Shown here: piece after piece, positions 1 to 64,000 of the stretch | Layout: each line of letters starts with the position of its first letter | How positions within the stretch are numbered: position 1 is the first letter of the stretch | Notes under the pieces: generated by a model | Told to the model about the DNA's origin: nothing | The model's input: the letters and a program-made list of their open reading frames with translations, nothing else | The model's database searches: none | Source of the DNA: Planctomycetota bacterium | GTDB lineage: Bacteria; Planctomycetota; MHYJ01; JACPRB01 | Direction: 5' to 3' | DNA: 64,000 nt | NCBI GenBank assembly: GCA_016209705.1 | Contig: JACQVR010000065.1 | Location: 965-64,964 of the forward strand | Position numbers and translations under genes: made by a program

Positions 1-154
1 CGCCGTGAGGTTCGCGGTCGCTCATCTTGTTTTTCCGGGCCCTTTTAATACCACAAGAGGAGGATGCGCTTTCAGAGTCCGAAGCGGGGGGGCGCCGGCA
101 TCCCCCCTCGCTTCGGCGGCAAGTGCCGCGCCCCGCAATCTTGTGACCGGATGG

Positions 155-262
155 GACGGGGCGCGGAGTCGCGAGTCGCGGGTCCCGAGTCGTGAGTCGC
201 GTTCCCCTGTGGGCGGCTATCCGACTCGGGACTCTCGACTCGAGACTCGGGACACCGCCGCT
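155..262. repeat. Imperfect long inverted repeat built from tandem GAGTCGC/GAGTCGT-type heptamers (arms ~35 nt) around a GC-rich centre, upstream of porin gene
   Basis: Read directly: ggagtcgcgagtcgcgggtcccgagtcgtgagtcgcg ... cgactcgggactctcgactcgagactcggga; right arm is the reverse complement of tandem cgagtc units in the left arm. Confidence 0.6.
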
Positions 263-319
263 CACCATCTGATCACTCTCCTGCGGGCGGCGGTAGTAAG
301 GGCGGCGGGGCGGAAGACG

Positions 320-1693
320 ATGGCCGCGGGGGTCGGCGTCCTGTGGCTGGCCTGCTCGCTTCGGGCGTGGGCCGCGCAAGAGCCGGCGCAGGAGGAGACT
401 CCGAAACCGGCGCCGGAGAAGCCGACTCAAAACGAATACTTCGGCATCCCCGTATCGGGGACTTTTTCCACGAAATATCGCGGCCGCTGGACGAGCGAGG
501 ATCGGGATCAGGATCTCTTTCATTACTTGTCGGTGGATTTCGGCGATCCCGCCCGACAGGACGTGACGGGACATCTCCTACTTCGAGCCACGCAGGATGT
601 GGATGGAGATCGCAATCCCGACGAGTTCTTCGCCTTCACCGACATCACGAATACCTTCAGCAATCGGAACAACGGCCGGCTGTACTACGCTTATCTGGAT
701 GTGACGCATGCGGGGCCGCTGGATCTGGCTCGCGCCGGCAGGCAATTCCTCTATGAAACCCCGGCGCTCTTTTACTTCGACGGCTTTCGGCTCGATTCGA
801 AGCCGTGCGCGGAGGTGAAGAATCTGCAAGTGGGCCTGTACGGCGGCGTCCCGGTTCATATGTATGAATCATCGGCGGGGGGCGACCTCTTGGCCGGAGC
901 GTATCTGGAAGCGCAGCCGTGGAAGGGAGCGAAGGCGCGCGTGGACTATGCCCGGATCCGCGACGATTACCTTTTCGGCACGCAGCGGGACGACCTCTGG
1001 GGAGCGAGCCTGCGGCAATCGCTGGGGGAGATTTTGATCTTGCACGGCCAGTACACGCGCCTGGAAGCGGAAAGCCGGGACCTGCTCCTGCGCGCCAACT
1101 TCTACGAACGGAGCCTGGATCTTCGGGTCGACCTCTCGTGGTACCACCTGTACAACTCCCAGAAGATCCTTTCCATCGAAACGGATTTCTTCTTTTCGTC
1201 CGCCTTTGATTATTTCCCCTACGATCAGGCGCGGCTCCTGGTCGCCAAAGGCGTCGGAGAGTACCTGGTGGTGCAGGGGGGGGTGGACGTCCGCGAGCTC
1301 GACGACGACGCCAAGGAAGCGACGTTCAATCGCGAATTCCGGCGCTTCTATCTCACTCCGGTCTTTTCAAACTGGCCCGTCCCGGGCCTGAGCCTCAGCC
1401 TGACCGGCGAGGCGTGGGAGGTCCCGGGCACCGACAACGGCGACATCCGCACGGGGGGATTCGACGTTAGTCATGCCTACTCGCCACAACTGAAGCTCTC
1501 CGCCGGGGTGGCGTACGCGCTGTTCAAGTACGACTTCTTCGCGAATCTGGAGCGGGAGCGCGTGAGGACCGTGTACGGGAAAATCACCTACAAGGATTTG
1601 AACGGGTTCAAGCTGGACGTGGCCTATGAACTGGAACACGACAGCCTGGATGATTTCCGGACGCTGAAGGTTGGAGCGGCCTATTCGTTCTGA
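320..1693 (+). CDS. Outer-membrane beta-barrel protein, porin-like (candidate Pcc/OmbB-type porin); ~457 aa
   Basis: ATG at 320 inside the ORF track frame 5..1693; N-terminal signal peptide MAAGVGVLWLACSLRAWAAQ; alternating amphipathic beta-strand-like segments rich in Y/F/D/G; C-terminal residue F (GAAYSF), typical of OM beta-barrels; immediately followed by two multiheme cytochromes. Confidence 0.6.
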   Translation: MAAGVGVLWLACSLRAWAAQEPAQEETPKPAPEKPTQNEYFGIPVSGTFSTKYRGRWTSEDRDQDLFHYLSVDFGDPARQDVTGHLLLRATQDVDGDRNPDEFFAFTDITNTFSNRNNGRLYYAYLDVTHAGPLDLARAGRQFLYETPALFYFDGFRLDSKPCAEVKNLQVGLYGGVPVHMYESSAGGDLLAGAYLEAQPWKGAKARVDYARIRDDYLFGTQRDDLWGASLRQSLGEILILHGQYTRLEAESRDLLLRANFYERSLDLRVDLSWYHLYNSQKILSIETDFFFSSAFDYFPYDQARLLVAKGVGEYLVVQGGVDVRELDDDAKEATFNREFRRFYLTPVFSNWPVPGLSLSLTGEAWEVPGTDNGDIRTGGFDVSHAYSPQLKLSAGVAYALFKYDFFANLERERVRTVYGKITYKDLNGFKLDVAYELEHDSLDDFRTLKVGAAYSF

Positions 1694-1701
1694 AAACTCC
1701 A

Positions 1702-2718
1702 ATGATGAAGAAGGTGATGGTCGTCATGGCTGCGACGCTGGCGATTTCCCTTGGCGCCTGCGGGCTCTTGAAATTTCTCGGCCTCGAGAAGGAGCCGGAG
1801 CGGCCGTTCAGCCATCTGAAGCACGGAAAGGAGCAGGATCTGGAATGCCAGAGCTGCCACACGAAGGCCGCCAAGGGGGCTGAAGCCGGAATGCCCGTGA
1901 GCCTGAAGAAATGCATGTTGTGCCACGAAGGGATCGACGAGAAGCAGCCGCCGGAGCGGAAGCTGGCGGCGCTTTATCCGGGCGAAAAACCGGCTTGGTC
2001 GGAGGTGACGAAACTTCCGGACGAGGTGATCTTTTCGCACAAGGTCCATCTCGACAAGAAGGTGGGCTGCGCGGAATGCCACCGGGGGATCGAGGAGAGC
2101 GCGTCGATCACGGAAGCCGTACGGGTGCGAAAAGAAGCTTGCATGGGGTGTCACGCGGAGCGGCAGGCTTCCAACGAATGCTCCACGTGTCACACGGCGA
2201 TTCGGAAAGAGCGGTCCCCTCAGAGCCATGGATTGAGTTGGAAGGAAACGCACGGGAAGGTGGTGCGGCTCGGGATGGAAGATCCTCCCGAGAATCGCTG
2301 CTCGCTGTGTCATACGGAATCGACTTGCACGTCCTGCCACCGCGACGAGCCGCCGAAGAATCACACCCATTTCTGGCGCATCCAGGGACACGCGGTGGCG
2401 GTGGGGGTGGATCGGAGCTCCTGCGCGACCTGTCATCGAACGGACTTCTGCGACCGGTGCCACCAGGATACGCAGCCGCGCACGCACACGGCGGCCTGGG
2501 GCAGTCCTCGAAATTATCATTGCCTCTCCTGCCACACCCCGTTGCGTTCCGAAGGCTGCGCGCTGTGTCACAAGAGCACGCCGAGCCATGCCTTGGCGGC
2601 GCCCAAACCGGACTGGCACACGGAGGGGATGAACTGCCGGCAATGTCACGTGCCGGGGGGGAGCGGACCCATGCCCCACCCGGATAAGGGAGATAACTGC
2701 AATGCATGCCATCCCTAG
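1702..2718 (+). CDS. Multiheme cytochrome c, 13 CxxCH motifs in 338 aa, lipoprotein-type signal (LGAC)
   Basis: CxxCH counted in translation: CQSCH, CMLCH, CAECH, CMGCH, CSTCH, CSLCH, CTSCH, CATCH, CDRCH, CLSCH, CALCH, CRQCH, CNACH; N-term MMKKVMVVMAATLAISLGACG. Confidence 0.85.
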   Translation: MMKKVMVVMAATLAISLGACGLLKFLGLEKEPERPFSHLKHGKEQDLECQSCHTKAAKGAEAGMPVSLKKCMLCHEGIDEKQPPERKLAALYPGEKPAWSEVTKLPDEVIFSHKVHLDKKVGCAECHRGIEESASITEAVRVRKEACMGCHAERQASNECSTCHTAIRKERSPQSHGLSWKETHGKVVRLGMEDPPENRCSLCHTESTCTSCHRDEPPKNHTHFWRIQGHAVAVGVDRSSCATCHRTDFCDRCHQDTQPRTHTAAWGSPRNYHCLSCHTPLRSEGCALCHKSTPSHALAAPKPDWHTEGMNCRQCHVPGGSGPMPHPDKGDNCNACHP

Positions 2719-2863
2719 AAGCGTGTCGAGAAATTCAAGGAGATGTGGAGATATAGGGGATGTAGGAGATAAAACCACGATTCGTGGGGAGAACAGCTCC
2801 ATATCTCCGCTATCCCAACAATCTCCTAGGGAATGCGCCAAGGGTGATTCGCGGGAGGAAGCC

Positions 2864-5731
2864 ATGAACGCAAGAAGAATCCGAGCGGTGTGGCCCCTGT
2901 TGGGTGCTGTCCTATTGCTGCCGATGTGCGGCTGCCTGGATGACGGAGACGAGGGCGTTGCGGGAGATCCCGGCGCCGCCGCGCAACCGCCCCCTACCGA
3001 TACGGTGCTCGATCCCTACAAGTCGCTGCCGGGCGTGGTCCTCTCCATCATCGACGTCGCGGGGGCGTCGGGCGCAGACGGGACGTTCCAGGCGGGCGAC
3101 ACGATTCGGGTGAAATTTACCGTCAAGAAGTCCGACGGCACGGCGCTCCCGGTTTCCGAACTGGACTCCACTTCGATTTACGTCTCGGGTCCCACCTTTA
3201 ACTATCAGCGCGTGATTCCCGCCGCCAGCAACTGGCACACGTCGACGGCATCAAACTCGGACGGCTCCTACACCTACACGTTCGCCTCCGCGATTCCTGC
3301 CACGTACGCGGCTCCCTACAACGATACGAACACCTTCGGGGCCAATGACGGCGAGCTCCAGGGCCAGCCCCTTCTGGCCGGCACATACACGATCGGCATG
3401 CAAGCCTACAAGTACTACACGGTCGAAGGGGTGAATTATCGCGACGTGGGCAACGTGACGAAGGATTTCCTTTTCGGCGGGGCGACCACGCTGGAGCCCC
3501 GCGAGGCCGTGAAACTGGAAAACTGCAATCAGTGCCACGTGACCCTTCAAATGCACGGAGGCACCCGCCGGGATACGAAGCTGTGCGTCCTCTGCCACAC
3601 CGCCGGCGCGGAAGATCGAAACGTCGCCTCGGCGGCGGGAGGCACTCCGGACGTGACCATCGAGTTCAAGGTCATGATTCACAAGATCCATAACGGATTG
3701 CATCTGCCTTCCGTGCTCGGAGTGGCCACCAATCCCAACGGCACGCGTGACTACGCCGCGACGCCGAAGCCCTACAAGATCGTCGGTTACAACAACAGCA
3801 TTCATGATTACTCCGGAGTCGGCTTCCCGGTTTGGCCCAACCTGAATGTGGCGATGCCGCGCGACCAGGGGCACGTCCCTTCAACTCCCGAGGCGTCTCT
3901 GGAAGACGAGATCCGCCGCGGCGTGACCGATTGCGCCAAGTGCCACGGAGATCCGGACGGCGATGGGCCGTTGACCGCCCCCGCGCAAGGGGACCTGGCG
4001 TACGCGCAGCCGTCTCGCCGCGCCTGCGGGGCCTGTCATGACGACATCGACTGGTCGCATCCGTACATCTCCAACGGGCAGACGATGCCATCGCAGGCGA
4101 ACGATTCGGCCTGCGTTCTGTGCCACGTGTCCACGACGAACGGCCTTGACACGGTGAATGCCCACCTGCATCCGCTCAAGAACGCCGCGCTCAATCCGGG
4201 CTTGAACGTCGACATGACGGCCGCGACCCCTTCCGTGGGAACATCGCTCGATCCGGGCGAGAAGCTCGCCGTCACCTTCTCCATCAAGGACGATACCGGA
4301 ACGGATGTCCAGCCCAGCGGGATCGGGCTCAACGTCGTCGTAGCGGGGCCGACCACCAACCGGAACTTGCTCCTGTACACGTCCATTCCCACGGACGCCT
4401 TGGGAGCCATCGCGCCCAGCTACACGTTGAATGTGCCGGAGCGCGTGGCCCTGGAGGGCCTCGGACTGGCCACAGGGGGGGTGGATGTCTTCACGACGGC
4501 CCGCGCTCCGCATTGGAACTTCACGGGCGATCTTACGAGCATCTTGGAAGGCACGTTCACCGGAACGGTCACGACCCTCGCGGCGGCGTCCACGGTGTTT
4601 CAGAACTACGTGGACGCGGTCAGTTCCACCGGGTTCGCCAATAACGACTATATCGTGATCGACCGCGGCTTGGGCACGCAAGAATACCTGCGCGTCCGGC
4701 GCGTCGAAGGGAATCGGTTGTGGTTCTCCACCCGGTACGACAGCTCGGTCTCCTATCAACCCTATCTCCGGATGGCGCACGCTTCAGGCGCCGGTGTCGA
4801 GAAAGTAACGGTCGCGACCAAGGTCGAAGGCACCCAGTGGAGTTGCAACCATACGACGGGCGAGGTCACGTTGGTCGCGGGGCAATTCACGGCCGGTAAG
4901 GCGGTGATTAGCAGCTACACCACGGACTTCGTCATGCCTTCCGTCTTCCCTCCGCCGTTGAACGACTCGCCCGATCTGGACGAAACATGGGGCGAATGGG
5001 CGGGGAAGGCGATCACGAGCGGGACGTACACGGTCGGCGTATGGGGTTCGTACACCTGGACGTACAACGCTTTCGACGACGGTGTTGCGAATCACAACAA
5101 CTCGTACCGAACGACATCCCTGCCCTCTAACAAGGACTTCCTGGTCGGTTCGGCAACCACACTGGCCCCGTACTCGCTCATCGATGTGAGCGCCTCGGGC
5201 GGCCGCTGCAACGAATGTCACAACGAGATCCTCTTCCACGGCGGCAGCCGGCGCAACGTGGAGACGTGCCTCCTATGCCACGGGACGGCCGGATCCGAGG
5301 ACTGGCCCATCTACCGCTCCCCCGTTCCGGCCAATGCGACGCCCGGCGTCACGATCAACTTCAGAACGATGCTGCACAAGATCCACATGGGGGAGGAATT
5401 GGCGAATGCCTCGACCTATACCGTGAACGGCTTTAACGGCGGCGGGCATACCTATGAAGAAGTGGTCTTTCCTGCCATGCCAGGGGCGGTCAAGCACTGC
5501 GACAAGTGCCACGGCTCCTCCGCCGCCTGGAAGGCGCCCGCCGACCGCAATCATCCAACCGAGCAATTCTCGCCCGTGCGCGCGTGGAACGCCGCGTGCG
5601 GTTCATGTCACGATTCCAGCGCTGCACAAGCGCACATCGGGCTTCAGACCTTCAGCGGCTCGGAATCGTGCGCCGTCTGCCACGGGCCGGGACGGGAGTT
5701 CAATGTCGAGTTGATGCATAAGAACCGTTAG
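2864..5731 (+). CDS. Large decaheme c-type cytochrome lipoprotein (~955 aa) with internally duplicated pentaheme modules; candidate cell-surface cytochrome
   Basis: ATG 2864 preceded by gggaggaa RBS; signal + lipobox LLLPMCGC; 10 CxxCH (CNQCH, CVLCH, CAKCH, CGACH, CVLCH, CNECH, CLLCH, CDKCH, CGSCH, CAVCH); repeated module CN(Q/E)CH..(M/F)HGG(T/S)RR..C(V/L)LCH(T/G)AG(A/S)ED and MIHKIHNG / MLHKIHMG; ORF-track 5' extension to 2702 lacks RBS/signal. Confidence 0.8.
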   Translation: MNARRIRAVWPLLGAVLLLPMCGCLDDGDEGVAGDPGAAAQPPPTDTVLDPYKSLPGVVLSIIDVAGASGADGTFQAGDTIRVKFTVKKSDGTALPVSELDSTSIYVSGPTFNYQRVIPAASNWHTSTASNSDGSYTYTFASAIPATYAAPYNDTNTFGANDGELQGQPLLAGTYTIGMQAYKYYTVEGVNYRDVGNVTKDFLFGGATTLEPREAVKLENCNQCHVTLQMHGGTRRDTKLCVLCHTAGAEDRNVASAAGGTPDVTIEFKVMIHKIHNGLHLPSVLGVATNPNGTRDYAATPKPYKIVGYNNSIHDYSGVGFPVWPNLNVAMPRDQGHVPSTPEASLEDEIRRGVTDCAKCHGDPDGDGPLTAPAQGDLAYAQPSRRACGACHDDIDWSHPYISNGQTMPSQANDSACVLCHVSTTNGLDTVNAHLHPLKNAALNPGLNVDMTAATPSVGTSLDPGEKLAVTFSIKDDTGTDVQPSGIGLNVVVAGPTTNRNLLLYTSIPTDALGAIAPSYTLNVPERVALEGLGLATGGVDVFTTARAPHWNFTGDLTSILEGTFTGTVTTLAAASTVFQNYVDAVSSTGFANNDYIVIDRGLGTQEYLRVRRVEGNRLWFSTRYDSSVSYQPYLRMAHASGAGVEKVTVATKVEGTQWSCNHTTGEVTLVAGQFTAGKAVISSYTTDFVMPSVFPPPLNDSPDLDETWGEWAGKAITSGTYTVGVWGSYTWTYNAFDDGVANHNNSYRTTSLPSNKDFLVGSATTLAPYSLIDVSASGGRCNECHNEILFHGGSRRNVETCLLCHGTAGSEDWPIYRSPVPANATPGVTINFRTMLHKIHMGEELANASTYTVNGFNGGGHTYEEVVFPAMPGAVKHCDKCHGSSAAWKAPADRNHPTEQFSPVRAWNAACGSCHDSSAAQAHIGLQTFSGSESCAVCHGPGREFNVELMHKNR

Positions 5732-5781
5732 GAGGAAACGTGGCTTGCGAGTGCCGGAAGAGATGGACGCGGCGCGGGAAC

Positions 5782-6585
5782 ATGATCCTCGCTCAGGGAC
5801 TGTTCCTCTTGGCGCTGGCGTCCATCTTCTGGGCGGCGCTGGCGCGGCGCGGGCCGGCGGCCTCGATGAGCGAAACGCCGCCGCAGGACGTGCCGTCGTT
5901 GCCCCGCGGGCCGGAATCAAGCGGCCCCGTCGCGATAGAGCCTCTTTATGAAACACGAGATCCCGCTGCGGACAAAGCGGCGCGCACCCTTCTCCGCGGC
6001 GGGACCGAAAAGGCGTATGAACGCGAGTTTCGTGAAACCGCGCGGCACCGTCCGGATCGTCTCATGTCGGATATCGAAGCAACTCTGGCGGGCGAGCATC
6101 CCGACGCGCAAAAAGTCGCGGCGTTGCGCGCCGCGTACGAAGTCGGGCGGCTCGACCCGTTTCTTCGCGTGCTCGCTTCCGAGGCGGAAAGTCAGGCGCT
6201 GAGATCCTTCGCGTTGCGGTTCCTGGCCGGCAAGTCGCCACGGACGCCCTCGGCGCGCGCGCTCCTGGCCGATTATGTGAGGATGCGCCCGCCGGAGGAG
6301 GAACAACGACGCGATGCGCTGGCCGCCCTCTTGAGATGGGCGCCCGACCGCGAGCTGGCGGGATATTGGGATCTGTTGACCTTTGAGACCGCGCCGGGGG
6401 CGGCGATCGGCGCGGCGGTGGCCCTGCGCAAGAACGGGAACAATCCGACGGCCGCCGCGGCGCTTCAATACCTGGCGACCGCGCATCCTTCCGCCGAGGT
6501 CCGTCATCGAGCCGCAGAGGAACGTTCGGGCCGGTACTGTCCCGAACATGCCCAAGAGGCGGCGGACCCAGAAGGAGGGTATTGA
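5782..6585 (+). CDS. Membrane-anchored HEAT-repeat-like protein (hypothetical)
   Basis: N-terminal TM MILAQGLFLLALASIFWAAL; C-terminal HEAT/PBS-lyase-like repeats (AAIGAAVALRKNGNNPTAAAALQYLATAHPSAEVRHRAAE). Confidence 0.4.
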   Translation: MILAQGLFLLALASIFWAALARRGPAASMSETPPQDVPSLPRGPESSGPVAIEPLYETRDPAADKAARTLLRGGTEKAYEREFRETARHRPDRLMSDIEATLAGEHPDAQKVAALRAAYEVGRLDPFLRVLASEAESQALRSFALRFLAGKSPRTPSARALLADYVRMRPPEEEQRRDALAALLRWAPDRELAGYWDLLTFETAPGAAIGAAVALRKNGNNPTAAAALQYLATAHPSAEVRHRAAEERSGRYCPEHAQEAADPEGGY

Positions 6586-6667
6586 GCGATGGCGAGGAAT
6601 CGGCCGCATCGATGCGGAAAATTACGGACCTTTGCAAATTGATCATCAAGGACCGCGGTTTTCCGTG

Positions 6668-6683
6668 TGGCAAGAAGCTTGCA
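6668..6683 (+). promoter_or_regulatory. Putative sigma-54 (-24/-12) promoter TGGCAA-N5-TTGCA upstream of tetraheme cytochrome/ResB/CcsA/ACIII-like operon
   Basis: tggcaagaagcttgca matches TGGCAC-N5-TTGCW with one mismatch; the predicted TSS falls ~2 nt before ATG 6696, which conflicts with the GGAGA RBS at -9. Confidence 0.4.
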
Positions 6684-6695
6684 TGGAGATGAGTC

Positions 6696-7367
6696 ATGAA
6701 AAACAAGATTCCGGGCGGTGGGGCGGTGGCGGCGCTCCTGATCGCGATCGGCGCGGCCATGGCGGCGCCTCAAGGGCAGGATGCTGGGAACCGGTACATC
6801 GGGGTCGACAAGTGCAAGAACTGCCATGAGGCCAAGACCAAGGGAAGCCAGTTCTCGCGCTGGAAGGAGACGAAGCACGCCAAAGCCTTCGAGCTTCTCA
6901 CCGGTGATGAGGCCAAGAAAGTCGCCCAAGCCAAAGGAATCTCGGATCCGCACAAGAGCGAGAAATGCCTGAAATGCCATGTCACGGCGTTCGGCCAGCC
7001 CGCCGAACGGCTCGCCAAGGGATTCGAGCCGACCCACGGCATCCAATGCGAAAGCTGCCACGGGCCGGGCGAGAAGCATTTCAAGGTGCGCCTGGCGGCC
7101 GCGGAGGATGAGGAAGAGGGGTATGTCGAAATCCCTGACGGCGAGATCATCAAGAGCCCTCCTCTCAAAACCTGTTTGGGGTGCCACAACGAGGAGAGCC
7201 CGCAGTTCAAGCCCTTCTGCTTCAAGAAGCGGTTCAGCGAGATCCAGCATTGGGACCCTCGCAAGGAGCGAAGCGAGGCGGAAATCAAGGCCGCGCAATG
7301 CGCCTGTCCGGCGGATGGTTGCACCTGCAAGCAAGGGGAATGCGGTGAACTTCACGAGAAAAAGTGA
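6696..7367 (+). CDS. Tetraheme cytochrome c, secreted, with C-terminal Cys-rich tail
   Basis: Signal peptide MKNKIPGGGAVAALLIAIGAAMAAPQ; CKNCH, CLKCH, CESCH, CLGCH; C-term CACPADGCTCKQGECGELH. Confidence 0.8.
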   Translation: MKNKIPGGGAVAALLIAIGAAMAAPQGQDAGNRYIGVDKCKNCHEAKTKGSQFSRWKETKHAKAFELLTGDEAKKVAQAKGISDPHKSEKCLKCHVTAFGQPAERLAKGFEPTHGIQCESCHGPGEKHFKVRLAAAEDEEEGYVEIPDGEIIKSPPLKTCLGCHNEESPQFKPFCFKKRFSEIQHWDPRKERSEAEIKAAQCACPADGCTCKQGECGELHEKK

Positions 7368-9321
7368 TCACCTGAACGCGCCCGGCACGTTGCACGTCCC
7401 GCGGCTGGGACGTTCGTTGGGGCTCGCCGCGGCGCTTTGGTCGGCGCTGACGGTGATCGGGCACCTGGGCGCCGGCGATCTGTTCCGCCACATGTCGGGA
7501 CAGGCCCTTGCGGTCGGAGCGTTCGGAGGCGCCGGCGTTTTCTTTTGGATGATTCGAAAGGGCCTCTTCCGCTGGTTGACGTCGCCTTCCTTCGCCGTCT
7601 CGGCGTTTGCCTTTCTACTTCTGGCCGCCGCGGTGGGAACCGTGGTGCCCCAAGGGATGCCGGCCGAGCAATTTTCGGGACGCTACGGCGCCTGGTCGGG
7701 CGCGCTGCGGTGGGGTGGGGTGCATGACATTTCCCATTCGGTTCCCTTCCGCGGGTTTCTGGTCCTGCTGGCGATTTCGCTGGCCCTGGTGGCGATCAAG
7801 CGGAAAGCGTGGCGCCTCCCGGAATGGGGATTTCTCCTGTCTCACGCGGGTGTCATCGTCATCCTCACGGGCGGTCTGATCGGGAGCGTCTTCGGAATGA
7901 AAGGGTTCATCGACATTCACGAAGGTCAGACGGTCGAGACCGTGGCGCGGCAAGGGGAAGCGCGGCCGACGAGCGGCGTTCCCCTGGGATTCGGCTTGCG
8001 CCTGGACGATTTCGAGATCGAGAGGTATCCGCAACAATACCGCCTTTACGTGTACGCCTTGGCGGGTGACGACGCTCGTGTCGTGGGCTCGCACGACGTC
8101 CGCGTGGACTCCGAATGGCGCCCGGCCGGAGGGGCGAAGGAACAGGTCCGGGTCGTCGCCGTCTATCCCGACTTCACGCTGCGGACCGAGTTGCGCGAGA
8201 CGCCGGAGGGCGGGCCAGCGCTGGTTCTGCGGCTGGAGGAATGGGATGGCCGCACCTTCCCGGTGACTCTTCTGGCCGGAGTCGAGGGCCGCGAGACGCT
8301 CGCCTTGCGCCGGCCTCCCGCGCGGATTCGCTTCCTGTGGGAGGAGGATCCCGCCGCGCTGGGCGCCAAGCCGGAGGAGCACCTCGTCACGTTCGAGGCG
8401 GACGGCGCGTCTCCTCAAGAGACGCACGTCGAACCGGGCGGAAGCTACGCACTGGGAGAGGCTCGCTATCAGCTTGCGGTACTGTCCTATTTCCCGGACT
8501 TCGCCTATGACTCGGAGCGGCGCGAGGGTTACACGCGCTCGTCCACGCCGGGGAATCCCGCGCTGCGCGTCTCGCTAAGGGACTCGCGGTCGGGTGACGT
8601 TGAAGAGCGCTGGCTGTTCGCGAAGATGCCGGATTATGGGGGAACGCACGGTCGCGGCTCCTCCGGAGTGAAGCTCTCGTATCGGCACGTGCCGGCGCGC
8701 GAACCCATGGAACGGGAAATCGTCGTCGCCGGCCGCGCGCGCCAGGTCGTCGAATATCAACGCGCGGTCGAGACCTCGCGAACCGCGCTGCCGCCTGACG
8801 GCGAGCCGTTGGCCGAGGGATTGGATGTGACGGTCGAGCGCCTCGTGGAACGGGCGGAGGAGCTTCATTTTCCCGCGACGCGGTCGGACGTGTGGCGGCG
8901 CCCTGCGGTGGGACTTGAAATCCGCTCGGCCCGCGGAACGCAGCGAATGCTCTTGAAGGCGGGCGTCTCCGAGGCGATCCGACTTTCCGATGGGAAGACC
9001 GTTCTGGTTCTGGATCGGAAGCCGGACGACGTCAAGGCGTTCCGCAGCCGCGTCACGGTCCTCGACAAGGGAGCCGCGGCGCGCCGGGCGACGCTGTCCG
9101 TCAACCATCCGCTCTCGTACGGCGGCTATCGATTCTATCAGTCGAACTATCGGGCGGAGGATCCCACGTACTCGGGGCTCCTCGTGGTCAAGGATCCCGG
9201 GCTGGGCGTCGTGTATGCGGGATTCGGGATGATCTGTGCCGGAGTGATGTTCATCTTCTACGTGCGTCCGGCGATCCTGCGTGCGCGGATCCTCGCCCGA
9301 AGAAAGGTGCTGGAAGGATGA
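7315..9321 (+). CDS. resB: Cytochrome c biogenesis protein ResB/Ccs1 (System II); start uncertain (ATG 7315, GTG 7342 or ATG 7492)
   Basis: ResB hallmark first TM LTSPSFAVSAFAFLLLAAAVGTVVPQG, large periplasmic domain, C-terminal TM; stop overlaps ccsA start (ATGA). The ORF-track 5' extension to 6979 overlaps the cytochrome gene and is rejected. Confidence 0.75.
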   Translation: MVAPASKGNAVNFTRKSDHLNAPGTLHVPRLGRSLGLAAALWSALTVIGHLGAGDLFRHMSGQALAVGAFGGAGVFFWMIRKGLFRWLTSPSFAVSAFAFLLLAAAVGTVVPQGMPAEQFSGRYGAWSGALRWGGVHDISHSVPFRGFLVLLAISLALVAIKRKAWRLPEWGFLLSHAGVIVILTGGLIGSVFGMKGFIDIHEGQTVETVARQGEARPTSGVPLGFGLRLDDFEIERYPQQYRLYVYALAGDDARVVGSHDVRVDSEWRPAGGAKEQVRVVAVYPDFTLRTELRETPEGGPALVLRLEEWDGRTFPVTLLAGVEGRETLALRRPPARIRFLWEEDPAALGAKPEEHLVTFEADGASPQETHVEPGGSYALGEARYQLAVLSYFPDFAYDSERREGYTRSSTPGNPALRVSLRDSRSGDVEERWLFAKMPDYGGTHGRGSSGVKLSYRHVPAREPMEREIVVAGRARQVVEYQRAVETSRTALPPDGEPLAEGLDVTVERLVERAEELHFPATRSDVWRRPAVGLEIRSARGTQRMLLKAGVSEAIRLSDGKTVLVLDRKPDDVKAFRSRVTVLDKGAAARRATLSVNHPLSYGGYRFYQSNYRAEDPTYSGLLVVKDPGLGVVYAGFGMICAGVMFIFYVRPAILRARILARRKVLEG

Positions 9322-10130
9322 GCGCGTTCTTCGCCGAAAGGCCCCTCGTTCTGGCGATTCTCGTCGCCCACGGGATGGCGTTGCTCCTTTGGACGGCCGG
9401 CGCCGTTTTGAAGAAGAAAGGCCTGCGGGTGGGAGCCGGAGTCGTGTTCGGAGTCGCCTTCCTTCTCAACACGGCGGTGATCGCCCAGCGCTGGATCGAG
9501 GCGGGGCGGGCGCCGTTCAAGACGCTGTACGAAACGCTGCTCTTTTATCCGTGGTGCGTGGCGTTGGTAACGCTGGTTCTCCTCGCCCTTTATCGCCTGG
9601 GCGTCTTGATCCCTTTCGCTTCGGCGGCGTGCGCGGGAGGACTCCTCTACGCCGCGTCGCGGCCGGATGTCGAGATCGTCAATCTTCCGCCGGCGCTTCA
9701 GAGCGGATGGTTCGTGCCTCACGTGGTGACGTACTTCGTGGCGTACGCGGCGCTCTTCGCGTCGTTCGCGCTCTCGCTTCTGGCGCTCGTTCGTCCGGCG
9801 TGGAAATCGGAAGGCGGCGAGGCGGGATTCGAGGAGTACGCCCATCGCGCCGTGATGTTCGGTTTCGCGGCGCTCACCATGGGCCTGGTCATGGGCGCGA
9901 TATGGGGCAAGGAAGCCTGGGGCGATTACTGGTCCTGGGATCCCAAGGAGAACTGGGCGCTGGTGAGCTGGCTGGCGTACCTGATCTATCTCCATCTGCG
10001 CCTGGTGAAAGGTTGGCGCGGGCGTCCCGCGCTCGTGGTCTGTCTCCTGGCCTTTGTCGCGGTCGTCTTCACGTATCTGGGGATGAGCTCGCTTCCCTCT
10101 GCATCGGATAGCCTGCATGTTTACCAGTAG
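9318..10130 (+). CDS. ccsA: Cytochrome c assembly protein CcsA/ResC (System II heme lyase subunit)
   Basis: WWD-domain motif WGDYWSWDPKENWALVSWLAYLIYLH; multiple TM helices; translationally coupled to resB. Confidence 0.85.
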   Translation: MSAFFAERPLVLAILVAHGMALLLWTAGAVLKKKGLRVGAGVVFGVAFLLNTAVIAQRWIEAGRAPFKTLYETLLFYPWCVALVTLVLLALYRLGVLIPFASAACAGGLLYAASRPDVEIVNLPPALQSGWFVPHVVTYFVAYAALFASFALSLLALVRPAWKSEGGEAGFEEYAHRAVMFGFAALTMGLVMGAIWGKEAWGDYWSWDPKENWALVSWLAYLIYLHLRLVKGWRGRPALVVCLLAFVAVVFTYLGMSSLPSASDSLHVYQ

Positions 10131-10632
10131 GAAGACCTTGATCGTCGTCGGAATGGCGGCGCTGACGAGCGCCGCGGTCGTGGCGCAGATGACGGGCCGC
10201 GGCGCGAGCGATGTGACGCAGCCGCTGGCGTTCAATCACAAACGCCACATCGAAGAAGGCATGAGTTGCCTGGACTGCCACAAGGGGGCCGACCAGCGGG
10301 CCGAGGCCGGGTTTCCTCCGATCCGGAGCTGTCTCTTGTGCCACTCGGAAGCCAAGGGAACCCATCCCGACGAACCCAAGATCCGGGAATTCGCGGAGCG
10401 CAAGGAGTCCATCCCATGGATTCGGGTGAACCGCATGCCGGGCCATGTCTATTTCTCCCACGCGGCCCACGTGGCGTACGCCAAGATGGACTGCCGCGAA
10501 TGCCACGGAGAGATGAAGGACCGCACCGAGCCCGTCACCCGGTCTCAGGTGGACCATTTGAACATGAACCGGTGCATGGCCTGTCACGACTCGAAAGGGG
10601 TCAGCACCGATTGCCTGCGGTGTCACAAATGA
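10117..10632 (+). CDS. Pentaheme cytochrome c, membrane-anchored (ActA/QrcA-like)
   Basis: CLDCH, CLLCH, CRECH, CMACH, CLRCH; N-terminal anchor/signal MFTSRKTLIVVGMAALTSAAVVAQ; stop overlaps next start (ATGA at 10629-10632). Confidence 0.8.
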   Translation: MFTSRKTLIVVGMAALTSAAVVAQMTGRGASDVTQPLAFNHKRHIEEGMSCLDCHKGADQRAEAGFPPIRSCLLCHSEAKGTHPDEPKIREFAERKESIPWIRVNRMPGHVYFSHAAHVAYAKMDCRECHGEMKDRTEPVTRSQVDHLNMNRCMACHDSKGVSTDCLRCHK

Positions 10633-13049
10633 ACCAGGAACGCGAGACGAAGTGGGGCCGGCGGGAATTCCTGACCGCGGCGGGCGCCGCCGCGGGAGGG
10701 CTCACGCTGGCGGGTTGTTCCGAGAAGGGAGATCCCTACGCCTTGGAGAAGTCGGGGGTTCCCGGGGAGTCCACGTGGAGCCGCGGCGAGGAGAAGTGGA
10801 TCGCCACCGCCTGCGGCATGTGTGCGGCGGGATGCGGCATTCGCGTGCGGGTGGTCGAAGGCCGGGCGGTGAAGATCGAGGGCCATCCGGATTGTCCGCT
10901 GAACCGCGGCGGCGTCGGACCCAAAGGTCAATCGGGACTACAACTGTTGTACCATCCGGACCGGATCCGCGGGCCCTTGCGTCGCGACGGCGCCAGAGGA
11001 TCGGGAAGCTGGAAGCGGGTTTCGTGGGATGACGCCCTGGGAGAGATCGGACGCGCGCTTCGCGAGCTGCGCTCCCAGGGGGAATCGCGCGGCGTGGTCG
11101 TCCTCGACGGCGAACCGCGGGGGATGATGCCGCAGTTATGGGATCGCTTTCTCGAGGCGTACGGGAGCCCCAACCACATCGATCATCACTCCGCGACGGA
11201 CGGCGGAAAGGTCCTCGCGACGGCGTACATGCACGGCGTGCCCGAACTGCCCGCGTACGACTGGGAAAACACGCAGTATGTCCTCGGATTCGGCGCGAGC
11301 CTGTTCGAATCGTGGTGCCAGTCCATTCATTTCATGCGCGCGGCGGTCCACATGCGCCGCGGCGTCCCGGGCCGGCGGGCCAAATTTGTCCAGGTCTCGC
11401 CCCGCTTCTCGGTGACGGCCGCGCGCGCCGACGAGTGGGTGCCCATCGAGCCGGCCACGTACGGAGCCCTCGCGCTCGGCTTGGCGCACGTCTTGATCAA
11501 GGAAGACCTCTACGACGAAGCGTTCGTCCGCGATCACACGTTCGGATTCGAGCCCTGGAAGGATGAGGAAGGGAAGGCGCATCGAGGGTTTCGAGATCTA
11601 GTTCTGGAGGACTATCCGCCCGATAAAGTATCCCCAATCACCGGCGTTCCCGTCGAGACGATCGTGCGCCTGGCGCAGGAAATGGCCGCGCATCGACCCG
11701 CCATTTCGCTGGCGGACGGTGGCGCGGCGGCCGCCACGAACGGATTGGGAACGGCCATGGCGATCCATGCCCTCAACGCTTTGCTGGGAAACCTGGAGCG
11801 TCCCGGAGGAATGATCGTCCAGCGGGCCGCGCCTCTGGCGCCATGGAAAGCCGTCGAGGCGGATGAAACGGCCCGAAAGAACCGGCAGGCGCCGAGAATC
11901 GACGGGACGGGAGACGGGGCTTGCCCGCTCGGAAGAGGTTTCATCCAGGGTCTTCCCGAAACCGTCCTCTCCGGAAATCCCTATCCCGTCAAAGCGCTGT
12001 TTCTTTATCGGTCCAATCCTGTTTTCTCGAAACCCGACGGCCGCCGCTGGGCGGAAGCGATCCAAAAGATCCCGCTCGTGGTGAGCTTTTCCCCCCTGCC
12101 CGATGAGTCCACGTTTTGGGCCGACTTCATCCTGCCGGAATCCACGTACTTCGAACGGTGGGAGATCGTCGAACCCGTCCCCAGCGTGGGCCATCCGGTG
12201 GTGACGTTTCGCCAGCCCGTCGTCGCCCCTCTGTACGACACGATGGCCGCGGGCGACGCGCTGATCCGTCTGGCGAACGCGGTGGGCTCTCCCGTGGCGG
12301 ACGCCTTCCCCTGGGAAAGCTACCGCAAGGCGCTCGAAGAGCGGATCAAAGGTTTCCTGGGAAAAGAAGGGTCGACGGCCGCGACGAAAATGTCGGCCTT
12401 GATCAAAGGACTTCAAAAGGATGGAGGATGGTGGGCTCCCGGATACTCGTTTGAGAAATGGGAGACGGCGTTTCCTACCCCCTCGGGCAAGTTCGAGTTT
12501 TATTCCCGGGAGATCGCCGGTCGGCTCGCGAAGGCGTTCCCGGATGCGGCCGCGCTGGAAAAGCATCTCGCCGGCGCGGGTGTGGCCACGCGCGGGGACG
12601 ACCTGTGCCTTCCTCATTGGGAGCCTCCGCGCTTTTCCGGCAGCGCCGGCGCCTATCCGTTCGTTCTCGTGGTTTATCGAGGGATCAACTACGCGGAAGG
12701 CGGCGTCCGCCACATCCCGGGGCTCCGTGAACTTCCCGGCTCGGGCCGCCTGACGTGGAAGGAGCGCATCGAATTGAACCCCGAGGATGCGCGCCACCTG
12801 GGCATCGACGACGGCACGCCGGTGCGGGTTGAATCTCCCGCGGGCGTGCGCGTTTTGTACGCTCAAATATTTGCGGGAGTTCGTCCCGGGACCGTTGCGC
12901 TTCCGCTCGGTCACGGACCTTGGCCCCCTGAGCCTACCTTGCAGGTCGCCGGCGGCTACGGCCTTCTGGACAATCTGAGCGATCCCTTGGGAGGCATCCT
13001 GGCGCTCCAGGGAACGCGGGTACGCATCCTCAAGGAGGAAGGGGTATGA
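10629..13049 (+). CDS. Molybdopterin-oxidoreductase (MopB) family catalytic-like subunit with Tat signal and N-terminal 4Fe-4S motif (ActB1/PsrA/QrcB-like)
   Basis: ATG 10629 (ORF-track upstream extension lies inside the cytochrome gene); twin-arginine GRREFLTAAGAAAGGLTLAGCS; CGMCAAGCG...HPDCPLNRG MopB FeS-binding N-terminus; ~807 aa. Confidence 0.8.
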   Translation: MNQERETKWGRREFLTAAGAAAGGLTLAGCSEKGDPYALEKSGVPGESTWSRGEEKWIATACGMCAAGCGIRVRVVEGRAVKIEGHPDCPLNRGGVGPKGQSGLQLLYHPDRIRGPLRRDGARGSGSWKRVSWDDALGEIGRALRELRSQGESRGVVVLDGEPRGMMPQLWDRFLEAYGSPNHIDHHSATDGGKVLATAYMHGVPELPAYDWENTQYVLGFGASLFESWCQSIHFMRAAVHMRRGVPGRRAKFVQVSPRFSVTAARADEWVPIEPATYGALALGLAHVLIKEDLYDEAFVRDHTFGFEPWKDEEGKAHRGFRDLVLEDYPPDKVSPITGVPVETIVRLAQEMAAHRPAISLADGGAAAATNGLGTAMAIHALNALLGNLERPGGMIVQRAAPLAPWKAVEADETARKNRQAPRIDGTGDGACPLGRGFIQGLPETVLSGNPYPVKALFLYRSNPVFSKPDGRRWAEAIQKIPLVVSFSPLPDESTFWADFILPESTYFERWEIVEPVPSVGHPVVTFRQPVVAPLYDTMAAGDALIRLANAVGSPVADAFPWESYRKALEERIKGFLGKEGSTAATKMSALIKGLQKDGGWWAPGYSFEKWETAFPTPSGKFEFYSREIAGRLAKAFPDAAALEKHLAGAGVATRGDDLCLPHWEPPRFSGSAGAYPFVLVVYRGINYAEGGVRHIPGLRELPGSGRLTWKERIELNPEDARHLGIDDGTPVRVESPAGVRVLYAQIFAGVRPGTVALPLGHGPWPPEPTLQVAGGYGLLDNLSDPLGGILALQGTRVRILKEEGV

Positions 13050-13867
13050 CGGAGCGCTCAGCCAACTTTGAAAAACCGTCGCGGCGAGGCGTGCTCGGGG
13101 CGATTCTCGGAGCACTGAGTTCCCCGATCGTCCTTTCCAGGCGGCTCTTCGCCGCGGCGGCTCGCCGGAAAATCAAGTGGGGAATGGTCATCGATCTGGA
13201 CAAGTGCACGGGATGCCGGGGGTGCGCCGCGGCGTGCCGGGCGGAGAACAACATCGCCACGGCCGGGCCCGAACGGGCCGAAGAAGGGCGCGGGATCTAC
13301 TGGATGGACCTGCTCACCGTGGAGGAGGGAGAATACCCCAACCTCCGCTCCCAGTTCATTCCCACGCCGTGCAATCACTGCGAGAACGCGCCGTGCGTGA
13401 AGGTCTGCCCGGTGGGCGCGACTTACATTAATGAGGAAGGAATCGTCGCTCAGATCTGGGCACGCTGCATCGGGTGCCGCTATTGCACGACGGCATGCCC
13501 TTACACGCGCCGGTACTTCAACTGGCAGGCGCCGTCATGGCCGGAGGAAGATCGGCAGCGTCTCAATCCCGACGTGGCCACGCGCCCCAAAGGCGTCGTC
13601 GAAAAATGCACGTTCTGTCACCATCGGATCCGCGCGGCGCGCGAGTCCGCCCGCGCGGAGGGGCGGTTGCTGTCCGATGCCGACGTGCGAAAGCTGCCGG
13701 CGTGCGCGCAATCCTGCCCCGCGGAAGCGATCGTCTTCGGGGATCTGAACGATCCGGAGTCTGAGGTGTCGCGCCTGGCCGCCAGCCCGCGGGCTTTCCG
13801 ATTGCAAGAGGAACTGGGCACGCATCCCAAGGTGGTCTATCTGCGGGAGGCCAAATGGCGGGAATAG
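13046..13867 (+). CDS. 4Fe-4S ferredoxin-type subunit (PsrB/NrfC/ActB2-like), Tat-like N-terminus
   Basis: SRRGVLGAILGA; Cys clusters CTGCRGCAAAC, CNHCENAPCVKVCP, CIGCRYCTTACP, CTFCHH, CAQSCP. Confidence 0.85.
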   Translation: MTERSANFEKPSRRGVLGAILGALSSPIVLSRRLFAAAARRKIKWGMVIDLDKCTGCRGCAAACRAENNIATAGPERAEEGRGIYWMDLLTVEEGEYPNLRSQFIPTPCNHCENAPCVKVCPVGATYINEEGIVAQIWARCIGCRYCTTACPYTRRYFNWQAPSWPEEDRQRLNPDVATRPKGVVEKCTFCHHRIRAARESARAEGRLLSDADVRKLPACAQSCPAEAIVFGDLNDPESEVSRLAASPRAFRLQEELGTHPKVVYLREAKWRE

Positions 13868-13872
13868 GAGCC

Positions 13873-15207
13873 ATGGAAATCGAGGAGCCCAGGTCGCCGA
13901 GGTTCACGTTCGAGGTGCAACCGATCTTCGAGCCGCTGCGGAGAACAGGGGCGGGATTTTATTGGGCGGCCGCGGCTCTGCTGGCCGTGGTGGCCTTTGG
14001 GGTTTACGCCTATGTGCGGCAGTATGTTTACGGCCTGGGCGTGACCGGCATGAACCGGCCCATGTACTGGGGCGTGTACATGGCGAACTTCGTCTTCTTC
14101 ATCGGCATCTCGCACGCGGGTACGCTCATTTCGGCGATCTTGCGGGTATCGGGAGCGGAGTGGAGGCGGCCGGTGACCCGCTGCGCCGAGGTGATCACCG
14201 TATTCGCCCTCATCTTCGGCGCCCTCTCGGTAATCCTGGATTTGGGCCGTCCCGACCGGCTCCTGAACGTGCTGCGGCATGGCCGCCTTCAGTCGCCCAT
14301 CCTGTGGGACGTTTGCTGCATCAGCACCTACCTCACGGGAAGCCTCATCTATCTTTATCTCCCGCTCATCCCGGACATGGCGATCTTGAGGGACCGAAAG
14401 GAAGGGCGAGTGTGGCTCTATCGGTTCCTCGCCATCGGTTACCGCGGGACGGCGGGGCAAAAGAAGCGCCTCGAATTCTGGATCGCCGTCATGGCCATCC
14501 TGATCATCCCGATCGCCGTCTCGGTGCACACGGTCGTCTCCTACATCTTCGCCACGACGCTCCAGCCCGGCTGGCACAGCACGATCTTCGGCCCCTATTT
14601 CGTCGTGGGCGCGATTTTCTCGGGGTTGGCGGCGCTCATGATCGCCATGGCGATCATCCGTCGCGGATTCCGTCTCGAAGGGGTCCTCAAGGACATTCAC
14701 TTCAACAATCTGGGACTGATCCTGCTGGTGATGACCTGTCTCATGATCTACTTCACGTTCAACATCTATCTGGTCGAGATCACCGGCAACGAACCTTTGA
14801 TCATGGCGTCGGTGCTGGCCAAGGTCAACGGACCGTATGCCGTGCCGTTTTGGGGGATGATCGTCGGCGGCATGATCGTCCCGGCCATCATTCTGGCTTT
14901 TCCCAAGGGACGCACCGTGACCGGGTGCGTCATCGCCTCGGTCTTGATTCTCGTGGCGATGTGGGTGGAGCGGTTCCTGATCGTAGTCCCCACGCTGATT
15001 CATCCGCGCCTTCCCTGGACCGCAGGTTCCTACGCCCCCACCTGGGTCGAATGGGCGATCACGGCCGGGTGCCTGGCCGCCTTCGCGTTGCTGTACCTGC
15101 TGTTCACCAAGGTGTTCCCGATCGTCTCGATCTGGGAGGTCCAGGAGGGCATCGATGAAGCCATTCCCAAGGTGCGGGAACGGTTCAAGCACTACATGCC
15201 GGACTGA
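13873..15207 (+). CDS. NrfD/PsrC-family polytopic membrane quinone-interacting subunit (ActC-like)
   Basis: Multiple TM helices; NrfD-family pattern; RBS aggag before ATG 13873 (alternative ATG 13855 overlaps upstream stop). Confidence 0.75.
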   Translation: MEIEEPRSPRFTFEVQPIFEPLRRTGAGFYWAAAALLAVVAFGVYAYVRQYVYGLGVTGMNRPMYWGVYMANFVFFIGISHAGTLISAILRVSGAEWRRPVTRCAEVITVFALIFGALSVILDLGRPDRLLNVLRHGRLQSPILWDVCCISTYLTGSLIYLYLPLIPDMAILRDRKEGRVWLYRFLAIGYRGTAGQKKRLEFWIAVMAILIIPIAVSVHTVVSYIFATTLQPGWHSTIFGPYFVVGAIFSGLAALMIAMAIIRRGFRLEGVLKDIHFNNLGLILLVMTCLMIYFTFNIYLVEITGNEPLIMASVLAKVNGPYAVPFWGMIVGGMIVPAIILAFPKGRTVTGCVIASVLILVAMWVERFLIVVPTLIHPRLPWTAGSYAPTWVEWAITAGCLAAFALLYLLFTKVFPIVSIWEVQEGIDEAIPKVRERFKHYMPD

Positions 15208-15234
15208 TCTCCCGCGAAAAGGGGGTGATCGCAC

Positions 15235-16785
15235 GTGACGTTGAAGGCGCGAATCACCCTGCTGGTGCTTCTGGCGACCTTGTCGGAAGCGATCCTCCTC
15301 GGCGTCATCGCGTACAACGGAGTCAGCAGCGTCTCTCGCAATTCCTTCGAATTGAGGCGGATCGTGTCGGTGATCGAGGAAACGAGGGCGCTCAATGCGC
15401 TGCTGTCCCATCTTTCGGATCCCGTCGAGCATGTGCTCAACGGCGGCCGCGACGCTCGCGAGCGGTTCCTCGGTTCCATGGACGATCTCCAGCGCAAGGT
15501 CGCGGGTTGCGCGGCCGCCACCTGTCACGGATACGACAAGCAGCCGCCCCGCATGGCGGGCGAGATGCTGCGCAGTCTCCAATCGATTCGGGCCGACGGG
15601 ACGCGCATCCTCTCCGCGTATCAGCCGGGCGATCCTCCGCCGCTGGCGGAGTGGGCCGAAGGAGTCGACCGTCCCGCGCGCCTGATTTCCCGCGCGACCG
15701 AACAGATGGCGGGAACGCTCATGAACCGCGCCCGCGAGGTCGACGCCGCCTCTCGGGAGACCGATCAGGCCTCGATCCTACTGGTGACGTTCGCCACGCT
15801 CTTCTGCATCGCCCTGTCGGTCGCGCTGGCTCGTCCCCTCGCGCGCGGCATGACCCGCCCGCTGGCGGGCTTGGTCGAGCAGACGCATCGGATCGCGGAG
15901 GGCAACTTCGAGATCCGCGCGAAGGAATCCGGACCGCCCGAGATCGCGACGCTGGCCCGCTCCTTCAACGCGATGCTCGACGCCCTCGGTCATTATCGGG
16001 ATGAATTGCTGGCCCATCGCAAGGAGTTGGAACTGACGGTCGAGGAACGCGTGACCGAACTGCGCCGCAAGGATGAAGACTTGAAGCGGGCCGGACGATT
16101 GGCGAGCGTGGGGCTGGCCGCAGGCGAAGTGGCCCACGATCTCAACAACCCTTTGACGAACATCCTGGTCAATTCCGACGTCCTCCTCGAATCGGCGGAC
16201 ACCCCCGGTCGTTCCCGGGGCCTCGTCGAGGACATCCGCCGGGACGCGGTCCGCTGCCGGGAAATCGCGGCCGGCATCCGGACGTTGAGCCGCGAGCCGG
16301 GGATCGAGATGACGTCGTGTGCGATCAAGGACTTGATCGAGGAGGCCATCCGCATGCTCCGGTTCAAATGGGGACCGCGGCGGATCGCCGTGAAGTACGA
16401 CTCGAACAACGGGCCGGCGGCATGTTTGTGCAGTCGTCCAGGGATGCTGCAATTGCTGGTGAACCTCATTGAGAACGCCATCGACGCGAGTCCCGACGAC
16501 GGCCTCGTGGAAATCCGCCTGCGTGCTTCGGAGGCCGCGATCGTCCTGGAGGTGCAGGATTACGGAGCGGGAATCCCGCCGGAGGCACGCAGATCCCTCT
16601 TCCGGCCTTTCTTCACGAGCAAGGCCGGGGGCACGGGGCTCGGGCTGGCGATCAGCCGGCGCATCGCGGTGCAGCATGAGGGATCGATCGAGTTCGAAAC
16701 GCGCACGGCCGCCGAGGATCCTGAGCGTCACGGAACGCTCTTCCGCGTGACGATCCCCTGCGGACGGGCTGCTGAGGTATCGTGA
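15235..16785 (+). CDS. Sensor histidine kinase (two TM/periplasmic sensor, HAMP, HisKA, HATPase_c)
   Basis: GTG start after aaggggg RBS; HAMP ARSFNAMLDALGHYRDEL; H-box EVAHDLNNPLTNI; G-boxes GTGLGLAISRRI. Confidence 0.8.
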   Translation: MTLKARITLLVLLATLSEAILLGVIAYNGVSSVSRNSFELRRIVSVIEETRALNALLSHLSDPVEHVLNGGRDARERFLGSMDDLQRKVAGCAAATCHGYDKQPPRMAGEMLRSLQSIRADGTRILSAYQPGDPPPLAEWAEGVDRPARLISRATEQMAGTLMNRAREVDAASRETDQASILLVTFATLFCIALSVALARPLARGMTRPLAGLVEQTHRIAEGNFEIRAKESGPPEIATLARSFNAMLDALGHYRDELLAHRKELELTVEERVTELRRKDEDLKRAGRLASVGLAAGEVAHDLNNPLTNILVNSDVLLESADTPGRSRGLVEDIRRDAVRCREIAAGIRTLSREPGIEMTSCAIKDLIEEAIRMLRFKWGPRRIAVKYDSNNGPAACLCSRPGMLQLLVNLIENAIDASPDDGLVEIRLRASEAAIVLEVQDYGAGIPPEARRSLFRPFFTSKAGGTGLGLAISRRIAVQHEGSIEFETRTAAEDPERHGTLFRVTIPCGRAAEVS

Positions 16786-16808
16786 AAGAAAGGGTTTCGT
16801 AAAGAGGT

Positions 16809-16887
16809 GGAACCGCCAAAACGCCGAATCGCCAAACGAGATCCACCGCAAGAAGTACCCGATGGCGCTTTAGCGCTTTGGCGGTTC
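16809..16887 (+). promoter_or_regulatory. Inverted repeat GAACCGCCAAA (16810-16820) / TTTGGCGGTTC (16877-16887) in kinase-regulator intergenic region; left arm is part of a ~27-nt motif also present at 30046-30088
   Basis: Read directly: gtggaaccgccaaaacgccgaatcgccaaa ... gctttggcggttcatc. Confidence 0.45.
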
Positions 16888-16900
16888 ATCTGAATAAAAC

Positions 16901-18334
16901 ATGGAAACGGAAGCGGCGATCCTGATCGTGGATGACGAGGAAGGCACGCGCGCCTCGCTCGCGCGCGCTCTCGATCAGCCGGGGTATCGGGTGCGCGGAG
17001 TGGAGTCCGCCGAAGCGGCGCTGGCCGCTCTGGAGAAAGAATCGTTCGACGTCATCCTCTGCGACATCCGCCTTGGAGGCATGGATGGGTTGGAACTCCA
17101 GAAGCGGATTCGCGCGGATCATCCCGACGTTCCCGTGGTGATGATCACGGCGTACGCCGCCGTCGAAACCGCGGTGCGCGCGCTGAAGCAGGGCGCCTAT
17201 GATTATCTGGCTAAACCTTTTTCCGCGGAAGAGGCGCGCAGCGCCGTCCACCGCGCCCTGGAGAGCCGCCGCCTGCGGCTGGAAAACGACTCGCTCCGCG
17301 AAGTGCTTCGCGGGTTCGCGGGCGAAGTGTGGGTCGGGAATTCCGCGCCGATACGGCGGCTTTATGAGGAGGCGGCCAAAGTGGCGCGCAGCAACGCCAC
17401 CGTCTTCATCAGCGGCGAAAGCGGAACCGGCAAGGAGATCCTGGCGCGATACCTGCACGCGCGCAGTCTTCGGGAGCGAGGGATCTTCGTGGCGCTCAAC
17501 TGCGCGGCCCTTCCGGAGAACCTGGCCGACTCGCAGATGTTCGGCCATGTGCGCGGGGCGTTCACCGGAGCGGTGGCGGATCAGCGCGGCCATCTCGAGC
17601 TGGCTCACGGGGGCACGCTCTTCCTGGATGAGATCGCGGACCTCAAGCTCGACGTCCAAGCCAAGCTGCTGAGGGTGCTGGAGGAACACCACTTTCGGCG
17701 GCTGGGTTCCGAGCGGGAGATCTCCGTGGATGTGCGGGTCCTCGCCGCCGCCCAGCGGAGTCCCGAACAGTTGGTCAAGGAGGGGAAGCTGCGGGAGGAC
17801 CTTTACTATCGGCTCGGGGCGATCCATCTCGAGGTCCCGCCGCTGCGCGAACGGCCGGGCGACATCGCGGATCTGGCGCTGCACTTCCTCGCGCGCTTCT
17901 CGCAGGAGCTCAAGAAGCCCGTCGAAGGATTGGAGCCGGAAGCGCTGAGTTTGCTCGAGAAGTATCCCTGGCCGGGGAACGTGCGGGAGCTCAAGAACGT
18001 GATGGAACGGGCGGCGCTCTTCGTCCAGGCGGGGAGCCGCGTCGGGATCGCGGATTTTCCGGAAAAGATCCGCCGGACTCCGGGCACGGCGCTCTTCGTG
18101 GTGGAGGCTCCTCAGCCGCTCCCGTTGCGGGAATTGTCCCGGCGCTACATCCGCCACGTGTTGGATTTGTGCGACGGCAACCAGGCGAAGGCCGCGCGCC
18201 TCCTGGAGATTTCCCCTTCCACGCTCTGGAGACATTTTTCAAAGACCGAGGCGGCCGCCTTGAAAGATGCCAAGGAGGCTACGCCCGGCTCGCGGGACAA
18301 GGTGCGGACGCCGCATCGTCCGGTGGGTCCATGA
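16901..18334 (+). CDS. Sigma-54-dependent response regulator (NtrC family: receiver + AAA+ + HTH)
   Basis: ILIVDDEEGTRASLARAL...CDIRLGGMDG receiver; [15 protein letters not shown] Walker A; GAFTGA motif; ESELFGH-like; C-terminal HTH. Confidence 0.85.
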   Translation: METEAAILIVDDEEGTRASLARALDQPGYRVRGVESAEAALAALEKESFDVILCDIRLGGMDGLELQKRIRADHPDVPVVMITAYAAVETAVRALKQGAYDYLAKPFSAEEARSAVHRALESRRLRLENDSLREVLRGFAGEVWVGNSAPIRRLYEEAAKVARSNATVFISGESGTGKEILARYLHARSLRERGIFVALNCAALPENLADSQMFGHVRGAFTGAVADQRGHLELAHGGTLFLDEIADLKLDVQAKLLRVLEEHHFRRLGSEREISVDVRVLAAAQRSPEQLVKEGKLREDLYYRLGAIHLEVPPLRERPGDIADLALHFLARFSQELKKPVEGLEPEALSLLEKYPWPGNVRELKNVMERAALFVQAGSRVGIADFPEKIRRTPGTALFVVEAPQPLPLRELSRRYIRHVLDLCDGNQAKAARLLEISPSTLWRHFSKTEAAALKDAKEATPGSRDKVRTPHRPVGP

Positions 18335-18341
18335 ATCTCCC

Positions 18342-18383
18342 GAAATAAACTTCCCCGCGGCTTGCCGCGGGGAAGTTTATTTC
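18342..18383 (+). terminator. Perfect 19-bp stem hairpin (gaaataaacttccccgcgg ctt g ccgcggggaagtttatttc) after regulator gene
   Basis: Perfect palindrome read directly; no long T tract, so a terminator or a regulatory hairpin. Confidence 0.5.
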
Positions 18384-18524
18384 ACATTCATGGGAAACGT
18401 GTCACGCTCGTGTGAAAAGCGCCTTTTCGCCATTCTGGACGTTTGATTTCATTTTTCGTCCCCTTCGGCTCGATTCCTTGTTCCACCCATGGAACGTTGT
18501 CGCCCTTGAGGGGCTTCCAGAGCA

Positions 18525-18540
18525 TGGCAAACGTTTTGCT
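18525..18540 (+). promoter_or_regulatory. Sigma-54 promoter TGGCAA-N5-TTGCT ~57 nt upstream of decaheme cytochrome gene
   Basis: tggcaaacgttttgct matches TGGCAC-N5-TTGCW (1 mismatch); immediately downstream of a sigma-54 activator gene; leader ~46 nt with RBS ggaaggag. Confidence 0.6.
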
Positions 18541-18596
18541 CTACCCCAAGAACACGGCAGAGGTTGTTTACTCCAAGACTCCGGAAGGAGAACGAC

Positions 18597-20714
18597 ATGG
18601 GAAGATCCAAGTATTTCCTTCTGCTTGTGGCGATGTTGCCTCTATTGCCGGCGGCGTCCTGCGGCGGGGAGGACGGAGCCGCAGGCGCTCCGGGCGAGCC
18701 AGGATCGGGACTGACAGGCCCATATCGGGAATTGAGCGCCTCCCTGGCCATCTCGCAGCCGGCCAATGGAACCCATTTTGTGATGGGCGAGCAGGCGGTG
18801 GTCACGGTCATTGTGAAAGACCAATATGACAAAGCATTCTCCCTGAGCGACCTTTCCCAGCTCAGCCTTTATGTATATGGTCCGCAAGAAACGACGAAGA
18901 CCATGACGGCGGTGAATCTGCTCAACGCCTCCACGGATCGTTCCCAAAGGCCGCATCATTACATTGATCTGCTCACGAATCCTGAGGCGCAGTTCGCGAG
19001 CGGGGTCGTGACCTATGCACTCCGGCCGGTCTCCGACGAGGAGCCGGGGACATACATCGTCACCATGCGCGCTGTCCTCAAGGATGCGCCGCTTGAGCAA
19101 GCGATGCCATGCGTCGAGTTCCAGCTCGGAACCGCTATTGCGGAGACTCAGATCATAGATAAGGAGAAGTGCGCCAAATGCCACAAGGGCGCCGCCAGCG
19201 GTCAGTTCTACTTCCACCACGTGGATCCTCGTCAAGTGGGTCAGAGCGGAAGCCCCTCGATAGACTCGCTGCCGGTGATGACCTGCAAGAGCTGTCACAA
19301 CACGGAGGGCTATGCGGCGTACCGCGATCCCGCCAATCCGGACAACCGCATCCCGGATCCCATTGTGAAGCGGGTGCACGGGGTTCACATGGGCAAGCAC
19401 TTGGAGAGCGCCGCCAATCAGACGGTATTTGCGGACTATCTGGACGTGGAGTTTCCCGCTAATGTCAAGAACTGCACCGCCTGTCACTCCGATGACCGCT
19501 GGAAAACCAAGCCGTCGCAGCTTGCCTGCGGTGCCTGCCACGACAATATCTGGTTCGGCGATCCGGCCGCCATGCCGGAGACCGCGGAAGCGCACCCCGG
19601 CGGGCAGCAGGCCGACGATTCCTTGTGTGCGAGCTGCCACCCTGCCGACATCGGCGGAAGCAAGCCGGTGGCGGTGGCGCACCAGATCGAGCCGCCGGCG
19701 TTCCAGAATACGGTGGAACTGAGCATGACTCCTCCGGCCAACGGGGAGTACTACGTGGCCGGTGAAACGCCTCAGGTGACGATCACGATCCGGGATGCGG
19801 CCAGCGGCGCGACGATCAATCCGGCCGCCATTGTCGAGCCGGCCGATTCGCAAGCCGTGCAATCCTTCGAGTGGAGACGGGCGAACTTGTTTGTGTCCGG
19901 ACCCAGAAAGCGCACGATGCCCGTCCTTACAACGGAGGCCATCAACCCCGATCCCACCCACTCGTACGCCAACAATGACTTCCGCGTACGAATCGACCCG
20001 GCCAATGAGGATCTGAGGGTGACACGGTCTTCGACCGCGATCACCTATCAATTGGCGGATGTGGCGGATTTAGAGCCCGGCACGTATACCGCCTTCGTCG
20101 AGATCATGCCGGCTGCTCCTCTCGGCGGCTGGGGTCTGATCAACTTCCAAGTGAAGACCGCGACGGAAGAGCCCATGGTCGCGACCAACTGCATCGATTG
20201 TCACGACGACGCTCGAATGCACGGCAGTTACTTCGCGGTGCAATTCAAGCCCGACATCTGCAAGAACTGCCACGACTATGAGCGTCAGATGCCGGACCGG
20301 ATCACGTGGACCGACCGCAACGCAGGATACGGCGCCGCTCCCCTGGCCAGACGGGTCCACGGCGTCCACTTCGGGCATTACCTCGACAAGCCGGAAGAAG
20401 TGCACGCGACTTACGATTTCTCAGGAGTCATCTTCCCGCAGGACGTGAGAAACTGCGTCAAGTGCCACTCGGAAACGGATGCGTGGAAAACCGAACCGTC
20501 GCGGGTGGCCTGTCTTGCGTGCCACGACAAAGACGCGGCCATTACCCACGCCACGGTAAATACATTGGATGCGACGCCTGCCGACCCGTGGAACGGCGAT
20601 GAGGTGGAAAGTTGCAAAGTATGCCACGGAGCCGGGCGAGAATTCGCTCCCGACAAGGTGCACAATATCTGGGATCCCTATAAGCCGCCCTATCCACGAG
20701 AACCGGCCGAGTAA
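18597..20714 (+). CDS. Second decaheme c-type cytochrome lipoprotein (~705 aa), structural paralog of 2864..5731 with duplicated pentaheme modules
   Basis: ATG 18597 after ggaaggag RBS; signal + lipobox LLPAASCGG; 10 CxxCH (CAKCH, CKSCH, CTACH, CGACH, CASCH, CIDCH, CKNCH, CVKCH, CLACH, CKVCH); repeated KRVHGVHMGKHL / RRVHGVHFGHYL. Confidence 0.8.
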   Translation: MGRSKYFLLLVAMLPLLPAASCGGEDGAAGAPGEPGSGLTGPYRELSASLAISQPANGTHFVMGEQAVVTVIVKDQYDKAFSLSDLSQLSLYVYGPQETTKTMTAVNLLNASTDRSQRPHHYIDLLTNPEAQFASGVVTYALRPVSDEEPGTYIVTMRAVLKDAPLEQAMPCVEFQLGTAIAETQIIDKEKCAKCHKGAASGQFYFHHVDPRQVGQSGSPSIDSLPVMTCKSCHNTEGYAAYRDPANPDNRIPDPIVKRVHGVHMGKHLESAANQTVFADYLDVEFPANVKNCTACHSDDRWKTKPSQLACGACHDNIWFGDPAAMPETAEAHPGGQQADDSLCASCHPADIGGSKPVAVAHQIEPPAFQNTVELSMTPPANGEYYVAGETPQVTITIRDAASGATINPAAIVEPADSQAVQSFEWRRANLFVSGPRKRTMPVLTTEAINPDPTHSYANNDFRVRIDPANEDLRVTRSSTAITYQLADVADLEPGTYTAFVEIMPAAPLGGWGLINFQVKTATEEPMVATNCIDCHDDARMHGSYFAVQFKPDICKNCHDYERQMPDRITWTDRNAGYGAAPLARRVHGVHFGHYLDKPEEVHATYDFSGVIFPQDVRNCVKCHSETDAWKTEPSRVACLACHDKDAAITHATVNTLDATPADPWNGDEVESCKVCHGAGREFAPDKVHNIWDPYKPPYPREPAE

Positions 20715-20721
20715 GCACGTG

Positions 20722-20754
20722 AAAAAAAAGCCCGTCGTGAAGACGGGCTTTTTT
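20722..20754. terminator. Rho-independent (bidirectional) terminator: A-tract, GCCCGTC stem, GTGAA loop, GACGGGC, T6
   Basis: aaaaaaaagcccgtcgtgaagacgggctttttt read directly after cytochrome stop. Confidence 0.8.
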
Positions 20755-20795
20755 GATGGTTCGGCCTCAACGAGGCCGGAGCGTTACTTCAGGCC

Positions 20796-21107
20796 TCAGC
20801 CCGCGAACCGGCGGTCGCTTTCGGGGGCCTCGGTGCCTTCCTTTGCGGCCTTGACGGCCTCGACGACCGTTTCCTGGGTGGCTTTCTTGGTCCCCTTCAT
20901 GACCGCGAGTCCGCCGCGATAGATCAGCTTACCGGTCTTGTCGAGGACGAACGTTGCGTTGACCTGCTTCGCGCCGAATTTGTATTCCTTCCAGTCGTAC
21001 GCCTCAAAGGCGATGTCGGGGACCACTTCGCCCAGCTTCAGGTCGTCCGCCCGCGGCGCGGCCGCCATGGCCAGGAGCGCCACCACGCCGGCTACAGACA
21101 GTCTCAT
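20796..21107 (-). CDS. Small secreted hypothetical protein (redoxin/TlpA-like flanks without CxxC core)
   Basis: Signal peptide MRLSVAGVVALLAMAAAP; segment VNATFVLDKTGKLIYRG resembles redoxin C-terminus but no CxxC. Confidence 0.3.
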   Translation of the reverse strand: MRLSVAGVVALLAMAAAPRADDLKLGEVVPDIAFEAYDWKEYKFGAKQVNATFVLDKTGKLIYRGGLAVMKGTKKATQETVVEAVKAAKEGTEAPESDRRFAG

Positions 21108-21117
21108 GTCGTTTTCC

Positions 21118-21246
21118 TTAGATGAACCGGTCCGGTAGTTCGCTCTTGCCCACCCTTCTCCGGCCGTACAGGATCAGGAATTCCGCCCGTCGGGTTGCGG
21201 CCATCCGTTTCAGGCTCGCCAGCTCCCGCTCCCGGTCAAGCCACAT
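21118..21246 (-). pseudogene. N-terminal 43-codon fragment of an AAA/Arch_ATPase-type ATP-binding protein, truncated by stop
   Basis: Hand translation of minus strand: MWLDRERELASLKRMAATRRAEFLILYGRRRVGKSELPDRFI*; characteristic GRRRVGKS P-loop region then TAA. Confidence 0.4.
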
Positions 21247-21788
21247 GAGCTTCTCCTAAGTAACTTACTTGAAAGTAAACCATATTCCATGGGCGCCTCC
21301 CGGTCCAGTTTTTGCATCGAGGCCCGGCAGAAAGAACCCGGGGGAGTGCCGGTCACTGTTTCAAGCGCGTTCTCGATCCGACCGAGGTGTCCAAGAATTC
21401 AGGGAAGCGGCGCTTTCGAGGCCGCGATGGCGGCGAACCTTTCCGCTCGTTCGAGTCGATGGCCGACTACCGGCGATGGTGCGAGGAAAACCTTCCTGCG
21501 TGGCTCGGCTATGGCCGCTCGATTTAAGTGCCGGCAGGCGCGCGAGATCGCGGACATCTTCACCAAACGCGGCGCGACACGCCATCAGAGAGGATCGCTT
21601 ACAGGCGGTCCGCCGAAAGACCGCTGCAAAACGCAGCGTCGCAATCCTCTGCCATGCATGTTGTTATTCATATCATTTTAATTTGCACGGTTCCCTCCAG
21701 ACGCCGTTGATAAGTCTTTTGGCGGTTGTATGATTGCAACTACTTGATGACCAGTCGGTTGCAAGTTTAGCTCTGCCCACTCCCTGCG

Positions 21789-21804
21789 CGGCACGCCCGT
21801 TGCA
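21789..21804 (+). promoter_or_regulatory. Sigma-54-type promoter CGGCACG-N4-TTGCA upstream of small-TM / NrfD-like operon
   Basis: cggcacgcccgttgca: GG-N10-GC spacing correct, first T replaced by C; predicted TSS ~21815, then RBS aaggggg and ATG 21848. Confidence 0.45.
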
Positions 21805-21847
21805 CTATCGGGAATAGAAGATGAAGAAACAAGAAAGGGGGCGTGCC

Positions 21848-22132
21848 ATGACCGCCATGCAAAAGGGAACCCCGTGGGTCGTGGGCCTGCTGACGTTCGT
21901 GTTCGGCCTGAGCATCGGACTGAGCTGGTATACGTACGGCTATCTGGATTGGGCGACCGTGAGGAAGATGGCCATGATGCTCATCCCGCTGCTGGCCGCA
22001 GCCGTGGTCGTGATGCTGTGGCCGGACAAGGAGGAAAAAGAAAAGAAGGAACGCCCCGACCTTCGTGCTCGGCTCGCCGGGCGGAGACGCCGTGAACTTC
22101 AGGAGGTGGGCAAGGACAAGGAAAGGAGCTAG
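21848..22132 (+). CDS. Small two-TM membrane protein with lysine/glutamate-rich tail (hypothetical)
   Basis: ATG 21848 with aaggggg RBS (ORF track start 21821 also possible); two hydrophobic helices. Confidence 0.45.
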   Translation: MTAMQKGTPWVVGLLTFVFGLSIGLSWYTYGYLDWATVRKMAMMLIPLLAAAVVVMLWPDKEEKEKKERPDLRARLAGRRRRELQEVGKDKERS

Positions 22133-22134
22133 CC

Positions 22135-22314
22135 ATGCCGGTTCTTGCGGAACGTCCCGTTCGCAAAGCGCCCCGCCGGAAGGCGCCTCCGCCGGTCCGG
22201 GAAGGCAAGGCTTTCTACATCGTGACCACGGTGTTGGGCGTCCTCATGTTCCTGCTCGCGATCGGATCGGTGGGGATGATGGTGGCCGCCCAACTGCTCC
22301 TGATCAACTGGTAA
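22135..22314 (+). CDS. 59-aa single-TM protein (hypothetical), below ORF-track length cutoff
   Basis: ATG 22135 after aaaggag RBS; MPVLAERPVRKAPRRKAPPPVREGKAFYIVTTVLGVLMFLLAIGSVGMMVAAQLLLINW*. Confidence 0.45.
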   Translation: MPVLAERPVRKAPRRKAPPPVREGKAFYIVTTVLGVLMFLLAIGSVGMMVAAQLLLINW

Positions 22315-22327
22315 GAGGATCTCATCC

Positions 22328-23920
22328 ATGAGCGTATCGACAGTGACGGATGTGGTCAGGACGCTGGAGCTGGAAGACCGGACGAATGACGGAGCCGCAG
22401 GCGGAGGTCCGCCGGAGAGCCGGATCGGAGTCGGCCGCTTCGGAACCCGCTGGTGGGCCTTTTCCGCCATGCTGGCGGCCGTCGTGACGGCCAGCGTTGC
22501 GGCGTATGCCCGACAACTTGCCCGCGGCTTGGAAGTCACCGGACTGGGAAACATCGGGTCCGGCGGCGCGCCGTGGGGGCTGTACATCACGTTCGACGTC
22601 TACTTCGTCGGGGTGAGTTTCGCCGGGATCACGCTGGCGGCGCTCATCCGCCTTTTCGACCTCTCCAAACTGCGGCCCGTTTCCCGCATGGCGGAACTCC
22701 TGACGATCGTCTCGCTGATGATGGGCGCCTTGAGCGTCATCGTCGATTGCGGGCGCCCCCTGGAGGCGCTCGTGAACATTCCTCGCTTCGCCCGAACGGC
22801 CTCGCCCTTCTTCGGAACGTTCAGCTTGGTCGTCGGCGGATATCTCTTCGCCAGCCTGGTGTACTTCTTCCTGTCCGGACGGTCCGACGCCGCCGCGTGC
22901 GCTCAGCCGAAGGCGTGGCTGCGCGGTTTTCATCGCCTCTGGGCTTCGGGGTACCAAGGATCTCCGGCCGAAAAGCGGCGCCATCATTGCGCTTCGTTCT
23001 GGCTCGCCTTGACGATCCTGCCGCTCCTGGTGACCGCCCATTCCACGCTGGGCTTCATCTTCGGCATCCAAGGGGGGCGGCCGGGATGGTTCAGCGCGCT
23101 CCAGGGACCCAGTTTCGTGGTGATGGCGGGCCTGTCCGGTACGGGGTTGCTCATCGTGATGGCGGCGGTCCTGAGACGCAGCCTGCGCCTCGAGGCGCAT
23201 TACGGGCCGCCCGTTTTCCGCTGGCTCGGAAACCTCCTGATGGTCCTGACGATGATCTACCTCTACTTCATGATCGCCGAGGAATTGACGGCGACTTACG
23301 CATCACCGTATGCCGAATCAAAAGTGGCGCACGCGAGGACGCTGGGCGTCTACGCGCCTCTCTATTGGACGATCGTGGCCTTTCTGGCGGGTACGGTCGC
23401 CATACTCTTCATCCAATTCGTGCACGGCGGAGCGTCCATCGCGTGGACCGCGGCCGCGGGCCTCTTGGGGAATGTGGCGGCGGTGCTCAAGCGGTACCTG
23501 CTCATCGTGTCGCCGCAGACGCATGGGCTTTTCGTCCCCACGGAGGGGAGCTATGCGCCGAGCGGCGTGGAGATCGCCGTCATCCTGGGATTGCTGGCTT
23601 TGGGAGCGCTCTTCATCACGATATTCGTCAAGGTGTTTCCCATCGTTCCCCTCGCAGGAAGCGGGCACCCCGCGGAGCCGGATCCCACCGAGCCGCGGCG
23701 AAAGGGCCCCAGTCGATGCCTCATGTTCTGGGCGATGCTGGCAGTGGGGGTGGGGTTGGCCGCGATAGGATTCCTGGGATCGTCTCGGTTCGGCACGGAA
23801 CCGTATCTCGATCCCGTGATCCCTTACAGCCCGGTTCTCTTCATCGCGGGAGTGATGCTCGCGTTCACTTCGGCGATCGTTTATGAAACGGCGCCCTTGA
23901 GAATCCCGACTCGACGCTGA
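22328..23920 (+). CDS. Second NrfD/PsrC-family polytopic membrane protein (ActF-like?), 530 aa with C-terminal extension
   Basis: Paralogous to 13873..15207 (e.g. FDVYFVGVSFAGITLAALIRL vs ANFVFFIGISHAGTLISAILRV; SVIVDCGRP vs SVILDLGRP). Confidence 0.7.
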   Translation: MSVSTVTDVVRTLELEDRTNDGAAGGGPPESRIGVGRFGTRWWAFSAMLAAVVTASVAAYARQLARGLEVTGLGNIGSGGAPWGLYITFDVYFVGVSFAGITLAALIRLFDLSKLRPVSRMAELLTIVSLMMGALSVIVDCGRPLEALVNIPRFARTASPFFGTFSLVVGGYLFASLVYFFLSGRSDAAACAQPKAWLRGFHRLWASGYQGSPAEKRRHHCASFWLALTILPLLVTAHSTLGFIFGIQGGRPGWFSALQGPSFVVMAGLSGTGLLIVMAAVLRRSLRLEAHYGPPVFRWLGNLLMVLTMIYLYFMIAEELTATYASPYAESKVAHARTLGVYAPLYWTIVAFLAGTVAILFIQFVHGGASIAWTAAAGLLGNVAAVLKRYLLIVSPQTHGLFVPTEGSYAPSGVEIAVILGLLALGALFITIFVKVFPIVPLAGSGHPAEPDPTEPRRKGPSRCLMFWAMLAVGVGLAAIGFLGSSRFGTEPYLDPVIPYSPVLFIAGVMLAFTSAIVYETAPLRIPTRR

Positions 23921-23965
23921 CCGCCGAGTCGGGATTCCATAAGCGAGCGCCGTCAAGGCGCTCGC
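23901..23965. terminator. Twin hairpin element between convergent genes: GAATCCCGACTCG...CGAGTCGGGATTC then ATAAGCG then GCGAGCGCC-GTCAA-GGCGCTCGC; shares GGATTCCATAAGCG with 29158-29171
   Basis: Read directly from sequence. Confidence 0.55.
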
Positions 23966-23966
23966 G

Positions 23967-24854
23967 CTACTTGGCTTTCTCTTTCGGGGTCGCCAGTTTC
24001 ATCTCCGCCGTGTAAGTCATCGAGGTGCCTTGGCTCTCCATGGTCGCTTTTCGTTTCGTGGACTGCATCCTCCCCTTCGCAACGTCCCAGACCCGGTCGG
24101 ACTTGACTTCACCATCGATGTCATCGCGCGTAGGGCCTCCGTCTTGCGAAATCACGACTTGCTTCCCTCCCTCGCGGACTTCCTTCAAAGTGAACTTCGA
24201 TGGCCAGGCTCTTCCGCCTCCGACGCCGAAATTCGTGGGCTCCGGCAGGGACTGGTCGCCTTCCCATTTTCCACCCTTGGCGACCGGCTTCTCGGGAAGC
24301 TGGCCGAACTCCGTTTGGATCTGTCCTTGGAGGACGTCGTCGCTGAAGTGCTGTTTGAATTTTTCGACCAGCGCCTCGTCTTCTTCATCGAGGTCTTCCA
24401 GGACGGTATCCACCACCTTGTCGATCCCTTCGAATTTCTTGCACTCCCCCCGGCGGGTCAATCGGATGTCCATGGGTTTGCCGATGAGCGTGGTGACGAT
24501 CTTCGCGGCGACATCCCCTTTGGGAGGCTTCTTGGTGGAATCGACGTCGACGTCGTCCTCGTCGTCGCTGTAGGTGAGCTTGATGCGGTCGAAGGTCGCC
24601 TTGAGCGTCGCCGTGCCATCCTTGTCCACGGCAGTCACTTCCAGGTCCAACCCGTAGGCCGTTTTCCATTGCACGGAATCTCCGCCGTCGGATTCCGACT
24701 CGAAGGTGGAGGCGTACTCGTAGCGGAATTTGTCCCCCTTCGTGAATTTCCACCCGAGAGCGACTTTCTCCTCCTCTTGGGCGGGCGCCGCGAGCGAAAG
24801 GACGAACGTCAGGGCCGTGACCGTTGTGATGAATCGCATCTTTTTTCTCCTCAT
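23967..24854 (-). CDS. Secreted hypothetical protein (D/E/K-rich)
   Basis: Signal peptide MRRKKMRFITTVTALTFVLSLAAPAQE; start 24854 or 24839. Confidence 0.5.
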   Translation of the reverse strand: MRRKKMRFITTVTALTFVLSLAAPAQEEEKVALGWKFTKGDKFRYEYASTFESESDGGDSVQWKTAYGLDLEVTAVDKDGTATLKATFDRIKLTYSDDEDDVDVDSTKKPPKGDVAAKIVTTLIGKPMDIRLTRRGECKKFEGIDKVVDTVLEDLDEEDEALVEKFKQHFSDDVLQGQIQTEFGQLPEKPVAKGGKWEGDQSLPEPTNFGVGGGRAWPSKFTLKEVREGGKQVVISQDGGPTRDDIDGEVKSDRVWDVAKGRMQSTKRKATMESQGTSMTYTAEMKLATPKEKAK

Positions 24855-25090
24855 GAAACCGTTCAGCGAGCGCACATTATCCTCCGGTCCTCGGTTGCGT
24901 TCAAGATTCCTTCCAAGGCGCCTCCAGGAGCCGGGAACGGAACCGCTTGAGCGTGCGTTCCTCGTGCCCATATTGTTCTCCTTCCACGACCCAAAGCTTC
25001 AACTCGTTCGCGGCGGGCCATACGGAAAGGATTGCCTCCCGCCGTCCCCACAAGAGGACCTTGAGGTTCGCGAGCGGTTCCTGGTCCCCA

Positions 25091-25717
25091 TCATGGATCG
25101 TGAACACGAGGCGCTCCCAGTCGCCGGCAGGCCAATCGAAATTCAAGCTCCATTCGTAGGGAAGCAGGCCGGAGGCTCGCGTAAAGGTCGGCGATGCCGG
25201 CCGCCGAGAGGGCCGAGGCGACCCGCAAGGAGCGGCTGATGAACCATTCTCCCGCTCCGAGCAGGAGGCATCCGAAGAGGGCCGCCAGCGTCACGCGGGC
25301 GATCGGCGAGAGCAGGCCGTGCTCGTGGGAGTATTTGACGAGATAGATTCCGGCGAGGGCCAGGGCGATGGCTCCGATCCACACGGGCACTTTGACGCCG
25401 AGGTTTTTCTCCATGGCGGCGTGGGTTTCTTTCTTTTCGCTCGGCTCCTTGGGGGCGGGTGCCGGCGGGCGGGGCGGCGGTAGGAGTGGCGGTAGAGGAG
25501 AAGGGGGTGCTTGCGCCTCGACACGCGGGGCCGACGGCTCTTCCGGCTTGACCGCCGTGGGGAGCGGCGCTCCTTTTTTGATGCGATCAACGTCCCGGCG
25601 AAGTTCGTCGAAGGCGCGTTGAAGCGAGGAGGCTCTGCTCCAGGCGACGAGGGCGAGGATGGGGGAGATGACCAGGGAACCCAGAGCCAGGGCGGCCAGA
25701 CAGGTTAAGCCGTCCAT
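25091..25717 (-). pseudogene. DUF2339-like N-terminal membrane protein remnant (truncated; full-length family members are far longer)
   Basis: MEKNLGVKVPVWIGAIALALAGIYLVKYSHEHGLLSPIARVTLAALFG typical DUF2339 N-terminus; proline-rich linker; ORF ends after ~208 aa. Confidence 0.35.
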
Positions 25718-25840
25718 GCGGCGGTCCCTTCACCAAACGTGTGTTGACCGTATCGGCGGGAATCCTGCGCTTCGAATGCTGGTGCGTCATTCTACCCATG
25801 GATGGGCGCGATGTGAACTTGAACCAAGTCTCGTTCCTTG

Positions 25841-25874
25841 ACAGGACTAGACTGACATGTCAGTCTAGTCCTGT
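25841..25874. promoter_or_regulatory. 34-bp perfect palindrome ACAGGACTAGACTGACATGTCAGTCTAGTCCTGT: candidate TetR operator overlapping TetR start codon
   Basis: Perfect reverse-complement symmetry verified by hand. Confidence 0.7.
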
Positions 25875-26469
25875 GAAAAACCTTCAGCGCCGGCGGCAGC
25901 TTCTGGACGCCGCCACCGCGGTCTTCGCCGCCAAAGGGTATGGATCGGCTTCCGTCGCGGACATCATCCAGCGGTCCGGCGTCGCCCGTGGAACCTTCTA
26001 TCTTTATTTTGATTCCAAGGCCGACGCGTTCAGCGCCGTCTTGAACGACTATCTCGAGGGATTTCGAGCCCTCGTCACGCGGGAGCTCAAGCGCTCCTAC
26101 CGGCCACCGGCGGTCCTGCGCGCGGTCCGCGAATCCGTGCTCGACTTCCTCGCCTATCACGCCGGCCGCCCGCAACTGGCGGCCGTCGTCTTTCGCGAGG
26201 GAATGTCCATCGAGCCGGAGTTCGCCGCCCCCTTTCTGAAAATGATCCGCGCCATGTCCCGCCACTGGTCGGACGTCATCCGGCGGCTCCAGGAACTCGC
26301 CTTCGTGCGCCGGAGCATCGACCCGCCTTTTCTGGCCACCTGCTTCGTCGGCATGTTCCGCCAGATGATCGTCGATCATGTGATCCCGGATCCTCGCGCC
26401 GACCTGGACCGGCTCGCGGACCAGTGGATCGATTTCACGGTGTACGGAGCCGTGAACCGGGAGGCGTGA
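25873..26469 (+). CDS. TetR/AcrR family transcriptional regulator
   Basis: GTG start; N-terminal HTH RRRQLLDAATAVFAAKGYGSASVADIIQRSGVARGTFYLYFDSKADAF. Confidence 0.8.
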   Translation: MKNLQRRRQLLDAATAVFAAKGYGSASVADIIQRSGVARGTFYLYFDSKADAFSAVLNDYLEGFRALVTRELKRSYRPPAVLRAVRESVLDFLAYHAGRPQLAAVVFREGMSIEPEFAAPFLKMIRAMSRHWSDVIRRLQELAFVRRSIDPPFLATCFVGMFRQMIVDHVIPDPRADLDRLADQWIDFTVYGAVNREA

Positions 26470-26473
26470 AGCC

Positions 26474-27607
26474 GTGTGGACGATCGGAATCCGGAACCTC
26501 CTGCACGACAAGGTCAGACTCTCCGTCACTCTGTTCGGCATCACGTTCGCCGTCGTCCTCATCTTCGTCCAGGTCGGCATGTACCTCGGCTTCATGCGGG
26601 CCTCGTCGGCGGTCATCGATCGCGGCGCGGCGGACATCTGGATCGTCTCGAAGAACTCGGCCAACTTCGACTGGTCCCAGCCGTTCCCGGAACGATACGT
26701 TCACATCGTCCGCTCGACGCCCGGAGTCCAGCGCGCCGAGACGCTGCTTTTCGCCTGGGCGTTCGCCCGGCTGCCGAGGGGCGGAACGGAACAGGTCGAG
26801 ATCATCGGATACCATCCGTCCGCAGGGAAGGGATGGGGACAGCCCTGGGGCCTGGTGGAAGGGGAGGCCCGATCCGTCCTGGGAGGCGACCACGTCATCG
26901 TGGACAAATCGTCCTACCGGCGGCTGGGCGAGCTGCGCGTCGGCGATCGCCTCGAAATCATGGGACGCAGCGTCCGGATCGCCGGATTGACGGAAGGGAT
27001 CCGTCCTCTAACGACCGCTCCGTACGTGTTCGCCTCCTACGAAACGGCGCACCGCATCGCGTCCTACGTGGGGCGCGAGAATACGGTTTTCATTCTCGTC
27101 CAGGCGGCGCCCGGGCACGACGTCGGCGAGGTCGCGGCGCGCCTGGCGCGAAAGCTTCCTCATGTCGATGTCATGACCGCCGCCCAGTGCAGCCGGCGCA
27201 CCCGCTGGTACTGGACCGTTTCGACGGGGATGGGATTCGGATTCCTGCTGACGATCCTCCTCGGTTTCTTCGTCGGCGTGACGGTGGTCGGGCAGACGAT
27301 CTACGCCGACGCGATCGAGCATCTGCGCGAATACGCGACGCTCAAGGCGATCGGAGGCGGAACCCGTGAGCTTCTCATCATCCTGTGGTCGCAGGCGGGT
27401 GTGGCGGCGATCGTGGGCTATGCGGCCGGGACGGGGGGAGCGTTCGGAATCGGAGGCCTGTTCAACCGTCTGGGGCTCTCGGTGGTCTTTCCCCCGGCGT
27501 TGCTGGTGATGGTCGCGGGGGTCACGGTCTTGATGTGCTTGGGAGCGTCGCTGCTGTCCATTCGAAAAGTGCTTCGCGTGGATCCGGCGACCGTGTTCAA
27601 GGCGTGA
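26474..27607 (+). CDS. ABC transporter permease, FtsX/MacB-like
   Basis: GTG start; N-terminal TM, large periplasmic domain, C-terminal 3 TM helices (FtsX topology). Confidence 0.7.
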   Translation: MWTIGIRNLLHDKVRLSVTLFGITFAVVLIFVQVGMYLGFMRASSAVIDRGAADIWIVSKNSANFDWSQPFPERYVHIVRSTPGVQRAETLLFAWAFARLPRGGTEQVEIIGYHPSAGKGWGQPWGLVEGEARSVLGGDHVIVDKSSYRRLGELRVGDRLEIMGRSVRIAGLTEGIRPLTTAPYVFASYETAHRIASYVGRENTVFILVQAAPGHDVGEVAARLARKLPHVDVMTAAQCSRRTRWYWTVSTGMGFGFLLTILLGFFVGVTVVGQTIYADAIEHLREYATLKAIGGGTRELLIILWSQAGVAAIVGYAAGTGGAFGIGGLFNRLGLSVVFPPALLVMVAGVTVLMCLGASLLSIRKVLRVDPATVFKA

Positions 27608-27611
27608 TGCC

Positions 27612-28274
27612 ATGGCGGTTGTCGAAGCGAAAGACGTCTGGAAGATCTTCGAGCCCGGCCATGTGGAGGCCGTTCGCGGAGCGACGTTCAACATCGCGCC
27701 CGGTGAGATCGTCGCCATCATGGGTCCTTCGGGCTCCGGCAAGACGACGCTCTTGATGATGCTCGGGGCGATGCTCTCTCCGACCCGCGGGGAGATTCGC
27801 ATCGCGTCCCAATCGCTGGGCGACCTGCAAGAAGCCGGCAGGGTCGCGCTGCGCCGGCGGCGGATCGGGTTCGTCTTCCAATCGTTCAACCTGTTCCCCT
27901 CGCTGACGGCGCTGGAGAACGTCGCGGTTCCGCTGCGGCTGCTGGGGGCGCGGGATCATCGCCGGCGCGCCGCCGAGGAATTGGAGCGCGTGGGACTGGC
28001 CGGACGCCTGGATTTTCTTCCGGCCAAGCTGAGCGGAGGTCAGCAACAGCGCGTCGCCATCGCCCGCGCGCTGGCGCACGGGCCGGCGGTCATCCTGGCG
28101 GACGAGCCGACCGGAGCGCTCGATTCGACCAACGGCCTGGCCGTGATTCGATTGCTTTCGGAGCGGGCCTCGGAGAAGGGCGCCGCGGTGATCGTGGTCA
28201 CGCATGACGAGCGCTTGAGTGCCGTGGCCCATCGTGTTCTTCGCCTCGAGGACGGCTGCATCGCGGCACTTTGA
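27612..28274 (+). CDS. ABC transporter ATP-binding protein (MacB/LolD-type)
   Basis: Walker A GPSGSGKTT; signature LSGGQQQRVAIARAL; Walker B ILADEPTGALD. Confidence 0.9.
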   Translation: MAVVEAKDVWKIFEPGHVEAVRGATFNIAPGEIVAIMGPSGSGKTTLLMMLGAMLSPTRGEIRIASQSLGDLQEAGRVALRRRRIGFVFQSFNLFPSLTALENVAVPLRLLGARDHRRRAAEELERVGLAGRLDFLPAKLSGGQQQRVAIARALAHGPAVILADEPTGALDSTNGLAVIRLLSERASEKGAAVIVVTHDERLSAVAHRVLRLEDGCIAAL

Positions 28275-28284
28275 GAGAAACGCC

Positions 28285-29100
28285 ATGAGGATCTTCATCG
28301 CATCGGTGCTGTTGGCGGCGGTCGGGGCTGCGACGTGGTATTTGGTCCGTCCCGCCCCGGAGCCGCCCCCCCTCGGCAAGCCGGAGCGGCGCGTCTGGGC
28401 GACGGGCAAGGTCGAAGCATGGAAGCAGGCCCGCGTGGGATCGACGATTTTGGAGCGGATCAAAGTCTTTCTCAAAAGCGAAGGGGACGTGGTCCAGGCG
28501 GGAGAGGCGGTCGTGCTCCTGGAACGGTCGATCGTGGAAGCGCAATGGTCGCGAGCGCGCGCCGTGCGGGAACAGGCGGAACGCGACCTGGCCCGCGCGC
28601 GGCGATTGGTCTCGGAGAACGCGGCTTCCAACGTGGAGGTGGAGAAGGCGGAAACGGCCCTCGCTGTCGCCAAGGCGGATGAAGCGGCGCTGGAGGCGCG
28701 CCTTGAGGATGCGGTCATCAAGGCGCCCTTCGCGGGGGTAATCCTCAAGGTGTATCGGGAACCGGGCGAACTGGCCCACCCCGAGGCGCCGCTCTTCGTA
28801 GTGGGGGATCTATCCAAGCTGAAGGTCCGAGCCGAGGTGGACGAGCTCGAACTGGCGGAGATCCGGACGGGGGTCGCGGTGAGGATTCATCCGGACTCGT
28901 TTCCGGACCTTACGCTGTCGGGACGCATCGAGAAGCTGGCCGGCGCGCTGGGGCGGAAATCGCTCTTCTCGGACGATCCCCAGGAACGGATCGACGCGAA
29001 AGTCCTGGAAGCGGAGATTCACCTGGACGACGCCGGACCCTTGCGGCCGGGAATGAACGTGAGGGTGGAGGTCCTTTCGGCGGGAGAGAGAGCGCGCTGA
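28285..29100 (+). CDS. HlyD/MacA-family periplasmic adaptor (membrane fusion protein)
   Basis: N-terminal TM MRIFIASVLLAAVGAATWYLV; coiled-coil-rich middle; lipoyl/beta-barrel-like C-term. Confidence 0.7.
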   Translation: MRIFIASVLLAAVGAATWYLVRPAPEPPPLGKPERRVWATGKVEAWKQARVGSTILERIKVFLKSEGDVVQAGEAVVLLERSIVEAQWSRARAVREQAERDLARARRLVSENAASNVEVEKAETALAVAKADEAALEARLEDAVIKAPFAGVILKVYREPGELAHPEAPLFVVGDLSKLKVRAEVDELELAEIRTGVAVRIHPDSFPDLTLSGRIEKLAGALGRKSLFSDDPQERIDAKVLEAEIHLDDAGPLRPGMNVRVEVLSAGERAR

Positions 29101-29121
29101 CTCGGATAATTCTTCACCACT

Positions 29122-29180
29122 GGAATCCTGGCTCGGCAGTCCGATGACGCCGAGACAGGATTCCATAAGCGTGCGCGTCA
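29122..29180. terminator. Nested hairpin GGAATCCTG-GCTCGGC...GCCGAG-CAGGATTCC followed by ATAAGCG and short second stem, between convergent genes
   Basis: Read directly; shares motif with 23901-23965. Confidence 0.55.
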
Positions 29181-29978
29181 CGCGATCGCGTCGAGGATCC
29201 AGGATTCCCCGGCCACCACGGAGGGAAAGCCGATCGTGCTCGCGGCCAGCGCGACCACCTGATGCAACTCGTCCTCCATGACGCCCGCCGCGCGCGCTTT
29301 GCGGGCCGCCGAGCGGACCGCGCCTTCACGATACGCGCCCAGCGCGATTCCCAGCTTGACGAGCCGCACGGCCCGTTCATCCAGCGGGCCGGTCGACTCC
29401 GCCTCGCGCAGCAGGTCCCAGGACTTTTCCAGGAGGGGATGCCGCGCGACGAAATTTCGATACGCTTCCGGAGCCGCCTTCTGGACGTTGGGTTCCACCA
29501 TCGCCTGCGCGCATTCCGGACAGCAGCTTCCTACTGTTTCCATGTTCGCGTGCACCTCGCGCTTCTCCTCTTCGCTCAACAGCCGTTCCGCCATGGGAAA
29601 GAGAACGGTGTCCTCCTTCTGGATGTGGTCGCGCAGGTGGGAAAGAACGTCTCGGCCCGCCGCGCGGACGCGCGCCCGCCCGTCGGGGCCGCCGTCCCCG
29701 GAAATCGCCTCCTTGAAGGCGCGGAACTTGTCCGCTTCGTCGCGGTGCTCTTCGAGCATGCACGCGATCGGGCCGACTTCCGTTCCGATGTGCCGCCCCA
29801 GCGCGGGGAAGAGGATCTCCTCCTCCTTCTTGCGGTGAACGGCCAGCTTTTCGTCGAAGAATTCCAGCGCCCCGCGGAGGGCCGCGGCATCGTGCCGCTC
29901 CAGCGCCCGCTCGAACTCGTCCAATTTGCCCAACACCGTTTGATGCTCGCGGCGCAGCACTCGAGTAACGTCCGTCAT
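29178..29978 (-). CDS. Hemerythrin-like HHE cation-binding domain fused to carboxymuconolactone decarboxylase/AhpD-like (CMD) domain
   Basis: Repeated H..E/HxxxE spacing (REHQ, HRKKEEEILFP, EHRDE, HIQKEDTVLFP); C-terminal VKLGIALGAYREGAVRSAARKARAAGVMEDELHQVVALAA. Confidence 0.6.
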   Translation of the reverse strand: MTDVTRVLRREHQTVLGKLDEFERALERHDAAALRGALEFFDEKLAVHRKKEEEILFPALGRHIGTEVGPIACMLEEHRDEADKFRAFKEAISGDGGPDGRARVRAAGRDVLSHLRDHIQKEDTVLFPMAERLLSEEEKREVHANMETVGSCCPECAQAMVEPNVQKAAPEAYRNFVARHPLLEKSWDLLREAESTGPLDERAVRLVKLGIALGAYREGAVRSAARKARAAGVMEDELHQVVALAASTIGFPSVVAGESWILDAIA

Positions 29979-30045
29979 CGTCGGCTCCTCATGCTTGGAA
30001 TCAGATGATCACCCCTTTGCGGGACCCGTAAGAATAATTGCTCAA

Positions 30046-30088
30046 CTTTTGCGGGAACCGCCAAAACGCTGAAACGCCATCGAATGCC
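30046..30088. promoter_or_regulatory. Second copy of GGAACCGCCAAAACGC(T/C)GAA(A/T)CGCCA motif (cf. 16809-16838), in the promoter region of the hemerythrin-CMD gene
   Basis: gcgggaaccgccaaaacgctgaaacgccatcgaatg vs gtggaaccgccaaaacgccgaatcgccaaacgag. Confidence 0.45.
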
Positions 30089-30174
30089 CTCTTCTGGGTT
30101 CTCTTGGCGATTGGGTGCTTTGGAGGTTCATGCGCTTCACAAGAAATAAATCGCGTCCGTTGTTTCTTTACGAA

Positions 30175-30507
30175 TCAGACATCGTCTGGATCCCCTGGAC
30201 ACGCCGGAACCCGGGAACTGTCGGGCACGGGAGGGTCGCCGGCCACTTGGAAATGCTCCGGCAGTTCCGGTTCGGGGCAGGAGAGCCGCGGATGGAGCAG
30301 GCCTAAGGTCTCCAGCTTCTCGCGAATGCGCCGCTCGATCTCCTCCGCGCCGAACAATCCTCTCAAGCCGTAGGGGGCCTGAAACGACGGATCGGTGAAG
30401 ATCCGCCCCATCGCTTGGAAGGACCACCCCATGTGGCCATACTCCTCGATCAAGAGGTCCAGCATCTCGTCCGCGTCGACCGGCGATGCCTGAGCGATCG
30501 GATCCAT
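30175..30507 (-). CDS. Hypothetical protein
   Basis: ORF only; start guessed at MDPIAQASPV. Confidence 0.3.
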   Translation of the reverse strand: MDPIAQASPVDADEMLDLLIEEYGHMGWSFQAMGRIFTDPSFQAPYGLRGLFGAEEIERRIREKLETLGLLHPRLSCPEPELPEHFQVAGDPPVPDSSRVPACPGDPDDV

Positions 30508-30658
30508 CGCGTCCTCGGCCGTTCTCGAACTATGTATGGGGTGTTTCGTGACGTCACCGGCCCTTGTCGGGTGCGTCATCATGAAAGATGAACATCGGGA
30601 TTCCAGCAACGCACGTGCCATCCGCGAGGACCCTTGCGGAGGGCGCCTGAATCGGCTT

Positions 30659-30699
30659 GGAGGCGGAATTTTTCCGAGGCGGAGGCGGAATTTTCCCGA
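30659..30699. repeat. Tandem direct repeat GGAGGCGGAATTTTTCCGA / GGAGGCGGAATTTTCCCGA
   Basis: Read directly; located between dynamin-like gene stop and next gene start on minus strand. Confidence 0.6.
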
Positions 30700-30720
30700 A
30701 ATATCGCGATGTGTCGGAAC

Positions 30721-32073
30721 CTAAGGCGAATGCTTCAGCTCGCGGTGCAACTGGGCGCGGAGCGCCGGAATCTCCGTCTCGACGGCCCCGGCCAGCCGGT
30801 CGCGCTCCTCGGCTCGAAGCTTGGGAAAAGCCCGGACGCCCACCTTTTCGAGCGCGTGCCGCAGATGGGGGTGGACCTTGCCCCACAGAGCGCGCAGGTC
30901 CTCCACCCGGTCCCGCACCAGCAGTTCGCGGGCGTAGAGGCGCTCGAAGATATCGCTCAGACCGGCGACGATCTGCCTTTCCGAACCGCGGATCAGGCCG
31001 CGGATGACGAACGAGCCCGCATAGGCGACCAGCGCCGCGCCGCCGAAGATGACGGCCGGGATCCACCACTCCTGATGCGTGGTGATCGTGATCGCGCCCG
31101 CCAGCCCGGCGAAGAGAATGAGGAAGACGAGAAGCGTCCAGAGCTTCGCTCCGAAACGGCGCAGGTTGCGCCGCGCTTCATCGATGACCCGCGCGTGCAC
31201 GTAAAGCCGCTGCGCGTGCTCTTCGAGCTGCGTGATGAGATTGTCGATCCGTCGGGCGGGCGCGCGTCGGACCTCCCGGATCAGCTCCTCCCGCGTCCCT
31301 TCGAAATCCCGCGCGGGAAGCGCCGGCGGCGCCGCTCCGTCCACCGGAAGATAGGTCGTGAAGATGTGCGGAAGGTCCTTCCGGGGGATGATCTTCCCCA
31401 GGTTCCAGCAGAGCGATCCGTAGGCCCGCGCGAAATCCTGGAGGCTTTCGAAGCGGTCCATCTTGTTCATCACGATGAGCAGCTTGTGATCGATCCCGCG
31501 CAGCGACTGCGTGAAAACCTGGAGCGTCTCGCCCGTCGTGCCCGGCTTTTCGGCGTCGAAAAACACGAACACCACGTCGGCGCGTTCGGCGAACCAGCGG
31601 ACCGCGCCGGCGAAGTCGTAGCCGCGGTCAGATCCTTCTCCCCGCGCGTCGATCATGCCGGGGGAGTCGATCAACGTCACCTCCCGCAGGACCTCCGTCG
31701 AGCGAAGCTTGACGCGGAAGTGGGACAGGAATTCGGGGCCGAAGCTCTTCAAGTCGCCGAACGGGAGCGTCGGATCGGAGACGGCCGCCTGGCCTTCGCG
31801 GTCCTCTTCGGCGCCGTTCATGAGGACGGTGAACGTGTCGTCGGTGGGAGCGAGCCCCGTCTTCTGCACCGGAGCGGCCAGAAGGTGGTTGATGAACGTC
31901 GACTTGCCCGACGAATGATTGCCCAGGAACAGCACGGTCGGCGCGCCCGCGATTTCGCTTTCCCCGGGGCGCCGTTCGAAGGCGAACCTCTCCTCGAGAG
32001 GATCGATGGCTTCGCCGTAGATGCGCTGGACGGCCAGCGCGATGTCGCTCAGCGTCCGTTGCACGGCGCCCAT
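30721..32073 (-). CDS. Dynamin-family (bacterial dynamin-like) GTPase with C-terminal membrane hairpin
   Basis: G1 GNHSSGKST, G3 LIDSPGM, G4 VMNKMD; TM segment LLVFLILFAGLAGAITITT...AVIFGGAALVAYAGSFVI. Confidence 0.7.
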   Translation of the reverse strand: MGAVQRTLSDIALAVQRIYGEAIDPLEERFAFERRPGESEIAGAPTVLFLGNHSSGKSTFINHLLAAPVQKTGLAPTDDTFTVLMNGAEEDREGQAAVSDPTLPFGDLKSFGPEFLSHFRVKLRSTEVLREVTLIDSPGMIDARGEGSDRGYDFAGAVRWFAERADVVFVFFDAEKPGTTGETLQVFTQSLRGIDHKLLIVMNKMDRFESLQDFARAYGSLCWNLGKIIPRKDLPHIFTTYLPVDGAAPPALPARDFEGTREELIREVRRAPARRIDNLITQLEEHAQRLYVHARVIDEARRNLRRFGAKLWTLLVFLILFAGLAGAITITTHQEWWIPAVIFGGAALVAYAGSFVIRGLIRGSERQIVAGLSDIFERLYARELLVRDRVEDLRALWGKVHPHLRHALEKVGVRAFPKLRAEERDRLAGAVETEIPALRAQLHRELKHSP

Positions 32074-32126
32074 TGTACTCGCCCGCGGCGGATCGGGAAC
32101 CGGAATTCGGGGCGCGGGCCTCCGGA

Positions 32127-32864
32127 CTATGGATCATGGACTTCCGGCGGAAGCGGTGGCGTCGGGGAGGTTTCCTTGTCGGGAACGCTGGCGCCATCGA
32201 GAGGAGCCGCGGGCGCTTCCCGTGGCGAAGCGCGAATCCCGCGCCACACCAGGATGGCCAGAAGCGCCGCCGCCGCGCCGTAACCGATCGCCCGGAACCA
32301 CGCGGTGTGACGTACCGGCTCCAGGAGTCGCGCCAGCCCCTCGGCGCCCAGCGCCAAGCCGAAACTGCCGGCGACCGCGCCGATCGCGATGGCGGTCAGG
32401 ATCCGCGCCGACGTCAGTCCGATGAGCCGCCCGAAGATCGTCCCGCCGATGGCGCCCGTGCCGGTGAGCGGAAACATGACGAACAGGATCACCCCGAAAA
32501 ACGCGGAACGGCGATAGAACCGCCGCCGTTCCAGAGTTTCCCGCCCGTTCCGTTCCATCCATCGCAGGCGCCGTCCGAGCCACGGGAGGCGGTACAGCAC
32601 ATCCAGGTGCAGCGCGACGAGCAACGCGGTGCAGACGTCCATGAACGCGACCATTCCGGCGAAGAAGAACGGCGTGAAGAAGACGTCTTCGCGAAGGACG
32701 GGCGCCAGCACGATAAACTTTCCCGCCGCGACGAACGTCACGCCGGCATATCCCATCGCCTCCAGCGCCAGCGTCCAGGACGTGAATCCCACCAGCACCA
32801 CGATCGCCGCCGAGGCGACCGCGAACGGTGCCAGCGTCAGCGCGAGTTTCCAGCTACGCATCAT
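32127..32864 (-). CDS. Polytopic membrane protein (hypothetical), translationally coupled (ATGA) to the last antiporter subunit gene
   Basis: Hydrophobic 245-aa product begins MMRSWKLALTLAPFAVASAAIVVLV; lies within the C-terminal part of a rejected long R/G-rich ORF. Confidence 0.45.
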   Translation of the reverse strand: MMRSWKLALTLAPFAVASAAIVVLVGFTSWTLALEAMGYAGVTFVAAGKFIVLAPVLREDVFFTPFFFAGMVAFMDVCTALLVALHLDVLYRLPWLGRRLRWMERNGRETLERRRFYRRSAFFGVILFVMFPLTGTGAIGGTIFGRLIGLTSARILTAIAIGAVAGSFGLALGAEGLARLLEPVRHTAWFRAIGYGAAAALLAILVWRGIRASPREAPAAPLDGASVPDKETSPTPPLPPEVHDP

Positions 32865-34537
32865 CCGAGCCGCCCGTTCAACGCCAGGACGAAACCGGTC
32901 AAGATCAGCATCGCTCCCAGAAGAACGGCCGCCTGGAAGCCCACGGTGGCCGGCATCTCCGATTCCCGCCATCGCCGCCACCCGTGCCGAAAGGCCGCTC
33001 CGGACCGCTCGGACATGGGCGCGAACGCTTCGAGCGTCCGGCCCAGCGCCTCGAGGAGCGCGCCGGTCGGCCGCCGATAGAGCCGGTCCACGTCGCGCGT
33101 CACCGTTGGCTCTCCCCCCAGCTTCGCGCGCAGCAGCCAGAATCCCAAGGCCGTTCCCAGCAGGAGCTGGATCGCCGCCATTATATGTTCCGCCGTGAAC
33201 GGTTCGTAGAAAGCCGCGTGCGGGAGCATCGCGTAGAGCACCTCCGGACTCACTCCGGTCGTCACGCACACCGCCGCCGCCAAGACCATCGCCGCGATCA
33301 TCGAGGCGGGAGCGTCGCGCCGCCGCGCGGGCGCGGGAGCGCCGCCGAAAAAGGTGAACCACGGAAGCTTCAGCCCCGTGTGGAGAAACGTTCCCATGGA
33401 CGCGATTTCCAGCAGCAGCTCTCCGGTCCAGCGCCCCTCGGCGCCGGCCGCGCCGACGATCATCGACTTGCTGACGAATCCGCTGAACAGCGGCACGCCG
33501 GAAATGGAAAACGCGCCGACCGCGTAGCAGGCGAGCGTCACGGGCATCCAGCGTCCCAGGCCTCCCAGCTCCGTGAGCTTCGCGCGTCCGGTCGCGTGAA
33601 TCACCGCTCCCGCGGCCATCAGCAAGAGTCCTTTGTAGAAGATGTGGGAGAAGGCGTGCGCCGCCGTGCCGTTCAGCGCCAGCGCCGTGCCCAGGCCGAC
33701 GCCGCACACCATGTAGCCGACCTGGCTGATGATGTGATATCCCAGCAGCCGCCGGATGTCGTTCTCGAGCACGGCGAAGATGACTCCGTACAGCGCCATC
33801 GCGATGCCGGCTCCCACCAGGAACTCTTCGCCGGGGAAGCACCGGGCGAGCGCATAGACCGCCGCCTTCGTGGTGTAGGCGCTCAGGAAGACGGTCCCCG
33901 CCGGGGTGGAGCGCGGATAAGCGTCCGGCAACCAGGCATGCAGCGGCGGGATCGCCGCGTTGACCGCCATCCCCGCCAGGATCAGCCAGCCCGCCGCGCC
34001 GCGCAGGCCGATTGCCTCGATCGCCGTGGATCCCGACTCGTGCGCATGCAGCAGTACGCCCGCCAGCAGGCAAGCCGCTCCCGCGACATGGAAATAAAGA
34101 TAGCGCAGCCCGGCGGCCAGCGCCGTGCGCGTCCCGCCGGACCAGATAAGGAACAGCGATCCGAGAGTGAGCCCCTCCCAAAACAGGAACAGGGCCAGGA
34201 AATCGCCGGCCAGCGCCGCGCCCACGCCCGAGCCCGCCAGTCCCAGGCCGGCCGCCCGCACGGCCGTCCTCTCTTCGCGCCAGGCATAGACGGCCGCGAC
34301 GCACGCGAAGCCCGCGAACGCCAGCGCGAAAAGGCGGGCGAGCGCGTCCACGCGCAGAAACACGAGCTCGAATCCCAGAACCTCGATGCCCCATCGCGTC
34401 CCCTCCGGGACGAGAAGCACCAGGATCGTTCCTCCCAGCGGGGCGAGGAGCGACAGCGCCCGCTGCGCCGGCGCGCTCACGAAGGGAAGGAGCGCCGCGG
34501 CCAGCAGGAACGGCATCACCGGATGAAGCTCAATCAT
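32861..34537 (-). CDS. NuoL/MrpA-N-domain-like proton-pumping antiporter subunit (558 aa)
   Basis: Complex I L/M/N family membrane pattern; stop overlaps downstream start. Confidence 0.7.
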   Translation of the reverse strand: MIELHPVMPFLLAAALLPFVSAPAQRALSLLAPLGGTILVLLVPEGTRWGIEVLGFELVFLRVDALARLFALAFAGFACVAAVYAWREERTAVRAAGLGLAGSGVGAALAGDFLALFLFWEGLTLGSLFLIWSGGTRTALAAGLRYLYFHVAGAACLLAGVLLHAHESGSTAIEAIGLRGAAGWLILAGMAVNAAIPPLHAWLPDAYPRSTPAGTVFLSAYTTKAAVYALARCFPGEEFLVGAGIAMALYGVIFAVLENDIRRLLGYHIISQVGYMVCGVGLGTALALNGTAAHAFSHIFYKGLLLMAAGAVIHATGRAKLTELGGLGRWMPVTLACYAVGAFSISGVPLFSGFVSKSMIVGAAGAEGRWTGELLLEIASMGTFLHTGLKLPWFTFFGGAPAPARRRDAPASMIAAMVLAAAVCVTTGVSPEVLYAMLPHAAFYEPFTAEHIMAAIQLLLGTALGFWLLRAKLGGEPTVTRDVDRLYRRPTGALLEALGRTLEAFAPMSERSGAAFRHGWRRWRESEMPATVGFQAAVLLGAMLILTGFVLALNGRLG

Positions 34538-34727
34538 CGTCGCCCTCTTCCGGCTTCTGGAGGAACGCGCGGCCGGCGGCTTTCGTCAGGAGCACGACCG
34601 CGACGCACGATGCGAATCCCAGCACCGCATAAAGCGACGGCGCGTGATGGGAGCGCACGAACAAGAGCTCGGCGATGACGGCGAGCCCCGACGCGCCGGC
34701 GAGGATCCACGCGAATCGGTCCCTCAT
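34530..34727 (-). CDS. Small 2-TM membrane protein inside antiporter operon
   Basis: MRDRFAWILAGASGLAVIAELLFV...; ATGA overlap with upstream gene stop. Confidence 0.5.
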   Translation of the reverse strand: MRDRFAWILAGASGLAVIAELLFVRSHHAPSLYAVLGFASCVAVVLLTKAAGRAFLQKPEEGDDD

Positions 34728-36190
34728 GGCGCGCCTCCGAAAATCTGGGCCGCGGCCCGCGCGGCCAGTTCGTACTGGAGGTTGATGACGGCGGGAAGCG
34801 CGCCGAAGACGACCACCAGCGCGGACGTCGCCACCAGCGGTCCCACCATGAGCCCGGGCGCCTCGCGGACGGCGTCATTGGGAGCTGGATCGAAGTACGC
34901 GGCGCGCACGATGGGCAGCAGGTAGGCCGCGGTGAACAGGGATCCACCCAGGAGGATCGCCAAGGGGACCATCTGCGACGCTTCGATCGCGCCGCGCGCC
35001 AGAATGAGCTTGCCCACGAAGCCGCACAAGCCGGGGAAGCCCACCAGCGCCAGCGACGCGACGGTGAACGCGGCGAACGTCCACGGCATGTGCCGGCCGA
35101 GCCCGCCGAGCCGGCTCACGGTTTCCGCGTGCGTGCTCGCGTAGATGGCTCCCGCGCAGAAGAACAGCGTGATCTTCGCGAATCCGTGGTTGACCATGTG
35201 CAGCATCGCGCCCACCGTGCCGTGGGGCGCCAGGAGCGCCGCGCCGAGCACGATCAGCGAAAGGTGCACGACCGTCGAGTAGGCGAGCCGGCGCTTCAGG
35301 TTGTCCTGGCGCAGCGCCGCGATCGATCCGGCGACGACGGTGACGCCGCACGCGGCGATGAGGACCGCCGGCGCGGCCGAGGACGAGAGCGTGTCGGGGC
35401 CGAACACGTATTGGACCATGCGCAGGCATCCGAAGACGCCCGCCTTCACCACCGCGACGGCGTGGAGCAGCGCGCTCACCGGCGTCGGCGCCACCATCGC
35501 GCCCGGCAGCCAGGCATGAAGCGGCATCACCGCCGCCTTGACCCCGTAGCCGATCGCGTAGAGCGCGAAGAGCCCCGCGAGCGCGCCGCCCGCCAGGCGC
35601 GGGGGAAGAAATCCTCCGGGAACGAAATCGAGCGTCCCCGCCAGCATCCACGTCCATGCCGCCGCCGCGGTCAGCGCCAATCCTCCGGTGAGCGCATAGG
35701 CGAGATAGCGCCGCGCGCCGGCCAGGGCCGCGTCCGTCTCCTTGTGCGCCACGAGCGGGTACGTCGCGAGGGTGAGTCCTTCATAGAAGACCAGAAAGGT
35801 GAGAACGTTCCCGGCGAACGCCACGCCCAGCGCGCAGCCGATCGACGCCGCGAAGCACGCGAAGTAGCGACGCCGGTTTTCCAGGCCCATCGCGCGCACG
35901 TAGCCGGAGGAGTAGACGGACGTGACGACCCATAGACCGGCCGCCAGCAACGCGAACGTCAGGCCGAGAGGATCGACCCGGAAGAAGAGATCGACGCCGG
36001 GAAGGAGCCCCATGAGCCGGACTTCCGGAGCGACGCCGGCACGCACCGCCGGCAGCAAGGCGAGCGCCAGCGCCAGCGAGACGCCCGCCGCGGCGTACGT
36101 CCACGCTTCCGCCCCGCGGCGACGTCCCAGATAGATCGCGGCCGCCGCGGCGAACGGTGCCGCCATCGCGCCCAGCACTCTCGGGTCCAT
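34724..36190 (-). CDS. MrpD/NuoN-like antiporter subunit (second copy)
   Basis: Start ATG at 36190 two nt after upstream TAG; NuoL/M/N-family TM pattern (GLWVVTSVYSSGY, MPLHAWLPGAM). The ORF-track upstream extension to 37441 is an R/G-rich artefact. Confidence 0.7.
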   Translation of the reverse strand: MDPRVLGAMAAPFAAAAAIYLGRRRGAEAWTYAAAGVSLALALALLPAVRAGVAPEVRLMGLLPGVDLFFRVDPLGLTFALLAAGLWVVTSVYSSGYVRAMGLENRRRYFACFAASIGCALGVAFAGNVLTFLVFYEGLTLATYPLVAHKETDAALAGARRYLAYALTGGLALTAAAAWTWMLAGTLDFVPGGFLPPRLAGGALAGLFALYAIGYGVKAAVMPLHAWLPGAMVAPTPVSALLHAVAVVKAGVFGCLRMVQYVFGPDTLSSSAAPAVLIAACGVTVVAGSIAALRQDNLKRRLAYSTVVHLSLIVLGAALLAPHGTVGAMLHMVNHGFAKITLFFCAGAIYASTHAETVSRLGGLGRHMPWTFAAFTVASLALVGFPGLCGFVGKLILARGAIEASQMVPLAILLGGSLFTAAYLLPIVRAAYFDPAPNDAVREAPGLMVGPLVATSALVVVFGALPAVINLQYELAARAAAQIFGGAP

Positions 36191-36192
36191 GA

Positions 36193-37659
36193 CTAAACAC
36201 CTCCCGGGATCGCCGCGCGAACGAGGAGCGCCACCACGCGATCGCTGCCCAGCCCCAGCGCCGCCACGCCCCCGCCCAGAAGCGCGCACGCGGCGACCAG
36301 GCCGGCGGGACCCTCGCGCTCCGGGCAGGCTTCGCCGGAACGCGCGAAGTAGAGCCGCTCCACGATGCGGAAGGCATAGAACGCGCTCGCCAAGCTCCCG
36401 GCGACGATCGCGAAAGCCATTCCCGGTCGGCCCGACTCCAGTGCGCCCATCAGGACGTACCATTTCCCGAAGAAGCCGCACAAAGGCGGCAGACCCACGA
36501 GCGAGAAGGCGGCCACGGCCATCGCGGCGGCCGTCCAGGGCGCGCGCGCCCGCACGCGCGCCAGGTCGCCCACCTCGCGCACGCCGAAGCGGTGCGCCAG
36601 CTCGGCCGCGCCCACGAAGAGCGTCGCCTTCATCAGCGCGTCGTTCGCGAGGTGGAGGATCGCGCCCGTCAGCGCCGCCGCGTTGGCCAGACCGATCCCG
36701 AGGACCACCAGACCCATCTGCGAGACGCTCGAGTAGGCCAGCAGCCGGCGCAGATCGGCCTCGCGCGCCGCCAGCAGCGCGCCGGCGATCAACGCGACCG
36801 CTCCCGTCACGCAGAGCAGATCGGCCACGATCGGCGCGCGCCCCAGCCCCGCGGGGCCGTAGACCCAGAACAGGATGCGGATGAGCGCGTAGGCGGAAAC
36901 CTTCGTGACCAGCGGCGCCATGAGCGCCGCGGCCGATAACGGCGCCCGCGCGTAGGCCCCCGGCATCCAGCCGTGCAGGGGAAAGAGCCCCATCTTGATG
37001 GCCAGTCCGCTGATCATGAACGCCAACGCCAGGATCGTCAGGCGCGGATCGGCCCCGGCCGCGATCCGGGCCGCGGCATCGTCCATGTTCAGCGTGCCCG
37101 TGGCCGCGTACACATGACCCACGCCCAGGAGGTACAAGGAGGCGCCCAAGCTGCCGATCACCAGGTACCGCACCGCCGCGCGCGGAGCCCCGCGCCCCCC
37201 GGAGGCCACGAGCGCGTACGCGCTGAGCGAGGCCACTTCGAGGTGAACGAAGAGATTGAAAAGGTCGGCGGAGGCGATCATGCCCATCAGTCCGCTGACC
37301 AGGAGCAGCGCGCAGGTGTTGAATCCGGGCTCGCGCTCGCCGAGCTCCCGCCGCCGCACGTCGCCCAGGGCGCCGTGCACGATCAGCGCCGTCGCCGCCA
37401 CGAACGCGGCCACGAACGCGCTCAGCGCGTCCAACCTCCACTCGATGCCCAGCGGAGGCGCCCAGCCGCCCATATGGGTGACGAGCCGTTCGCCCGCCGC
37501 CGCGAGCGCCGCGCCGGCGAAGGACAGCGCCGCCGTCGCCGCCAGCGCGCCCAGCGCGATCCAGCGCGCCGCGCCCCGCAGGTATCCCCCCAGCGCGCCG
37601 CAGAGGAGCGCGCTCAAGAACGGGACGAGGAACAGGAGGGCCGGCAGGGTGGAGTTCAT
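36193..37659 (-). CDS. mrpD: MrpD/NuoM-like antiporter subunit
   Basis: LFPLHGWMPGAYARAP, multiple TM helices; ATGA coupling to mrpC. Confidence 0.75.
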   Translation of the reverse strand: MNSTLPALLFLVPFLSALLCGALGGYLRGAARWIALGALAATAALSFAGAALAAAGERLVTHMGGWAPPLGIEWRLDALSAFVAAFVAATALIVHGALGDVRRRELGEREPGFNTCALLLVSGLMGMIASADLFNLFVHLEVASLSAYALVASGGRGAPRAAVRYLVIGSLGASLYLLGVGHVYAATGTLNMDDAAARIAAGADPRLTILALAFMISGLAIKMGLFPLHGWMPGAYARAPLSAAALMAPLVTKVSAYALIRILFWVYGPAGLGRAPIVADLLCVTGAVALIAGALLAAREADLRRLLAYSSVSQMGLVVLGIGLANAAALTGAILHLANDALMKATLFVGAAELAHRFGVREVGDLARVRARAPWTAAAMAVAAFSLVGLPPLCGFFGKWYVLMGALESGRPGMAFAIVAGSLASAFYAFRIVERLYFARSGEACPEREGPAGLVAACALLGGGVAALGLGSDRVVALLVRAAIPGGV

Positions 37660-38012
37660 GGTTCCTCCTCCGGCCGGCGCCGCTCCACGATCGATCCTTC
37701 CTCCTCCTGAAGCCGGCGCAGGATCGCCAGCGCCACGCCCAGCGTCGAGACCGCCACCACGATGGCCGTCAACATCAGGGCGTGCGGCAGGGGATTGTTC
37801 AGCGGGCGATCGTCGCCCTCCGCCAGGATAGGCACCGTGGCGCCGTCGCGCACGGCCAGCAGCACGAAGAAGAGGATGATGCCCGACTGCGCGAGCGACA
37901 GGCCGACGATCGTCTTGAATAGATTCTGATGCGTCAGCACGAGGTACAGTCCCAGCATCACCAGGGCGGCATACGGCAGGTACGGTCCGCGCGCGAAGAG
38001 ATAATCGATCAC
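37656..38012 (-). CDS. mrpC: MrpC/NuoK-like small antiporter subunit
   Basis: GTG start at 38012 overlapping upstream TGA; 3 TM ~118 aa. Confidence 0.65.
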   Translation of the reverse strand: MIDYLFARGPYLPYAALVMLGLYLVLTHQNLFKTIVGLSLAQSGIILFFVLLAVRDGATVPILAEGDDRPLNNPLPHALMLTAIVVAVSTLGVALAILRRLQEEEGSIVERRRPEEEP

Positions 38013-38452
38013 GGCGAGACCTCCTTGTCGCCGGCGAGGCTCTGGAAGAGCGAAACCATGACGCCCGCCACCGCCAGCGCCACGCTCGCTTCGACGATGA
38101 GAATGCCCACCCAGCGCCGTTGCGCCGGTTCCAGCGACGGCAAGGGAAGCGCGGCGTAGTCGAGCATCGGCCGGCCGGCCAGCAAGGGGATGGCGGCGAG
38201 CGTCGCGTACGCCAACACGCCCGCCGCGGCCAGTGCCGCCGAGCCGCGCTGGGACAGCATGAGAGACGGAGTCGCGCGCCCGTGCACGAGCATCATCAGG
38301 ATCATCGACGCGCCCAGCAGCACGCCCCCTTGGAAGCCGCCGCCCGGGCTCGTGTGCCCGTGAAAGACCACGTACAGCGCGAAGATCTGGAGGCACGCCA
38401 CGAGCGGGCCCAGGAGGACGCGCAGCATCAGGCTGTCGAAGGGCGCCGTCAT
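38009..38452 (-). CDS. mrpB: MrpB/MnhB antiporter subunit
   Basis: Signature HGHTSPGGGFQGG. Confidence 0.75.
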   Translation of the reverse strand: MTAPFDSLMLRVLLGPLVACLQIFALYVVFHGHTSPGGGFQGGVLLGASMILMMLVHGRATPSLMLSQRGSAALAAAGVLAYATLAAIPLLAGRPMLDYAALPLPSLEPAQRRWVGILIVEASVALAVAGVMVSLFQSLAGDKEVSP

Positions 38453-38976
38453 GGCTTCCTCCCCAGGAGCAGGATGCAGGCCATCGCGGCGGTCAAGATC
38501 ACCGTCGTTTCGATGAGCGTGTCGAAGCTGCGGTAGTCCGCCAGCACGGCGGTCACGACGTTCGGGGTGGCCGTGTCCTGAAGCGCGCGTTCGATATACG
38601 CCGGCGCCACGTGGCGGGTCGGCGCGGACTGGGGATCGCCGAAGGGCGGCAGCGCGTCGATGCCCCAGAGCAGCACGAAGCCGATCGCCCCGACGCCGGC
38701 CAGCGCCGCCGCGCGGGCCAATGGACCCTGGCGGACGACTTCCCGCGGATCGATGCGGCGCAGCAGCGTCATCAGAAGGACCGTCGAGATGCTCGCGCCG
38801 ACGACCGCTTCGGTGAACGCGACGTCGACCGCACCGAGAACCGCCAGGAGCACGGCGATCAGGCCGCTGAACGCCGACAGAAGCGCCATCGTCGCGAAGA
38901 GGTCCCGCACGCGGATGAGCGCGATTCCCAGCGCCACCAGCATGACGCTCAGCAACCCGCCGATATAGGGATTCAT
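38449..38976 (-). CDS. MnhB-related/DUF4040-type membrane subunit (MrpA C-terminal-domain-like, MbhD/E-like)
   Basis: DYRSFDTLIETTVILTA motif; start MNPYIGGLL at 38976 overlapping mrpG stop. Confidence 0.6.
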   Translation of the reverse strand: MNPYIGGLLSVMLVALGIALIRVRDLFATMALLSAFSGLIAVLLAVLGAVDVAFTEAVVGASISTVLLMTLLRRIDPREVVRQGPLARAAALAGVGAIGFVLLWGIDALPPFGDPQSAPTRHVAPAYIERALQDTATPNVVTAVLADYRSFDTLIETTVILTAAMACILLLGRKP

Positions 38977-39287
38977 GATTTCACCTTCGGCGGCGCCCAG
39001 GGAGCATGTCCTGCTTCCATCGCCGCCCGCGCGAGCATGTGGCCCACCAGCGGGCACGTCAGATAAAGAAATCCGATGGCCAGAAGCAGCTTGAACGCCG
39101 TCAGCGAGAAGCCCAGATGGAACGCGGCGCCCAAGAGCACGAGCGGGCCGCCCAGCGTGTCGGTGACCCCCACCACGTGAAGCCGGCAGTAAAGGTCGGG
39201 AAAGCGCACCAAGCCCACGCTGGCCACGAGCTGGAAGAAGAGTCCCGTCGCGAAGAGCCCCGTGCCGATCATCTCCATCGCCGTCAT
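38973..39287 (-). CDS. mrpG: MrpG/MnhG antiporter subunit
   Basis: ~104 aa 3 TM; RLHVVGVTDTLGGPL motif. Confidence 0.65.
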   Translation of the reverse strand: MTAMEMIGTGLFATGLFFQLVASVGLVRFPDLYCRLHVVGVTDTLGGPLVLLGAAFHLGFSLTAFKLLLAIGFLYLTCPLVGHMLARAAMEAGHAPWAPPKVKS

Positions 39288-39550
39288 AGCCCGCCTCTCT
39301 CTTTCACGTACTTGGCCAGCAGCAGCGTCGTCACCAGGTTCAGCAGATAAAACGCCAGCGCGATGTCCACGAACATGTCCGCGCGCGCATAGAGCAGCCC
39401 CACCAGGACCATGAGCACCGCGATTTTCGTTCCGATGCCGTTGAGCGCGACCACGCGGTCGAAGACGGTGGGGCCCGCGATCACGCGTCCCAGGTAAGGG
39501 ATCGCCAGGATGAGCGTCGCCACAGTGGCCGCCAGGAAGACGTGCGTCAT
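39284..39550 (-). CDS. mrpF: MrpF/MnhF antiporter subunit
   Basis: ~88 aa two-TM product MTHVFLAATVATLILAIPYL...; ATGA overlap with mrpE stop. Confidence 0.6.
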   Translation of the reverse strand: MTHVFLAATVATLILAIPYLGRVIAGPTVFDRVVALNGIGTKIAVLMVLVGLLYARADMFVDIALAFYLLNLVTTLLLAKYVKERGGL

Positions 39551-40032
39551 GGGCCGCCTCCCCGAAAGACGCCGCCGACGCGGCGCACGACGTCGCCCGT
39601 CTCGATCTCGCGAGCGGAAACCGGGTCCAGAGCGTGCACCGTCATGAGGTCCGGAGCGATGTCCAGCGTCACGGTGCCGGGCGTCAACGTGATGGAGCAC
39701 CCCGCCAGCGTGAGGGCGCGCTCATCGGAGAGGCTGGGCACGGCGCGCACCACGCGCGGCGCCAGGGAAGCGCGCGGGGCGAGCGCCAACCGCGCCACCC
39801 GGAGGTTGGACTTGAGCACTTGCCAGAGCAGCCAGGGCACATAACCCGCGAAGCGTCCCAGCGGGAAACGCTCGTCCGTGCGCGGGCGGGCCAGGAACGC
39901 GACTCCCAGCGCCGCCGCTCCCCCGGCGCCCAGGTGAAGGACGTCCATCTTGCCCGATAGCAGAATCCAGATCCCCCAGAGGAAGCCGGCGATGGTCAGG
40001 AACCGAAGCAAGCGCATGGTCTTTCCTTTCAT
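39547..40032 (-). CDS. mrpE: MrpE/MnhE antiporter subunit
   Basis: LTLAGCSITLTPGTVTLDIAPD motif typical of MrpE; start MKGKTMRLL. Confidence 0.65.
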   Translation of the reverse strand: MKGKTMRLLRFLTIAGFLWGIWILLSGKMDVLHLGAGGAAALGVAFLARPRTDERFPLGRFAGYVPWLLWQVLKSNLRVARLALAPRASLAPRVVRAVPSLSDERALTLAGCSITLTPGTVTLDIAPDLMTVHALDPVSAREIETGDVVRRVGGVFRGGGP

Positions 40033-40036
40033 GGAA

Positions 40037-40861
40037 TCATTCGATGGCTTCCAGGAATGAAAGCGTGGAATTGTCGCGGACCACCCAGACGGGGAGCGGC
40101 GAGGAAAGCACGACGCGTTCCGCAACGCTTCCGAACAGCAGCGTGACAGCGGGGGACCGCCGGCGCGAACCGAGCACGATCTGCCCGTAGCGGCCGGTCC
40201 GCGCTTCGCGGAGAATCGTGGAGGCGGCGTGGCCGCCCAGGAGCGCGCGGCACCGCACCGGGCGGTCCGTCCCGAGCTCGGCGCGGAAGACGGCGAGATC
40301 GCGCCGGACGCGCGCCTCCATGCTCCGCGCGAACTCGGCATAGCTCGGGCCGAGCTTGTGATAGCCGGTGGGCACTTCGAAGACGTGCAGCAGGTCCATC
40401 GGCCTCTCTTCAGCCGCCGCCAGGCGGGCCGCGAAGCGAGCCGCGCGCATCGAGTCGGGTCCGAAATCGATCGGAACGAGCAGCGGCCCGCGCGGAGCGG
40501 AAGCGCCGGGAGGAAGCGTCAGGATCGAGCACGCGGCGCGGCGCAGCAGCCGCTGGGTCAGCATGCCCGATTCGGCGGTGACGATCAGGTCGCAATCGCA
40601 GGCCTGTTCCAGCGCCCCTTCGACGGGATCCCCGGCTCGCGCCACGAAGCACACGCGGGCCCACGTGGCCGACCACACCAGGCGCTCCCAGGCGCCGTCC
40701 GGAGATTCGGACATCCGCGCCGCGTGCAGGACGGTGAGGTGCTCGCAGGCGAAGCGCCGCTCGAGATCCAAGGCCGCGTTCAGCACGGACTCGCGCGTCC
40801 GCGGCTCGGTGACGAGCGCCAGGATCGTCCGCGTCGGAACTCCGGCCTTCGCATCACGCAT
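40037..40861 (-). CDS. Universal stress protein, tandem UspA domains
   Basis: RTILALVTEP... and GPLLVPIDFGPDS...LGSVAERVVLSSPLPVWVV USP motifs. Confidence 0.7.
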   Translation of the reverse strand: MRDAKAGVPTRTILALVTEPRTRESVLNAALDLERRFACEHLTVLHAARMSESPDGAWERLVWSATWARVCFVARAGDPVEGALEQACDCDLIVTAESGMLTQRLLRRAACSILTLPPGASAPRGPLLVPIDFGPDSMRAARFAARLAAAEERPMDLLHVFEVPTGYHKLGPSYAEFARSMEARVRRDLAVFRAELGTDRPVRCRALLGGHAASTILREARTGRYGQIVLGSRRRSPAVTLLFGSVAERVVLSSPLPVWVVRDNSTLSFLEAIE

Positions 40862-40874
40862 CGCCGGAGGTAGG

Positions 40875-40890
40875 TGCAAGCGGCGTGCCA
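40875..40890 (-). promoter_or_regulatory. Sigma-54 promoter (minus strand) TGGCACG-CCGC-TTGCA, consensus-perfect, immediately upstream of usp-mrp operon and downstream of sigma-54 activator gene
   Basis: Plus-strand tgcaagcggcgtgcca = reverse complement TGGCACGCCGCTTGCA; predicted TSS ~40864 makes the usp mRNA nearly leaderless. Confidence 0.5.
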
Positions 40891-40918
40891 CGCGCGCGGG
40901 ATGCTTGGAAGCTATATC

Positions 40919-42271
40919 TTAATCGGATCCACGGAGCTTGCGGTAGAGCGTGGCGCGGTCGATCTCCAGCATCCGCGCCGCTCGCGCCTTGTTGCGGCCG
41001 ACGTGTTGATAAACCCACGCGACGTAGTCACGGACGTGCTGAGCCAGTGGCTTGATCTCGATGGGCGGCATGGCCGCGCCGCCGGTCGCTGCGCGCGCCG
41101 GAAGCAGGAGGCCCGTGAGATCGGCGATTTCGATCCGGCCGCCGCCGGGTTTCATGGCGACCAGGCGCTGGAGGACGTTTTCAAGCTCGCGCACGTTGCC
41201 GGGCCAGGAGTGGGCCATCAGGACCTCCAGGACGCCCGTCGCGAAACCCGCGGCGGGGCGGCCGCTCTCGCGGGCCAGACCGCGCAGGATGTGTTCGCAC
41301 AGCAGCGGGAGATCCGCCAGGCGCGCCCGCAGCGGAGGCAAGTAGATCGGGAAGACATGGATGCGATAGAACAGATCCTCGCGAAACCGTCCGGCGTGGA
41401 CTTCGCTCATGAGATCGCGATTGGTCGCGGTGATGAGCCGGAAGTCGACGCGGGTGGGCCGCGAGGATCCGACGCGGTGGATCGTCTTGTCCTGTAGCAC
41501 GCGCAGGAGCTTCACTTGCGTCGCCAGAGGCAGCTCGCCGATCTCATCGAGAAAGAGCGTCCCGCCGTGGGCCGCTTCGATGAATCCGACGCGCTCGGCG
41601 CCGGCGCCGGTGAACGCGCCGCGCACGTACCCGAAGAGCTCGCTTTCCAGCAGGCTGTCGGGAATCGACGCCGGATGCACGGCGACGAAGGGCGCCTCCC
41701 GCCGCGGCGACGAACGATGAATGGCGCGGGCGACGAGCTCCTTGCCGGTCCCGCTTTCGCCGTAGAGGGCCGCGGGCACGCTCGTGCTCGCCGCGCGCGA
41801 GATGAGGCGGTAGACGTTCCGCATCTCCTCGCTGATGCCGATGAGTCCGGGGAAAAGCTCCTGGGAGGCGAGGTCATCGCGCCCCGCGGACAGCTCGCGC
41901 AATCGCCGGACCTCGCGCACGTGTTCGATCAGGAATTGCACGTGCTCGGCCCGCACCGGCTGGACGATGAACCCTTCCACCCCGCACTTGATCGCCTCCC
42001 GGTCGTGCTCCCGAAGCTGCCGGTCGGTGACGACGAGCAGCGAGAGGTCCGGATACGCGTGACGCAAACCCAGCACGAGATCGATTCCCCGGCTCGATTC
42101 GATCGCCAAGTCGATGATCGCCGCGTCGAACAAGGCGGTCTCCAGGATCTTCTGCGCCTCGTTCAGATTCATGGCGACCGATACTGTGATTCCCTCGACG
42201 GCCTCCGCGGCCGTCCGGATCCTGCCGGATAAGGCTTGCCCCGCCGCGACCAAGACCCGGAAAATGTTCAT
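40919..42271 (-). CDS. Sigma-54-dependent transcriptional activator (NtrC family; atypical receiver, AAA+, HTH)
   Basis: [29 protein letters not shown]-terminal [18 protein letters not shown]. Confidence 0.85.
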
Positions 42272-42507
42272 GGTGTCAGTGTAGAATAATACAACAGTAA
42301 ATTGAAGCAGAGGTTGCAGAAGTAATCATCACTATTGAGGGTTGTTGCGCGGATCAAGAGCGATTTTAGGAGTCGCTTCGATTCAGTTTCCGAGCTACTC
42401 CCGATGATGCGCTCGTGCTTCTTCTCGTCTCCCACGTTTTCATCTCCCGGCGCCTCCGGATGGGGTATTATTTTCTGCGGAGCACTCGAATTGGCATGGG
42501 GCGATCT

Positions 42508-43926
42508 ATGCGATTCTCGATATCCTCGGCCTTGCGCCTTGTTGTTGGAATGGTCCCACTCCTGACCTGCACGTGTTTTCTCGACCTCTCGGAATCCGGA
42601 TCGAGCTCCGCTCGGGTTGTCCGAGCGGCGCCTCTGAATGTCTCGGCTGGAGCGCTGCGCCTCGACGCTTCGCCCGCCGGCCCGGTCGCTCAATCGGTCG
42701 ACGTGAACGCCATCGGGGCTTCCGGCGTGGCGTCCGAATACGACTTCACCTCGCCGGGCGGCACGGCGATGTCGTTCGCCGTCTCCACGAGTCTCGTCGG
42801 TAACCAAGGCGCGGTCGAAATCTCCGTGGCCCGCGTCAATCCGGACGGCGCGTCGGTGTCGCCCAACCCTCTGTGGGATCTGTGGAACGACGGACTGCGC
42901 GTCTCCGGCGCGGGGACGTTCGTTCGAGGTTCCGAGATCGTCGCGCGGGGCGATGGGTTCACCCGGCTGACGATCACCGGGGCGATCCAGGATACCGAAC
43001 TGCTCCGGATTCGATCGTATGACCCCTCGGGCGGGATCACGGATACCTCGCTCGTCCGCATTCGCCCCGGCGAGGAGTCCGAGATCAATTTGTCGATCCC
43101 GTCGCCCTTGTCGGAGTACGACGGCCTCAAAGACCTGCTCACGATCTACAGCAGCCAGTCCGCCGTGTTCGGAATGCCCACGGTGGCGGTCTCGGGAGAT
43201 CGGGTCAGCATCGTTTGTTATGAAGGCGATCAAAGCCCCGAATACTATTGGCCGCTGGACAAGTATGAGCTGCGCATGCAGTACGACATGACCTCCGGCG
43301 CGGCGACCGGCGGGGGAAGCGAAGAGACCAATCAAGACAGCGGGAATTGGCGGGATCACGAAATCGCCGGGCTTTACAACGTGCTGGCCTTGGTTCATTG
43401 CGACGGATGGAGCGTCTCCGTCAGGCTTTCCTTCGATCGCGGCGCGTCGTTTGGCCAGAATGTTTCTTTGGACAACCTCACGGGCGGCGGCCGGCGATTG
43501 ATTCAAGTCGCCATGGCGGCCGATTACACGCTGGGCATCGCGTACTGGAGCGAAGCGGACCGAAGCGCACAACTCAAGTATGTGGAAGGACACCCCTCGC
43601 AGGTGGACGCCTTCGGTTCGCTGCTTCGATACCAGTTCGGCACGTCGCATACCCTGTATTCGGCGTCCGCGCCGGATGGATATATCCCCGCCGTCATCGG
43701 CATGGACTTTACGTCCGGAGGAGATCTTGTCATCGTGTATAACGAATCGACGCGCGCTTCCTTCGGCGGGGACGGCGGTCCGATCATGGTCGCCGACAGC
43801 GCGGCCGCCGCGGAGGGCGGCTTCCAGGCCGCCGAACCGCCGCCGTTGGCTCCGGGCATGACGGAGGCGCTGCCGCCGCCGGATCCCGACGACGCGAATC
43901 AGCTCCGAATCTTAAGGCTCCCGTAG
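42508..43926 (+). CDS. Secreted hypothetical protein (S/G/T-rich)
   Basis: Signal MRFSISSALRLVVGMVPLLTCTCFL; no recognisable domain. Confidence 0.4.
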   Translation: MRFSISSALRLVVGMVPLLTCTCFLDLSESGSSSARVVRAAPLNVSAGALRLDASPAGPVAQSVDVNAIGASGVASEYDFTSPGGTAMSFAVSTSLVGNQGAVEISVARVNPDGASVSPNPLWDLWNDGLRVSGAGTFVRGSEIVARGDGFTRLTITGAIQDTELLRIRSYDPSGGITDTSLVRIRPGEESEINLSIPSPLSEYDGLKDLLTIYSSQSAVFGMPTVAVSGDRVSIVCYEGDQSPEYYWPLDKYELRMQYDMTSGAATGGGSEETNQDSGNWRDHEIAGLYNVLALVHCDGWSVSVRLSFDRGASFGQNVSLDNLTGGGRRLIQVAMAADYTLGIAYWSEADRSAQLKYVEGHPSQVDAFGSLLRYQFGTSHTLYSASAPDGYIPAVIGMDFTSGGDLVIVYNESTRASFGGDGGPIMVADSAAAAEGGFQAAEPPPLAPGMTEALPPPDPDDANQLRILRLP

Positions 43927-45174
43927 CCTGACGTCGACGTACGCGCTGAACGTCATCGCGCGGTCGCGCCGCCGGCGCGCCTCGTTGATGAGCGTGTCGA
44001 TGGAGCGCTTCACCTTGCTGCCGTGAACCTTCTTGCCGTTGACCGTGATGACCACCGGCTTATCCAGATCGACCATGGCATCGTCCAGCCACACGCGCAG
44101 TTGCTTCACTTCCTCGCACGTCACGTTGATCGCGTTGCCCGCCCGGCGCGCGCGGATGAGCACGGGGGGCCGGAATTCCGCGCGCGTCTCGCTCTCGCGT
44201 CCGGACATGTCGAGATGCGTCACCAGAATCGGCTGAGCGTTGGTTCGCTTCGTCGCCTCGACCCAGTAGGCGCCCGGGAAGGCTTTCTCGTACGTCTTCC
44301 AGACGACCTCGTCCGGATACGTGCGGCGGCGCCGCTCCTCGAACCAGGCCGCGATTTCGGCGTCGTTGCCGAGCGTCCAGTCGTGGCCGCCGTCGGCGTG
44401 CTCGCGATAATCCAGATCGTACTTGAGGGCGGCGATCGCGTCCTTGGCCGCGCGCACGATGTCGATGGGGATCAGTTGGTCTTTCGCGCCGACGACCCAG
44501 TGGATCGGCAGGTTGCTGAAGTTCTCGCACAGCATCGGAATGAGCGTGCCGTCCTTCTTGCGCCGCACGTCAGGCGCGCCGCAGCGCGGGGCGATGGCGG
44601 CGAAGCGGTCCGGAACGTATTCGGCGAGATCGAACGTCCCGCCGGCGCCCATCGACATCCCGTCGAGGACGATGCGGTTGGGATCCACGTTCAGCTCGCG
44701 GGTCAATTCGTCGATCGCGGTGAGGACATGCGAGTGTCCCTGGCGCGAACTCCAGGTATGGCGAACCGTCGTCGGCGCCAGCACGATGAAACGCTCGCGA
44801 ACCGCGGCGTTCCGCAGCCACATGCGGATCCAGCCTGAGCCCGCCTTATCATGACCGCCACGGTTCGTGCCGTGGAGCGTCACGAGCAACGGCCACGATT
44901 TCGCCGGGTCGTACGATCTCGGCACGTGGAACGCGTACCCGAAGGCCTCGCCGTCGTGGAGCGTCTTGCTGCGGCGTTCGACCACTTCGCCGAGCGGGCA
45001 CGTCGCCTCGCCATACGTGCGCGTTCGGACGCAGCGCTCGACGGCGGAGAACTCGTGCCGGCGCAGTTCCGCGCAGAGCGCCCGGCGCTTTTCGCGATCG
45101 TTCTCCGCGAGGGCGCGTTCCACGAAATCCTGAAGGGGGACTTGCGCGAGGGCGAGAAGCAAGAGCGCCGTCAT
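43912..45174 (-). CDS. Secreted alpha/beta hydrolase (esterase/peptidase-type, GxSxG)
   Basis: Signal MTALLLLALAQ; LHGTNRGG and nucleophile elbow GMSMGAGG. Confidence 0.6.
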   Translation of the reverse strand: MTALLLLALAQVPLQDFVERALAENDREKRRALCAELRRHEFSAVERCVRTRTYGEATCPLGEVVERRSKTLHDGEAFGYAFHVPRSYDPAKSWPLLVTLHGTNRGGHDKAGSGWIRMWLRNAAVRERFIVLAPTTVRHTWSSRQGHSHVLTAIDELTRELNVDPNRIVLDGMSMGAGGTFDLAEYVPDRFAAIAPRCGAPDVRRKKDGTLIPMLCENFSNLPIHWVVGAKDQLIPIDIVRAAKDAIAALKYDLDYREHADGGHDWTLGNDAEIAAWFEERRRRTYPDEVVWKTYEKAFPGAYWVEATKRTNAQPILVTHLDMSGRESETRAEFRPPVLIRARRAGNAINVTCEEVKQLRVWLDDAMVDLDKPVVITVNGKKVHGSKVKRSIDTLINEARRRRDRAMTFSAYVDVRLREP

Positions 45175-45281
45175 ATTCTTTAAGACTGTTCCGGAACAGC
45201 GTCTCCATGCACGGCGGTCGAAGCGGTTTATTCTCGATTCGCTGTTGCATTATTCATGGGTCATGATATGATAGTTTCAGC

Positions 45282-45725
45282 ATGGACCCGCGCCTTCAAA
45301 CCCCGATCGGGCCCGATGGGGCGCATGCACCTCAGGAGAGCCGCTCCGGCCGGAAGGCGGAGCGGTTCCAGGTTCACGATTACGTCCTCACCGTGACGAA
45401 GTCCGGCGGATTGGTCCCCCTGGGAAAGAAAAGGAACCTGGCGGTCCGGCTCGTCGATGTGAGCGCGATGGGAGCGCTGGTGGAGAGCGTCGAGGAGCTG
45501 GCGCGGGAGTCCAAGGTCCGCTTCTCCCTCCATCTCACCAAGTTCGAGGATACGCTTCACGCCGAAGGGACGGTGGTGAGGGTCTTCCGGAAACGGCGCG
45601 GCGACAACGAGGTGTGGCACGCCGGAATCAAGTTCGGCCCGATGGATCCCGCCACCGTCAGGCTCGTGAACCACATGGCGAGCTGGTTCACCTCTTATCA
45701 AGCCAGGTTTCGCAAGAGCCGCTGA
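45282..45725 (+). CDS. PilZ domain protein (c-di-GMP receptor-like)
   Basis: RKAERFQV ... VRLVDVSAMGALV (RxxxR / DxSxxG). Confidence 0.6.
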   Translation: MDPRLQTPIGPDGAHAPQESRSGRKAERFQVHDYVLTVTKSGGLVPLGKKRNLAVRLVDVSAMGALVESVEELARESKVRFSLHLTKFEDTLHAEGTVVRVFRKRRGDNEVWHAGIKFGPMDPATVRLVNHMASWFTSYQARFRKSR

Positions 45726-45786
45726 ACCGTTTCGCTTCCCGGCGGCTTTGGGTTATCATTTCCGTCGTCGACGTGAAGTCGAACTT

Positions 45787-46581
45787 ATGTTCACGCTCCT
45801 TCCGCTGAACCTTTTCATCATTCTGGCCACTTCCATCCAGGATTCTCAAGAAACCCTGCGCAAATTCGAAGAGGCGTCGGCCACCCCGCGCAGGGACGGG
45901 CAGGAAGAACGGCGCGACCCGCCGCGCAGCGATTCTTCCACGCGCCGGCCGGGCAACATTTTCGACGACCTGTTCCACGATGTCCTAGAAGCGACGATCT
46001 TGCACCCCTTCTTCGGCGGCCCGATCCGATATGACGTGTATCCCTACGCGCTGGAGAACGCTTATTTCCGCCGGGAAGGCATGGGGCGCGGCGACGCATA
46101 CGCGTTCGACGCGACCACTCGCTACGGGCGCGTCGAACATGACCTTCACCTGTTCGACGTCGCCGCCTCCCTTCGGCTTCCTTCCGGCGACGACGCGCGG
46201 TTCGAAGCCATGTATTACGTGGAGAAGACCGCCGATGGCATCGATACGCTGGCCTTTGAGCGGTTCGAGTTGAATTACGGATTCAGTGGCGCCCCTTCGT
46301 TGGTCCGTTTCTCAACCGGCTGGGGCGTCGCGTTCATGCAAGGCGAGCGGGTCTCCACCGCTCTGAGCCTGCAAGCCGGACTCGAGATCTATCCCGCCCC
46401 GCCCCTCAGCTTTCATGGCCGCGCCGGGATCATGTTCTTCGGCGGAAGCCGCGTGTGGGCTCTCGAGGTGTACGCCGCCTGGCATGTGGGGCGAATGGCT
46501 TTCACCTTCGGCGTCCATTCCTTGATCAACGACGCCGAGGATCTGACCGCCCCTACGTTGGGAATGGCGATGTGGTTCTAA
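45787..46581 (+). CDS. Hypothetical secreted/OM beta-barrel-like protein ending in F
   Basis: Signal MFTLLPLNLFIILATSIQDSQ; aromatic-rich alternating segments; C-terminal ...GMAMWF. Confidence 0.4.
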   Translation: MFTLLPLNLFIILATSIQDSQETLRKFEEASATPRRDGQEERRDPPRSDSSTRRPGNIFDDLFHDVLEATILHPFFGGPIRYDVYPYALENAYFRREGMGRGDAYAFDATTRYGRVEHDLHLFDVAASLRLPSGDDARFEAMYYVEKTADGIDTLAFERFELNYGFSGAPSLVRFSTGWGVAFMQGERVSTALSLQAGLEIYPAPPLSFHGRAGIMFFGGSRVWALEVYAAWHVGRMAFTFGVHSLINDAEDLTAPTLGMAMWF

Positions 46582-46797
46582 AATGTCACCTCAGCTGCAG
46601 ATCAACCACGAAGACACCAAGTCACCAGGAACCGCTTTGGGTAAGGGGCCTTCATCAACCTCTTTCCGAAGTTCGGACATCCTATCGAACCGAAGAGAGC
46701 TTGGCCGCCGATGTGATATGCAATCTAAATATAGTTTGGGCGTCCTTTCGGGCTGCTTGGTGGCTTTGTGTCTTGGTGGTTCACGAATAGGTCCACG

Positions 46798-48207
46798 TTA
46801 GACGATCCCGCACGCTGCTTCCGCGGGCTCGCGCAGCGTCTCCCTCAATCGCCGCAGTCCCTTCGTGAGTTGATCCTGGGTCCGAGGTTGTCCCAGGCAG
46901 ACGCGAATCGCGCTCTGGCAGGGAACCGGGCCCACCGCGAACGATTCCGCCGGTGAGACGGAGACGCCGTTGCGCCGGGCGCGGGCCGCGAACGCGTCGC
47001 CGCGCCACGGGTGGGGCAGCGGCAGCCAGAGATGGTAACTGGCGTCGCTTGCGCCGGAGGGGATGAACGTTCCCAGAATCTTCCGCGCCAGACCCATTCG
47101 CTCCGCCGCCTCTTTGCGGTGGCGGGTCACCAAGCGGGACGCGATGTCGCCGCAGATCCACGACGCCGCGATCTCCCCCATCAAAGGGGCCGCCATCCAG
47201 TTCGACATCCAGGCGCGCTCCGCCATGCGCTCCATCCCTTTGGGCGGCGCAAGCAGATACGCGATGCGCAGGCCCGGGGCGAGCAGCTTGGACGTGCCCG
47301 CGATGAAATAAGTCCGCTCCGGTGCGAATGAAGCGAGCGGCGGAGGCGCGCCTTCGAGCAGCGGGCCGTAGACGTCGTCCTCGACGATCGCAATCCCATA
47401 AGTGCGCGCCATGGCCGCAATCTCCCGCCGGCGCCGCTCGGGCATCACGATCCCGGTGGGATTCTGAAGGTTCGGCAGACAATAAAGCGTCTTGGCTTCT
47501 CCCTTGCGGCAGGCGGCTTCGAACGCATCCGGCCGTAACCCGTCACCGTCCATCGGGAGGCCGTGAAGGCGCAGATGGAGACGCCGCGCCAGGACCTTCA
47601 TTCCGCGATACGTGAGCGCCTCGGTCAGGACCGTGTCTCCAGGCCGCGTGATGGATCCGAATGCCACTTCCATCGCGTGCTGCGCGCCGGCGCAGATGAC
47701 GATCCGCTCGGGACGCGCGTCCAGGCCGAACCGGCGGATCCAGCGCGCGCCCGCAAGTCGGTGCGGCATGAATCCGGCGCGCGTCTGGTACTCCAGCAAC
47801 GGGCCCCAACGCTTCGAAGCGCGGAGCTTGCGAAACGATTCGTCCAGCGCGCGGCGGGCCTCGCCCTCCGCCAGAGGAGGCGGCCAGTTCTCGTCCATCG
47901 CGATTCCCGCCTCGCCGCGCTCCGGCTCCAAGGAAAGCGACGGCGTGTCCCCCGAGGAGCGGACGAACGTTCCGCGGCCGACCTCGCCGCCAATCAGGCC
48001 GCGCCGCTCCGCCTCCGCGTACGCGCGCGTCACCGTCCCGACGGTCACGCCCAATCGTTCGGCCAGCTCCCGGTGCGTGGGAAGCCGCGTTCCGGGCGCA
48101 AGCTTTCCTGCGTCGATGTCCGCCGCGAGCGTATCCGCGATCGACCGGTAGAGCGCGCCGGTCCGGTCCGTCAGCTTCGGGGTCCAGAGGGTCATGGCGA
48201 AATCCAT
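46798..48207 (-). CDS. MocR/GabR-family regulator (GntR HTH fused to PLP aminotransferase-like domain)
   Basis: Start MDFAMTLW; HTH LPTHRELAERLGVTVGTVTRAYAEAERRGLI; long class-I aminotransferase-like domain. Confidence 0.75.
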   Translation of the reverse strand: MDFAMTLWTPKLTDRTGALYRSIADTLAADIDAGKLAPGTRLPTHRELAERLGVTVGTVTRAYAEAERRGLIGGEVGRGTFVRSSGDTPSLSLEPERGEAGIAMDENWPPPLAEGEARRALDESFRKLRASKRWGPLLEYQTRAGFMPHRLAGARWIRRFGLDARPERIVICAGAQHAMEVAFGSITRPGDTVLTEALTYRGMKVLARRLHLRLHGLPMDGDGLRPDAFEAACRKGEAKTLYCLPNLQNPTGIVMPERRRREIAAMARTYGIAIVEDDVYGPLLEGAPPPLASFAPERTYFIAGTSKLLAPGLRIAYLLAPPKGMERMAERAWMSNWMAAPLMGEIAASWICGDIASRLVTRHRKEAAERMGLARKILGTFIPSGASDASYHLWLPLPHPWRGDAFAARARRNGVSVSPAESFAVGPVPCQSAIRVCLGQPRTQDQLTKGLRRLRETLREPAEAACGIV

Positions 48208-48221
48208 TGACGAGCGCCTTG

Positions 48222-48264
48222 AATAATTGTATCCATTATATGCTAATAATTGTATGGATACAAT
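48222..48264. promoter_or_regulatory. Candidate MocR operator: inverted repeat ATTGTATCCAT-N17-ATGGATACAAT plus direct repeat AATAATTGTAT x2, in divergent intergenic region
   Basis: Read directly: gaataattgtatccattatatgctaataattgtatggatacaat. Confidence 0.55.
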
Positions 48265-49615
48265 AAAAACGAGCGCGCCGGCCGGCCGCTCGTTGACCCT
48301 CGGGCGCGTCTTCTGGTTCTGGCTGCCCTTGGGCTCCATGTGGCTCCTCATGAACGTGGAGCAGCCTCTCTGCGCCGCCGTCGTCGCCCGCCTGCCCGAC
48401 GCCGTGCGCAGCCTGGCGGCGTTCGGCCTGGCGTTCTCCCTCGCGGTGTTTCTGGAGAGTCCCATCGTCTCGCTCCTGACGGCCGGCAACGCCTTGGCGG
48501 TGAACCGCGCTTCGTATGCCCGCCTTCTCGGCTTCACGCACGCCATGAACGCGGTCTTGTTCGGACTTCACCTCACGATCGGATTGACGCCCATGTATCA
48601 GACGATCGTGTGCGGGTGGATCGGAGCGCCGGAGTCCCTCCTCCCGATCAGTCGAACGGCGTTTCTGTTGATGGCGCCATGTACGCCGCTGGTTGCCTAC
48701 CGGCGTCTCTGGCAGGGAGTGCTGATCCGGCATCATCGGCCGGGGAAAGTGGCGGCGGTCATGGTCGTGCGGCTGGCCGCCATGCTGCTGGCGCTGGTCG
48801 CCGGCTTGCTATGGGGCCGCTGGCCGGGCGCTTACGTCGGCACCGCCGCCATCAGCGTCGGCGTCGCCGCCGGCGCGCTGGCGGCCTGGATCTTCGCTCG
48901 GCCCTACCTTTCGAGCGGCGGGTCGGGGCGTTCCCTCTCCTGGAATCGCCTGCTTTCCTTTTATACTCCCTTGGGGTTGACGGGGGTCATCCATCAATCG
49001 GTGGAGCCGATCCTTTTCACCGCGATGAGCCATGCGGCGCTCCCCTTGGAGTCGCTGGCGACTTGGCCGGTGATGATCGGTCTGGTGGGCATCCTGATCG
49101 GCATGGGGCGCGCCCAGCAGGAAATCACCGTGGCGCTGTTGAACGACAGGTCTTCCTTCATTCAACTGCGGCGTTTTTCATCATGGCTGGCTTTTTCGAT
49201 GACGTGTTTCATGGCCATGGTGGCGCTCACGCCGGTGGGGTCGCTGTGGTTTGAGACTTTTAGCGGATTGAAGCCGGAACTGGCGCGGCTGGCCGAGTGG
49301 CCGGCGATCCTCTTCGCGATCGTGCCGGGGCTGGCCGTCTTCCGCTCATGGTGGCGGGGCGTCCTGATCCAGCGGCATCGGACGACTCCGGTCGGCATCG
49401 GGACGGCGCTCAATGTCGCGGTGCTCTTGATCTTTTCGTGGGCGGGCGTCGCGTGGAATGGGGCGCCTGGAATCGTCGTGGCCGCCGCGGCGTATGCCTT
49501 TTCGGTCGGGGCTGAATGCCTTTATTTGGGATGGCAGAGCCGCCTCGCCATGGCCGGCGCCGAAGGGCGGATCGAAATCGATGGCGCGACGATGCTGAAA
49601 GAGGAAGTGGTGTAA
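48254..49615 (+). CDS. Polytopic (~12 TM) membrane transporter-like protein (MATE/MOP-superfamily-like), divergent from MocR
   Basis: ATG 48254 inside operator arm; hydrophobic throughout; family assignment uncertain. Confidence 0.4.
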   Translation: MDTIKTSAPAGRSLTLGRVFWFWLPLGSMWLLMNVEQPLCAAVVARLPDAVRSLAAFGLAFSLAVFLESPIVSLLTAGNALAVNRASYARLLGFTHAMNAVLFGLHLTIGLTPMYQTIVCGWIGAPESLLPISRTAFLLMAPCTPLVAYRRLWQGVLIRHHRPGKVAAVMVVRLAAMLLALVAGLLWGRWPGAYVGTAAISVGVAAGALAAWIFARPYLSSGGSGRSLSWNRLLSFYTPLGLTGVIHQSVEPILFTAMSHAALPLESLATWPVMIGLVGILIGMGRAQQEITVALLNDRSSFIQLRRFSSWLAFSMTCFMAMVALTPVGSLWFETFSGLKPELARLAEWPAILFAIVPGLAVFRSWWRGVLIQRHRTTPVGIGTALNVAVLLIFSWAGVAWNGAPGIVVAAAAYAFSVGAECLYLGWQSRLAMAGAEGRIEIDGATMLKEEVV

Positions 49616-49624
49616 AGTGTTTGG

Positions 49625-49695
49625 CTCGTAGCTGGTAGCTCGTGGCTGGAAGCAGCTACAAGCTACAGGCTGCCAGCTATCAGCTTTCAGGGGAT
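49625..49695. repeat. Inverted array of tandem TAGCTGG-type units (gtagctggtagctcgtggctgg ... cagctacaagctacaggctgccagctatcagc)
   Basis: Read directly. Confidence 0.55.
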
Positions 49696-49731
49696 TCGGA
49701 CGCGGCGGATTTGCAACAGAGTGTGAGCGGC

Positions 49732-50313
49732 ATGAAATATTTGCTTCGCGTGGCGGCGGAACAAGATGCGGCGCAGATCCAGTCGATCTACGCGCCGGTC
49801 GTTCGCGATACGGCTATCTCGTTCGAAATCGTTCCGCCTTCCGCGGAGGAAATGGCGGGGCGAATGGCCAAGATTTCCCAGAAATACCCGTGGCTGGTCT
49901 GCGAAGATCAAGGGGAGATCCTCGGTTATGCGTACGCCGGCCCGCACCGCGAACGGGTGGCGTACCAATGGTCGGCGGAGGTGTCGGCTTATATTCGCGA
50001 AGGGATGCGGCGTCGGGGAATCGGACGGACCTTGTACGCGGCGCTCTTTCGGATCCTGGTGCTTCAAGGATACGTCAACGCCTACGCCGGCATCACGCTC
50101 CCGAATCCGGCGAGCGTGGGACTGCACGAAGCGTTCGGCTTCCGGCCGGTAGGAGTGTACCGAGGCATCGGTTACAAGTTCGGGGCGTGGCATGACGTTG
50201 GCTGGTGGCACTTTCCGCTTCAGCCGCCCCCGCGCGATCCGCGGCCGCCGGTTCCTTTTCCGCGGATTCGGGATTCCTCTGAGTGCGGCGCGGCGCTGGG
50301 GACATCACAATAG
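49732..50313 (+). CDS. GNAT N-acetyltransferase of the phosphinothricin acetyltransferase (PAT/ArsN1-like) family
   Basis: IQSIYAPVVRDTAISFE..PWLVCEDQGEILGYAYAGPHRERVAYQWSAEVSAYI..RRGIGRTLY..GFRPVGVYRGIGYKFGAWHDV pattern. Confidence 0.7.
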   Translation: MKYLLRVAAEQDAAQIQSIYAPVVRDTAISFEIVPPSAEEMAGRMAKISQKYPWLVCEDQGEILGYAYAGPHRERVAYQWSAEVSAYIREGMRRRGIGRTLYAALFRILVLQGYVNAYAGITLPNPASVGLHEAFGFRPVGVYRGIGYKFGAWHDVGWWHFPLQPPPRDPRPPVPFPRIRDSSECGAALGTSQ

Positions 50314-50326
50314 AAAGGAGAGAATT

Positions 50327-50806
50327 ATGGATCGAGGCGAGCATCTGCGGAAGTTGGCGGACACGATGGAGCGCACGCAGGCTGCTTTCGACGCGGGACC
50401 GGCCACGTTGGCCCGATCATACGGGCCGGGGAAATGGACGGCGAAGGAAATCCTCGGCCACGTGACCGATCACGAGCTGATCACGCTGACTCGGTTGCAT
50501 TTCATTCTGGCGGAGGACCATCCTCCGATTCCGCCTTACACGGCGGACCTCTGGCCGGCGCGGTTGCGATACAAGGATCAGGACGCAAACCTGCTCAAGC
50601 AGCTCTACGTGGCGGCGCGGCAAAACCTGATGCGGCTCGTCGAGACGATGACCGAAGCCGAGTTCGCTCGCACCGGCCGCCATCCGGAATACGACGCTTA
50701 CACGGCGGAGATGCTGATTCAGAAAGTCGCCGACCATAATGCGCATCACCTGACGCAGATCCAAGCCATCCGGGAGGGACGGACGTGGGAGCCTCCACGC
50801 GCGTGA
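50327..50806 (+). CDS. DinB/YfiT-like (DinB_2) metal-dependent hydrolase family protein
   Basis: ATG 50327 with aaaggagag RBS; conserved His pattern HVTDHE ... ADHNAHH. Confidence 0.6.
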   Translation: MDRGEHLRKLADTMERTQAAFDAGPATLARSYGPGKWTAKEILGHVTDHELITLTRLHFILAEDHPPIPPYTADLWPARLRYKDQDANLLKQLYVAARQNLMRLVETMTEAEFARTGRHPEYDAYTAEMLIQKVADHNAHHLTQIQAIREGRTWEPPRA

Positions 50807-50871
50807 TGGAATTTGACATCGGTGGCCGAAAACGGCGAGTCTTCTCCACGGGCTCCAGGTACATTGACGCG

Positions 50872-52335
50872 ATGAATCCGACCGCCGCGCTCGATCCCGA
50901 GCGCTGCTACCGCGCGCTCGCGTCCCGCGACGCCCGCTTCGACGGCGTCTTCTTCGTCGGCGTCACCACGACCGGCGTTTACTGCCGGCCGGTGTGCCGC
51001 GCCAGGCTGCCGAAGCGCGCCAACTGCGTCTTTTTCGCCAGCGCCACGGCGGCCGAGCGGGAAGGGTTCCGGCCCTGCCTGCGATGCCGGCCCGAACTCG
51101 CGCCGGGGCGCGCCCCTGTGGACGCCGCGAGTCGACTCGCGGGCGCCGTGGCGGCGCGCATCGCCGCCGGAGGCTTCAACGGAACGTGGGTTCGCGACGC
51201 GGCACGGGGGCTCTCCGTCAGCGAACGCCGGTTTCGCCGCATGGTCAAACGCACCTTGGGCGTGGGGCCTTCCCGCCTGGCCCAGACGCACCGCCTCCTC
51301 CTGGCCAAGCGGCTGCTCACGGATTCGTCGCTGCCGATCACGTCGATCGCCTTCGCCAGCGGGTTTTCGAGCCTGCGCCGTTTCAATGCGCTTTTTCGCG
51401 AAAGGTACCGGCTTCACCCCGGCGCGCTCCGCAAATCGGCCGCCGGACGCGAACGTCAAGGCGAGAAGCTTATCTTCACGTTGTCCTACCGGCCGCCAAT
51501 GGCGTGGGATCGCCTTCTGGCGTTTCTCGCCGCCCGCGCCACGCCGGGTGTCGAGGTCGTGGAGGCGGGAAAGTACCAACGGACCGTCTCTCTGAATAAT
51601 CATCGCGGTTGGATTTCCGTCGGCCCGGACGAAACGCTTCACAACCTCCGCGTTGAAATGACTCCATCTTTGCTGCCCGTCCTGGGGTCGCTGCTTCTGA
51701 AACTCCGCCGCCTGTTCGATCTCGATGCGGAACCGAACCTGATCGAGGCGCATCTGACCGGCGATCCGCGGCTCCGTTCGCTCGTGCGGCGGCAGACGGG
51801 ATTGCGGATTCCCGGCGCCATGGATGGTTTCGAGCTCGCCGTGCGCGCCGTTCTCGGGCAGCAAGTGACGGTCAGCGCGGCGACGACGTTGGCCGGCCGG
51901 ATCGCCGCGGCGTGGAACGCGCCCGCCGAGACGGGACATCCTTCGCTGACGCGGTATGGCTTCGACGCGGCGCGTCTGTCATCGGTTCGCCCCGCGCGAC
52001 TATCCGCCATCGGCCTGCCCATGAAGCGCGCCGAGGCGATCGTGCGGCTGGCACGTGCGGTCGCGGAACGGGAGCTCGATCTCGGCGCCGGGGCGGAGTC
52101 CACGATTGAGCGGCTTCAGGATCTGCCCGGCATCGGCGCGTGGACGGCCCAGTACATCGCGCTTCGAGCGCTTCATTGGCCGGACGCCTTTCCCCATTCC
52201 GACCTGGCTTTGCGCAAGGCGCTGGGCGGCGCGTCGCCGCGGGACGTCCTGGCGGCGGGCGAGCGCTGGCGTCCCTGGCGCGGCTATGCGGTGATGCATC
52301 TGTGGAGTCCACAGTCCATAGTCCAGAGTCCGTAG
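50872..52335 (+). CDS. Ada-type regulatory protein fused to DNA-3-methyladenine glycosylase II (Ada_Zn + AraC HTH + AlkA HhH-GPD)
   Basis: YCRPVCRARLPKRANCVFFASATAAEREGFRPCLRCRP zinc motif; AraC HTH SLPITSIAFASGFSSLRRFNALFRERY; HhH LQDLPGIGAWTAQYIALRAL. Confidence 0.75.
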   Translation: MNPTAALDPERCYRALASRDARFDGVFFVGVTTTGVYCRPVCRARLPKRANCVFFASATAAEREGFRPCLRCRPELAPGRAPVDAASRLAGAVAARIAAGGFNGTWVRDAARGLSVSERRFRRMVKRTLGVGPSRLAQTHRLLLAKRLLTDSSLPITSIAFASGFSSLRRFNALFRERYRLHPGALRKSAAGRERQGEKLIFTLSYRPPMAWDRLLAFLAARATPGVEVVEAGKYQRTVSLNNHRGWISVGPDETLHNLRVEMTPSLLPVLGSLLLKLRRLFDLDAEPNLIEAHLTGDPRLRSLVRRQTGLRIPGAMDGFELAVRAVLGQQVTVSAATTLAGRIAAAWNAPAETGHPSLTRYGFDAARLSSVRPARLSAIGLPMKRAEAIVRLARAVAERELDLGAGAESTIERLQDLPGIGAWTAQYIALRALHWPDAFPHSDLALRKALGGASPRDVLAAGERWRPWRGYAVMHLWSPQSIVQSP

Positions 52336-52420
52336 TCGTACTCCCCCATCCTCGCCCCCGGGGGCTGCGGGGGGAGGAGACTATGGACTGTGGACTCTGG
52401 ACTATGGACTTACAGCGTGG
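52305..52420. repeat. Long imperfect inverted repeat made of tandem 9-mers (AGTCCACAG/AGTCCATAG/AGTCCAGAG ... GACTATGGA/GACTGTGGA/GACTCTGGA) flanking a C5-G5/G6 GC stem, spanning the alkA 3' end and the alkA-ogt spacer
   Basis: Read directly: agtccacagtccatagtccagagtccgtagtc...cccccgggggctgcgggggg...gactatggactgtggactctggactatggact. Confidence 0.65.
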
Positions 52421-52482
52421 CGAAAACCAGCGTAGGAAACGTTGGGATGCGGCTTTGCCGCGCTGAGGCCGGGAGGAACTCC

Positions 52483-52980
52483 ATGAACGGAAGTGAGCGC
52501 TTCTTCAGCGTGCTCGGAAGCCCGATCGGCGACTTGACGCTCGTGGCGGATGATCATGCCTTGCTTGAAGTCAGCATGGAACACCCGTCGGCGCGCTCCG
52601 GCGCGGGCTTGCGGCGCGACGACCGTCGGCTGGCGGAGGCGCGCCGGCAGCTTCGCGCCTACTTCGCCGGCGAGTTGAGAGAGTTCCGGTTGTCGCTCGC
52701 GCTTCAGGGGACGCCGTTTCAGAGGCGCGTCTGGGCCGGGCTACAAACGATACCCTACGGCGAGACGATCAGCTATGCCGAGCTGGCGCGGCGGATCGGC
52801 CGGCCGAAAGCCGGCCGCGCGGTCGGCGGGGCGAATCACCGCAATCCGATCGCGATCATCGTGCCGTGCCATCGCGTTATCGGCGCGGATGGGACATTGG
52901 TCGGTTACGGCGGCGGCCTCGAGCGGAAGAAAACGCTGCTCGCGCTCGAAGCCCGCGTCGCGGCGCTCCTGAAAACGTAA
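52483..52980 (+). CDS. ogt: Methylated-DNA-protein-cysteine methyltransferase (Ogt/MGMT)
   Basis: Active-site PCHRV; HTH-like GETISYAELARRIG; RBS gggagga. Confidence 0.85.
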   Translation: MNGSERFFSVLGSPIGDLTLVADDHALLEVSMEHPSARSGAGLRRDDRRLAEARRQLRAYFAGELREFRLSLALQGTPFQRRVWAGLQTIPYGETISYAELARRIGRPKAGRAVGGANHRNPIAIIVPCHRVIGADGTLVGYGGGLERKKTLLALEARVAALLKT

Positions 52981-53020
52981 CCCGACCTATTTGTGAACTA
53001 TTCGGGTTAAGGGTTGAACC

Positions 53021-54448
53021 ATGCTCCTTCTTGAACCCGGGCTTCGCCGCGATCTCTGGCAGGCCGTCGGAGAGGTCATCGAAAACTACGTGGAAAGCGT
53101 CTCCACGGATCGAGTCGCTCCGCCGCTCGATCCGGACCGCTTACGCTCCCTGCTCGCGCGGTTTGACTTCAACAGTCCCACGGAGCCGCGCGAGGCGATC
53201 GAATTCGCCGCCCGAAATCTGCGGGACCATCAGGTGCACGTGCCGCATCCGCGCTACTTCGGCATGTTCAATCCGGCGCCGGCCACGATGGGCATCCTGG
53301 GCGACGCGCTGGCCGCGGCATTCAACCCTCAACTGGCGGTGTGGAGTCACAATCCCTTCGCCGTCGAAGTGGAGCGTCACCTCGTGCGCGCGTTCGCGGG
53401 AAAGTTCGGCTGCGACCCCGATGGGGTGGAAGGCACGCTCTGCGCGGGCGGCATGGAGGCCAACCATACCGCCGTGCTGACCGCGTTGACGCGGGCCTAT
53501 CCGCGTTTCACGGAGGAGGGGGTCCGGAGCCTGGACGCCGAGCCCGTGCTGTACGTGACGCGGGAGTCCCACGACTCGTTCAAGAAAGCCGCGCGCTTGT
53601 GCGGTCTGGGAACGCGGGCCGCCGTACCCGTGCCCACGGACCGCGCCGGACGCATGGATCCGGCGGCGCTCCACGATCTGATCCGGCGTGACCGCGCCGA
53701 GGGGCGCAACCCATTCATGGTTGTCGCGACGATCGGCACCACCGCCGGCGGCTTCGTGGATCCGTTGGAGGCGATCGTCGATATCGCGGCGCGCGCAGGG
53801 CTCTGGTGCCATACCGACGCCGCGTGGGGCGGCGCCGCGGCGCTCGTGCCCGAGCTGCGGCATCTCGTGCGCGGCATCGAGCGCGCGGACTCGGTCACGT
53901 TCGACGCGCATAAATGGTTTTCCGTGCCGATGGGGGCGGGCATCTATTTCACGCGCCATGCGGGCCTTCTCGAAAAGACGTTTCGCGTCGGCGACAGTTA
54001 TATGCCTCGGGATGCGCGTCACTTGGACGTGACCGATCCTTACGCGGCCTCGATGCAATGGTCGCGCCGGTTCATCGGACTGAAGATCTTTCTCCCGCTC
54101 GCGGCGGCGGGCTGGAGCGGCTACGAGGAAACCATTCGTCACATGACCGCCATGGGCGCGCTGATGAAGGACAAGCTGGAAGGGTCCGGGTGGGAGCTCG
54201 TCAACGAATCGCCCTTGCCGCTGGCGTGTTTTTTCGATGCCACGCGTCCCGACGGGCGCTCCGCGGAATATCTCCAGGCCGTCTGTGATCGCGTGCTCGC
54301 TTCGGGCCAGGCGTGGATTTCGATGCCTCGAATCCTCGGCGGCCAACCGGCGCTGCGCGCGTGCATCTGCAATTACCGGACGGAGCCGGGAGACATCGAA
54401 TTCCTTGTGAGCGTTCTCGATCAGGCGCGGCGGGCCGTCGCCACATGA
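53021..54448 (+). CDS. PLP-dependent group II amino-acid decarboxylase family protein
   Basis: Conserved lysine motif SVTFDAHKWFSVPMGAGIYF. Confidence 0.7.
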   Translation: MLLLEPGLRRDLWQAVGEVIENYVESVSTDRVAPPLDPDRLRSLLARFDFNSPTEPREAIEFAARNLRDHQVHVPHPRYFGMFNPAPATMGILGDALAAAFNPQLAVWSHNPFAVEVERHLVRAFAGKFGCDPDGVEGTLCAGGMEANHTAVLTALTRAYPRFTEEGVRSLDAEPVLYVTRESHDSFKKAARLCGLGTRAAVPVPTDRAGRMDPAALHDLIRRDRAEGRNPFMVVATIGTTAGGFVDPLEAIVDIAARAGLWCHTDAAWGGAAALVPELRHLVRGIERADSVTFDAHKWFSVPMGAGIYFTRHAGLLEKTFRVGDSYMPRDARHLDVTDPYAASMQWSRRFIGLKIFLPLAAAGWSGYEETIRHMTAMGALMKDKLEGSGWELVNESPLPLACFFDATRPDGRSAEYLQAVCDRVLASGQAWISMPRILGGQPALRACICNYRTEPGDIEFLVSVLDQARRAVAT

Positions 54449-54466
54449 TGAGGGACAATCATCCTT

Positions 54467-54679
54467 TCAGCGCGTGAACGAACTGTTCGACCGTTGATCC
54501 TGCTCTCCTTCAAGCCATGCTTGGATCGCTTCTCGGATGTTCTGAAGGGCTTCGCGGCGGGTGCGTCCCTGGCTGATGCAGCCGGGAAGCGTCAAGCATT
54601 CGACGGTCCACCAGCCATCCGGATTTGTCGCCAGTTTTACGTCGAATTCGATCTCTGGAACGACGACTCGCGCAACCAT
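54467..54679 (-). CDS. hicB: HicB/UPF0150-family antitoxin-like protein
   Basis: VVVPEIEFDVKLATNPDGWWTVECLTLPGCISQGRTRREALQNIREAIQAWLE. Confidence 0.55.
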   Translation of the reverse strand: MVARVVVPEIEFDVKLATNPDGWWTVECLTLPGCISQGRTRREALQNIREAIQAWLEGEQDQRSNSSFTR

Positions 54680-54737
54680 TATTGGGATTCTACCGGGGTC
54701 GAGCGAAATTGTCGAATCGAGAAGAAAGATGGACGTT

Positions 54738-55055
54738 TCAAGCTCGTCCTGATCTTCCCCAAATCCGCATCAGTGTTTGGGCATTTGCAGGCGCGCGGGC
54801 GCCCACGTCGTTGTTGAAGTAGAGCCACGCTTCGCGCGCGCCGGACGTTCGAATGCGCCGCGCCCACGCCTTGAGCTCGGCGTCCGAATAGTCGTGATGG
54901 TACCAGCGATGAACCCCATGAAAGCGCACGTATACGGTCCGGAATATTTTGGCGTAGCGCTCCTCGAACCACCGCGCCGTCGGTAGACCCTCCGGGTAAA
55001 AATACCCCTTCCAGCTCCGGTACAGCCATCCCGTGCAGCCGATCCAAGCCTTCAT
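54738..55055 (-). pseudogene. Internally deleted DUF72 (YecE-like) remnant: N-terminal and C-terminal blocks joined, ~100 aa instead of ~250
   Basis: IGCTGWLYRSWKGYFYPEGLP (DUF72 N-term) directly followed by FHGVHRWYHHDYSDAELKAWARRI...AWLYFNND (DUF72 C-term). Confidence 0.4.
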
Positions 55056-55105
55056 GGGCACTCTCATTTCAAGTCCAGGCGCCGGCCTCTTGAGCGGAAG
55101 CCGCT

Positions 55106-55408
55106 TTACCTCATCCAAAGCAGGGACGAGAGGGAAATCGGCACAATGCGAGGGTCCGGCACTACGACATCGTCTTCCAGGGTGACCAGAAGGCCGAAGG
55201 GAGCGTTATAGACGGTCTTCTCCATGAAGGCGCGCAGCCCCAGCGTATCCTCGTGCGGGTCCACGCGCTTTCGATATTTCACTTCGATCGGGATCCTGCG
55301 CGTTCCCACCGGACGTGCCAGCTCGATCGCACGCATCGCGATGTGCAAACTGGCGCTCGCGCGCTCGGGCCGGCGCGCGATGGACGATCTGGGATGGGCG
55401 CTCGACAT
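55106..55408 (-). pseudogene. C-terminal fragment of a DUF4143-type AAA ATPase
   Basis: IPIEVKYRKRVDPHEDTLGLRAFMEKT...GLLVT resembles DUF4143 C-terminal block; no N-terminal ATPase domain. Confidence 0.35.
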
Positions 55409-55818
55409 CTTCGCGCACCGGCGCGGGGAACTCGATATGATCTTGGGCTACACGGGAACGCACCTCTGGCACGACTTCGGCAACGCGTCGTATTTCTTTC
55501 TTTACTGCCACTGGTACGCCGCGGCGGCGTGTGGCTATCTGAAGAAGGAAGACGAGGAGCGCGCGCCACGTGGGTTATCTCATTCAGGAGGCGTTGCTCA
55601 AGGTGTAACGAGAGCAGGGCACGTGGTGGGACCACAAACTGGGCGGCGAGGTCTGCGGGACGGCGATGGCGCGCTTGGCGCTGGGGGAACTCAAATGGCT
55701 TTGCCCCCGCGCGTTCGAAACGCCAATCGAATCGTTGAAGAAGCCCAAGGCGCCGAGAAAAGAGTTCTGAGCACTTATTGGTTGACAATAATATCGTGAC
55801 ACGATATGATTTCCCGGC

Positions 55819-56103
55819 GTGATCCGCTCGTTCCGGAATGCAGAGACCGAGCGGGTGTTTTCGGGAATTCGATCGAGGAGCTTTCCTCCGGAGATTCAGC
55901 GCGCGGCCTTGAGAAAGTTGATCATGATCCACCGTTCCGGGACCCTTGCGGACCTTCGCGTTCCGCCGGCCAATCGGCTCGAAAAGCTTTCCGGTGGACG
56001 GAAGGGTCAATATTCTATTCGGATCAACGATCAATGGCGCGTTTGCTTTCGCTTTCAGGAGGGAGACGTTTGGGACGTGGAGATCGTTGACTATCACGCA
56101 TAA
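55819..56103 (+). CDS. higB: HigB-type toxin (RelE/ParE superfamily, plasmid-maintenance killer)
   Basis: GTG start; PANRLEKLSGGRKGQYSIRINDQWRVCFRFQEGDVWDVEIVDYH. Confidence 0.8.
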   Translation: MIRSFRNAETERVFSGIRSRSFPPEIQRAALRKLIMIHRSGTLADLRVPPANRLEKLSGGRKGQYSIRINDQWRVCFRFQEGDVWDVEIVDYHA

Positions 56104-56115
56104 GAAAGAAGAGCC

Positions 56116-56442
56116 ATGGCCAAGAGGAATCAAACGCCGCACGGCTTTCTGGATCCCATCCATCCGGGAGAAATCCTCATCGAGGAGTTCCTCAAGCCGA
56201 TGGGACTGTCGCAGTACCGCTTGGCCAAGGACCTGAGGATTTCGCCCATGCGGGTCAGCGAGATCGTGCGCGGTCGGAGAAGCATCAGCCCGGCCACCGG
56301 GCTTCTCCTCTCCCGGTATTTCGGGATGTCGGAATCCTTTTTTCTCGGCCTTCAAGAGGAATACGACCTTCGCAGGGCCAAGCAGGACGCTCAGGTGAAG
56401 AAAGCCTTGGCACGGATCCGGCCGATTCGACATGTGGGATAA
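56116..56442 (+). CDS. higA: HigA-type antitoxin (XRE-family HTH)
   Basis: IHPGEILIEEFLKPMGLSQYRLAKDLRISPMRVSEIVRGRRSISPATGLLLSRYFG. Confidence 0.8.
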   Translation: MAKRNQTPHGFLDPIHPGEILIEEFLKPMGLSQYRLAKDLRISPMRVSEIVRGRRSISPATGLLLSRYFGMSESFFLGLQEEYDLRRAKQDAQVKKALARIRPIRHVG

Positions 56443-56454
56443 ACTTCTTGGGGG

Positions 56455-56721
56455 GTGGACATGAACCCGTGCGCTTTGGACGAGCTTGAAAAGATGGCCC
56501 AGGGCAATCGACGATTCGGAGCCCGGCTGCGCATCGTTTCCGGAATCGGCCTCATCCTTTTCGGACTTGCCTTGTCCGTTGGGTGCGGCGCGATGCTGAT
56601 CGATACGGTGACCCACACCGGCTTTCAGGCCGGCTCATCAATCGCCTTCTTTGGCCTGGGCGCGCTTCTCGGCCTCGCCTCGTTGATCGGCGGCGTGCGA
56701 CTGCTCCGTGGCCGCCTCTGA
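56455..56721 (+). CDS. Small two-TM membrane protein (hypothetical)
   Basis: LRIVSGIGLILFGLALSVGCGAMLI ... IAFFGLGALLGLASLIGGV. Confidence 0.4.
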   Translation: MDMNPCALDELEKMAQGNRRFGARLRIVSGIGLILFGLALSVGCGAMLIDTVTHTGFQAGSSIAFFGLGALLGLASLIGGVRLLRGRL

Positions 56722-56836
56722 TGACCGACATGGCGGGGCCGTGAGCTTCCCGCGCATCGTCGGTCTGCCAATCCTTGACCCGGCGGATGCCACCGGACAG
56801 TCTATCCGTAGGTTAAATGACCTACATAAAGGTGAC

Positions 56837-57124
56837 ATGAAGTTCGCCAACGTGCGCGAGTTGAAGATCAACTCGAACTCCATTCTGAAAGACCTGGCCG
56901 AAGAAGACGTGGTGATCACCAACCGGGGCAAACCGGTGGCGGCGGTGATTTACATGGACGAAGACCTTCTGGATTCCTTCGTCCTCTCCCATCACCCCGC
57001 CTTGCTGAGGAGCATTGAGAGGGACGTCCGGCGCTGGAAGCGCGGGAAGCTGCGTCCGTACACGCTCGAGGAAGCCAAAGCCCGTTTGCTTCGCCGCCGA
57101 ACTCGACGAACCCGCCGCCGATGA
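56837..57124 (+). CDS. Phd/YefM-family antitoxin
   Basis: ATG 56837 with aaaggtga RBS; MKFANVRELKINSNSILKDLAEEDVVITNRGKPVAAVI. Confidence 0.75.
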   Translation: MKFANVRELKINSNSILKDLAEEDVVITNRGKPVAAVIYMDEDLLDSFVLSHHPALLRSIERDVRRWKRGKLRPYTLEEAKARLLRRRTRRTRRR

Positions 57125-57441
57125 AGCCGGTACAGGAGATCCTTCTCTTTCCCAAGGCGGTGCGGGACCTGGAGAAGCTGGATCAAAAGTACACCCGGCA
57201 AGTCCTGGAGGACGTGGAGCTGCTGCGCAACGATCCCTGGCCGGCCGGAAAAATCAAGAAGCGTCGCGGCACGCCGCTCTGGGAAATCAAGACCGGAGAT
57301 TATCGCAGTTTGTTCCTTCTGGAGCCGAAACGAGCGGTCATCGCCCGAGGGGTCAACCGCAAGACGCTTGAAGCCGCCGTCAAATCTTTCGACATAAGAT
57401 ACGTGCTGGATTGGCTGCGCCGCCAGGAAGGCAAAGCGTAG
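57121..57441 (+). CDS. RelE/ParE-family toxin
   Basis: ATGA overlap with antitoxin; KIKKRRGTPLWEIKTGDYRSLFLLEPKRAVIARGVNRK. Confidence 0.7.
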   Translation: MKPVQEILLFPKAVRDLEKLDQKYTRQVLEDVELLRNDPWPAGKIKKRRGTPLWEIKTGDYRSLFLLEPKRAVIARGVNRKTLEAAVKSFDIRYVLDWLRRQEGKA

Positions 57442-57462
57442 CTCACCAGCCCGCGCGATACC

Positions 57463-58305
57463 TCACAACCCGAGAAGAGATCCCGGATCGCCCAGGAAGA
57501 ACTCCTCCAGCGGCACGCCCTCGCGGCCGACGATCAAGACGCGCGACCAGGGAAAGCGTTTCCGGAACGCCGCCAAGCCGCCGAGGCGCCCCGGGCGGCC
57601 GCTTTTGACCTCCACTCCCACGCGTTCGCGGCCGGCTTGGACGACATAATCCACTTCATCGTTCCGCTCGCGCCAGGTGCCGATCGCGAACCGCGGCGGC
57701 GACAGCGCGTTGAGAAGATGCGCCCCGACCGCGTTCTCGACGAGCCGGCCCCAAAAGGCCGGGTCCTCCTGCGCTTCGGCGAGCGTGAGACCGGAAAGGG
57801 CGCTCACGAGCGCGTTGTTCCAGAAAACGATCTTCGGGCTTGAACCCCGCCGGCGGTCGCGGCCGGACATGCGTTCCAACCCCGAAACGAGAAAGGAAGC
57901 CTCGAGAAGCCGCAGATAGTGCGCCAGCGTCACCGTGTTGCCCGCATCGTGGAGCGTTCCGAGCATCTTGTTGAACGACAGGATCTCGGCTGGATGCTGC
58001 GCGGCCAGGCCGAACAGGTGCCGCAGAAGCATCGGCTTGCCGACCTGTTGGAGCGAAAGCACGTCGCGCGCGATGGCGGTTTCCACGAGCGCGTCGGCGA
58101 TGTAACGCCGCCACGCCTCCTCATCGCGGATCATCGGAGCGGCGCCGGGATAGCCGCCGAAGAAGAGCCATCGCTCCAGGTTCCATCCGAACGCCTCTCG
58201 GCATTCCCGATACGACCAATGCGGGCCGCGGTGCATATAGAAACGCCCGGCGAGGCTCTCCGTGAGTCCTTTCTGCACGAGCAACGCCGAAGAACCGAGC
58301 AGCAA
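57463..58305 (-). pseudogene. 5'-truncated DUF4143-family AAA ATPase (N-terminal P-loop region missing), adjacent to IS transposase
   Basis: Begins at GSSALL...ESLAGRF block; C-terminal DEVDYVVQAGRERVGVEVKSG DUF4143-like; no Walker A. Confidence 0.45.
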
Positions 58306-58459
58306 AGGCCGGATCGGGGCTTTCTCGCGGCGATCCTCCTCCCACAGCGCCTTGACGGCCTCGCTCCAGCCCTGTATCCCGCCGCTGATTCGTCTTCAGA
58401 TTTAAGGGGGCCGCGCCGCCGGCCCTGGGCGATACGCGAAGGGCACAGCATCCTCCGGA

Positions 58460-59641
58460 TTAGCGATGGACCTGGACCCAGGCGGGCATGAGGAGGTCCA
58501 AGGGTGGCGATTCTACTTCTTGGCTCCAAAGCAAGAGCACGGCGAGCGCTTGGCGAAAAATCCCCAACTCCGGGCCTCCGTTTCGGTCCTGCGTCACCTG
58601 CCGCAGGCGCTCGGCGGTCGTTTGAACCTGCCCCTCCAGCACGACGAAGACGTAATACAATCCCACCACTGCCACCAACCGTTTCAGCCCCTCTTCGTTC
58701 TTTAGTTGGTGAGCGGCCAGATCCAACATGGATTTTAAGTCCTTGAAAAGCTCCTCTTCCTTAAACCTTTTCGCGTACCAGTCCGCGGCCTCACTGAGCT
58801 CGGCCCGGTTCGTGGCCAGATACCAGGTGTCATCGCTGGGGTCGTTGGCCTCAAGCGCCGGAAGTCGCCGAATCGCCACGTGGAGGTTCTTTTGGTGTTC
58901 CTGGGTATAGGCGACGTTGGAGTAGCTCCGGCTCTCTCCCGGACCGATCGGGAGGTTTTGAAGTTCTACCCACTGGCCGGCGATCCGAACGAAAGCATCT
59001 CGATGCAATCGAATGACGTACGAGGCCTCCGCTTTTTCGATCGCCTCGAACAGCTCGGTCTTGGCAAACCCTCGATCCGCCAAGATCACGATCCGATGCC
59101 GAAGCTCCGGTGAGAGCCACCCCAAGAAGCGTTCTACCAATTCGATCTCTAGATCGGTCATCATGTTCTGAAGGTATCCTTCCGCCACGACCTGCACAGC
59201 CAACGGCAAGGCTCGCCCGTGATAGGGCAACGCGATCACTAGGCCCCAGAAGCCTTTACCCAGCTTGGTCCAGTCCAGCGTCACCAGGATCGGCCCCTTC
59301 TGCTCGGGAGCATCCCGGGGGTCCAAGAGGTGATGCGTTTGAGCTTCCCACAGTTCTTCCGCTTCGAAGACGCTGCGGGTCAGAAATCGCCAGATGCGGA
59401 ACTTCTTATATCGGAAGCTGTACGATCGCTTCGTTCCGTTTGGCTCGACCTGATAGAGCCACAGCCGCCGCGCCCACGCCGACAGGTTCGGCTCTTGAAC
59501 CTGAGCCAGAGCCCACATCAGAAGGCTCAGCGTCTTGACGGCACTGCGATGAACCCTGGACAAAACCCGTTCGGAGTATTTCATTATGGGCAAGGTCAGT
59601 GCTCTCATTTTCCTCTCCCTCTCTCTCGTTCCAGACTCCAA
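58460..59641 (-). mobile_element. IS4/IS701-like DDE transposase gene (IS element; ends not defined)
   Basis: DDE region IVILADRGFAKTELFEAI; YLATNRAELSEAADWYAKRF; ~390 aa. Confidence 0.65.
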
Positions 59642-59926
59642 GAGAGGGAGGGGATTTTTTTCTACCCCGATTCGCTCGGCTCAATCGCCTGAACCGCAAG
59701 CGGGACAACTGCTTGGACACGTCAGAGAACAGCCGCCCAAGAGAAAGAAGAGAGAGAAGAAAGAGAAGTTCCATCGGCAGCGATCGAGGCCCCCTCCCTC
59801 TCGCCCCGCCTTCGAGTATACCCTAAACTGGCGCAGGCGGGCGGCGCGGCCCCCCTCCCCGTGAAACTGAAGTCGAGTCAGATGCACTCATCGAAGGCCT
59901 GGAGGGACTCGCCGCGGATGGCGGAC

Positions 59927-60544
59927 TCACCATAGATCGGTATAATGACGCTGATTCTCATCCAGCAACTCGAGATCGTCGGCCTCATCCACGTCGCGCT
60001 CCGGCGGAAGCAATTTCCATGTATATCCTTTGGACCGGAGACGGTCCAGCGTCGCCTGGAGAACCCCGTCAGTGCCCCACGGGATGCCTGCGAACGCGTC
60101 AAGCTGGAGGCGCGAGGCGATGAGGTAATAACCGCCGTCCGGGCAGGGCCCCAACGCCGCATCGACGCTCCGCGCAGCCTCGAAGGCCTCTTCCACTCGA
60201 GCCTCCGTGAGGGACGGAATGTCGCTGCCGGCGATCGCCGCCACCTCATGTCGTTGAAGCAGGATCCGCAAGCAGTCCGCGAGGCGATTCGAAAGATCTC
60301 CATCCGCTTGAGGGAGAGTTGGTACTTCATACGCTCGGGCGAACTCGACCGCCCGGTTTCCGGGGTCGACGAACACCACGAAATCGTAGGATCGGCCGAC
60401 GTGTTCCTGGATCTGACTTTTCAAAATGTCTTCGTAAACCCGACAGGCCGCATTCGCGCCGATCCGGGCGGCAAGACGGGTCTTCACTTTCCCCGGCTCC
60501 GGATACCGGGCGAAGAGCGCCAGAACGTGGCCATTCAACAACAT
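59927..60544 (-). CDS. DUF2064-family nucleotidyltransferase-fold protein (rSAM/selenodomain-associated transferase 1, TIGR04282-like)
   Basis: VLALFARYPEPGKVKTRLAARIGANAACRVYEDIL N-terminus typical of DUF2064; start overlaps upstream gene stop. Confidence 0.6.
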   Translation of the reverse strand: MLLNGHVLALFARYPEPGKVKTRLAARIGANAACRVYEDILKSQIQEHVGRSYDFVVFVDPGNRAVEFARAYEVPTLPQADGDLSNRLADCLRILLQRHEVAAIAGSDIPSLTEARVEEAFEAARSVDAALGPCPDGGYYLIASRLQLDAFAGIPWGTDGVLQATLDRLRSKGYTWKLLPPERDVDEADDLELLDENQRHYTDLW

Positions 60545-63009
60545 TCACCTCCAGGGGCGCAGCACCGGAACTCCGCATGCGATGCCGCGTCGAAAACCAC
60601 GAAATGGTCCCGGTACGGGGGTTCCGACAACTTGGCGGCCGTATCCGTGCAAACTTCCACCGCTTCGTTCCTCGGGAAGAGGTGGCCTTCTTCGTCCATG
60701 ACGGACTGGTAGGGCCCCAGATACGCGGCCCACTGCCCCAAGAACTTGCAACCTTCCTTTTTCTCGAACTTGAAACCCCGCACCGAGACGGAGTAGAACT
60801 TGATGCCCTCGACTTCCTTCCAGTACGTCTTCTCGAGCAGCGTGATCCCGTAAAATCCGGCGCGCTCCAGTTCCGCCGAAAATTCCTCGGTCGTGAGCGC
60901 ACCGCCCAAGCATTGGCCTCGGAATTCTGGATCGTTCTCGAGCCGCGCCGGGACCCGGCGGTCCGCGACGATGTCGGACACGACGATCCGGCCGAAATTC
61001 CTCAGGACCCGCCACATCTCCCGGAACACCCGCTTCTTATCCGGCGAGAGATTGATCACGCAATTCGACAAGACTACGTCGGCGGTCCGGTCCGGCAGCG
61101 GAATTTCTTCAAGGTATCCTTTCCGGAACTCCACATTGGGGTATCCCAGCCGCCGCGCCACGATGTCCGCGCTGCGCCGCGCCCTTTCCAGCATGAGATC
61201 TGTCATATCGATGCCGTAGACCCGGCCTTTCGGGCCGACTTTTTTCGAGGCGATAAAACAATCGATGCCGCCGCCGGACCCGAGATCCACGACCGCCTCG
61301 CCGGCCACCAGGCCGGCGATCGCCACCGGGCTGCCGCAGCCGTAGAAGACGTCCAGCACCTCCTGCGGGATGTGCGCCGTATCCTCTTTGGAGTAACTCT
61401 TCGGACAGCACAGCTCTTTCTGCGGCTTCTCCGCCGCGGTCGAATAAAATTCCCGGACGGGCCGGCGGGCCGCGTCGAGATCGACCGAAAGAACGCACGC
61501 CGAGCGTCCCAGCGCCACGCCGGTTCCGTCTTCATCCGCACACACCCTCAAACCGTCGCCTCGACCGGAATACGGCACCGGACGGTGGAAGCCGGTCTTC
61601 GGTCCCCGCATGGTTTCGCGGCAAAGCTCTTCCATGGCGTCGTAGTACGATTGCTTGTAAAGCTCGCAGTACGGATCGAGATGCGCCATGCGCTCCACGC
61701 CGGATCCGGAATCCGCGTGCGCGTAGCTGTGTTCGATGTCGCCGCCGCCGCAGACGAAACGGATCGGGCATTCACGACATACGGGCTTCTTCACGACCGT
61801 CAACGCGCGAATCGCGCGCAACACCGGAGAGTCCAGCCAGATGTTTCGAAGTGGCTGTTCCAGCACGCTGCCGCACCGCAGGTCCGGCGCATTTGCGAGC
61901 GCCGCGGAAGGATAGACGTGGCCGTCCGAGTAGACGCACATGCTTTCGAAGCCGGCGTTGGAGAGGTCATATCGCACCGATCGGTCGGATCCGGCGCGCA
62001 ACCGGAATGCCTCCCAGTTGTCGACGATAATCCCGCTCTCGCGCGCGGCGACCCGCGCTTGGCGCAACGTTTCCAATGCGTCCTGCGCGGAAAGGCTGTA
62101 GTCGTCGGTGGAATCCATCGCCCGCCCCCGCTTGTGCGGCCACAGCAAGTGGTGGGTTTTCGCCCCGAGCTGCGCGACTAGGCGCGTGATCCGGGGGACG
62201 TCGGCGGCGTTCCGGCGGCAGACCGCCGTGGTCACGACCACATCGAAACCTTCTCGCACCGCCGTCCGGATGCCGTCGCAAATCCCCTGAAACGTTCCTT
62301 TGCCGCGAATCGGGTCGTTGGACGCGGCGTCCGCCCCATCCAGACTGATTTGCAGACCCAGCCGCCCGCGGTCGCAGGCGCGGAGCGCTTCCAGCCGCTT
62401 TCCGCTGAAGAGCAGGCCGTTGGTCAGGATGATCAGACGAGCCCGCGACGTCGCGTGGCGGATGAGCTCGAAGAGATCCGGCCGCACGAAGGGCTCGCCG
62501 CCCGTGAAAAAGACCAGCTCCACGCCGAGTTCGAACGCTTGGTCAAGGACATCTTTCACGCGCTCCGCCGGCAATCCGCGGTCGCCGTCCGGACCAGAGC
62601 CGACCAGACAATGGGCGCATTTCAAGTTGCACGAGTTGTTGGTGTGCACCCAAAGCTCCCGCAACCGGGTCGGCGCGAGGGCCTCATCCCTACCGCCATG
62701 GAAGCGGCCGTTGATCCGCTCCCGCCCGATCAAACCACGCCGCTCCAGGTGGCTGAAAAAGGTCGCGGCGTGCAACTGGGCCTCGTGAGGCGCCAGGCTC
62801 CGGCGTTGCGCGTACAAGGTGGCCACTTCGCCGAACGCGCGGTTCCCGTCAACCAGCTCCAGCAGCTCCGCGCCGCGCGCATCGCTTCCGATCCAGTTTC
62901 CCCGCTCCGGGTCCAGAAAGAGCGCGACTCCGTCTCGATCGACCCGGACCATATCGGGGCGATGCACGACTTGTCTGGCCTCTATCGTTTTCATGACGTC
63001 CCTCTTCAT
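60535..63009 (-). CDS. Fusion protein: N-terminal radical SAM + SPASM/twitch domain, C-terminal ArsM-type As(III) S-adenosylmethionine methyltransferase (~824 aa)
   Basis: r[11 protein letters not shown] + FFTGGEP; SPASM-like [19 protein letters not shown]; ArsM hallmarks CCPKSY...[61 protein letters not shown]-terminal CCAPGGECC; start MKRDVMK at 63009 (or MKTIEA 62994); the rest of the ORF-track frame 60535..63630 is R-rich artefact. Confidence 0.75.
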
Positions 63010-64000
63010 TTCAAAATGGCAGCCATGATGGCGGACATGACTCCCGCGGCGGGCAACGTGACGATCCAGGCCAGCGCGATAGAGACGACAGCCTTCCGCC
63101 GGAGGCGATGGGTCGCCGTTCCCAATCCAAAAAGCGATCCGCATGAGACGTGCGTCGTCGAAACCGGCAGACCATACCTGGATGCGAGCGCGGTCAAGGC
63201 CGCCGTCACTAGGTTGGCCGTGATTCCCTGTCCGTGATTCATTTCGGTGATCTTTTTCGCCATGGTTTCGGCAACCCGCCTCGCTTGAAGGAGGGCTCCG
63301 AGCGCGATCGCCAATCCGACTACGACGGTCGAGGAGCCCACATCGAGCGCCCGTGCGGCCAGCAGCAGAGCGACGATCTTGGGGGTGTCGTTGAGGCCCC
63401 GCGCGAACGAAACGGCCCCGGCGCTTACGACATGGCCCGTGTCCAGGGCGCTTTGCGCATCGATCGAGAAGAGAGTTCCCTGATATCGGTCCTGGCACAC
63501 TGTCAAGGTCGGGACACCGGAGGCCGCTTGGGTTCGCCCGCTTGCGAGAACCGCCACGGGAACCCATCGCTCTCCGACGCAGATGCATGTCTCGCGGCGC
63601 ACGCCCATGCGAACCCGCAGAGAACGACATAGTGGATAGAGAACCAGGGTCAGCGCCGCCGCGGCCAGGGGTGAGATCAATAATGGGAGAAAGAATTTTG
63701 CCCCAAGCATCGAGAAACGGACATCTCCCTGTGCCAGGACCAGTCCCGCTCCCGTAAGCGCGCCGATCAACGCGTGGGTGGTCGAGATGGGAAAAGACAG
63801 AAGCGTCGCCAGGATCACCGTAAGAGCCGCTGAAAGACCGACGGCGGTAGCGAAGGTCGAGGCTCCCGCCACCTCATCGGGGACGAGTCCCGCGCCGCTG
63901 AACGTTTTGACCAGCTCTCCGGCGAAAAGGAAAGCAACGGCGGATCCCGCCAACGTGCAGAACGTTCCCCACGCGAGGGCCATCCCATAGCGTGTGGTCC
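63006..64000 (-). CDS. PiT-family inorganic phosphate (arsenate?) transporter, 5' end beyond window
   Basis: GLNDTPKI and PVSTTH PHO4-family motifs; the N-terminal GANDVAN repeat is not yet present, implying the gene continues past position 64000; stop overlaps rSAM-ArsM start (ATGA). Confidence 0.7.
   Translation of the reverse strand, partial: TTRYGMALAWGTFCTLAGSAVAFLFAGELVKTFSGAGLVPDEVAGASTFATAVGLSAALTVILATLLSFPISTTHALIGALTGAGLVLAQGDVRFSMLGAKFFLPLLISPLAAAALTLVLYPLCRSLRVRMGVRRETCICVGERWVPVAVLASGRTQAASGVPTLTVCQDRYQGTLFSIDAQSALDTGHVVSAGAVSFARGLNDTPKIVALLLAARALDVGSSTVVVGLAIALGALLQARRVAETMAKKITEMNHGQGITANLVTAALTALASRYGLPVSTTHVSCGSLFGLGTATHRLRRKAVVSIALAWIVTLPAAGVMSAIMAAILK

Follow-up and report, generated by a model that had tools for sequence, protein, structure and literature searches.

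Does a two-component system encoded directly ahead of a decahaem cytochrome gene also control that gene? The question is raised by a locus in a Planctomycetota genome assembled from metagenome, where genes for a sensor histidine kinase and an NtrC-class sigma-54 activator are followed on the same strand by a hairpin, a -24/-12 motif and a cytochrome gene (Table 1); the window analysed spans 64,000 nucleotides. The interval makes up the regulatory end of a cluster of respiratory genes, which also holds a probable porin, a 13-haem cytochrome, another decahaem cytochrome (the "first", 2702-5731, likewise with ten CXXCH motifs), the ResB/CcsA genes and a Qrc-like complex. A first-pass annotation had taken kinase, activator and cytochrome together as a compact sensor-to-target arrangement.

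Table 1. Features of the locus (positions count from the first nucleotide of the window)
Feature	Position	Strand	Basis
-24/-12 candidate TGGCAAGAAGCTTGCA ahead of the c554–ResB–CcsA–Qrc-like–kinase–activator genes	6668..6683	+	exact TGGCA-N6-TTGC match
Qrc/ACIII-like quinone-interacting complex	10117..15207	+	Pfam domains, NCBIfam best matches
five-haem cytochrome subunit	10117-10632	+	Pfam
molybdopterin-like subunit (ORF)	10266-13049	+	Pfam
4Fe-4S subunit	13046-13867	+	Pfam
NrfD-type membrane subunit	13855-15207	+	Pfam
sensor histidine kinase (TM1, periplasmic four-helix bundle, TM2, HAMP, HisKA, HATPase)	15235..16785	+	Pfam; AlphaFold model
codons for C92-A-A-A-T-C97-H98, putative covalent c-haem site	15508..15528	+	orthologue alignment
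structured kinase–activator spacer	16786..16900	+	fold dG -35.6 kcal/mol, z -2.5
NtrC-class response regulator/sigma-54 activator (REC, AAA+ with GAFTGA, Fis-type HTH)	16901..18334	+	Pfam
intrinsic (bidirectional-type) terminator closing the kinase/activator transcript	18342..18383	+	perfect palindrome, fold energy
palindrome GAAAAGCGCCTTTTC, candidate enhancer	18414..18428	.	read from sequence; 111 nt 5' of promoter motif
AAAATGAAAT, partial match to conserved element core	18446..18455	-	full-motif score only 8.4 bits
sigma-54-type promoter TGGCAAACGTTTTGCT of cytochrome gene	18525..18540	+	GG-N10-GC spacing
cytochrome RBS GGAAGGAG	18583-18590	+	ATG at 18597
decahaem MtrC/MtrF-like lipoprotein cytochrome, 705 aa	18597..20714	+	10 CXXCH; Pfam
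intrinsic terminator (A-run, GCCCGTC/GACGGGC stem, T-run)	20722..20754	+	fold
short secreted ORF	20796-21107	-	translation
AAA ATPase N-terminal fragment	21118-21246	-	translation
conserved upstream element TGCAAATTAAAATG, predicted enhancer of the activator family	21674..21687	-	de novo motif finding
-24/-12 promoter CGGCACGCCCGTTGCA of target operon	21789..21804	+	conserved across modules
conserved target operon small1–small2–NrfD-like	21848..23920	+	follows pair in relatives
small1, membrane protein	21848-22132	+	target operon
small2	22135-22314	+	target operon
NrfD-like protein	22328-23920	+	Pfam NrfD

Regulator pair, cytochrome gene and promoter

Domain analysis confirmed the pair as genuine: the kinase, which starts at a GTG codon, matches HAMP, HisKA and HATPase_c in Pfam, whilst the activator combines Response_reg (receiver aspartate within CDIRLGGMDG), Sigma54_activat (217 bits, with GAFTGA at residue 219), AAA_lid_14 and HTH_8, and shares 63-78% identity with the partners of orthologous kinases. 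In the orthologous pairs the two genes overlap or nearly abut where the window has its structured spacer. The palindrome behind the activator gene, a single-copy sequence in the window, has 20-nt arms of 100% complementarity with 2 nt between them and folds as RNA into the perfect 19-bp stem that had been described, closed by a 4-nt loop; a 71-nt stretch around it (18330-18400) reaches a dG of -39.3 kcal/mol (z -7.6), with 0 of 200 shuffles as good. This hairpin is a good terminator and the cytochrome therefore needs its own promoter. Its gene is in turn followed by a second terminator (66-nt stretch 20705-20770: dG -32.7, z -5.8).

The -24/-12 motif and its canonical sigma-54 spacing, as well as the RBS and start codon behind it, are present as first annotated: TGGCAAACGTTTTGCT scores 12.75 of 13.25 in our own weighting, against a background of 0.05 sites per kb per strand at a score of at least 12, and the chance of such a site falling within the 263-nt spacer in the same orientation is ~1%. 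The exact pattern TGGCA-N6-TTGC has four copies in the window where 0.36 would be expected (~11-fold; 0 of 100 shuffles reach four), three copies lying closely 5' of a gene start in the correct orientation and the fourth (30620-30605, minus strand) ~95 nt ahead of a small putative ORF. The annotated 46-nt leader holds at ~46 nt provided that transcription starts ~11 nt 3' of the GC, a start which is itself predicted. The cytochrome promoter is probably sigma-54-dependent, and the gene would be transcribed by sigma-54 RNA polymerase with an activator bound in 18385-18525; rpoN, looked for across the window, is absent from it. The product carries a lipoprotein-type signal peptide (…LPAASC) and matches Mtrc-MtrF_II-IV (PF22113) with 93.9 bits and Shewanella MtrF (3pmq) with E=4e-11 over residues 225-691, whilst its 164.7 bits against TIGR03507 (NCBIfam OmcA/MtrC) fall short of the 209.3 cut-off. 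Relatives sharing 50-66% identity occur in Chloroflexota, Verrucomicrobiota, Nitrospirota and others.

A further exact site, TGGCAAGAAGCTTGCA, lies ahead of the gene string that ends with the pair; its function is uncertain because only 13 nt separate it from the ATG at 6696. At locus L001 a strong -24/-12 site, TGGCATCGTATTTGCT, likewise lies ahead of ResB–CcsA. At 6633 we also found TGCAAATT, the core of the element upstream of small1 (see below), which has only two exact copies in the window.

The operon conserved behind the pair and control of the cytochrome

Related genomes place a different target behind the pair: in all 10 related modules for which downstream sequence or gene calls are available, a small–small–NrfD-like operon comes next, and in none of them a cytochrome (loci with this order include L001, L003, L005, L007, L011, L044, L045, L046 and the P0015 contig). 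In the window, the cytochrome and gene debris separate the activator from this operon. Of 11 modules, 8 have a -24/-12 site scoring at least 11.5 at a distance of 15-130 nt 5' of the small1 start (binomial p=3e-12), and de novo motif finding returned an upstream element with the family consensus TGCAGAATGAAAGG, whose best matches lie 106-115 nt 5' of the promoter motif in six of the nine promoter-bearing modules; at L001 it is the second-best match that also falls at this distance. Such clustering has a chance probability of 3.5e-5, and several modules contain a second site of this type at about -150 to -169. Comparison thereby shows the small1–small2–NrfD-like operon to be the evolutionarily conserved, predicted target of the kinase/activator pair.

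Because the pair in related genomes always precedes this small membrane-protein operon, the cytochrome is a recent insertion beside the pair: its gene is a lineage-specific monocistronic cassette, with terminators on both sides, between the activator and the ancestral target. The two minus-strand ORFs within 20796..21246, neither with a Pfam match and both missing from orthologous loci, are rearrangement debris beside the inserted cytochrome. With moderate confidence, we favour as the best overall explanation that a haem-sensor kinase would act through the activator on the conserved NrfD operon and that the cytochrome would be an inserted sigma-54 cassette.

Control of the cytochrome by the neighbouring activator is unproven for the same reason, namely that the pair always precedes a different operon in related genomes. 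According to the first-pass annotation, the activator would bind enhancers in 18385-18525 and drive the cytochrome, all three genes forming one dedicated unit; the parts of this arrangement are present, but the dedicated unit did not hold up in the comparison, and as a whole it falls somewhat short of an even chance. The activator gene ends 190 nt ahead of the cytochrome promoter on the same strand, and activators often adjoin their targets, as does the second sigma-54 activator of the window, which has a perfect -24/-12 site and a target gene directly 3' of it. Moreover, the partial core AAAATGAAAT is common to the cytochrome upstream region and the region of the small1 element in the same orientation: AAAATGAWAT has two exact copies in the 64 kb, at 18446-18455 and at 21670-21679 (both minus), the latter overlapping the small1 element. 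The cluster is also functionally coherent, from porin and multihaem cytochromes to ResB/CcsA and the Qrc-like complex, and at L045 a kinase of the same family lies directly 3' of MtrC/MtrF-like cytochromes. Against the dedicated unit, the order kinase–activator–cytochrome is conserved in no related locus, and no other sampled genome pairs the cytochrome with this kinase/activator. The position-conserved element of the family is missing from 18385-18525, where its best match reaches 8.4 bits; the six promoters whose best match lies at ~110 nt score 13-21. The upstream regions show no similarity beyond chance. No sigma-54 activator gene adjoins any of the four closest cytochrome homologues examined, which have other regulators or none, the homologue at L042 being preceded by another two-component system, of LuxR type. 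What mainly still speaks for the link is therefore adjacency; among individual activators, the neighbouring one is the foremost candidate for the cytochrome promoter, a tentative assignment that is not established.

Somewhat unlikely, in our estimation, is a sigma-54-dependent cytochrome fired by a hypothetical activator encoded elsewhere, for example one recognising GAAAAGCGCCTTTTC, with adjacency an accident of insertion. This palindrome occupies the position of the conserved element of related promoters, a typical enhancer distance, and bears no resemblance to that element; the cassette is flanked by gene debris, and the activator–small1 spacer has served as an insertion site at L001 too, where it carries two extra minus-strand genes. 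Related genomes carry many sigma-54 activators (three complete genes within 15 kb at L044), and the window itself has a second. One short palindrome is weak evidence, however, and both the shared 10-mer and the functional coherence of the cluster favour the local regulator.

That the match of TGGCAAACGTTTTGCT is fortuitous, the cytochrome being transcribed from a housekeeping or ECF-type promoter that escaped recognition or by leaky read-through of the hairpin, is improbable. In favour of this reading, no sigma-54 site precedes the two closest homologues scanned (L042, L043) or the majority of the 25 more distant homologues scanned, near-consensus -24/-12 sites are also found within genes, and our scan of 15000-21300, which found no sigma-70-like promoter, is a weak negative because Planctomycete sigma-70 promoters are poorly defined. 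Against it, the enrichment and placement of the exact pattern, the ~1% chance of a site in this spacer, the typical distances from TGGCAAACGTTTTGCT to RBS and ATG and the blocking of read-through by the G+C-rich 19-bp hairpin all argue for a sigma-54 promoter.

A putative haem motif in the sensor kinase

The kinase had been annotated with a periplasmic sensor region between two TM helices, which is borne out by hydrophobic segments at residues ~7-27 and ~180-200 that enclose ~150 periplasmic residues. Its AlphaFold model (pLDDT 80.7) contains helices at 3-68, 74-96, 104-128 and 137-221, and the top structural matches are sensor/TM/HAMP fragments of NarQ (5jgp, 5iji, 6xyn), weak ones at E 0.016, TM 0.43 and 12-14% identity. 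On helix 2 of the bundle, at its membrane-proximal end, lies a C-X4-C-H motif: C92, C97, H98 and M158 are invariant across 22 kinase orthologues of 34-58% identity, with Met107 near-invariant, and a profile search of 1.84e9 proteins returned the motif in every kinase-like match (~37 family representatives). The intervening four residues vary freely, whilst the distance between the cysteines and the His that follows them never change. Because of this invariance, we read the kinase as a rare, undescribed helical c-haem sensor, that is, as probably haem-binding.

A metal-binding site or a thiol/disulphide redox switch with no haem attached, which we regard as unlikely, would fit the observations that the canonical haem motif is CXXCH, as in 42 of 42 motifs of the five cluster cytochromes counted, that no known haem domain was detected, and that clusters of Cys and His serve as ligands of Zn and Cu as well. 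The invariant spacing and trailing His around free residues are, however, the pattern of haem attachment, and C-X4-C-H haem sites are known from tetrahaem cytochromes c3; the invariant Met158 or the near-invariant Met107 could supply a distal ligand, and the site is periplasmic, with ResB and CcsA (System II cytochrome c maturation genes by Pfam) encoded in the kinase's own gene string. Of the ligand first annotated as "possibly redox/metal", the redox half has become a much more specific guess through the invariant motif. As a haem sensor, the kinase would hold a c-type haem bound covalently by C-X4-C-H and attached by ResB/CcsA, which would report the redox state of the periplasmic cytochromes or quinone pool, or bind a small ligand; the kinase would then phosphorylate the activator, leading to the opening of sigma-54 promoters.

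Relation to known systems

The closest regulatory parallel is BccR (GSU0598) of Geobacter sulfurreducens, an NtrC-class regulator (REC, sigma-54 interaction domain, HTH) encoded beside cbcBA with its -24/-12 promoter and required for cbcBA induction as redox potential drops (10.1101/2021.04.15.440034). In both systems an NtrC-class regulator gene adjoins a respiratory cytochrome with such a promoter; however, BccR is divergent from its target, which is an inner-membrane bc-type quinone oxidoreductase rather than an MtrC-like surface decahaem, whilst the system in the window has the small–small–NrfD-like operon as predicted conserved target and a helical bundle with C-X4-C-H as kinase sensor. 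Strictly conserved c-haem motifs are also the hallmark of the sCache_haem/DUF3365/Tll0287 sensor domains of kinases and chemoreceptors (GSU0582, GSU0935) (PMC12889525; PMC3831638). The window kinase resembles them in having an extracytoplasmic sensor with a strictly conserved, here putative, c-haem motif, but theirs is a Cache/PAS-like alpha/beta fold with a canonical CXXCH on an inserted helix, whereas the kinase sensor is predicted as an all-helical four-helix bundle of NarQ/Tar type with C-X4-C-H, and Pfam gives it no match to PF11845. With NarX/NarQ it shares the order TM1, four-helix bundle, TM2, HAMP, HisKA; those sensors need no cofactor to bind nitrate and pass their signal to regulators of the NarL type, in contrast to the sigma-54 activator paired with this kinase.

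The cytochrome recalls Shewanella MtrC/MtrF/OmcA in its ten CXXCH, lipoprotein signal, MtrC/MtrF II/IV domain and similarity to MtrF, but is encoded alone, without mtrA/mtrB, and scores below the OmcA/MtrC cut-off; we know of no sigma-54 control of the Shewanella mtr genes. The complex encoded ahead of the kinase, in the window as well as in L001, L005, L010, L011 and L046, has the pentahaem, molybdopterin-like, 4Fe-4S and NrfD-type subunits of Qrc (QrcABCD)/alternative complex III, with QrcA, QrcC, QrcB/PhsA and DsrP/QrcD as best NCBIfam matches, all below the curated family cut-offs. It differs in that the second NrfD module forms a separate operon under predicted sigma-54 control; this second NrfD paralogue, with its small membrane partners, recalls ActC/ActF.

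The kinase–activator pair and its conserved target operon

The kinase gene encodes HAMP, HisKA and HATPase_c domains (Pfam) with the H-box EVAHDLNNPL, and hydropathy places hydrophobic segments at residues ~7–27 and ~180–200, either side of a periplasmic stretch of ~150 residues: two transmembrane helices flanking a periplasmic domain, a HAMP domain, an H-box and an ATPase domain together identify a transmembrane sensor histidine kinase. The first-pass annotation had proposed a kinase with a periplasmic sensor region between two transmembrane helices, and Pfam, hydropathy and the structural model agree on this. The activator combines a receiver with its phospho-acceptor Asp (Response_reg, 114 bits), a sigma-54 AAA+ domain (Sigma54_activat, 217 bits, with AAA lid and GAFTGA at residue 219) and a Fis-type HTH (HTH_8, 41 bits), which is the complement of an NtrC-class regulator, or bacterial enhancer-binding protein, as had been read at first inspection. 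Its assignment as AtoC, NtrC or ZraR was ruled out, because no NCBIfam equivalog cut-off was reached.

Positions of features around the kinase/activator pair and of other sigma-54-related sites
Feature	Position	Strand	Sequence
Candidate sigma-54 site before the c554-like gene	6668–6683		
Kinase	15235–16785		
Activator	16901–18334		
Hairpin	18342–18383		
Palindrome	18414–18428		GAAAAGCGCCTTTTC
-24/-12 motif of the cytochrome	18525–18540		TGGCAAACGTTTTGCT
RBS of the cytochrome	18583–18590		GGAAGGAG
Decahaem cytochrome (ATG at 18597)	18597–20714		
Terminator	20722–20754		
Conserved upstream element	21674–21687	minus	
Target-operon promoter	21789–21804		CGGCACGCCCGTTGCA
small1	21848–22132		
small2	22135–22314		
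NrfD-like	22328–23920		
Perfect-class sigma-54 site before a small ORF	30620–30605	minus	TGGCACGTGCGTTGCT
Perfect site before the universal stress protein gene	40890–40875		TGGCACGCCGCTTGCA
Second activator	40919–42271	minus	

For comparison, the loci of ~22 full-length kinase orthologues (34–58% identity) were retrieved, and where a source is named, its label is Planctomycetes or Planctomycetota; the related locus L010 stems from a genome labelled Fibrobacteria. The genome scan used 7 sensor-domain sequences, and the species representatives scanned exclude the window's own genome. Wherever sequence or gene calls extend past the pair, the next genes of the module (a kinase/activator pair plus downstream genes) encode a ~90-aa membrane protein, a ~57-aa protein and a ~535-aa NrfD-like protein (loci L001, L003, L005, L007, L011, L045 and L046, the contig P0015, and in L044 the module that contains the kinase), and in none of them does a cytochrome gene come directly after the pair. 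L044 also exhibits two further activator, small protein and NrfD units beside the kinase's own module. The resulting three consecutive modules (L044, 1–14500), each with a sigma-54 activator followed by one or more small membrane proteins and an NrfD-like protein, resemble a repeated, uncharacterised regulatory/respiratory unit; one of them has a kinase of its own and a periplasmic, phosphonate-binding-like protein.

The same trio is present in the window. Between the activator and this trio lie the cytochrome cassette, a short ORF for a secreted product, an AAA ATPase gene of which there is just the N-terminal stump, and ~550 nt without coding sequence. This spot tolerates insertions, since the spacer between activator and small1 in L001 also contains two unrelated minus-strand genes. 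The secreted ORF, which has no family match, and the 42-codon stump (…YGRRRVGKSEL…) share 20796–21246 (minus strand) and look like rearrangement debris beside an inserted cytochrome.

Eight of 11 modules have a -24/-12 site 15–130 nt 5′ of the start of small1 (binomial p 3e-12; site threshold 11.5 in our own weighting, background 0.17 sites per kb per strand). The regions before small1 in L003 (6497–6720) and L007 (10050–10315) are without a canonical GG-N10-GC and retain ATTGC/GCAAT-type inverted repeats (ATTGCATTACGCAAT and CATTGCAACCTGCAATG). De novo motif search upstream of the small1 promoters, in which position played no part, returned TGCA[GA]AATGAA[AG]G, and its best match lies 106–115 nt 5′ of the promoter motif in 6 of the 9 promoter-bearing modules, in either orientation; six of nine best matches within 10 nt have a probability of 3.5e-5 under a uniform model. 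The second-best match in L001 falls into this zone as well, and several modules have one more site, at about -150 to -169. This layout suggests a tandem enhancer, and we infer that the element is the predicted binding site of this activator family.

The pair closes a string of genes on one strand that comprises, 5′ of the kinase, a probable porin, a 13-haem cytochrome and another decahaem cytochrome (320–5731), a tetrahaem c554-like protein, ResB, CcsA and a set resembling Qrc or alternative complex III, with pentahaem cytochrome, molybdopterin-like, 4Fe-4S and NrfD subunits. All four Qrc subunits score under their NCBIfam equivalog cut-offs (QrcA 103.5/180, QrcB 273.7/440, QrcC 288.5/400, QrcD 45.8/570), and by these scores the complex is a relative of the Qrc menaquinone reductase and not a member of it. 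The two NrfD-type proteins of the window (13855–15207 and the NrfD-like gene of the trio) cross-match at ~30–37% identity in related loci; this pair, together with the pentahaem subunit and the small membrane partners, recalls ActC/ActF of alternative complex III. Kinase and activator are separated by a 115-nt spacer (16786–16900, plus strand) with a long hairpin (arms GAACCGCCAAA / TTTGGCGGTTC, dG -35.6, z -2.5), in place of which the two genes overlap or abut in orthologous loci.

The circuit may be autoregulated, because a candidate sigma-54 site precedes the stretch from the c554-like gene through ResB, CcsA and the Qrc-like genes to the kinase and activator, a comparable site is found 5′ of ResB–CcsA in L001, and sigma-54-like regulatory regions are duplicated 5′ of the Qrc-like genes in L010. 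Oddly, the window site leaves just 13 nt to the ATG. Both near-duplicate L010 regions (2950–3200 and 4005–4255) have in common an upstream element (TTGGCAAAAGCAGGATGNAAAATGGACTAATTGTCT), comprise a sigma-54-like site TGGATCG..AATTGCT with a leader that is conserved, and precede small ORFs and then the Qrc-like genes.

Control of the decahaem cytochrome

The -24/-12 motif of the cytochrome gene displays GG and GC 10 nt apart within TGGCAC-N5-TTGCW, and its GC is followed after 58 nt by the ATG: motif and placement are both those of a sigma-54 promoter. The window contains four copies of the exact core TGGCA-N6-TTGC where 0.36 would be expected, a count reached by no shuffle, and three of the four lie shortly 5′ of a gene start in the correct orientation, the fourth (at 30620) preceding only a small, unverified ORF. 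A scan of 15000–21300 found no sigma-70-like promoter. From these sequence features the cytochrome is very probably sigma-54-dependent; rpoN was not found among the larger window ORFs scanned, and its presence in the organism is implied by the two GAFTGA activators of the window.

The hairpin behind the activator is a palindrome whose 20-nt arms match perfectly (19 bp as RNA; fold of 18330–18400, dG -39.3 kcal/mol, z -7.6) and a strong terminator follows the cytochrome gene; with this insulation at either end, the gene forms a monocistronic unit. The leader (18550–18620) exhibits no structure (z +0.45), and an Rfam scan of 18300–21900 returned nothing near gathering score. The gene product has 705 residues, a lipoprotein-type signal and exactly ten CXXCH motifs; hairpin, promoter motif, RBS with cytochrome start and the decahaem nature of this second cytochrome had all been described correctly in the first-pass annotation. 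The protein is identical to HY716_08435 from a metagenome-assembled genome of "Planctomycetes bacterium". It matches PF22113 (MtrC/MtrF II/IV domain) with 93.9 bits, over the 30-bit cut-off, and has sequence similarity to Shewanella MtrF (3pmq, E 4e-11); although MtrF-like, it stays under the cut-off of the OmcA/MtrC family TIGR03507 (164.7 against 209.3).

The same annotation had combined kinase, activator and cytochrome into one compact sensor-to-target unit, a reading that is supported in part. The genes and the -24/-12 promoter are indeed there, but the conserved target is the trio and not the cytochrome, and the conserved upstream element is missing at the cytochrome promoter: the best element score within 260 nt 5′ of it is 8.4 bits, compared to 13–21 bits at the six promoters with an element at ~110 nt, and position -111 is occupied by a palindrome (GAAAAGCGCCTTTTC) unlike the element. 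Gene adjacency alone had pointed to the wrong primary target of the regulator; a conserved promoter/enhancer pair at a distance of 3.5 kb was recovered by phylogenetic footprinting.

The neighbouring activator is the leading, if unproven, single candidate to fire the cytochrome promoter. One hint at a link between the two promoters is AAAATGAWAT, which the 64 kb contain just twice in exact form (18446–18455 and 21670–21679, both on the minus strand), each 70–120 nt 5′ of the cytochrome or small1 promoter; the pair is a post hoc find, and both copies are A+T-rich. That a different activator fires this promoter is a serious alternative: related genomes contain several sigma-54 activators, and the window itself has a second one, with a perfect TGGCACGCCGCTTGCA and the gene of a universal stress protein (Usp) directly after it. 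This second activator has GAFTGA at residue 218, and the site lies 28 nt further on (block 40037–42271).

Local alignments of 18335–18600 with the regions 5′ of the sites at 6668, 21789, 30620 and 40890 gave nothing above the level of shuffles. Three further candidates for a shared enhancer were rejected: GGTTGCR is frequent 5′ of small1, but is not enriched in the window and forms part of a terminator stem in L046; RRAACGTK repeats (18394, 18491 and 18530) show enrichment across the window (26 against 13) and are not promoter-specific; and GGAAAAWTNCG connects just 6616 and 30686.

Relatives of the cytochrome (50–66% identity) occur here and there in several phyla, Chloroflexota, Verrucomicrobiota and Nitrospirota among them. 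No sigma-54 activator adjoins the gene in the four closest homologues whose contigs were read, one of which comes after a PAS kinase and a LuxR-type regulator. No sigma-54 site was found upstream in the two scanned (L042 and L043), and just a few of 25 more distant loci have a sigma-54-like site. Footprinting via the homologues (29 metagenome loci and 4 contigs, few of them with a sigma-54-like site, such as L028 at -97 and L030 at -72) failed, as they belong to other phyla with unalignable upstream regions.

The circuit is a variant on the control of respiratory genes by a two-component system and sigma-54, and yields a clear, testable prediction of enhancer and conserved target. To our knowledge, little is known about the regulation of extracellular-electron-transfer cytochromes beyond Shewanella and Geobacter, and we do not know of Planctomycetota as established metal reducers; a sigma-54 circuit on an MtrC-like cytochrome, if true, would make it possible to test under which conditions such organisms put surface cytochromes to use. 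The closest functional precedent is Geobacter BccR, a sigma-54 response regulator that adjoins the cbcBA cytochrome operon and is required for its induction at low redox potential (10.1101/2021.04.15.440034), although the window system differs in target, gene layout and sensor type.

The periplasmic sensor domain

The most original component of the circuit is its rare helical sensor with a haem-c-type motif. Alignment of the 22 orthologues reveals C92, C97, H98 and M158 as invariant and M107 as near-invariant, whilst the four residues separating C92 and C97 vary. A profile of the periplasmic domain gave 50 matches among 1.84 billion representative proteins, 37 of them below 1e-10, and C-X4-C-H is kept in every kinase-like match; the matches without it are mostly long proteins aligned via short repeated stretches. 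AlphaFold models (pLDDT 81–82) display an up-down bundle of four helices that continues into TM1, TM2 and HAMP, with C-X4-C-H at the membrane-proximal end of helix 2. A PDB search returned no relative by sequence; in structure the domain comes closest, with weak scores, to NarQ sensor/TM/HAMP fragments and to four-helix bundles of chemoreceptors.

C-X4-C-H is a known haem site in cytochromes c3. Because of this use, the conservation pattern, the periplasmic location and the ResB/CcsA maturation genes in the gene string, we infer from sequence that the sensor would hold a covalent c-type haem; the motif could alternatively be a metal or disulphide site. We know of no NarQ-type four-helix bundle that holds haem c in a signalling protein. 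Membership of the sCache_haem/DUF3365 family does not apply, given an all-helical model, C-X4-C-H instead of CXXCH and no PF11845 match, although the sensor may work like these domains. The periplasmic c-haem sensor domains of GSU0582, GSU0935 and the DUF3365 family exhibit a Cache/PAS-like fold with CXXCH (PMC12889525, PMC3831638), compared to which the modelled kinase sensor would be a different structural solution. An all-helical sensor with an invariant haem-c-type motif would, if true, mean that periplasmic haem sensors come in two structural classes, this one and the Cache type. We tentatively propose, as a reading with a somewhat less than even chance of being correct, that the kinase founds a rare, mostly Planctomycetota family of helical c-haem sensors, which would read the redox state of the periplasm and, via the activator (enhancer TGCAGAATGAAAGG), switch on the uncharacterised NrfD-type membrane module and, in the genome of the window, a newly captured MtrC-like surface cytochrome as well.

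Further loci in the window

The genes at 320–5731 (plus strand), namely the probable porin (weak Porin_4 match), the 13-haem cytochrome (1702–2718) and a 1009-aa decahaem MtrC/MtrF-like protein (2702–5731), resemble a porin-cytochrome conduit; in L007, a porin homologue comes after the NrfD-like gene. Short imperfect repeats with GAGTCGCG / GACTCGGGAC units lie just 5′ of the porin gene (150–260, plus strand). The perfect-class site TGGCACGTGCGTTGCT is followed by a small ORF ~95 nt further on and has two direct repeats GGAAAA(A)TTCCGCCTCC ahead of it (~30697–30659), and a related GGAAAATTACG is found 5′ of the 6668 site. Mrp/Mbh-type antiporter genes (Proton_antipo_M, MbhD/E) are among those of 32000–41000, a region with a G+C of 0.68–0.72 and an A-over-T skew that is strong compared to the rest of the window. 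A 1031-aa ORF at 60535–63630 (minus strand) encodes a fusion of PqqD-like, radical SAM/SPASM and methyltransferase domains.

Follow-up and report, generated by a model that had tools for sequence, protein, structure and literature searches.

The cluster at 30721-40032 of the window, the 64,000-nt stretch of Planctomycetota DNA analysed here, very probably encodes a stand-alone cation/proton antiporter that is driven by the proton-motive force, belongs to group 3 of the Mrp (CPA3) family and is arranged as EFG-B-B'-C-D1-D2-x-D3, with the two genes that follow, for an Sm_multidrug_ex membrane protein and a dynamin-superfamily NTPase, standing outside its conserved components. Its antiport activity, like the cation moved and the stoichiometry, is taken over from homologous systems.

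From open reading frames, start codons and Pfam/NCBIfam matches, we delineated 12 minus-strand genes in this region, all co-directional. Their order is the one that an earlier note on this DNA had given, namely E-F-G-(DUF4040)-B-C-D-D'-small TM-NuoL-like followed by two further genes. The first three encode MrpE/MbhA-like (39547-40032; 161 aa; PF01899 MNHE, 99.6 bits), MrpF/MbhB-like (39284-39550; 88 aa; PF04066 MrpF_PhaF) and MrpG/MbhC-like subunits (38973-39287; 104 aa; PF03334 PhaG_MnhG, 83.7 bits). An MbhD+MbhE-like protein follows (DUF4040, the 'MrpB' of group 3; 38449-38976; PF13244 and PF20501; NF009159 at 147 bits against a cut-off of 141), then an MnhB-domain subunit (MrpB' or MbhF-like; 38009-38452; 147 aa; PF04039, 86.8 bits) and an MrpC/NuoK-like subunit with a GTG start (37656-38012; 118 aa; PF00420 Oxidored_q2, 66.6 bits). 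Next to it lie D1, an antiporter-like subunit of the MrpD/MbhH/MbsH type (36193-37659; 488 aa; PF00361 Proton_antipo_M, 185 bits), and D2, a second one resembling NuoL, MrpA and NuoM (34724-36190; 488 aa; PF00361, 174 bits, and a weak Proton_antipo_N match). A small two-helix subunit of 65 aa (34530-34727) separates D2 from D3, the terminal antiporter-like subunit (32861-34537; 558 aa; NF009310 at 636 bits against a cut-off of 564). The last two genes encode the polytopic Sm_multidrug_ex protein (32127-32864; 245 aa; PF06695 at 48.8 bits against a cut-off of 30.7) and the NTPase (30721-32073; 450 aa; Dynamin_N, 50 bits). Most junctions are 4-nt overlaps; the small ORF and D3 overlap by 8 nt, D1 and D2 are 2 nt apart, and a 53-nt gap precedes the NTPase gene. 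The ATGA overlap by which the note had coupled D3 to the 245-aa gene is real in the sequence. The region is flanked upstream by a universal stress protein (Usp) and a sigma-54 activator and downstream by a 148-aa ORF and a hemerythrin/CMD protein.

Using a D3 profile, we fetched 80 genome loci from many bacterial and archaeal phyla, including Gemmatimonadota, Acidobacteriota, Myxococcota, Planctomycetota, Nitrospirota, Desulfobacterota, Chloroflexota, Bacillota and Methanocellaceae. E, F, G, B, C, D1, D2 and D3 occur together within 7 kb in 48 of them, and 39 of these complete loci show the gene order of the window. The closest cluster (L123) has ten genes in common with the window at near-identical sizes, and an independent gene call on it matches our gene sizes. 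The ten genes from mrpE to D3 form a conserved unit.

This cluster type is widespread and already annotated in published genomes. Group 3 Mrp systems have been defined by lacking mrpA and having at least one mrpD (PMC8415708, PMC5703873). The three-D version has been annotated as 'Mnh/MrpEFGBCD1D2D3' (PMC13274419), a related two-D form is listed as 'MrpEFGBBCDD' (PMC4287430), and one group 3 cluster carries two extra NuoM/NuoL-like genes after mrpD (PMC7784846). The group 3 clusters of Verruconatronum alginivorum (PMC13274419) and Ca. Nitrospira alkalitolerans (PMC7784846), both known as genome annotations alone, share subunit set and order with the window; all are stand-alone, lack a fused mrpA and place three MrpD/MrpA-like genes last, whereas only the window has Sm_multidrug_ex at the operon end, the NTPase next to it, and Usp and the sigma-54 activator upstream. 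The stand-alone group 3 cluster mrpEFGBB'CD of Pyrococcus furiosus (PMC8415708) matches the first seven genes of the window in order, with MrpB as an MbhD+MbhE fusion, an MbhF-like MrpB' and no fused mrpA gene. It contains just one antiporter-like subunit and lacks an MrpA-type module, and the window adds D2, the small subunit and D3 with its MrpA-like TM1-16 and lateral helix. Every domain type of the canonical group 1/2 complexes (6Z16, 7QRU, 7D3U) is also present in the window, but MrpA corresponds to two separate proteins of the window, D3 and the MbhD/E-like protein, and D2 and the 65-aa subunit are extra. The MbhD/E-like protein, which also matches the C-terminal parts of MrpA models, is the equivalent of MrpA TM17-21.

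Looking at the antiporter-like subunits, D1 has its best solved relatives in MbsH (6u8y_H, 198 bits), MbhH (6cfw_H) and MrpD (7qru_D), the last being its group 1/2 counterpart, and keeps Glu-TM5, Lys-TM7, Lys-TM8 and Lys-TM12. Among solved structures, D2 is closest to a NuoL chain (8e9g_L, 136 bits) and retains every canonical charged residue. D3 carries TM15, a segment resembling the lateral helix and a C-terminal TM helix; its AF2 model (pLDDT 83, falling to about 50-57 in the lateral-helix part) has its best fold matches in MrpA (7qru_A, TMq 0.79) and NuoL chains, C-terminal extension included, and superposes on MrpA TM1-16 of the group 1/2 complexes with TMq 0.78-0.79. Of 66 loci, 61 have a small ORF separating D2 from D3, and most of these ORFs share the motif ...PGF..GC..SKxLG..LQRxEDYYD. 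The 65-aa protein, for which Pfam and NCBIfam gave no family above cut-off, is thus a conserved two-helix subunit without a family model.

Two residues set the window apart from group 1/2 Mrp. At the TM7 lysine position D3 has Asn193, its other pump residues being retained; Asn stands there in all 92 D3-type homologues, whereas the aligned MbsH', MrpD and MrpA chains have Lys, so D3 may not work as a canonical pump module does. In MrpF, alignments to 6cfw_B, 6z16_F and 6u8y_B together with column counts show that D31, R32 and D62 are kept, but position 37 is Asn where MbhB, MrpF and MbsB have Asp, and none of 51 homologues of this cluster type has Asp there. This removes an Asp from the presumed cation cavity, and the transported ion could therefore differ. 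MrpG retains D31 and R35 (alignments to 6z16_G, 7qru_G and 6u8y_C). Because of these two substitutions, the D1-D2-x-D3 clusters can tentatively be read as a functionally distinct CPA3 subclass that differs in ion, direction or stoichiometry, and not simply as Na+/H+ antiporters with one more pump; the conserved extra subunit, lacking a counterpart in family libraries, would fit such a subclass. We consider this possible but clearly less probable than the antiporter with an added module, as the pump and cation-path residues are otherwise retained, the effect of the differences is judged from sequence comparison, and genome papers treat such clusters as ordinary Na+/H+ antiporters in salt or alkali adaptation (PMC13274419, PMC7784846).

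The final gene had been described as a dynamin-family GTPase with a membrane hairpin, which its Dynamin_N match bears out along with two adjacent hydrophobic segments in the hydropathy profile at residues 304-334 and 337-361 and long helices in the same part of the AF2 model. At 55% identity over 97% of its length to MCA9558847.1 ('MbMfnL'), one of the bacterial members named for the published MfnL family (bioRxiv 10.1101/2023.06.28.546890), the protein can be assigned by sequence to this dynamin-superfamily family. With TbMfnL of Trypanosoma brucei and the bacterial homologues it shares a G domain, a helical region, a pair of neighbouring TM helices and a helical tail at the C-terminus, and like other bacterial members it lacks a mitochondrial targeting sequence. 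Its closest solved relatives are EHD4 and EHD2 (E=5e-45, 34% identity across an alignment of 286 residues that runs from the N-terminal helix through the G domain into the first part of the helical domain), and EHD4 is by far the best Foldseek match (E=8e-21, TM 0.63/0.73), a similarity that the preprint does not mention for MfnL. In contrast to the eukaryotic EHD ATPases (EHD2, EHD4; 2QPT, 5MTV), the window protein has no EH domain; its TM hairpin and helical tail stand in that place.

Upstream of mrpE, and ending 4 nt ahead of it, lies a gene for a tandem-type universal stress protein (40037-40861, minus strand; Pfam Usp, 94.4 bits). We place its start at the ATG at 40861; disregarding the promoter match would move it to 40891. 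In other genomes, no gene is found beside this cluster type more often than Usp. Further upstream, a 450-aa NtrC-type sigma-54-dependent response regulator is encoded (40919-42271, minus strand; Sigma54_activat, 223.6 bits, with Response_reg and HTH_8), and between its stop codon and the Usp start we detected an exact sigma-54 -24/-12 consensus, TGGCACgccgcTTGC (40876-40890, minus strand). The window holds two exact matches, with 0.17 expected, and they bracket the region. The second, TGGCACgtgcgTTGC (30606-30620, minus strand), precedes the 148/135-aa ORF, which an independent gene call starts downstream of it; it would start the next transcription unit and so set the downstream boundary of the region. 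The NtrC-type regulator is likely the activator of the operon downstream of it, which would probably be expressed from the predicted promoter just upstream of Usp.

The earlier note had also regarded the antiporter as coupled to the GTPase and the membrane protein, and this coupling is not conserved. None of the 80 Mrp loci has a homologue of either gene within 10 kb, L123 lacks both, and none of six long contexts of GTPase homologues (51-72% identity) contains Mrp genes or shows synteny with the window. Likewise, 30 metagenome loci with Sm_multidrug_ex homologues, about ten of which hold at least 2 kb upstream, contain no Mrp. The ORF preceding the closest Sm_multidrug_ex homologue (70% identity) has a C-terminus that is unlike that of D3 and, by eye, resembles the C-terminus of a mechanosensitive channel. 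The sole other homologue found after D3, in a distant organism, likewise overlaps D3 but is followed by an FG-GAP protein, not an NTPase. The two genes are neighbours of the antiporter in this lineage only and not conserved partners: the Sm_multidrug_ex gene was probably added to the operon in this lineage, and the NTPase gene simply adjoins it.

Within this lineage a local functional link is possible because of the D3/Sm_multidrug_ex overlap and because no terminator-like site was found in the 53-nt gap, which also makes co-transcription in this organism possible. Taken further, Usp, Mrp, Sm_multidrug_ex and the NTPase could form one co-transcribed sigma-54 regulon for membrane or ion stress, the membrane-remodelling NTPase acting with the antiporter or on the membrane around it. 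The uniform gene direction, the short distance to the NTPase gene, the position of the next exact sigma-54 site only past that gene, the recurrence of the overlap in the distant organism and the same gene order in a second sample of the window's organism all agree with a regulon, but the separate occurrence records of the two genes make it unlikely.

The gene order also resembles that of the MBH and MBS complexes of Thermococcales (6CFW, 6U8Y), A-B-C-D-E-(F)-G-H mirroring E-F-G-B-B'-C-D, and by sequence D1 is nearest to MbsH and D3 to MbsH'. The Mbh/Mbs-like order, as opposed to mrpABCDEFG, and the three antiporter-like subunits had been recognized in the earlier note and are supported by the gene models; MBH and MBS have one or two such subunits. 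The D2-small-D3 module occurs, moreover, in true complex I operons of Nitrosomonadales and Gallionellales, in one locus (L041) replacing NuoL between nuoK and nuoM. This corresponds to 'green' complex I, where NuoL has given way to two MrpD-like subunits, the second of them carrying the lateral helix (PMC9040806, which credits it to Degli Esposti & Martinez-Romero 2016 and Chadwick et al. 2018). There, however, the module sits in an NADH:quinone oxidoreductase with contiguous nuo genes, whereas in the window it extends an Mrp antiporter, is partnered by E, F and G and has no nuo genes beside it. As had been noted before, Pfam and NCBIfam searches of the operon and its flanks revealed no hydrogenase or Nuo catalytic genes, neither NuoB/C/D/H/I nor MbhJ-N or MbsJ-N types, and among the 173 ORFs flanking the 48 loci no such family is found in the 25 most frequent families per side. 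D3, with its MrpA-type TM1-16 and lateral helix, occupies the place that in MBH/MBS belongs to the partner of the membrane-anchored redox module (PMC8415708). A reading of the cluster as the membrane arm of a redox-driven complex of the Mbh, Mbs or complex I kind, with its catalytic module encoded elsewhere in the genome, is therefore highly improbable.

The redox or energy partner that had been listed as unknown is not a gap. Mrp antiporters are driven by the proton-motive force and need none, and as the order in the window is that of the group 3 Mrp systems in the literature, the cluster is no orphan respiratory arm.

For the group 3 antiporter we propose the following architecture. MrpE, MrpF, MrpG and the MnhB-domain subunit would make up the cation-translocating end, and the MbhD/E-like protein and MrpC a small connecting proton path. 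D1, D2 and D3 would stand in a row as three antiporter-like pump modules, with D3 as the distal, MrpA(TM1-16)/NuoL-like subunit, and the row would be clamped by the C-terminal lateral helix and last TM helix of D3 and by the 65-aa subunit. The complex may thus be the canonical Mrp machine, which has two pump modules, with one module added. If true, the extra module would imply a higher ratio of H+ per cation and would let cations be exported, or protons captured, with less driving force.

We rebuilt the gene model of this minus-strand operon from its ORFs and in-frame start codons, taking the sequence ahead of each start into account, and checked it against Pfam and NCBIfam. Read in the direction of transcription, mrpE (39547-40032; Pfam MNHE) is followed by mrpF (39284-39550; MrpF_PhaF), mrpG (38973-39287; PhaG_MnhG), a DUF4040 gene for an MbhD+MbhE-like protein of 175 aa (38449-38976; MbhD and MbhE), a gene for a MnhB-domain subunit, here MrpB' (38009-38452; MnhB), and an mrpC/nuoK-like gene (37656-38012; Oxidored_q2). 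Three genes for antiporter-like subunits with a Proton_antipo_M domain come next: D1 (36193-37659; 488 aa), D2 (34724-36190; 488 aa) and D3 (32861-34537; 558 aa). Between D2 and D3 lies an ORF of 65 aa that belongs to no family (34530-34727), called x below. Further downstream, also on the minus strand, are the genes for a 245-aa membrane protein of the Sm_multidrug_ex family (32127-32864; PF06695) and for a 450-aa protein with a Dynamin_N domain, the GTPase (30721-32073). The window belongs to a metagenome-assembled genome of the Planctomycetota; its D3, 245-aa protein and GTPase are identical to MBI4564716.1, MBI4564715.1 and MBI4564714.1, respectively, which are encoded on a 73.5-kb contig.

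The ten Mrp-type genes are contiguous and co-directional, with 4-nt overlaps at seven of their nine junctions; the other two are an 8-nt overlap of x with D3 and a 2-nt space between D1 and D2. A gap of 53 nt lies ahead of the GTPase gene. Together the ten genes cover every Mrp domain type (E, F, G, two MrpB-type, C and three Proton_antipo_M), with Pfam scores above the gathering thresholds. According to Pfam and NCBIfam a fused full-length mrpA is absent, and the MrpA C-terminal domain is encoded by its own gene, that of the 175-aa protein. The description of these genes in the earlier note, including the ATGA overlap, was right throughout, and the two databases also bore out its statement that catalytic hydrogenase or Nuo genes are absent from the operon.

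To place the cluster among its relatives, we searched species-representative genomes with a D3-homologue profile, retrieved 80 loci and looked for all window proteins in them by tblastn. E, F, G, B, C, D1, D2 and D3 were found within 7 kb in 48 of these loci, 39 of them with the same order as in the window. The hosts of the 48 include Gemmatimonadota, Acidobacteriota, Myxococcota, Planctomycetota, Nitrospirota, Methylomirabilia, Chloroflexota, Bacillota, Desulfobacterota, Methanocellaceae and others. The locus with the closest D3 homologue (L123; 65% identity) has the same ten genes with nearly equal sizes. The features found in the window, all domain types in one contiguous, co-directional operon without a fused mrpA, are those of "group 3 Mrp", a term used for clusters that lack the fused gene and have at least one mrpD (PMC8415708, PMC5703873). 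The stand-alone Mrp of Pyrococcus furiosus is arranged as mrpEFGBB'CD, and its MrpB is an MbhD+MbhE fusion as in the window (PMC8415708). A three-D form is listed for Verruconatronum alginivorum as "Mnh/MrpEFGBCD1D2D3" (PMC13274419) and a two-D form for the Solemya velum symbiont as "MrpEFGBBCDD" (PMC4287430). Two NuoM/NuoL-like genes behind a group 3 cluster of Ca. Nitrospira alkalitolerans were taken as extra mrpA/mrpD-like genes (PMC7784846). Judged by gene content and order, we classify the window cluster as another example of the widespread and already annotated group 3 Mrp, with the arrangement EFGBB'CD1D2xD3. The Mbh-like gene order pointed out before is therefore real, but it is what defines this known group.

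A variant in eight loci from Desulfobacterota (L034, L037, L048, L051, L052, L059, L074 and L078) is arranged as E-B-F-G-MbhD-MbhE-C-D1-D2-(small)-D3. Six of the eight, along with three partial loci, continue with a fourth antiporter-like gene, a paralogue of D3 with about 42% identity and the same TM7-position Asn. The D3 of the window is 60-65% identical to the copies of L123, a metagenome contig, and of Polyangiaceae, Gemmatimonadota, Vicinamibacterales and Longimicrobiales, and only 47-55% identical to other Planctomycetaceae copies. The G+C content across the cluster is 0.68-0.72, whereas most of the window has about 0.60-0.66. Together, these D3 affinities and the raised G+C content give a hint of lateral transfer of the Mrp cluster.

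Among solved structures, the best relatives of D1 are MbsH (198 bits), MbhH and MrpD, and the nearest of D2 are NuoL, MbsH and MrpA. D3 passes the NCBIfam equivalog NF009310 with 636 bits and is by sequence nearest to MbsH'. Its AlphaFold model (pLDDT 83) consists of a 14-helix core followed by a TM helix (449-472), a long kinked helix predicted with low confidence (483-525) and a C-terminal TM helix (530-557). The best whole-length fold matches of this model are MrpA (7QRU_A, TMq 0.79; 6Z16_A, 0.78) and NuoL chains. We take D3, as modeled, to be the equivalent of MrpA TM1-16 and the MbhD/E-like protein to be the equivalent of TM17-21, so that MrpA is not missing but split.

The D2-x-D3 part also occurs in another setting. 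In L041, a locus from Nitrosomonadales, it replaces nuoL within a nuo operon (3231-14853 of that locus), with the order nuoG-H-I-J-K-[D2][small][D3]-nuoM-nuoN. In five more loci from Betaproteobacteria/Gallionellales (L028, L039, L053, L089 and L090) the module is followed by NuoM/N-like tblastn matches, and the mapping of window proteins found no mrpEFG upstream of it. The order in L041 agrees with "green complex I" as published, where two MrpD-like subunits stand in for NuoL and the second of them carries the lateral helix (PMC9040806; Chadwick et al. 2018 as cited in PMC9040806 and PMC7419157). The D2-x-D3 module is common to green complex I and the window. By analogy, this arrangement supports a placement of D3 at the distal end with D2 adjoining. 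The complex would correspond to a canonical Mrp with one extra pump module, in the predicted order E/F/G/B' - (B, C) - D1 - D2 - D3.

Several residues set the cluster apart from its solved relatives. A Lys in TM7 is considered pivotal for coupling in complex I and Mrp. D1 and D2 carry Glu-TM5, Lys-TM7, Lys-TM8 and Lys-TM12. D3 retains Glu-TM5, Lys-TM8, His/Lys-TM11 and Lys-TM12, and has Asn193 at the TM7 Lys position (codon at 33959-33961, minus strand; motif xxN-A-A-I-P-P-L-H-A-W-L-P-D-A), where the MbsH', MrpD and MrpA chains whose alignments we compared have Lys. All 92 D3-type sequences of the 80 loci share this Asn, the ones inside nuo operons among them. Of the conserved cation-path residues, in the alignments MrpG retains D31 and R35, and MrpF retains D31/R32 and D62. 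Position 37 of MrpF (codon 39440-39442, minus strand) is Asn in the window and Asp in MbhB, the A. flavithermus MrpF and MbsB; 51 homologues from clusters of this kind have N, G, S, C or A there, never D. The corresponding residue of MbsB, D36, belongs to a proposed cation cavity (PMC8165549).

Of 66 loci, 61 have a small ORF in the place of x, between D2 and D3. Most copies share two hydrophobic helices and the motif ...FPWHxVPGF..GC..SKxLGxxWLQRxEDYYD, of which the window copy is a divergent member. The 65-aa protein reached the cut-off of no Pfam or NCBIfam model, and a single-sequence search against 1.8 billion representatives yielded only 14 matches. A protein as short and divergent as the window copy gives such a search too little to work with, and conservation was instead established by position in the loci. 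By this positional evidence, x is predicted to encode a conserved two-helix subunit without a named family. The invariant Asn of D3, the MrpF position that is never Asp and this additional subunit leave room for a rival reading, an antiporter whose stoichiometry or ion differs from that of the solved relatives. Such a difference would not affect the classification as group 3 Mrp.

We then turned to the GTPase. Its homologue MCA9558847.1 (P0105; 55% identity, 97% coverage of the window protein, E=4e-148) is named "MbMfnL" in the preprint that defines the MfnL family of dynamin-superfamily proteins (bioRxiv 10.1101/2023.06.28.546890). That family, with TbMfnL of Trypanosoma brucei and homologues in PVC bacteria and Proteobacteria, combines a G domain with two adjacent TM helices. 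The near-full-length homology to MbMfnL identifies the window GTPase, at the level of sequence, as a bacterial MfnL. The G1-G4 motifs are present, with GNHSSGKS, DSPG and NKMD invariant or nearly so in the alignment of its homologues, a large family of uniform length (~450 aa). Two consecutive TM helices follow the helical region: hydrophobic segments span residues 304-334 and 337-361, and the AF2 model has helices at 271-331 and 337-370. Among solved structures the only significant matches were, unexpectedly, the eukaryotic EHD2 and EHD4 (phmmer E=5e-45 over residues 10-306; 34% identity over 286 residues). The AF2 model (pLDDT 86) matched EHD4 with a Foldseek E-value of 8e-21 and TM scores of 0.63/0.73, compared with only 1.6e-9 and a TM score of 0.37 for BDLP; IniA and mitofusins were similar to BDLP in this respect. 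The window GTPase has the EHD-type G domain and helical domain. The EH domain of the EHD ATPases, for which Pfam gave no match, is absent from it, and its C-terminal third consists of the TM hairpin and helices. EHD is not mentioned in the MfnL preprint. An anti-phage role as part of Eleos (LeoA/LeoBC) was rejected, the PADLOC matches (15.5 and 13.6 bits) being at P-loop level only.

The earlier note had seen the Mrp genes as coupled to this GTPase and the membrane protein. We looked at this association from all three sides. Within 10 kb of GTPase homologues (51-72% identity) on six long contigs from Planctomycetota, Myxococcales and Opitutales we found no Mrp genes, and the neighbors on these contigs have no homologue anywhere in the 64-kb window. 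Conversely, homologues of the GTPase and of the 245-aa protein are both absent from all 80 Mrp loci and from L123. The 245-aa protein itself scores 48.8 bits with PF06695 (cut-off 30.7) and carries the NCBI name "small multi-drug export protein". In locus L011 its homologue P0128 (50% identity) follows D2-small-D3 with a 4-nt overlap and precedes an FG-GAP protein. In L122, the locus of the closest homologue (70%), the preceding ORF ends in a tail that by eye resembles an MscS C-terminus and is unlike that of D3. Mrp genes were not found near two other homologues (39% and 59%), nor in 30 metagenome loci with homologues of 33-52% identity, about 10 of which hold at least 2 kb upstream. Among the four contexts and these metagenome loci, L011 is hence the only other instance of the adjacency. 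A neighbor-joining D3 tree places the window and L011 on adjacent deep branches, suggesting that the 245-aa gene may have been added once, in a small clade. Taken together, the three sets of contexts lead us to conclude that the operon gained the 245-aa gene in this lineage specifically and that the GTPase gene is a neighbor in the window organism only. The proposed coupling is thus not conserved.

Co-transcription of the Mrp, 245-aa and GTPase genes in the window organism is possible. We found no terminator-like site in the 53-nt gap ahead of the GTPase gene and no sigma-70 promoter-like site between it and the 245-aa gene. Six terminator-like sites detected elsewhere all lie inside ORFs, are fewer than in shuffled sequences and are uninformative. 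A second sample of the same organism has the same gene order, which is not independent evidence. Only two sites in the window, where 0.17 would be expected, agree perfectly with the sigma-54 consensus TGGCAC-N5-TTGC; both are intergenic and lie on the minus strand. One, at 40876-40890, lies 28 nt past the stop codon of an NtrC-type activator gene and 14 nt ahead of an in-frame ATG of a universal stress protein (Usp) gene; the other, at 30606-30620, lies 100 nt past the GTPase stop codon and ahead of the next ORF. These matches suggest a sigma-54-dependent unit starting with Usp and a separate unit starting after the GTPase gene. They are compatible with, and no proof of, a single transcript from Usp to the GTPase gene. 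Sigma-54-like sites with two mismatches upstream of the GTPase gene (32182-32196 and 32232-32246) were discarded, as 52 such sites were found and 56 expected.

In the gap after the GTPase gene the direct repeat GGAAAA(A)TTCCGCCTCC occurs twice at ~30659-30696 (minus strand). It precedes the second sigma-54 site by about 40-90 nt and could be bound by an activator. Usp (40037-40891 in the window) is the most frequent neighbor of this Mrp cluster type, as seen in the flanks of L012-L091, and its arrangement with an activator may be a recurrent regulatory theme.

One could combine these elements into an operon under sigma-54/Usp control that recruited two further genes in this planctomycete lineage. 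A three-pump Mrp, with no TM7 Lys in its distal pump, would then be expressed along with the Sm_multidrug_ex protein and a membrane-remodeling MfnL/EHD-like NTPase, the latter acting on the membrane domain in which the antiporter sits. We consider this highly improbable; if true, it would be the first functional link of a bacterial EHD/MfnL-type protein to an ion-transport complex.

The supposedly unknown redox or energy partner is not a gap. Mrp antiporters are secondary transporters, and nothing indicates that a redox partner is missing. The operon is bounded by the Usp gene and the sigma-54 activator upstream and by the GTPase gene and unrelated genes downstream, and Pfam and NCBIfam revealed no homologues of NuoB/C/D/H/I or MbhJ-N, which make up the membrane-anchored catalytic module of redox-driven MBH/MBS/complex-I-type complexes, in it or among its immediate neighbors. 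We further scanned 173 flanking ORFs of the 48 loci (84 downstream, 89 upstream) against Pfam. NiFe-hydrogenase, NuoB/C/D/H/I and formate dehydrogenase did not appear in the 25 families that occur most often on each side, and a hidden redox partner in the form of a conserved neighbor was rejected on the basis of these most frequent families. The commonest were Usp (10 upstream and 5 downstream ORFs) and sensor kinase/PAS/receiver proteins, along with sigma-54 activators (3) and the further Proton_antipo_M gene of the Desulfobacterota variant.

The earlier observation is borne out, its interpretation only in part. As stated, the finding matters little: a common, annotated type of antiporter gains one more example, and a suspected link between antiporter and dynamin falls away. 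The D1-D2-x-D3 type of Mrp is widespread, and we found no biochemical study of it in the literature searched for this work. Its D2-x-D3 module, common to group 3 Mrp and "green" complex I, and its conserved small subunit without a name may be of use to specialists, and the invariant Asn of D3 offers a natural variant for testing pump models. Apart from the antiporter, the closeness of the bacterial MfnL proteins to the EHD ATPases has implications for how that family arose in eukaryotes.

Follow-up and report, generated by a model that had tools for sequence, protein, structure and literature searches.

A gene on the minus strand of the 64-kb stretch of Planctomycetes DNA analysed here (the window) encodes a radical SAM enzyme joined to an ArsM-type arsenite methyltransferase. 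This raises the question of whether one chain performs both the methylation of arsenic and the formation of a further carbon–arsenic bond, which in the arsenosugar pathway falls to a separate radical SAM enzyme, ArsS.

Organization of the locus

A first-pass annotation had described three minus-strand genes, for a PiT/PHO4 transporter, the fusion protein and a DUF2064 protein. These genes, together with all of the sequence features listed for them, are present at the positions in Table 1 and form an operon whose gene ends overlap or are tightly packed. The fusion ORF encodes 824 amino acids from its first ATG (63009). A second ATG at 62994, with a GAGGG Shine–Dalgarno-like motif 5 nt upstream, agrees with the NCBI model (P0001, 819 aa) and with the N-termini of homologues, suggesting that the 819-aa protein is the likelier product. 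The stop codon of the PiT gene (TGA, 63006–63008) overlaps the first ATG as ATGA and is 11 nt apart from the second, so that the coupling noted earlier between these two genes is tight whichever ATG is used. The DUF2064 start (60544) runs 10 nt into the fusion stop.

The window ends within the PiT gene, leaving about 34 N-terminal codons outside: residue 35 of the PiT adjoining the closest fusion homologue, which is 62% identical to the window PiT, aligns with position 63998. The match of the window PiT to PHO4 (182 bits; cut-off 33.7, Pfam scan) supports the family assignment made from the sequence, and the NCBIfam models for a CysP-like sulfate permease and for PitA score far under cut-off (93 and 65 bits, respectively). 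The DUF2064 gene product matches Pfam DUF2064 (79.6 bits versus 25.8) and passes the NCBIfam cut-off of TIGR04282 (153.3 versus 134 bits), consistent with its proposed membership of the rSAM/selenodomain-associated transferase type. The name of TIGR04282 at NCBI is 'arsenosugar biosynthesis glycosyltransferase'; the 'arsenosugar' names of TIGR04282 and TIGR04283 themselves rest on genome context.

The GT2 remnant that adjoins the DUF2064 gene matches residues 1–30 of the GT2 encoded in the cluster of the closest relative (53% identity, E 7e-5, tblastn). Intact GT2 genes are seen in locus L083, after DUF2064, and in the P0005 contig, as a fusion with DUF2064. The IS4-type element is bounded by 19-nt terminal inverted repeats (58406–58424 and 59836–59854, 95% complementary) and encodes a DDE transposase (58460–59641, Pfam DDE_Tnp_1). 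This insertion has cut short the downstream GT2 gene, and with this gene destroyed the pathway may be decaying in this genome. The three-gene arrangement is what remains of a larger conserved cluster, in which a TIGR04283-like GT2 gene comes next.

Table 1. Features of the locus in window coordinates
Feature	Position	Strand	Basis or remark
PiT/PHO4-family anion transporter gene, 3' part	63006..64000	(-)	Pfam PHO4; N-terminus beyond window
Fusion gene, RRE-like + radical SAM + SPASM + ArsM	60535..63009	(-)	ORF, family scans, homologues
PqqD/RRE-like winged-helix domain, aa ~13-95	62725..62973	(-)	Pfam PqqD, AF2 model, Foldseek
Radical SAM core, aa ~118-300	62110..62658	(-)	Pfam Radical_SAM
SPASM/twitch-type auxiliary domain, aa ~346-450	61660..61974	(-)	Pfam SPASM
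Inter-domain segment, aa 451-517	61459..61659	(-)	Conserved C490, invariant C505
Complete ArsM-type As(III) SAM methyltransferase domain, aa 518-824	60538..61458	(-)	PDB phmmer, Foldseek
DUF2064/TIGR04282-family (CofC-like) transferase gene, 205 aa	59927..60544	(-)	TIGR04282, Pfam DUF2064
TIGR04283-like GT2 gene remnant, 27 codons, MRISVIIPIYGESAIRGESLQAFDECI*	59878..59961	(-)	tblastn and translation
IS4-type insertion sequence	58406..59854	(-)	Ends the cluster; inverted repeats, DDE transposase

Architecture of the fusion protein and its radical SAM half

Four domains follow one another in the fusion protein: PqqD/RRE-like, radical SAM core, SPASM-type and a complete ArsM (AF2 model, mean pLDDT 85, pTM 0.84). 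For the N-terminal domain, an addition to the features of the first-pass annotation, the Pfam PqqD match (22.2 bits, E 1.8e-4) narrowly missed the cut-off of 23.4. In the model this domain shows three strands followed by three helices, and in Foldseek two RRE-bearing maturases, SkfB and SuiB, align over about 400–460 columns.

For the radical SAM core and the SPASM/twitch motif, both recognized earlier, the Pfam scans passed with 79.9 bits (Radical_SAM, cut-off 29.5) and 28 bits (SPASM, cut-off 21.5). The core contains CNLKCAHC, that is, C127-x3-C131-x2-C134 (nt 62608–62631), and GGEP at residues 170–173. The three cysteines and GGE (170–172) are invariant among 65 homologues, which points to genuine radical SAM catalysis. 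The best solved relatives of the core are BlsE, PqqE and SkfB. Similarity to ArsS is confined to the superfamily level (about 36–55 bits), with a different C-terminal domain, and the NCBIfam search gave no match to TIGR04167 past the generic core. Beyond the superfamily core, the radical SAM domain shares no homology with ArsS or ArsL.

The auxiliary domain carries C358, C379, C411-x2-C414-x5-C420-x3-D424, C448 and an invariant GGGD(I)EH (421–427), in which Asp stands where the SPASM CX2CX5CX3C motif has its fourth Cys. Across homologues, C411, C414, C420 and C448 are present or missing as one set. Clade B and about 38% of clade A lack the set, and the auxiliary cluster therefore cannot be essential to the common chemistry. 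Among the 150 best relatives of the radical SAM half, GGGDxEH occurs in 42, of which 30 are ArsM-fused and the rest mostly fragment-like, and it was not found in the complete stand-alone maturases of about 450 aa that were inspected individually; the motif tracks the ArsM-fused subfamily. Conservation of C490 and C505 in the inter-domain segment (pLDDT 66–81) was seen in the A2 and clade A/B alignments.

The ArsM half

The motifs and alignments identify the C-terminal 300 residues as a complete ArsM. They hold a SAM-binding DLGSGGG and the C-terminal domain of ArsM enzymes, followed by a flexible CCxxxxxCC tail (C816/C817/C823/C824), and score 110 bits against Methyltransf_31 (cut-off 27, Pfam scan). 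In phmmer searches of the PDB, the solved structures that matched best were CmArsM (4FR0/4KW7, E 1.5e-46), CrArsM (5EVJ) and human AS3MT (8XT7); Foldseek gave 4RSR (E 9.5e-25, 36% identity, about 290 structural columns). The ArsM cysteines are C534/C535 in CCPKSY, C558 in YGCGSP, C650 and, in GQCLGGAL, C700, the last of which was absent from the earlier list. C535, C558, C650 and C700 all align with the four catalytic, As(III)-binding cysteines and are invariant among the 65 homologues, where equivalence to C72, C174 and C224 was assigned by alignment counting and the C72A mutant entry 5EG5, and that to C44 by the CrArsM alignment. These results agree with the ArsM hallmarks described for this domain, whose scores against NCBIfam PRK11873 (243.5 bits, cut-off 263), the arsinothricin ArsM model (190 bits, cut-off 500) and the arsenosugar ArsM model (153 bits, well under cut-off) nevertheless stay below threshold.

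Distribution and gene neighbourhoods

More than 120 full-length homologues from at least six phyla are present in the database, with 47–74% identity over 94–100% of the length. They occur in Planctomycetota (including anammox bacteria), Nitrospirota, Acidobacteriota, Zixibacteria and Thermodesulfobacteriota, and this number of proteins with the full architecture rules out a chance or assembly artefact. Clade B fusions carry an extra MbdU-like metal-binding domain and are without the CC pair. No fusion homologue carries a name in the database, and full-text literature searches found no description of a radical SAM–ArsM fusion, as the first-pass annotation had supposed.

Of 37 fusion loci, 21 are flanked by an accessory set that also surrounds classical ArsS+ArsM loci and consists of TIGR04283 GT2, TIGR04282, an FAD oxidoreductase (PRK06370.1-3), DUF547, TVP38/VTT and PiT; the other 16 fusion loci are without any accessory gene within 10 kb. 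The commonest conserved neighbour is PiT (14/37). Among loci with TIGR04282/3, ArsS (TIGR04167) was present in none of 10 fusion loci versus 8 of 10 ArsM-only loci (Fisher p = 7e-4, an optimistic value because the loci are phylogenetically non-independent), as scored in the fetched flanks, not whole genomes. Within these flanks the two are mutually exclusive, and the fused radical SAM takes the place of ArsS in an otherwise common neighbourhood. This replacement, together with the existence of at least three distinct architectures in which ArsM is fused to a radical SAM partner, gives independent comparative support to the earlier proposal that one chain may handle both steps.

Proposed function and alternative explanations

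We lean slightly towards the fusion being a bifunctional organoarsenical synthase that replaces ArsS, in an operon that would be a trimmed arsenosugar-type pathway; we suggest with moderate confidence that the two halves work successively on a single arsenic substrate as part of organoarsenical biosynthesis. The location at the usual ArsS position points to what is probably an uncharacterised second way to build carbon–arsenic bonds.

In this scheme, PiT would import arsenate, with reduction happening elsewhere. The ArsM domain would bind As(III) at C535/C558/C650/C700 and methylate it with SAM, most likely to dimethylarsenite, and the trivalent thiol-bound arsenical would be handed to the radical SAM active site on the same polypeptide, for which the flexible CC...CC tail and the conserved C358, C490 and C505 are candidates. 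The [4Fe-4S] cluster on C127/C131/C134 would cleave a second SAM, and the carbon radical would form the third C–As bond, the electron returning either to the auxiliary cluster (C411/C414/C420/C448) or to the radical SAM cluster itself. In the ArsS reaction, a 5'-deoxyadenosyl radical is added to DMAs(III), and the cluster is re-reduced by the As-centred radical (PMC13598754). The most likely product would be 5'-deoxy-5'-dimethylarsinoyl-adenosine (DDMAA), as from ArsS, or a close analogue; an ArsS-like 5'-deoxyadenosylation specifically is a tentative assignment. This product would then be processed by the CofC-like enzyme (TIGR04282) and by the TIGR04283 GT2, which is truncated in this genome. 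In fusion locus L085, PiT and the fusion have a PNP_UDP_1 nucleoside phosphorylase next to them, as would be expected for an adenosyl-arsenical that must be de-adenylated.

Counted against the synthase are its RRE-like domain, of a kind typical of peptide maturases and with a role that the model leaves unexplained, its ArsM scores under the three cut-offs, and the nearest structural relatives of its radical SAM domain, which are peptide maturases. The merely superfamily-level similarity of that domain to ArsS, the 16 fusion loci devoid of accessory genes, the loss of auxiliary-cluster cysteines in part of the family and the lack of the CC pair in clade B weigh on the same side. The radical SAM half might instead be a RiPP- or anSME-type maturase of a peptide, a partner protein or its own Cys-rich tail that makes no small-molecule C–As bond, the ArsM-like half methylating, or putting arsenic on, the modified thiol-rich substrate. 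The Pfam PqqD match with its consistent fold, the structures that the N-terminal half matches best (SkfB, SuiB, anSME and PqqE), the many stand-alone relatives of about 450 aa that resemble ordinary maturases, and an RRE-like segment apparently kept in the reverse-order fusion P0158 (StsB model match beginning at profile position 25) all fit this explanation. We nevertheless regard it as quite improbable: no conserved small ORF was found within 1.5 kb of the fusion at 36 loci, where the recurring small-ORF clusters were all antisense shadows (of PiT, the MbdU-like domain, a pyr-redox gene and DUF2064); the conserved neighbours encode sugar/nucleotide transferases and a transporter instead of peptidases or ABC exporters; the maturase-typical SPASM cysteines are dispensable; and ArsS, a proven small-molecule enzyme also found ArsM-fused, fills the same slot in sister clusters.

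ArsM by itself is a known resistance enzyme, and the fusion could serve detoxification only, with methylation of As(III) for volatilisation or export and a radical SAM/Fe–S half that supports it without a C–As role, through electron delivery re-reducing ArsM disulfides, redox/oxygen sensing or demethylation. Nearly half of the fusion loci are devoid of transferase neighbours, genes resembling FAD-dependent disulfide reductases recur in the vicinity, and the family occurs in anaerobes and microaerophiles. Against this unlikely role speak the invariant SAM-cleavage motifs CX3CX2C and GGE, the poor fit of an uptake-type PiT with pure detoxification, the neighbourhood common to ArsS clusters, and the finding of no arsR, acr3/arsB or arsC in the annotated neighbourhoods examined. 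Both halves could also share one metalloid substrate while the chemistry or element differs from the arsenosugar route: the radical SAM half might act first on As(III), with methylation later, an order for which ArsL is a precedent (bioRxiv 10.1101/2024.02.01.577332), or a different carbon unit, or Sb, Se or Te, might be involved. The radical SAM domain unrelated to ArsS past the core, the unique GGGDxEH, the metal-binding domain of clade B and the higher arsinothricin than arsenosugar ArsM score, both well under cut-off, would accord with such a variant. It too appears unlikely, as the four-cysteine site is the ArsM arsenic signature and the putative downstream TIGR04282/3 enzymes, which are those of ArsS clusters, suggest an identical or very similar intermediate.

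Comparison with known systems

The putative synthase resembles the ArsM + ArsS arsenosugar pathway in coupling an ArsM-type methyltransferase with a radical SAM enzyme and in its neighbours (TIGR04282, TIGR04283 GT2, FAD oxidoreductase, DUF547, TVP38 and sometimes PiT). In addition, a stand-alone ArsM (L033), 57% identical to the window ArsM domain and nested within the fusion clade (NJ tree), pairs with ArsS (415 bits) and TIGR04282. Unlike in that pathway, the window radical SAM is not ArsS and is covalently joined to ArsM: ArsS has a Cys/Sec-rich DUF3641-type domain, whereas the fusion has an RRE-like N-terminus and a SPASM-type domain. DDMAA is the product of ArsS from DMAs(III), and for the fusion a prediction.

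In the arsinothricin pathway, the radical SAM enzyme ArsL makes the C–As bond and ArsM methylates the same arsenic, as predicted for the fusion, and arsenite is bound by the Cys-rich C-terminal tail of ArsL (bioRxiv 10.1101/2024.02.01.577332), for which the Cys-rich segments of the fusion are candidate counterparts. Conversely, ArsL is separate from ArsM, has an RCCLKC tail and no SPASM or RRE domain, and transfers a 3-amino-3-carboxypropyl group before methylation; the window ArsM also fails the arsinothricin ArsM model.

The RRE–radical SAM–SPASM/twitch maturases (SkfB, SuiB, PqqE/PqqD, anSME and MftC) share the domain order and the fold (Foldseek, SkfB E 6e-18; anSME target-normalised TM 0.75). 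The fusion differs from these maturases in the Asp of GGGDxEH, in dispensable auxiliary-cluster cysteines, in its ArsM partner and arsenosugar-type neighbourhood, and in that no precursor peptide gene was found within 1.5 kb at the 36 loci.

Two other architectures join the same enzyme types. The ArsS–ArsM fusion L045 (Omnitrophota single-cell genome, 719 aa) also has an N-terminal radical SAM, a C-terminal ArsM and CC at its end, with TIGR04282 immediately after and FAD oxidoreductase and TVP38 genes before; however, its radical SAM half is a bona fide ArsS (TIGR04167, 403 bits, cut-off 300) and its ArsM lies in the ArsS-linked clade, not that of the window protein (NJ tree). The reverse-order ArsM–rSAM/SPASM proteins P0152 (705 aa, adjoining GT2 and VTT-domain genes) and P0158 (681 aa) have radical SAM halves 35–36% identical to that of the window, but with the opposite domain order, a short ArsM without the C-terminal domain and no exact GGGDxEH; they probably represent an independent fusion event.

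Organization of the operon and state of the cluster

The genes for a PiT (PHO4) transporter, the RRE-like/radical SAM/SPASM/ArsM fusion and a DUF2064 protein form a head-to-tail trio at the right edge of the window, all read from the minus strand. Two ATG codons are candidate starts for the fusion. The upstream one shares the sequence ATGA with the PiT stop. The downstream one is preceded by GAGGG at a distance of 5 nt and agrees with the NCBI model of the protein (P0001) and with the N-termini of the homologues, and is therefore the likelier start; residues are numbered here in the 824-aa frame. Approximately 34 N-terminal codons of PiT lie past position 64000, as judged from the orthologue beside the closest homologue. 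The overlap or close spacing at both junctions indicates a tightly coupled operon, as the first-pass annotation had claimed.

Coordinates of the features discussed, in the window unless a locus of a relative is named
Feature	Position	Strand	Remarks
PHO4/PiT transporter gene	63006 to window end	minus	TGA stop 63006-63008
Fusion gene	start ATG at 63009 (824 aa) or ATG at 62994 (819 aa)	minus	
DUF2064 gene	59927-60544	minus	10-nt overlap with fusion stop
TIGR04283-like GT2 stub	59961-59878		first 27 codons left, MRISVIIPIYGESAIRGESLQAFDECI and stop
IS4-type element	58406-59854		19-nt terminal inverted repeats 58406-58424/59836-59854; transposase 58460-59641 (Pfam)
DUF4143 ATPase gene	57463-58305	minus	abuts the IS4-type element (Pfam)
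Phd-like/RelE-like pair	56708-57441	plus	past the IS element (by eye)
HigB-like/HigA-like pair	55819-56442	plus	past the IS element (by eye)
Short radical SAM gene, L070 (Alphaproteobacteria)	12259-13194	minus	311 aa
PNP_UDP_1 phosphorylase gene, L085 (Zixibacteria)	8054-8665		directly upstream of PiT and fusion
Bufferin-type set, L083	2894-4969		BufA1/MbnB_TglH_ChrH/HvfC_N
Bufferin-type set, L087	17117-19066		BufA1/MbnB_TglH_ChrH/HvfC_N

The transporter matched the Pfam PHO4 model (182 bits), in agreement with its earlier assignment to the PiT family, and scored below the cut-offs of the substrate-specific models (PitA, 65 vs 800 bits; CysP, 93 vs 400 bits), leaving phosphate, arsenate and sulfate all as candidate substrates. 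The DUF2064 protein exceeded the curated cut-off of TIGR04282 over the full length of the model (153.3 vs 134 bits; residues 8-191 on profile positions 1-189 of 189), which establishes the membership that had been proposed for it. TIGR04282 is the CofC-like 'arsenosugar biosynthesis glycosyltransferase' family, whose function is putative.

The gene order around the closest homologue (P0002, 74% identical) is DUF3047, DUF547, FNR-like reductase, PiT, fusion, DUF2064 and GT2, and in another close relative DUF2064 is fused to GT2. In the window, GT2 is reduced to a stub, 24 bases past which the inverted repeat of an IS4-type element starts. The three-gene arrangement of the first-pass annotation is thus present, with the reading frames of fusion, PiT and DUF2064 intact, but it is a truncated form of a longer conserved cluster rather than a complete unit. 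The remainder of GT2 was found nowhere in the 64-kb window, and this organism may therefore lack part of the pathway. Because two toxin-antitoxin-like pairs and the DUF4143 gene lie past the IS element, the cluster borders a mobile or accessory region.

Elsewhere in the window, the stretch at 32000-40000 has a G+C content of 0.68-0.72, markedly above the rest, and a strong positive AT skew (up to 0.31) relative to the rest. Its long minus-strand ORFs include a Mrp/NADH-quinone-oxidoreductase-type antiporter subunit and a small-multidrug-export-domain protein.

The C-terminal half is an ArsM domain

Residues 569-717 of the fusion matched Methyltransf_31 (Pfam, 110 bits), and the SAM-binding DLGSGGG motif is present. 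In the phmmer alignment to CmArsM (4FR0/4KW7), residue counting equates C558, C650 and C700 with C72, C174 and C224, respectively, in a register borne out by entry 5EG5, a C72A mutant. The fourth cysteine, C535, falls on the TSAC cysteine of CrArsM (5EVJ), the equivalent of CmArsM C44. None of the four varies among 65 homologues, and neither do the SAM-binding glycines and many other positions, as expected for the ArsM domain with conserved cysteines that had been noticed initially. The top 13 Foldseek matches in the PDB were all ArsM/AS3MT structures (E down to 9.5e-25, 32-37% identity, 284-302 aligned columns), and a PDB sequence search with the C-terminal part returned CmArsM at E 1.5e-46. 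The part thus has both the class I SAM-binding fold and the C-terminal domain specific to ArsM.

The fusion scored narrowly below the cut-off of the general arsenite methyltransferase model PRK11873 (243.5 vs 263 bits), as did the stand-alone ArsM of L033 (252.9 vs 263 bits), and well below those of the arsenosugar (NF038099, 153 vs 400 bits) and arsinothricin (NF040538, 189.7 vs 500 bits) ArsM models. The first-pass annotation had named a grouping with cysteine-less UbiE/COQ5-type methyltransferases as the outcome that would speak against ArsM. Such an assignment was rejected, given that Ubie_methyltran scored 44.6 bits against up to 243 bits for the ArsM models and that all of the ArsM cysteines are present. 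By its sequence, the C-terminal domain of the fusion is an ArsM, and methyl transfer to As(III) is predicted for it.

The radical SAM half is distinct from ArsS

The Pfam Radical_SAM model (PF04055) matched residues 125-263 (79.9 vs 29.5 bits), and C127-x3-C131-x2-C134 and G170-G171-E172 are invariant in the 65 homologues. In the AlphaFold2 model calculated with these homologues as input (mean pLDDT 85, pTM 0.84), strands and helices alternate over residues 118-290 as in a radical SAM core, so that the radical SAM domain read from the sequence at the outset is borne out by motifs, profile and fold. After this core, the model comprises a SPASM-like region, a less confident linker (450-517), the methyltransferase with an additional beta-rich C-terminal domain and 15 disordered residues at the end. 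After the ArsM structures, Foldseek returned the RRE-bearing maturases SkfB and SuiB, followed by anSME, BlsE and PqqE, and a PDB sequence search with the N-terminal part returned BlsE, PqqE and SkfB.

For the SPASM region (residues 352-415; Pfam, 28 vs 21.5 bits), the cysteines C358, C379, C411-x2-C414-x5-C420 and C448 were compared with the seven-cysteine reference pattern CX9-15GX4C...CX2CX5CX3C...C. The fourth cysteine of the central motif is replaced by D424 (C411-x2-C414-x5-C420-x3-D424), which lies within an invariant GGGD(I)EH sequence. Among species representatives, C411, C414, C420 and C448 occur in an all-or-none manner, in 62% of clade A, with the window protein among the carriers, and in none of clade B, the longer fusions. 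This pattern fits one dispensable auxiliary cluster, and no more than one of canonical type is assured. All clade A members keep C358 and C505, and nearly all keep C490.

GGGDxEH was present in 42 of the best 150 matches to the radical SAM half (50%-identity cluster representatives). Thirty of these carriers are demonstrably fused to ArsM and most of the other 12 are fragment-like, and none of the complete stand-alone relatives of ~450 aa that were inspected individually had the motif, which is therefore a signature of the arsenic-linked subfamily.

That the radical SAM half might be a diverged ArsS was rejected. The ArsS model TIGR04167 (equivalog cut-off 300 bits) was absent among the best 25 NCBIfam matches, and tblastn with a true ArsS domain gave 36-55 bits, confined to the generic core, whereas true ArsS loci reached 150-607 bits.

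Distribution of the fusion

In a word-indexed protein search, more than 120 proteins covered 94-100% of the fusion at 47-74% identity, which excludes a chance or mis-assembled fusion. The hosts belong to the Planctomycetota (including Scalindua and Brocadiaceae), Nitrospirota, Zixibacteria, Acidobacteriota and Thermodesulfobacteriota. When each GTDB species was represented by a single genome, the scan gave at least ~34 fusion loci and extended the range to Nitrospinota, Wallbacteria, Gemmatimonadales, Desulfocapsa, Electrothrix and others. Clade B (L023-L032; Thermodesulfobacteriota/Desulfocapsa/Electrothrix) consists of fusions of ~1030-1120 aa with 32-38% identity, which lack the CC pair and all auxiliary-cluster cysteines and carry one more domain at the C-terminus, similar to the 'metal-binding double selenoprotein MbdU' (127-159 bits).

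Database names for the homologues go no further than 'methyltransferase domain-containing protein' or 'radical SAM protein with SPASM domain', and no NCBIfam equivalog model covers the family. Full-text searches of papers readable without a subscription found no published description, in keeping with the novelty suspected in the first-pass annotation. The fusion is thus widespread, unnamed and apparently undescribed in the literature searched.

Several relatives combine the same activities differently. A true ArsS-ArsM fusion followed by TIGR04282 occurs at L045 (Omnitrophota). The ArsM of L033, which is 57% identical to the window ArsM domain and adjoins ArsS and TIGR04282, nests inside the fusion clade in a neighbour-joining tree without support values. 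The order is reversed in P0152 and P0158 (L084 8001-10118), with a short N-terminal ArsM and a C-terminal rSAM/SPASM part; the GT2, C_GCAxxG_C_C, LPG_synthase_TM and VTT-domain genes upstream of P0152 hint at a membrane- or lipid-linked product. A cluster at L070 contains a TVP38-DUF547 fusion, an FAD oxidoreductase, ArsM, a TIGR04283-like GT2, DUF2064 and a third, short type of radical SAM protein (best NCBIfam match Rv1681-like, 89 bits; ArsS, 54 bits), which suggests that the radical SAM slot of the pathway was filled several times.

The fusion occupies the place of ArsS in a shared neighbourhood

Neighbours were counted by all-ORF clustering and tblastn at 37 fusion loci and 46 ArsM-only loci with flanks of up to 10 kb, and were named via NCBIfam on representatives and via Pfam-annotated contigs. 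PiT was the commonest neighbour of the fusion (14/37 loci), followed by TIGR04282 and a PRK06370.1-3 type FAD oxidoreductase (9/37 each), TIGR04283 GT2, DUF547 and TVP38/VTT (8/37 each) and DUF3047 (3/37); at least one of these genes, DUF3047 not counted, was present at 21 of the 37 loci. The same accessory set accompanies classical ArsM genes beside ArsS (e.g. L041, L043, L045, L046, L052, L060 and L061), where TIGR04167 scored 403-415 bits where tested.

Among loci bearing TIGR04282 or TIGR04283, ArsS was found at 8 of 10 ArsM-only loci but at none of the 10 fusion loci (Fisher p = 7e-4, for loci that are mutually related and flanks of up to 10 kb). The fused RRE-rSAM-SPASM module therefore holds the place of ArsS. 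Within the reach of comparative genomics, these results support a system of radical SAM enzyme plus ArsM whose ArsS has given way to another radical SAM lineage, fused to ArsM, and they likewise support the organoarsenical interpretation first put forward for this operon. The nucleoside phosphorylase gene at L085, a single case in the 37 loci, would fit the removal of adenine from an adenosyl-arsenical.

No arsR, arsC or acr3 was present in seven Pfam-annotated contexts. These genes were also sought in the window, where the large ORFs at 32-58 kb encode a sigma-54 activator, a GntR-aminotransferase, a PLP decarboxylase, the Mrp-type antiporter subunit, the DUF4143 ATPase and the transposase. 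In the unrelated genomes of L083 and L087, bufferin-type sets that adjoin MerA-like oxidoreductases lie within 5-8 kb of the fusion, and these genes could belong to a shared metal-stress island.

Proposed mechanism and alternative readings

In ArsS, the SAM-derived 5'-deoxyadenosyl radical adds to dimethylarsenite, and the arsenic-centred radical then gives an electron back to the cluster to yield 5'-deoxy-5'-dimethylarsinoyl-adenosine (DDMAA) (PMC13598754). In ArsL, arsenite is bound on a cysteine-rich tail, and the C-As bond is formed before methylation by ArsM (bioRxiv 10.1101/2024.02.01.577332). For the fusion, PiT may supply arsenate as the candidate substrate, and As(III) would be methylated by the ArsM domain. 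The thiol-bound trivalent arsenical would then be handed to the radical SAM site of the same chain, with C358, C490, C505 and the flexible CCxxxxxCC tail as candidate ligands. There, a carbon radical from SAM would add to arsenic, the electron being accepted by the auxiliary cluster, where present, or by the radical SAM cluster. The product would most likely be DDMAA or a close analogue, given that the cluster shares its presumed downstream enzymes with the ArsS clusters. More speculatively, the adenosyl-arsenical might undergo phosphorolysis, after which the CofC-like TIGR04282 enzyme would carry out a nucleotidyl activation and GT2 a transfer, ending in a lipid-linked product handled by the membrane proteins TVP38 and DUF547. 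We lean slightly towards the general model, in which the ArsM and radical SAM halves act in turn on one arsenic substrate; ArsS-like adenosylation as the radical SAM step is a tentative proposal that we consider somewhat less likely than not.

The main uncertainty within this sequential model concerns a different step order, carbon unit or metalloid. A role in detoxification only, with the radical SAM half as an accessory Fe-S module, would not easily explain why the SAM-cleavage motifs are invariant, why the gene found most often beside the fusion is a transporter of the uptake type and why the contexts examined contain no ars resistance genes.

The N-terminus suggests another reading, in which the radical SAM half is a peptide or protein maturase. 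PqqD (PF05402) scored slightly below its cut-off at residues 32-94 (22.2 vs 23.4 bits) and is a precomputed match in some homologues, and residues 13-90 of the AlphaFold2 model form three strands and three helices in the beta3-alpha3 arrangement of RiPP recognition elements. This RRE-like domain and the maturases among the structural neighbours favour such an activity, but the neighbourhood is not RiPP-like, and when 811 small ORFs lying up to 1.5 kb from the fusion at 36 loci were clustered, no conserved precursor gene emerged, the recurrent clusters being only antisense shadows of neighbouring genes. It is unlikely that a functional RRE-like domain directs arsenic or a C-As bond onto a peptide or protein-bound substrate or, in a milder version, that a SPASM-type enzyme joins a carbon unit other than 5'-deoxyadenosyl to arsenic. 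The former would be the first arsenic-containing ribosomal natural product or post-translational arsenical, and the latter a new organoarsenical class in anammox bacteria, Nitrospirota and Acidobacteriota.

Implications and comparison with known systems

Should the sequential model be confirmed, the fusion would be a natural system for the enzymology of methylarsenite transfer between active sites, methylarsenite being toxic and oxidation-prone, and the putative roles of TIGR04282, TIGR04283, DUF547, TVP38 and the MerA-like oxidoreductase would become directly testable. To our knowledge, anammox Planctomycetota, Nitrospirota, Acidobacteriota and relatives of cable bacteria are not known as arsenosugar producers. 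These hosts are environmentally important lineages and ecologically relevant anaerobes. For anoxic sediments, groundwater and soils, confirmation would also lengthen the list of known complex-organoarsenical sources. The analysis flags the family where annotation says just 'methyltransferase domain-containing protein'. The weight of the finding is tempered because the cluster of the window genome has partly decayed and the function is a prediction from sequence.

We know of only two enzyme types, ArsS and ArsL, that make carbon-arsenic bonds other than to methyl groups. Both are radical SAM enzymes and both work with ArsM. The TIGR04167 model of ArsS includes a Cys/Sec-rich C-terminal domain, whereas the radical SAM half of the fusion does not match this model. 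The fusion family would be a third class of candidate C-As bond-forming enzymes and, compared with ArsS and ArsL, would represent an evolutionarily independent solution that is hard-wired to ArsM in one chain.
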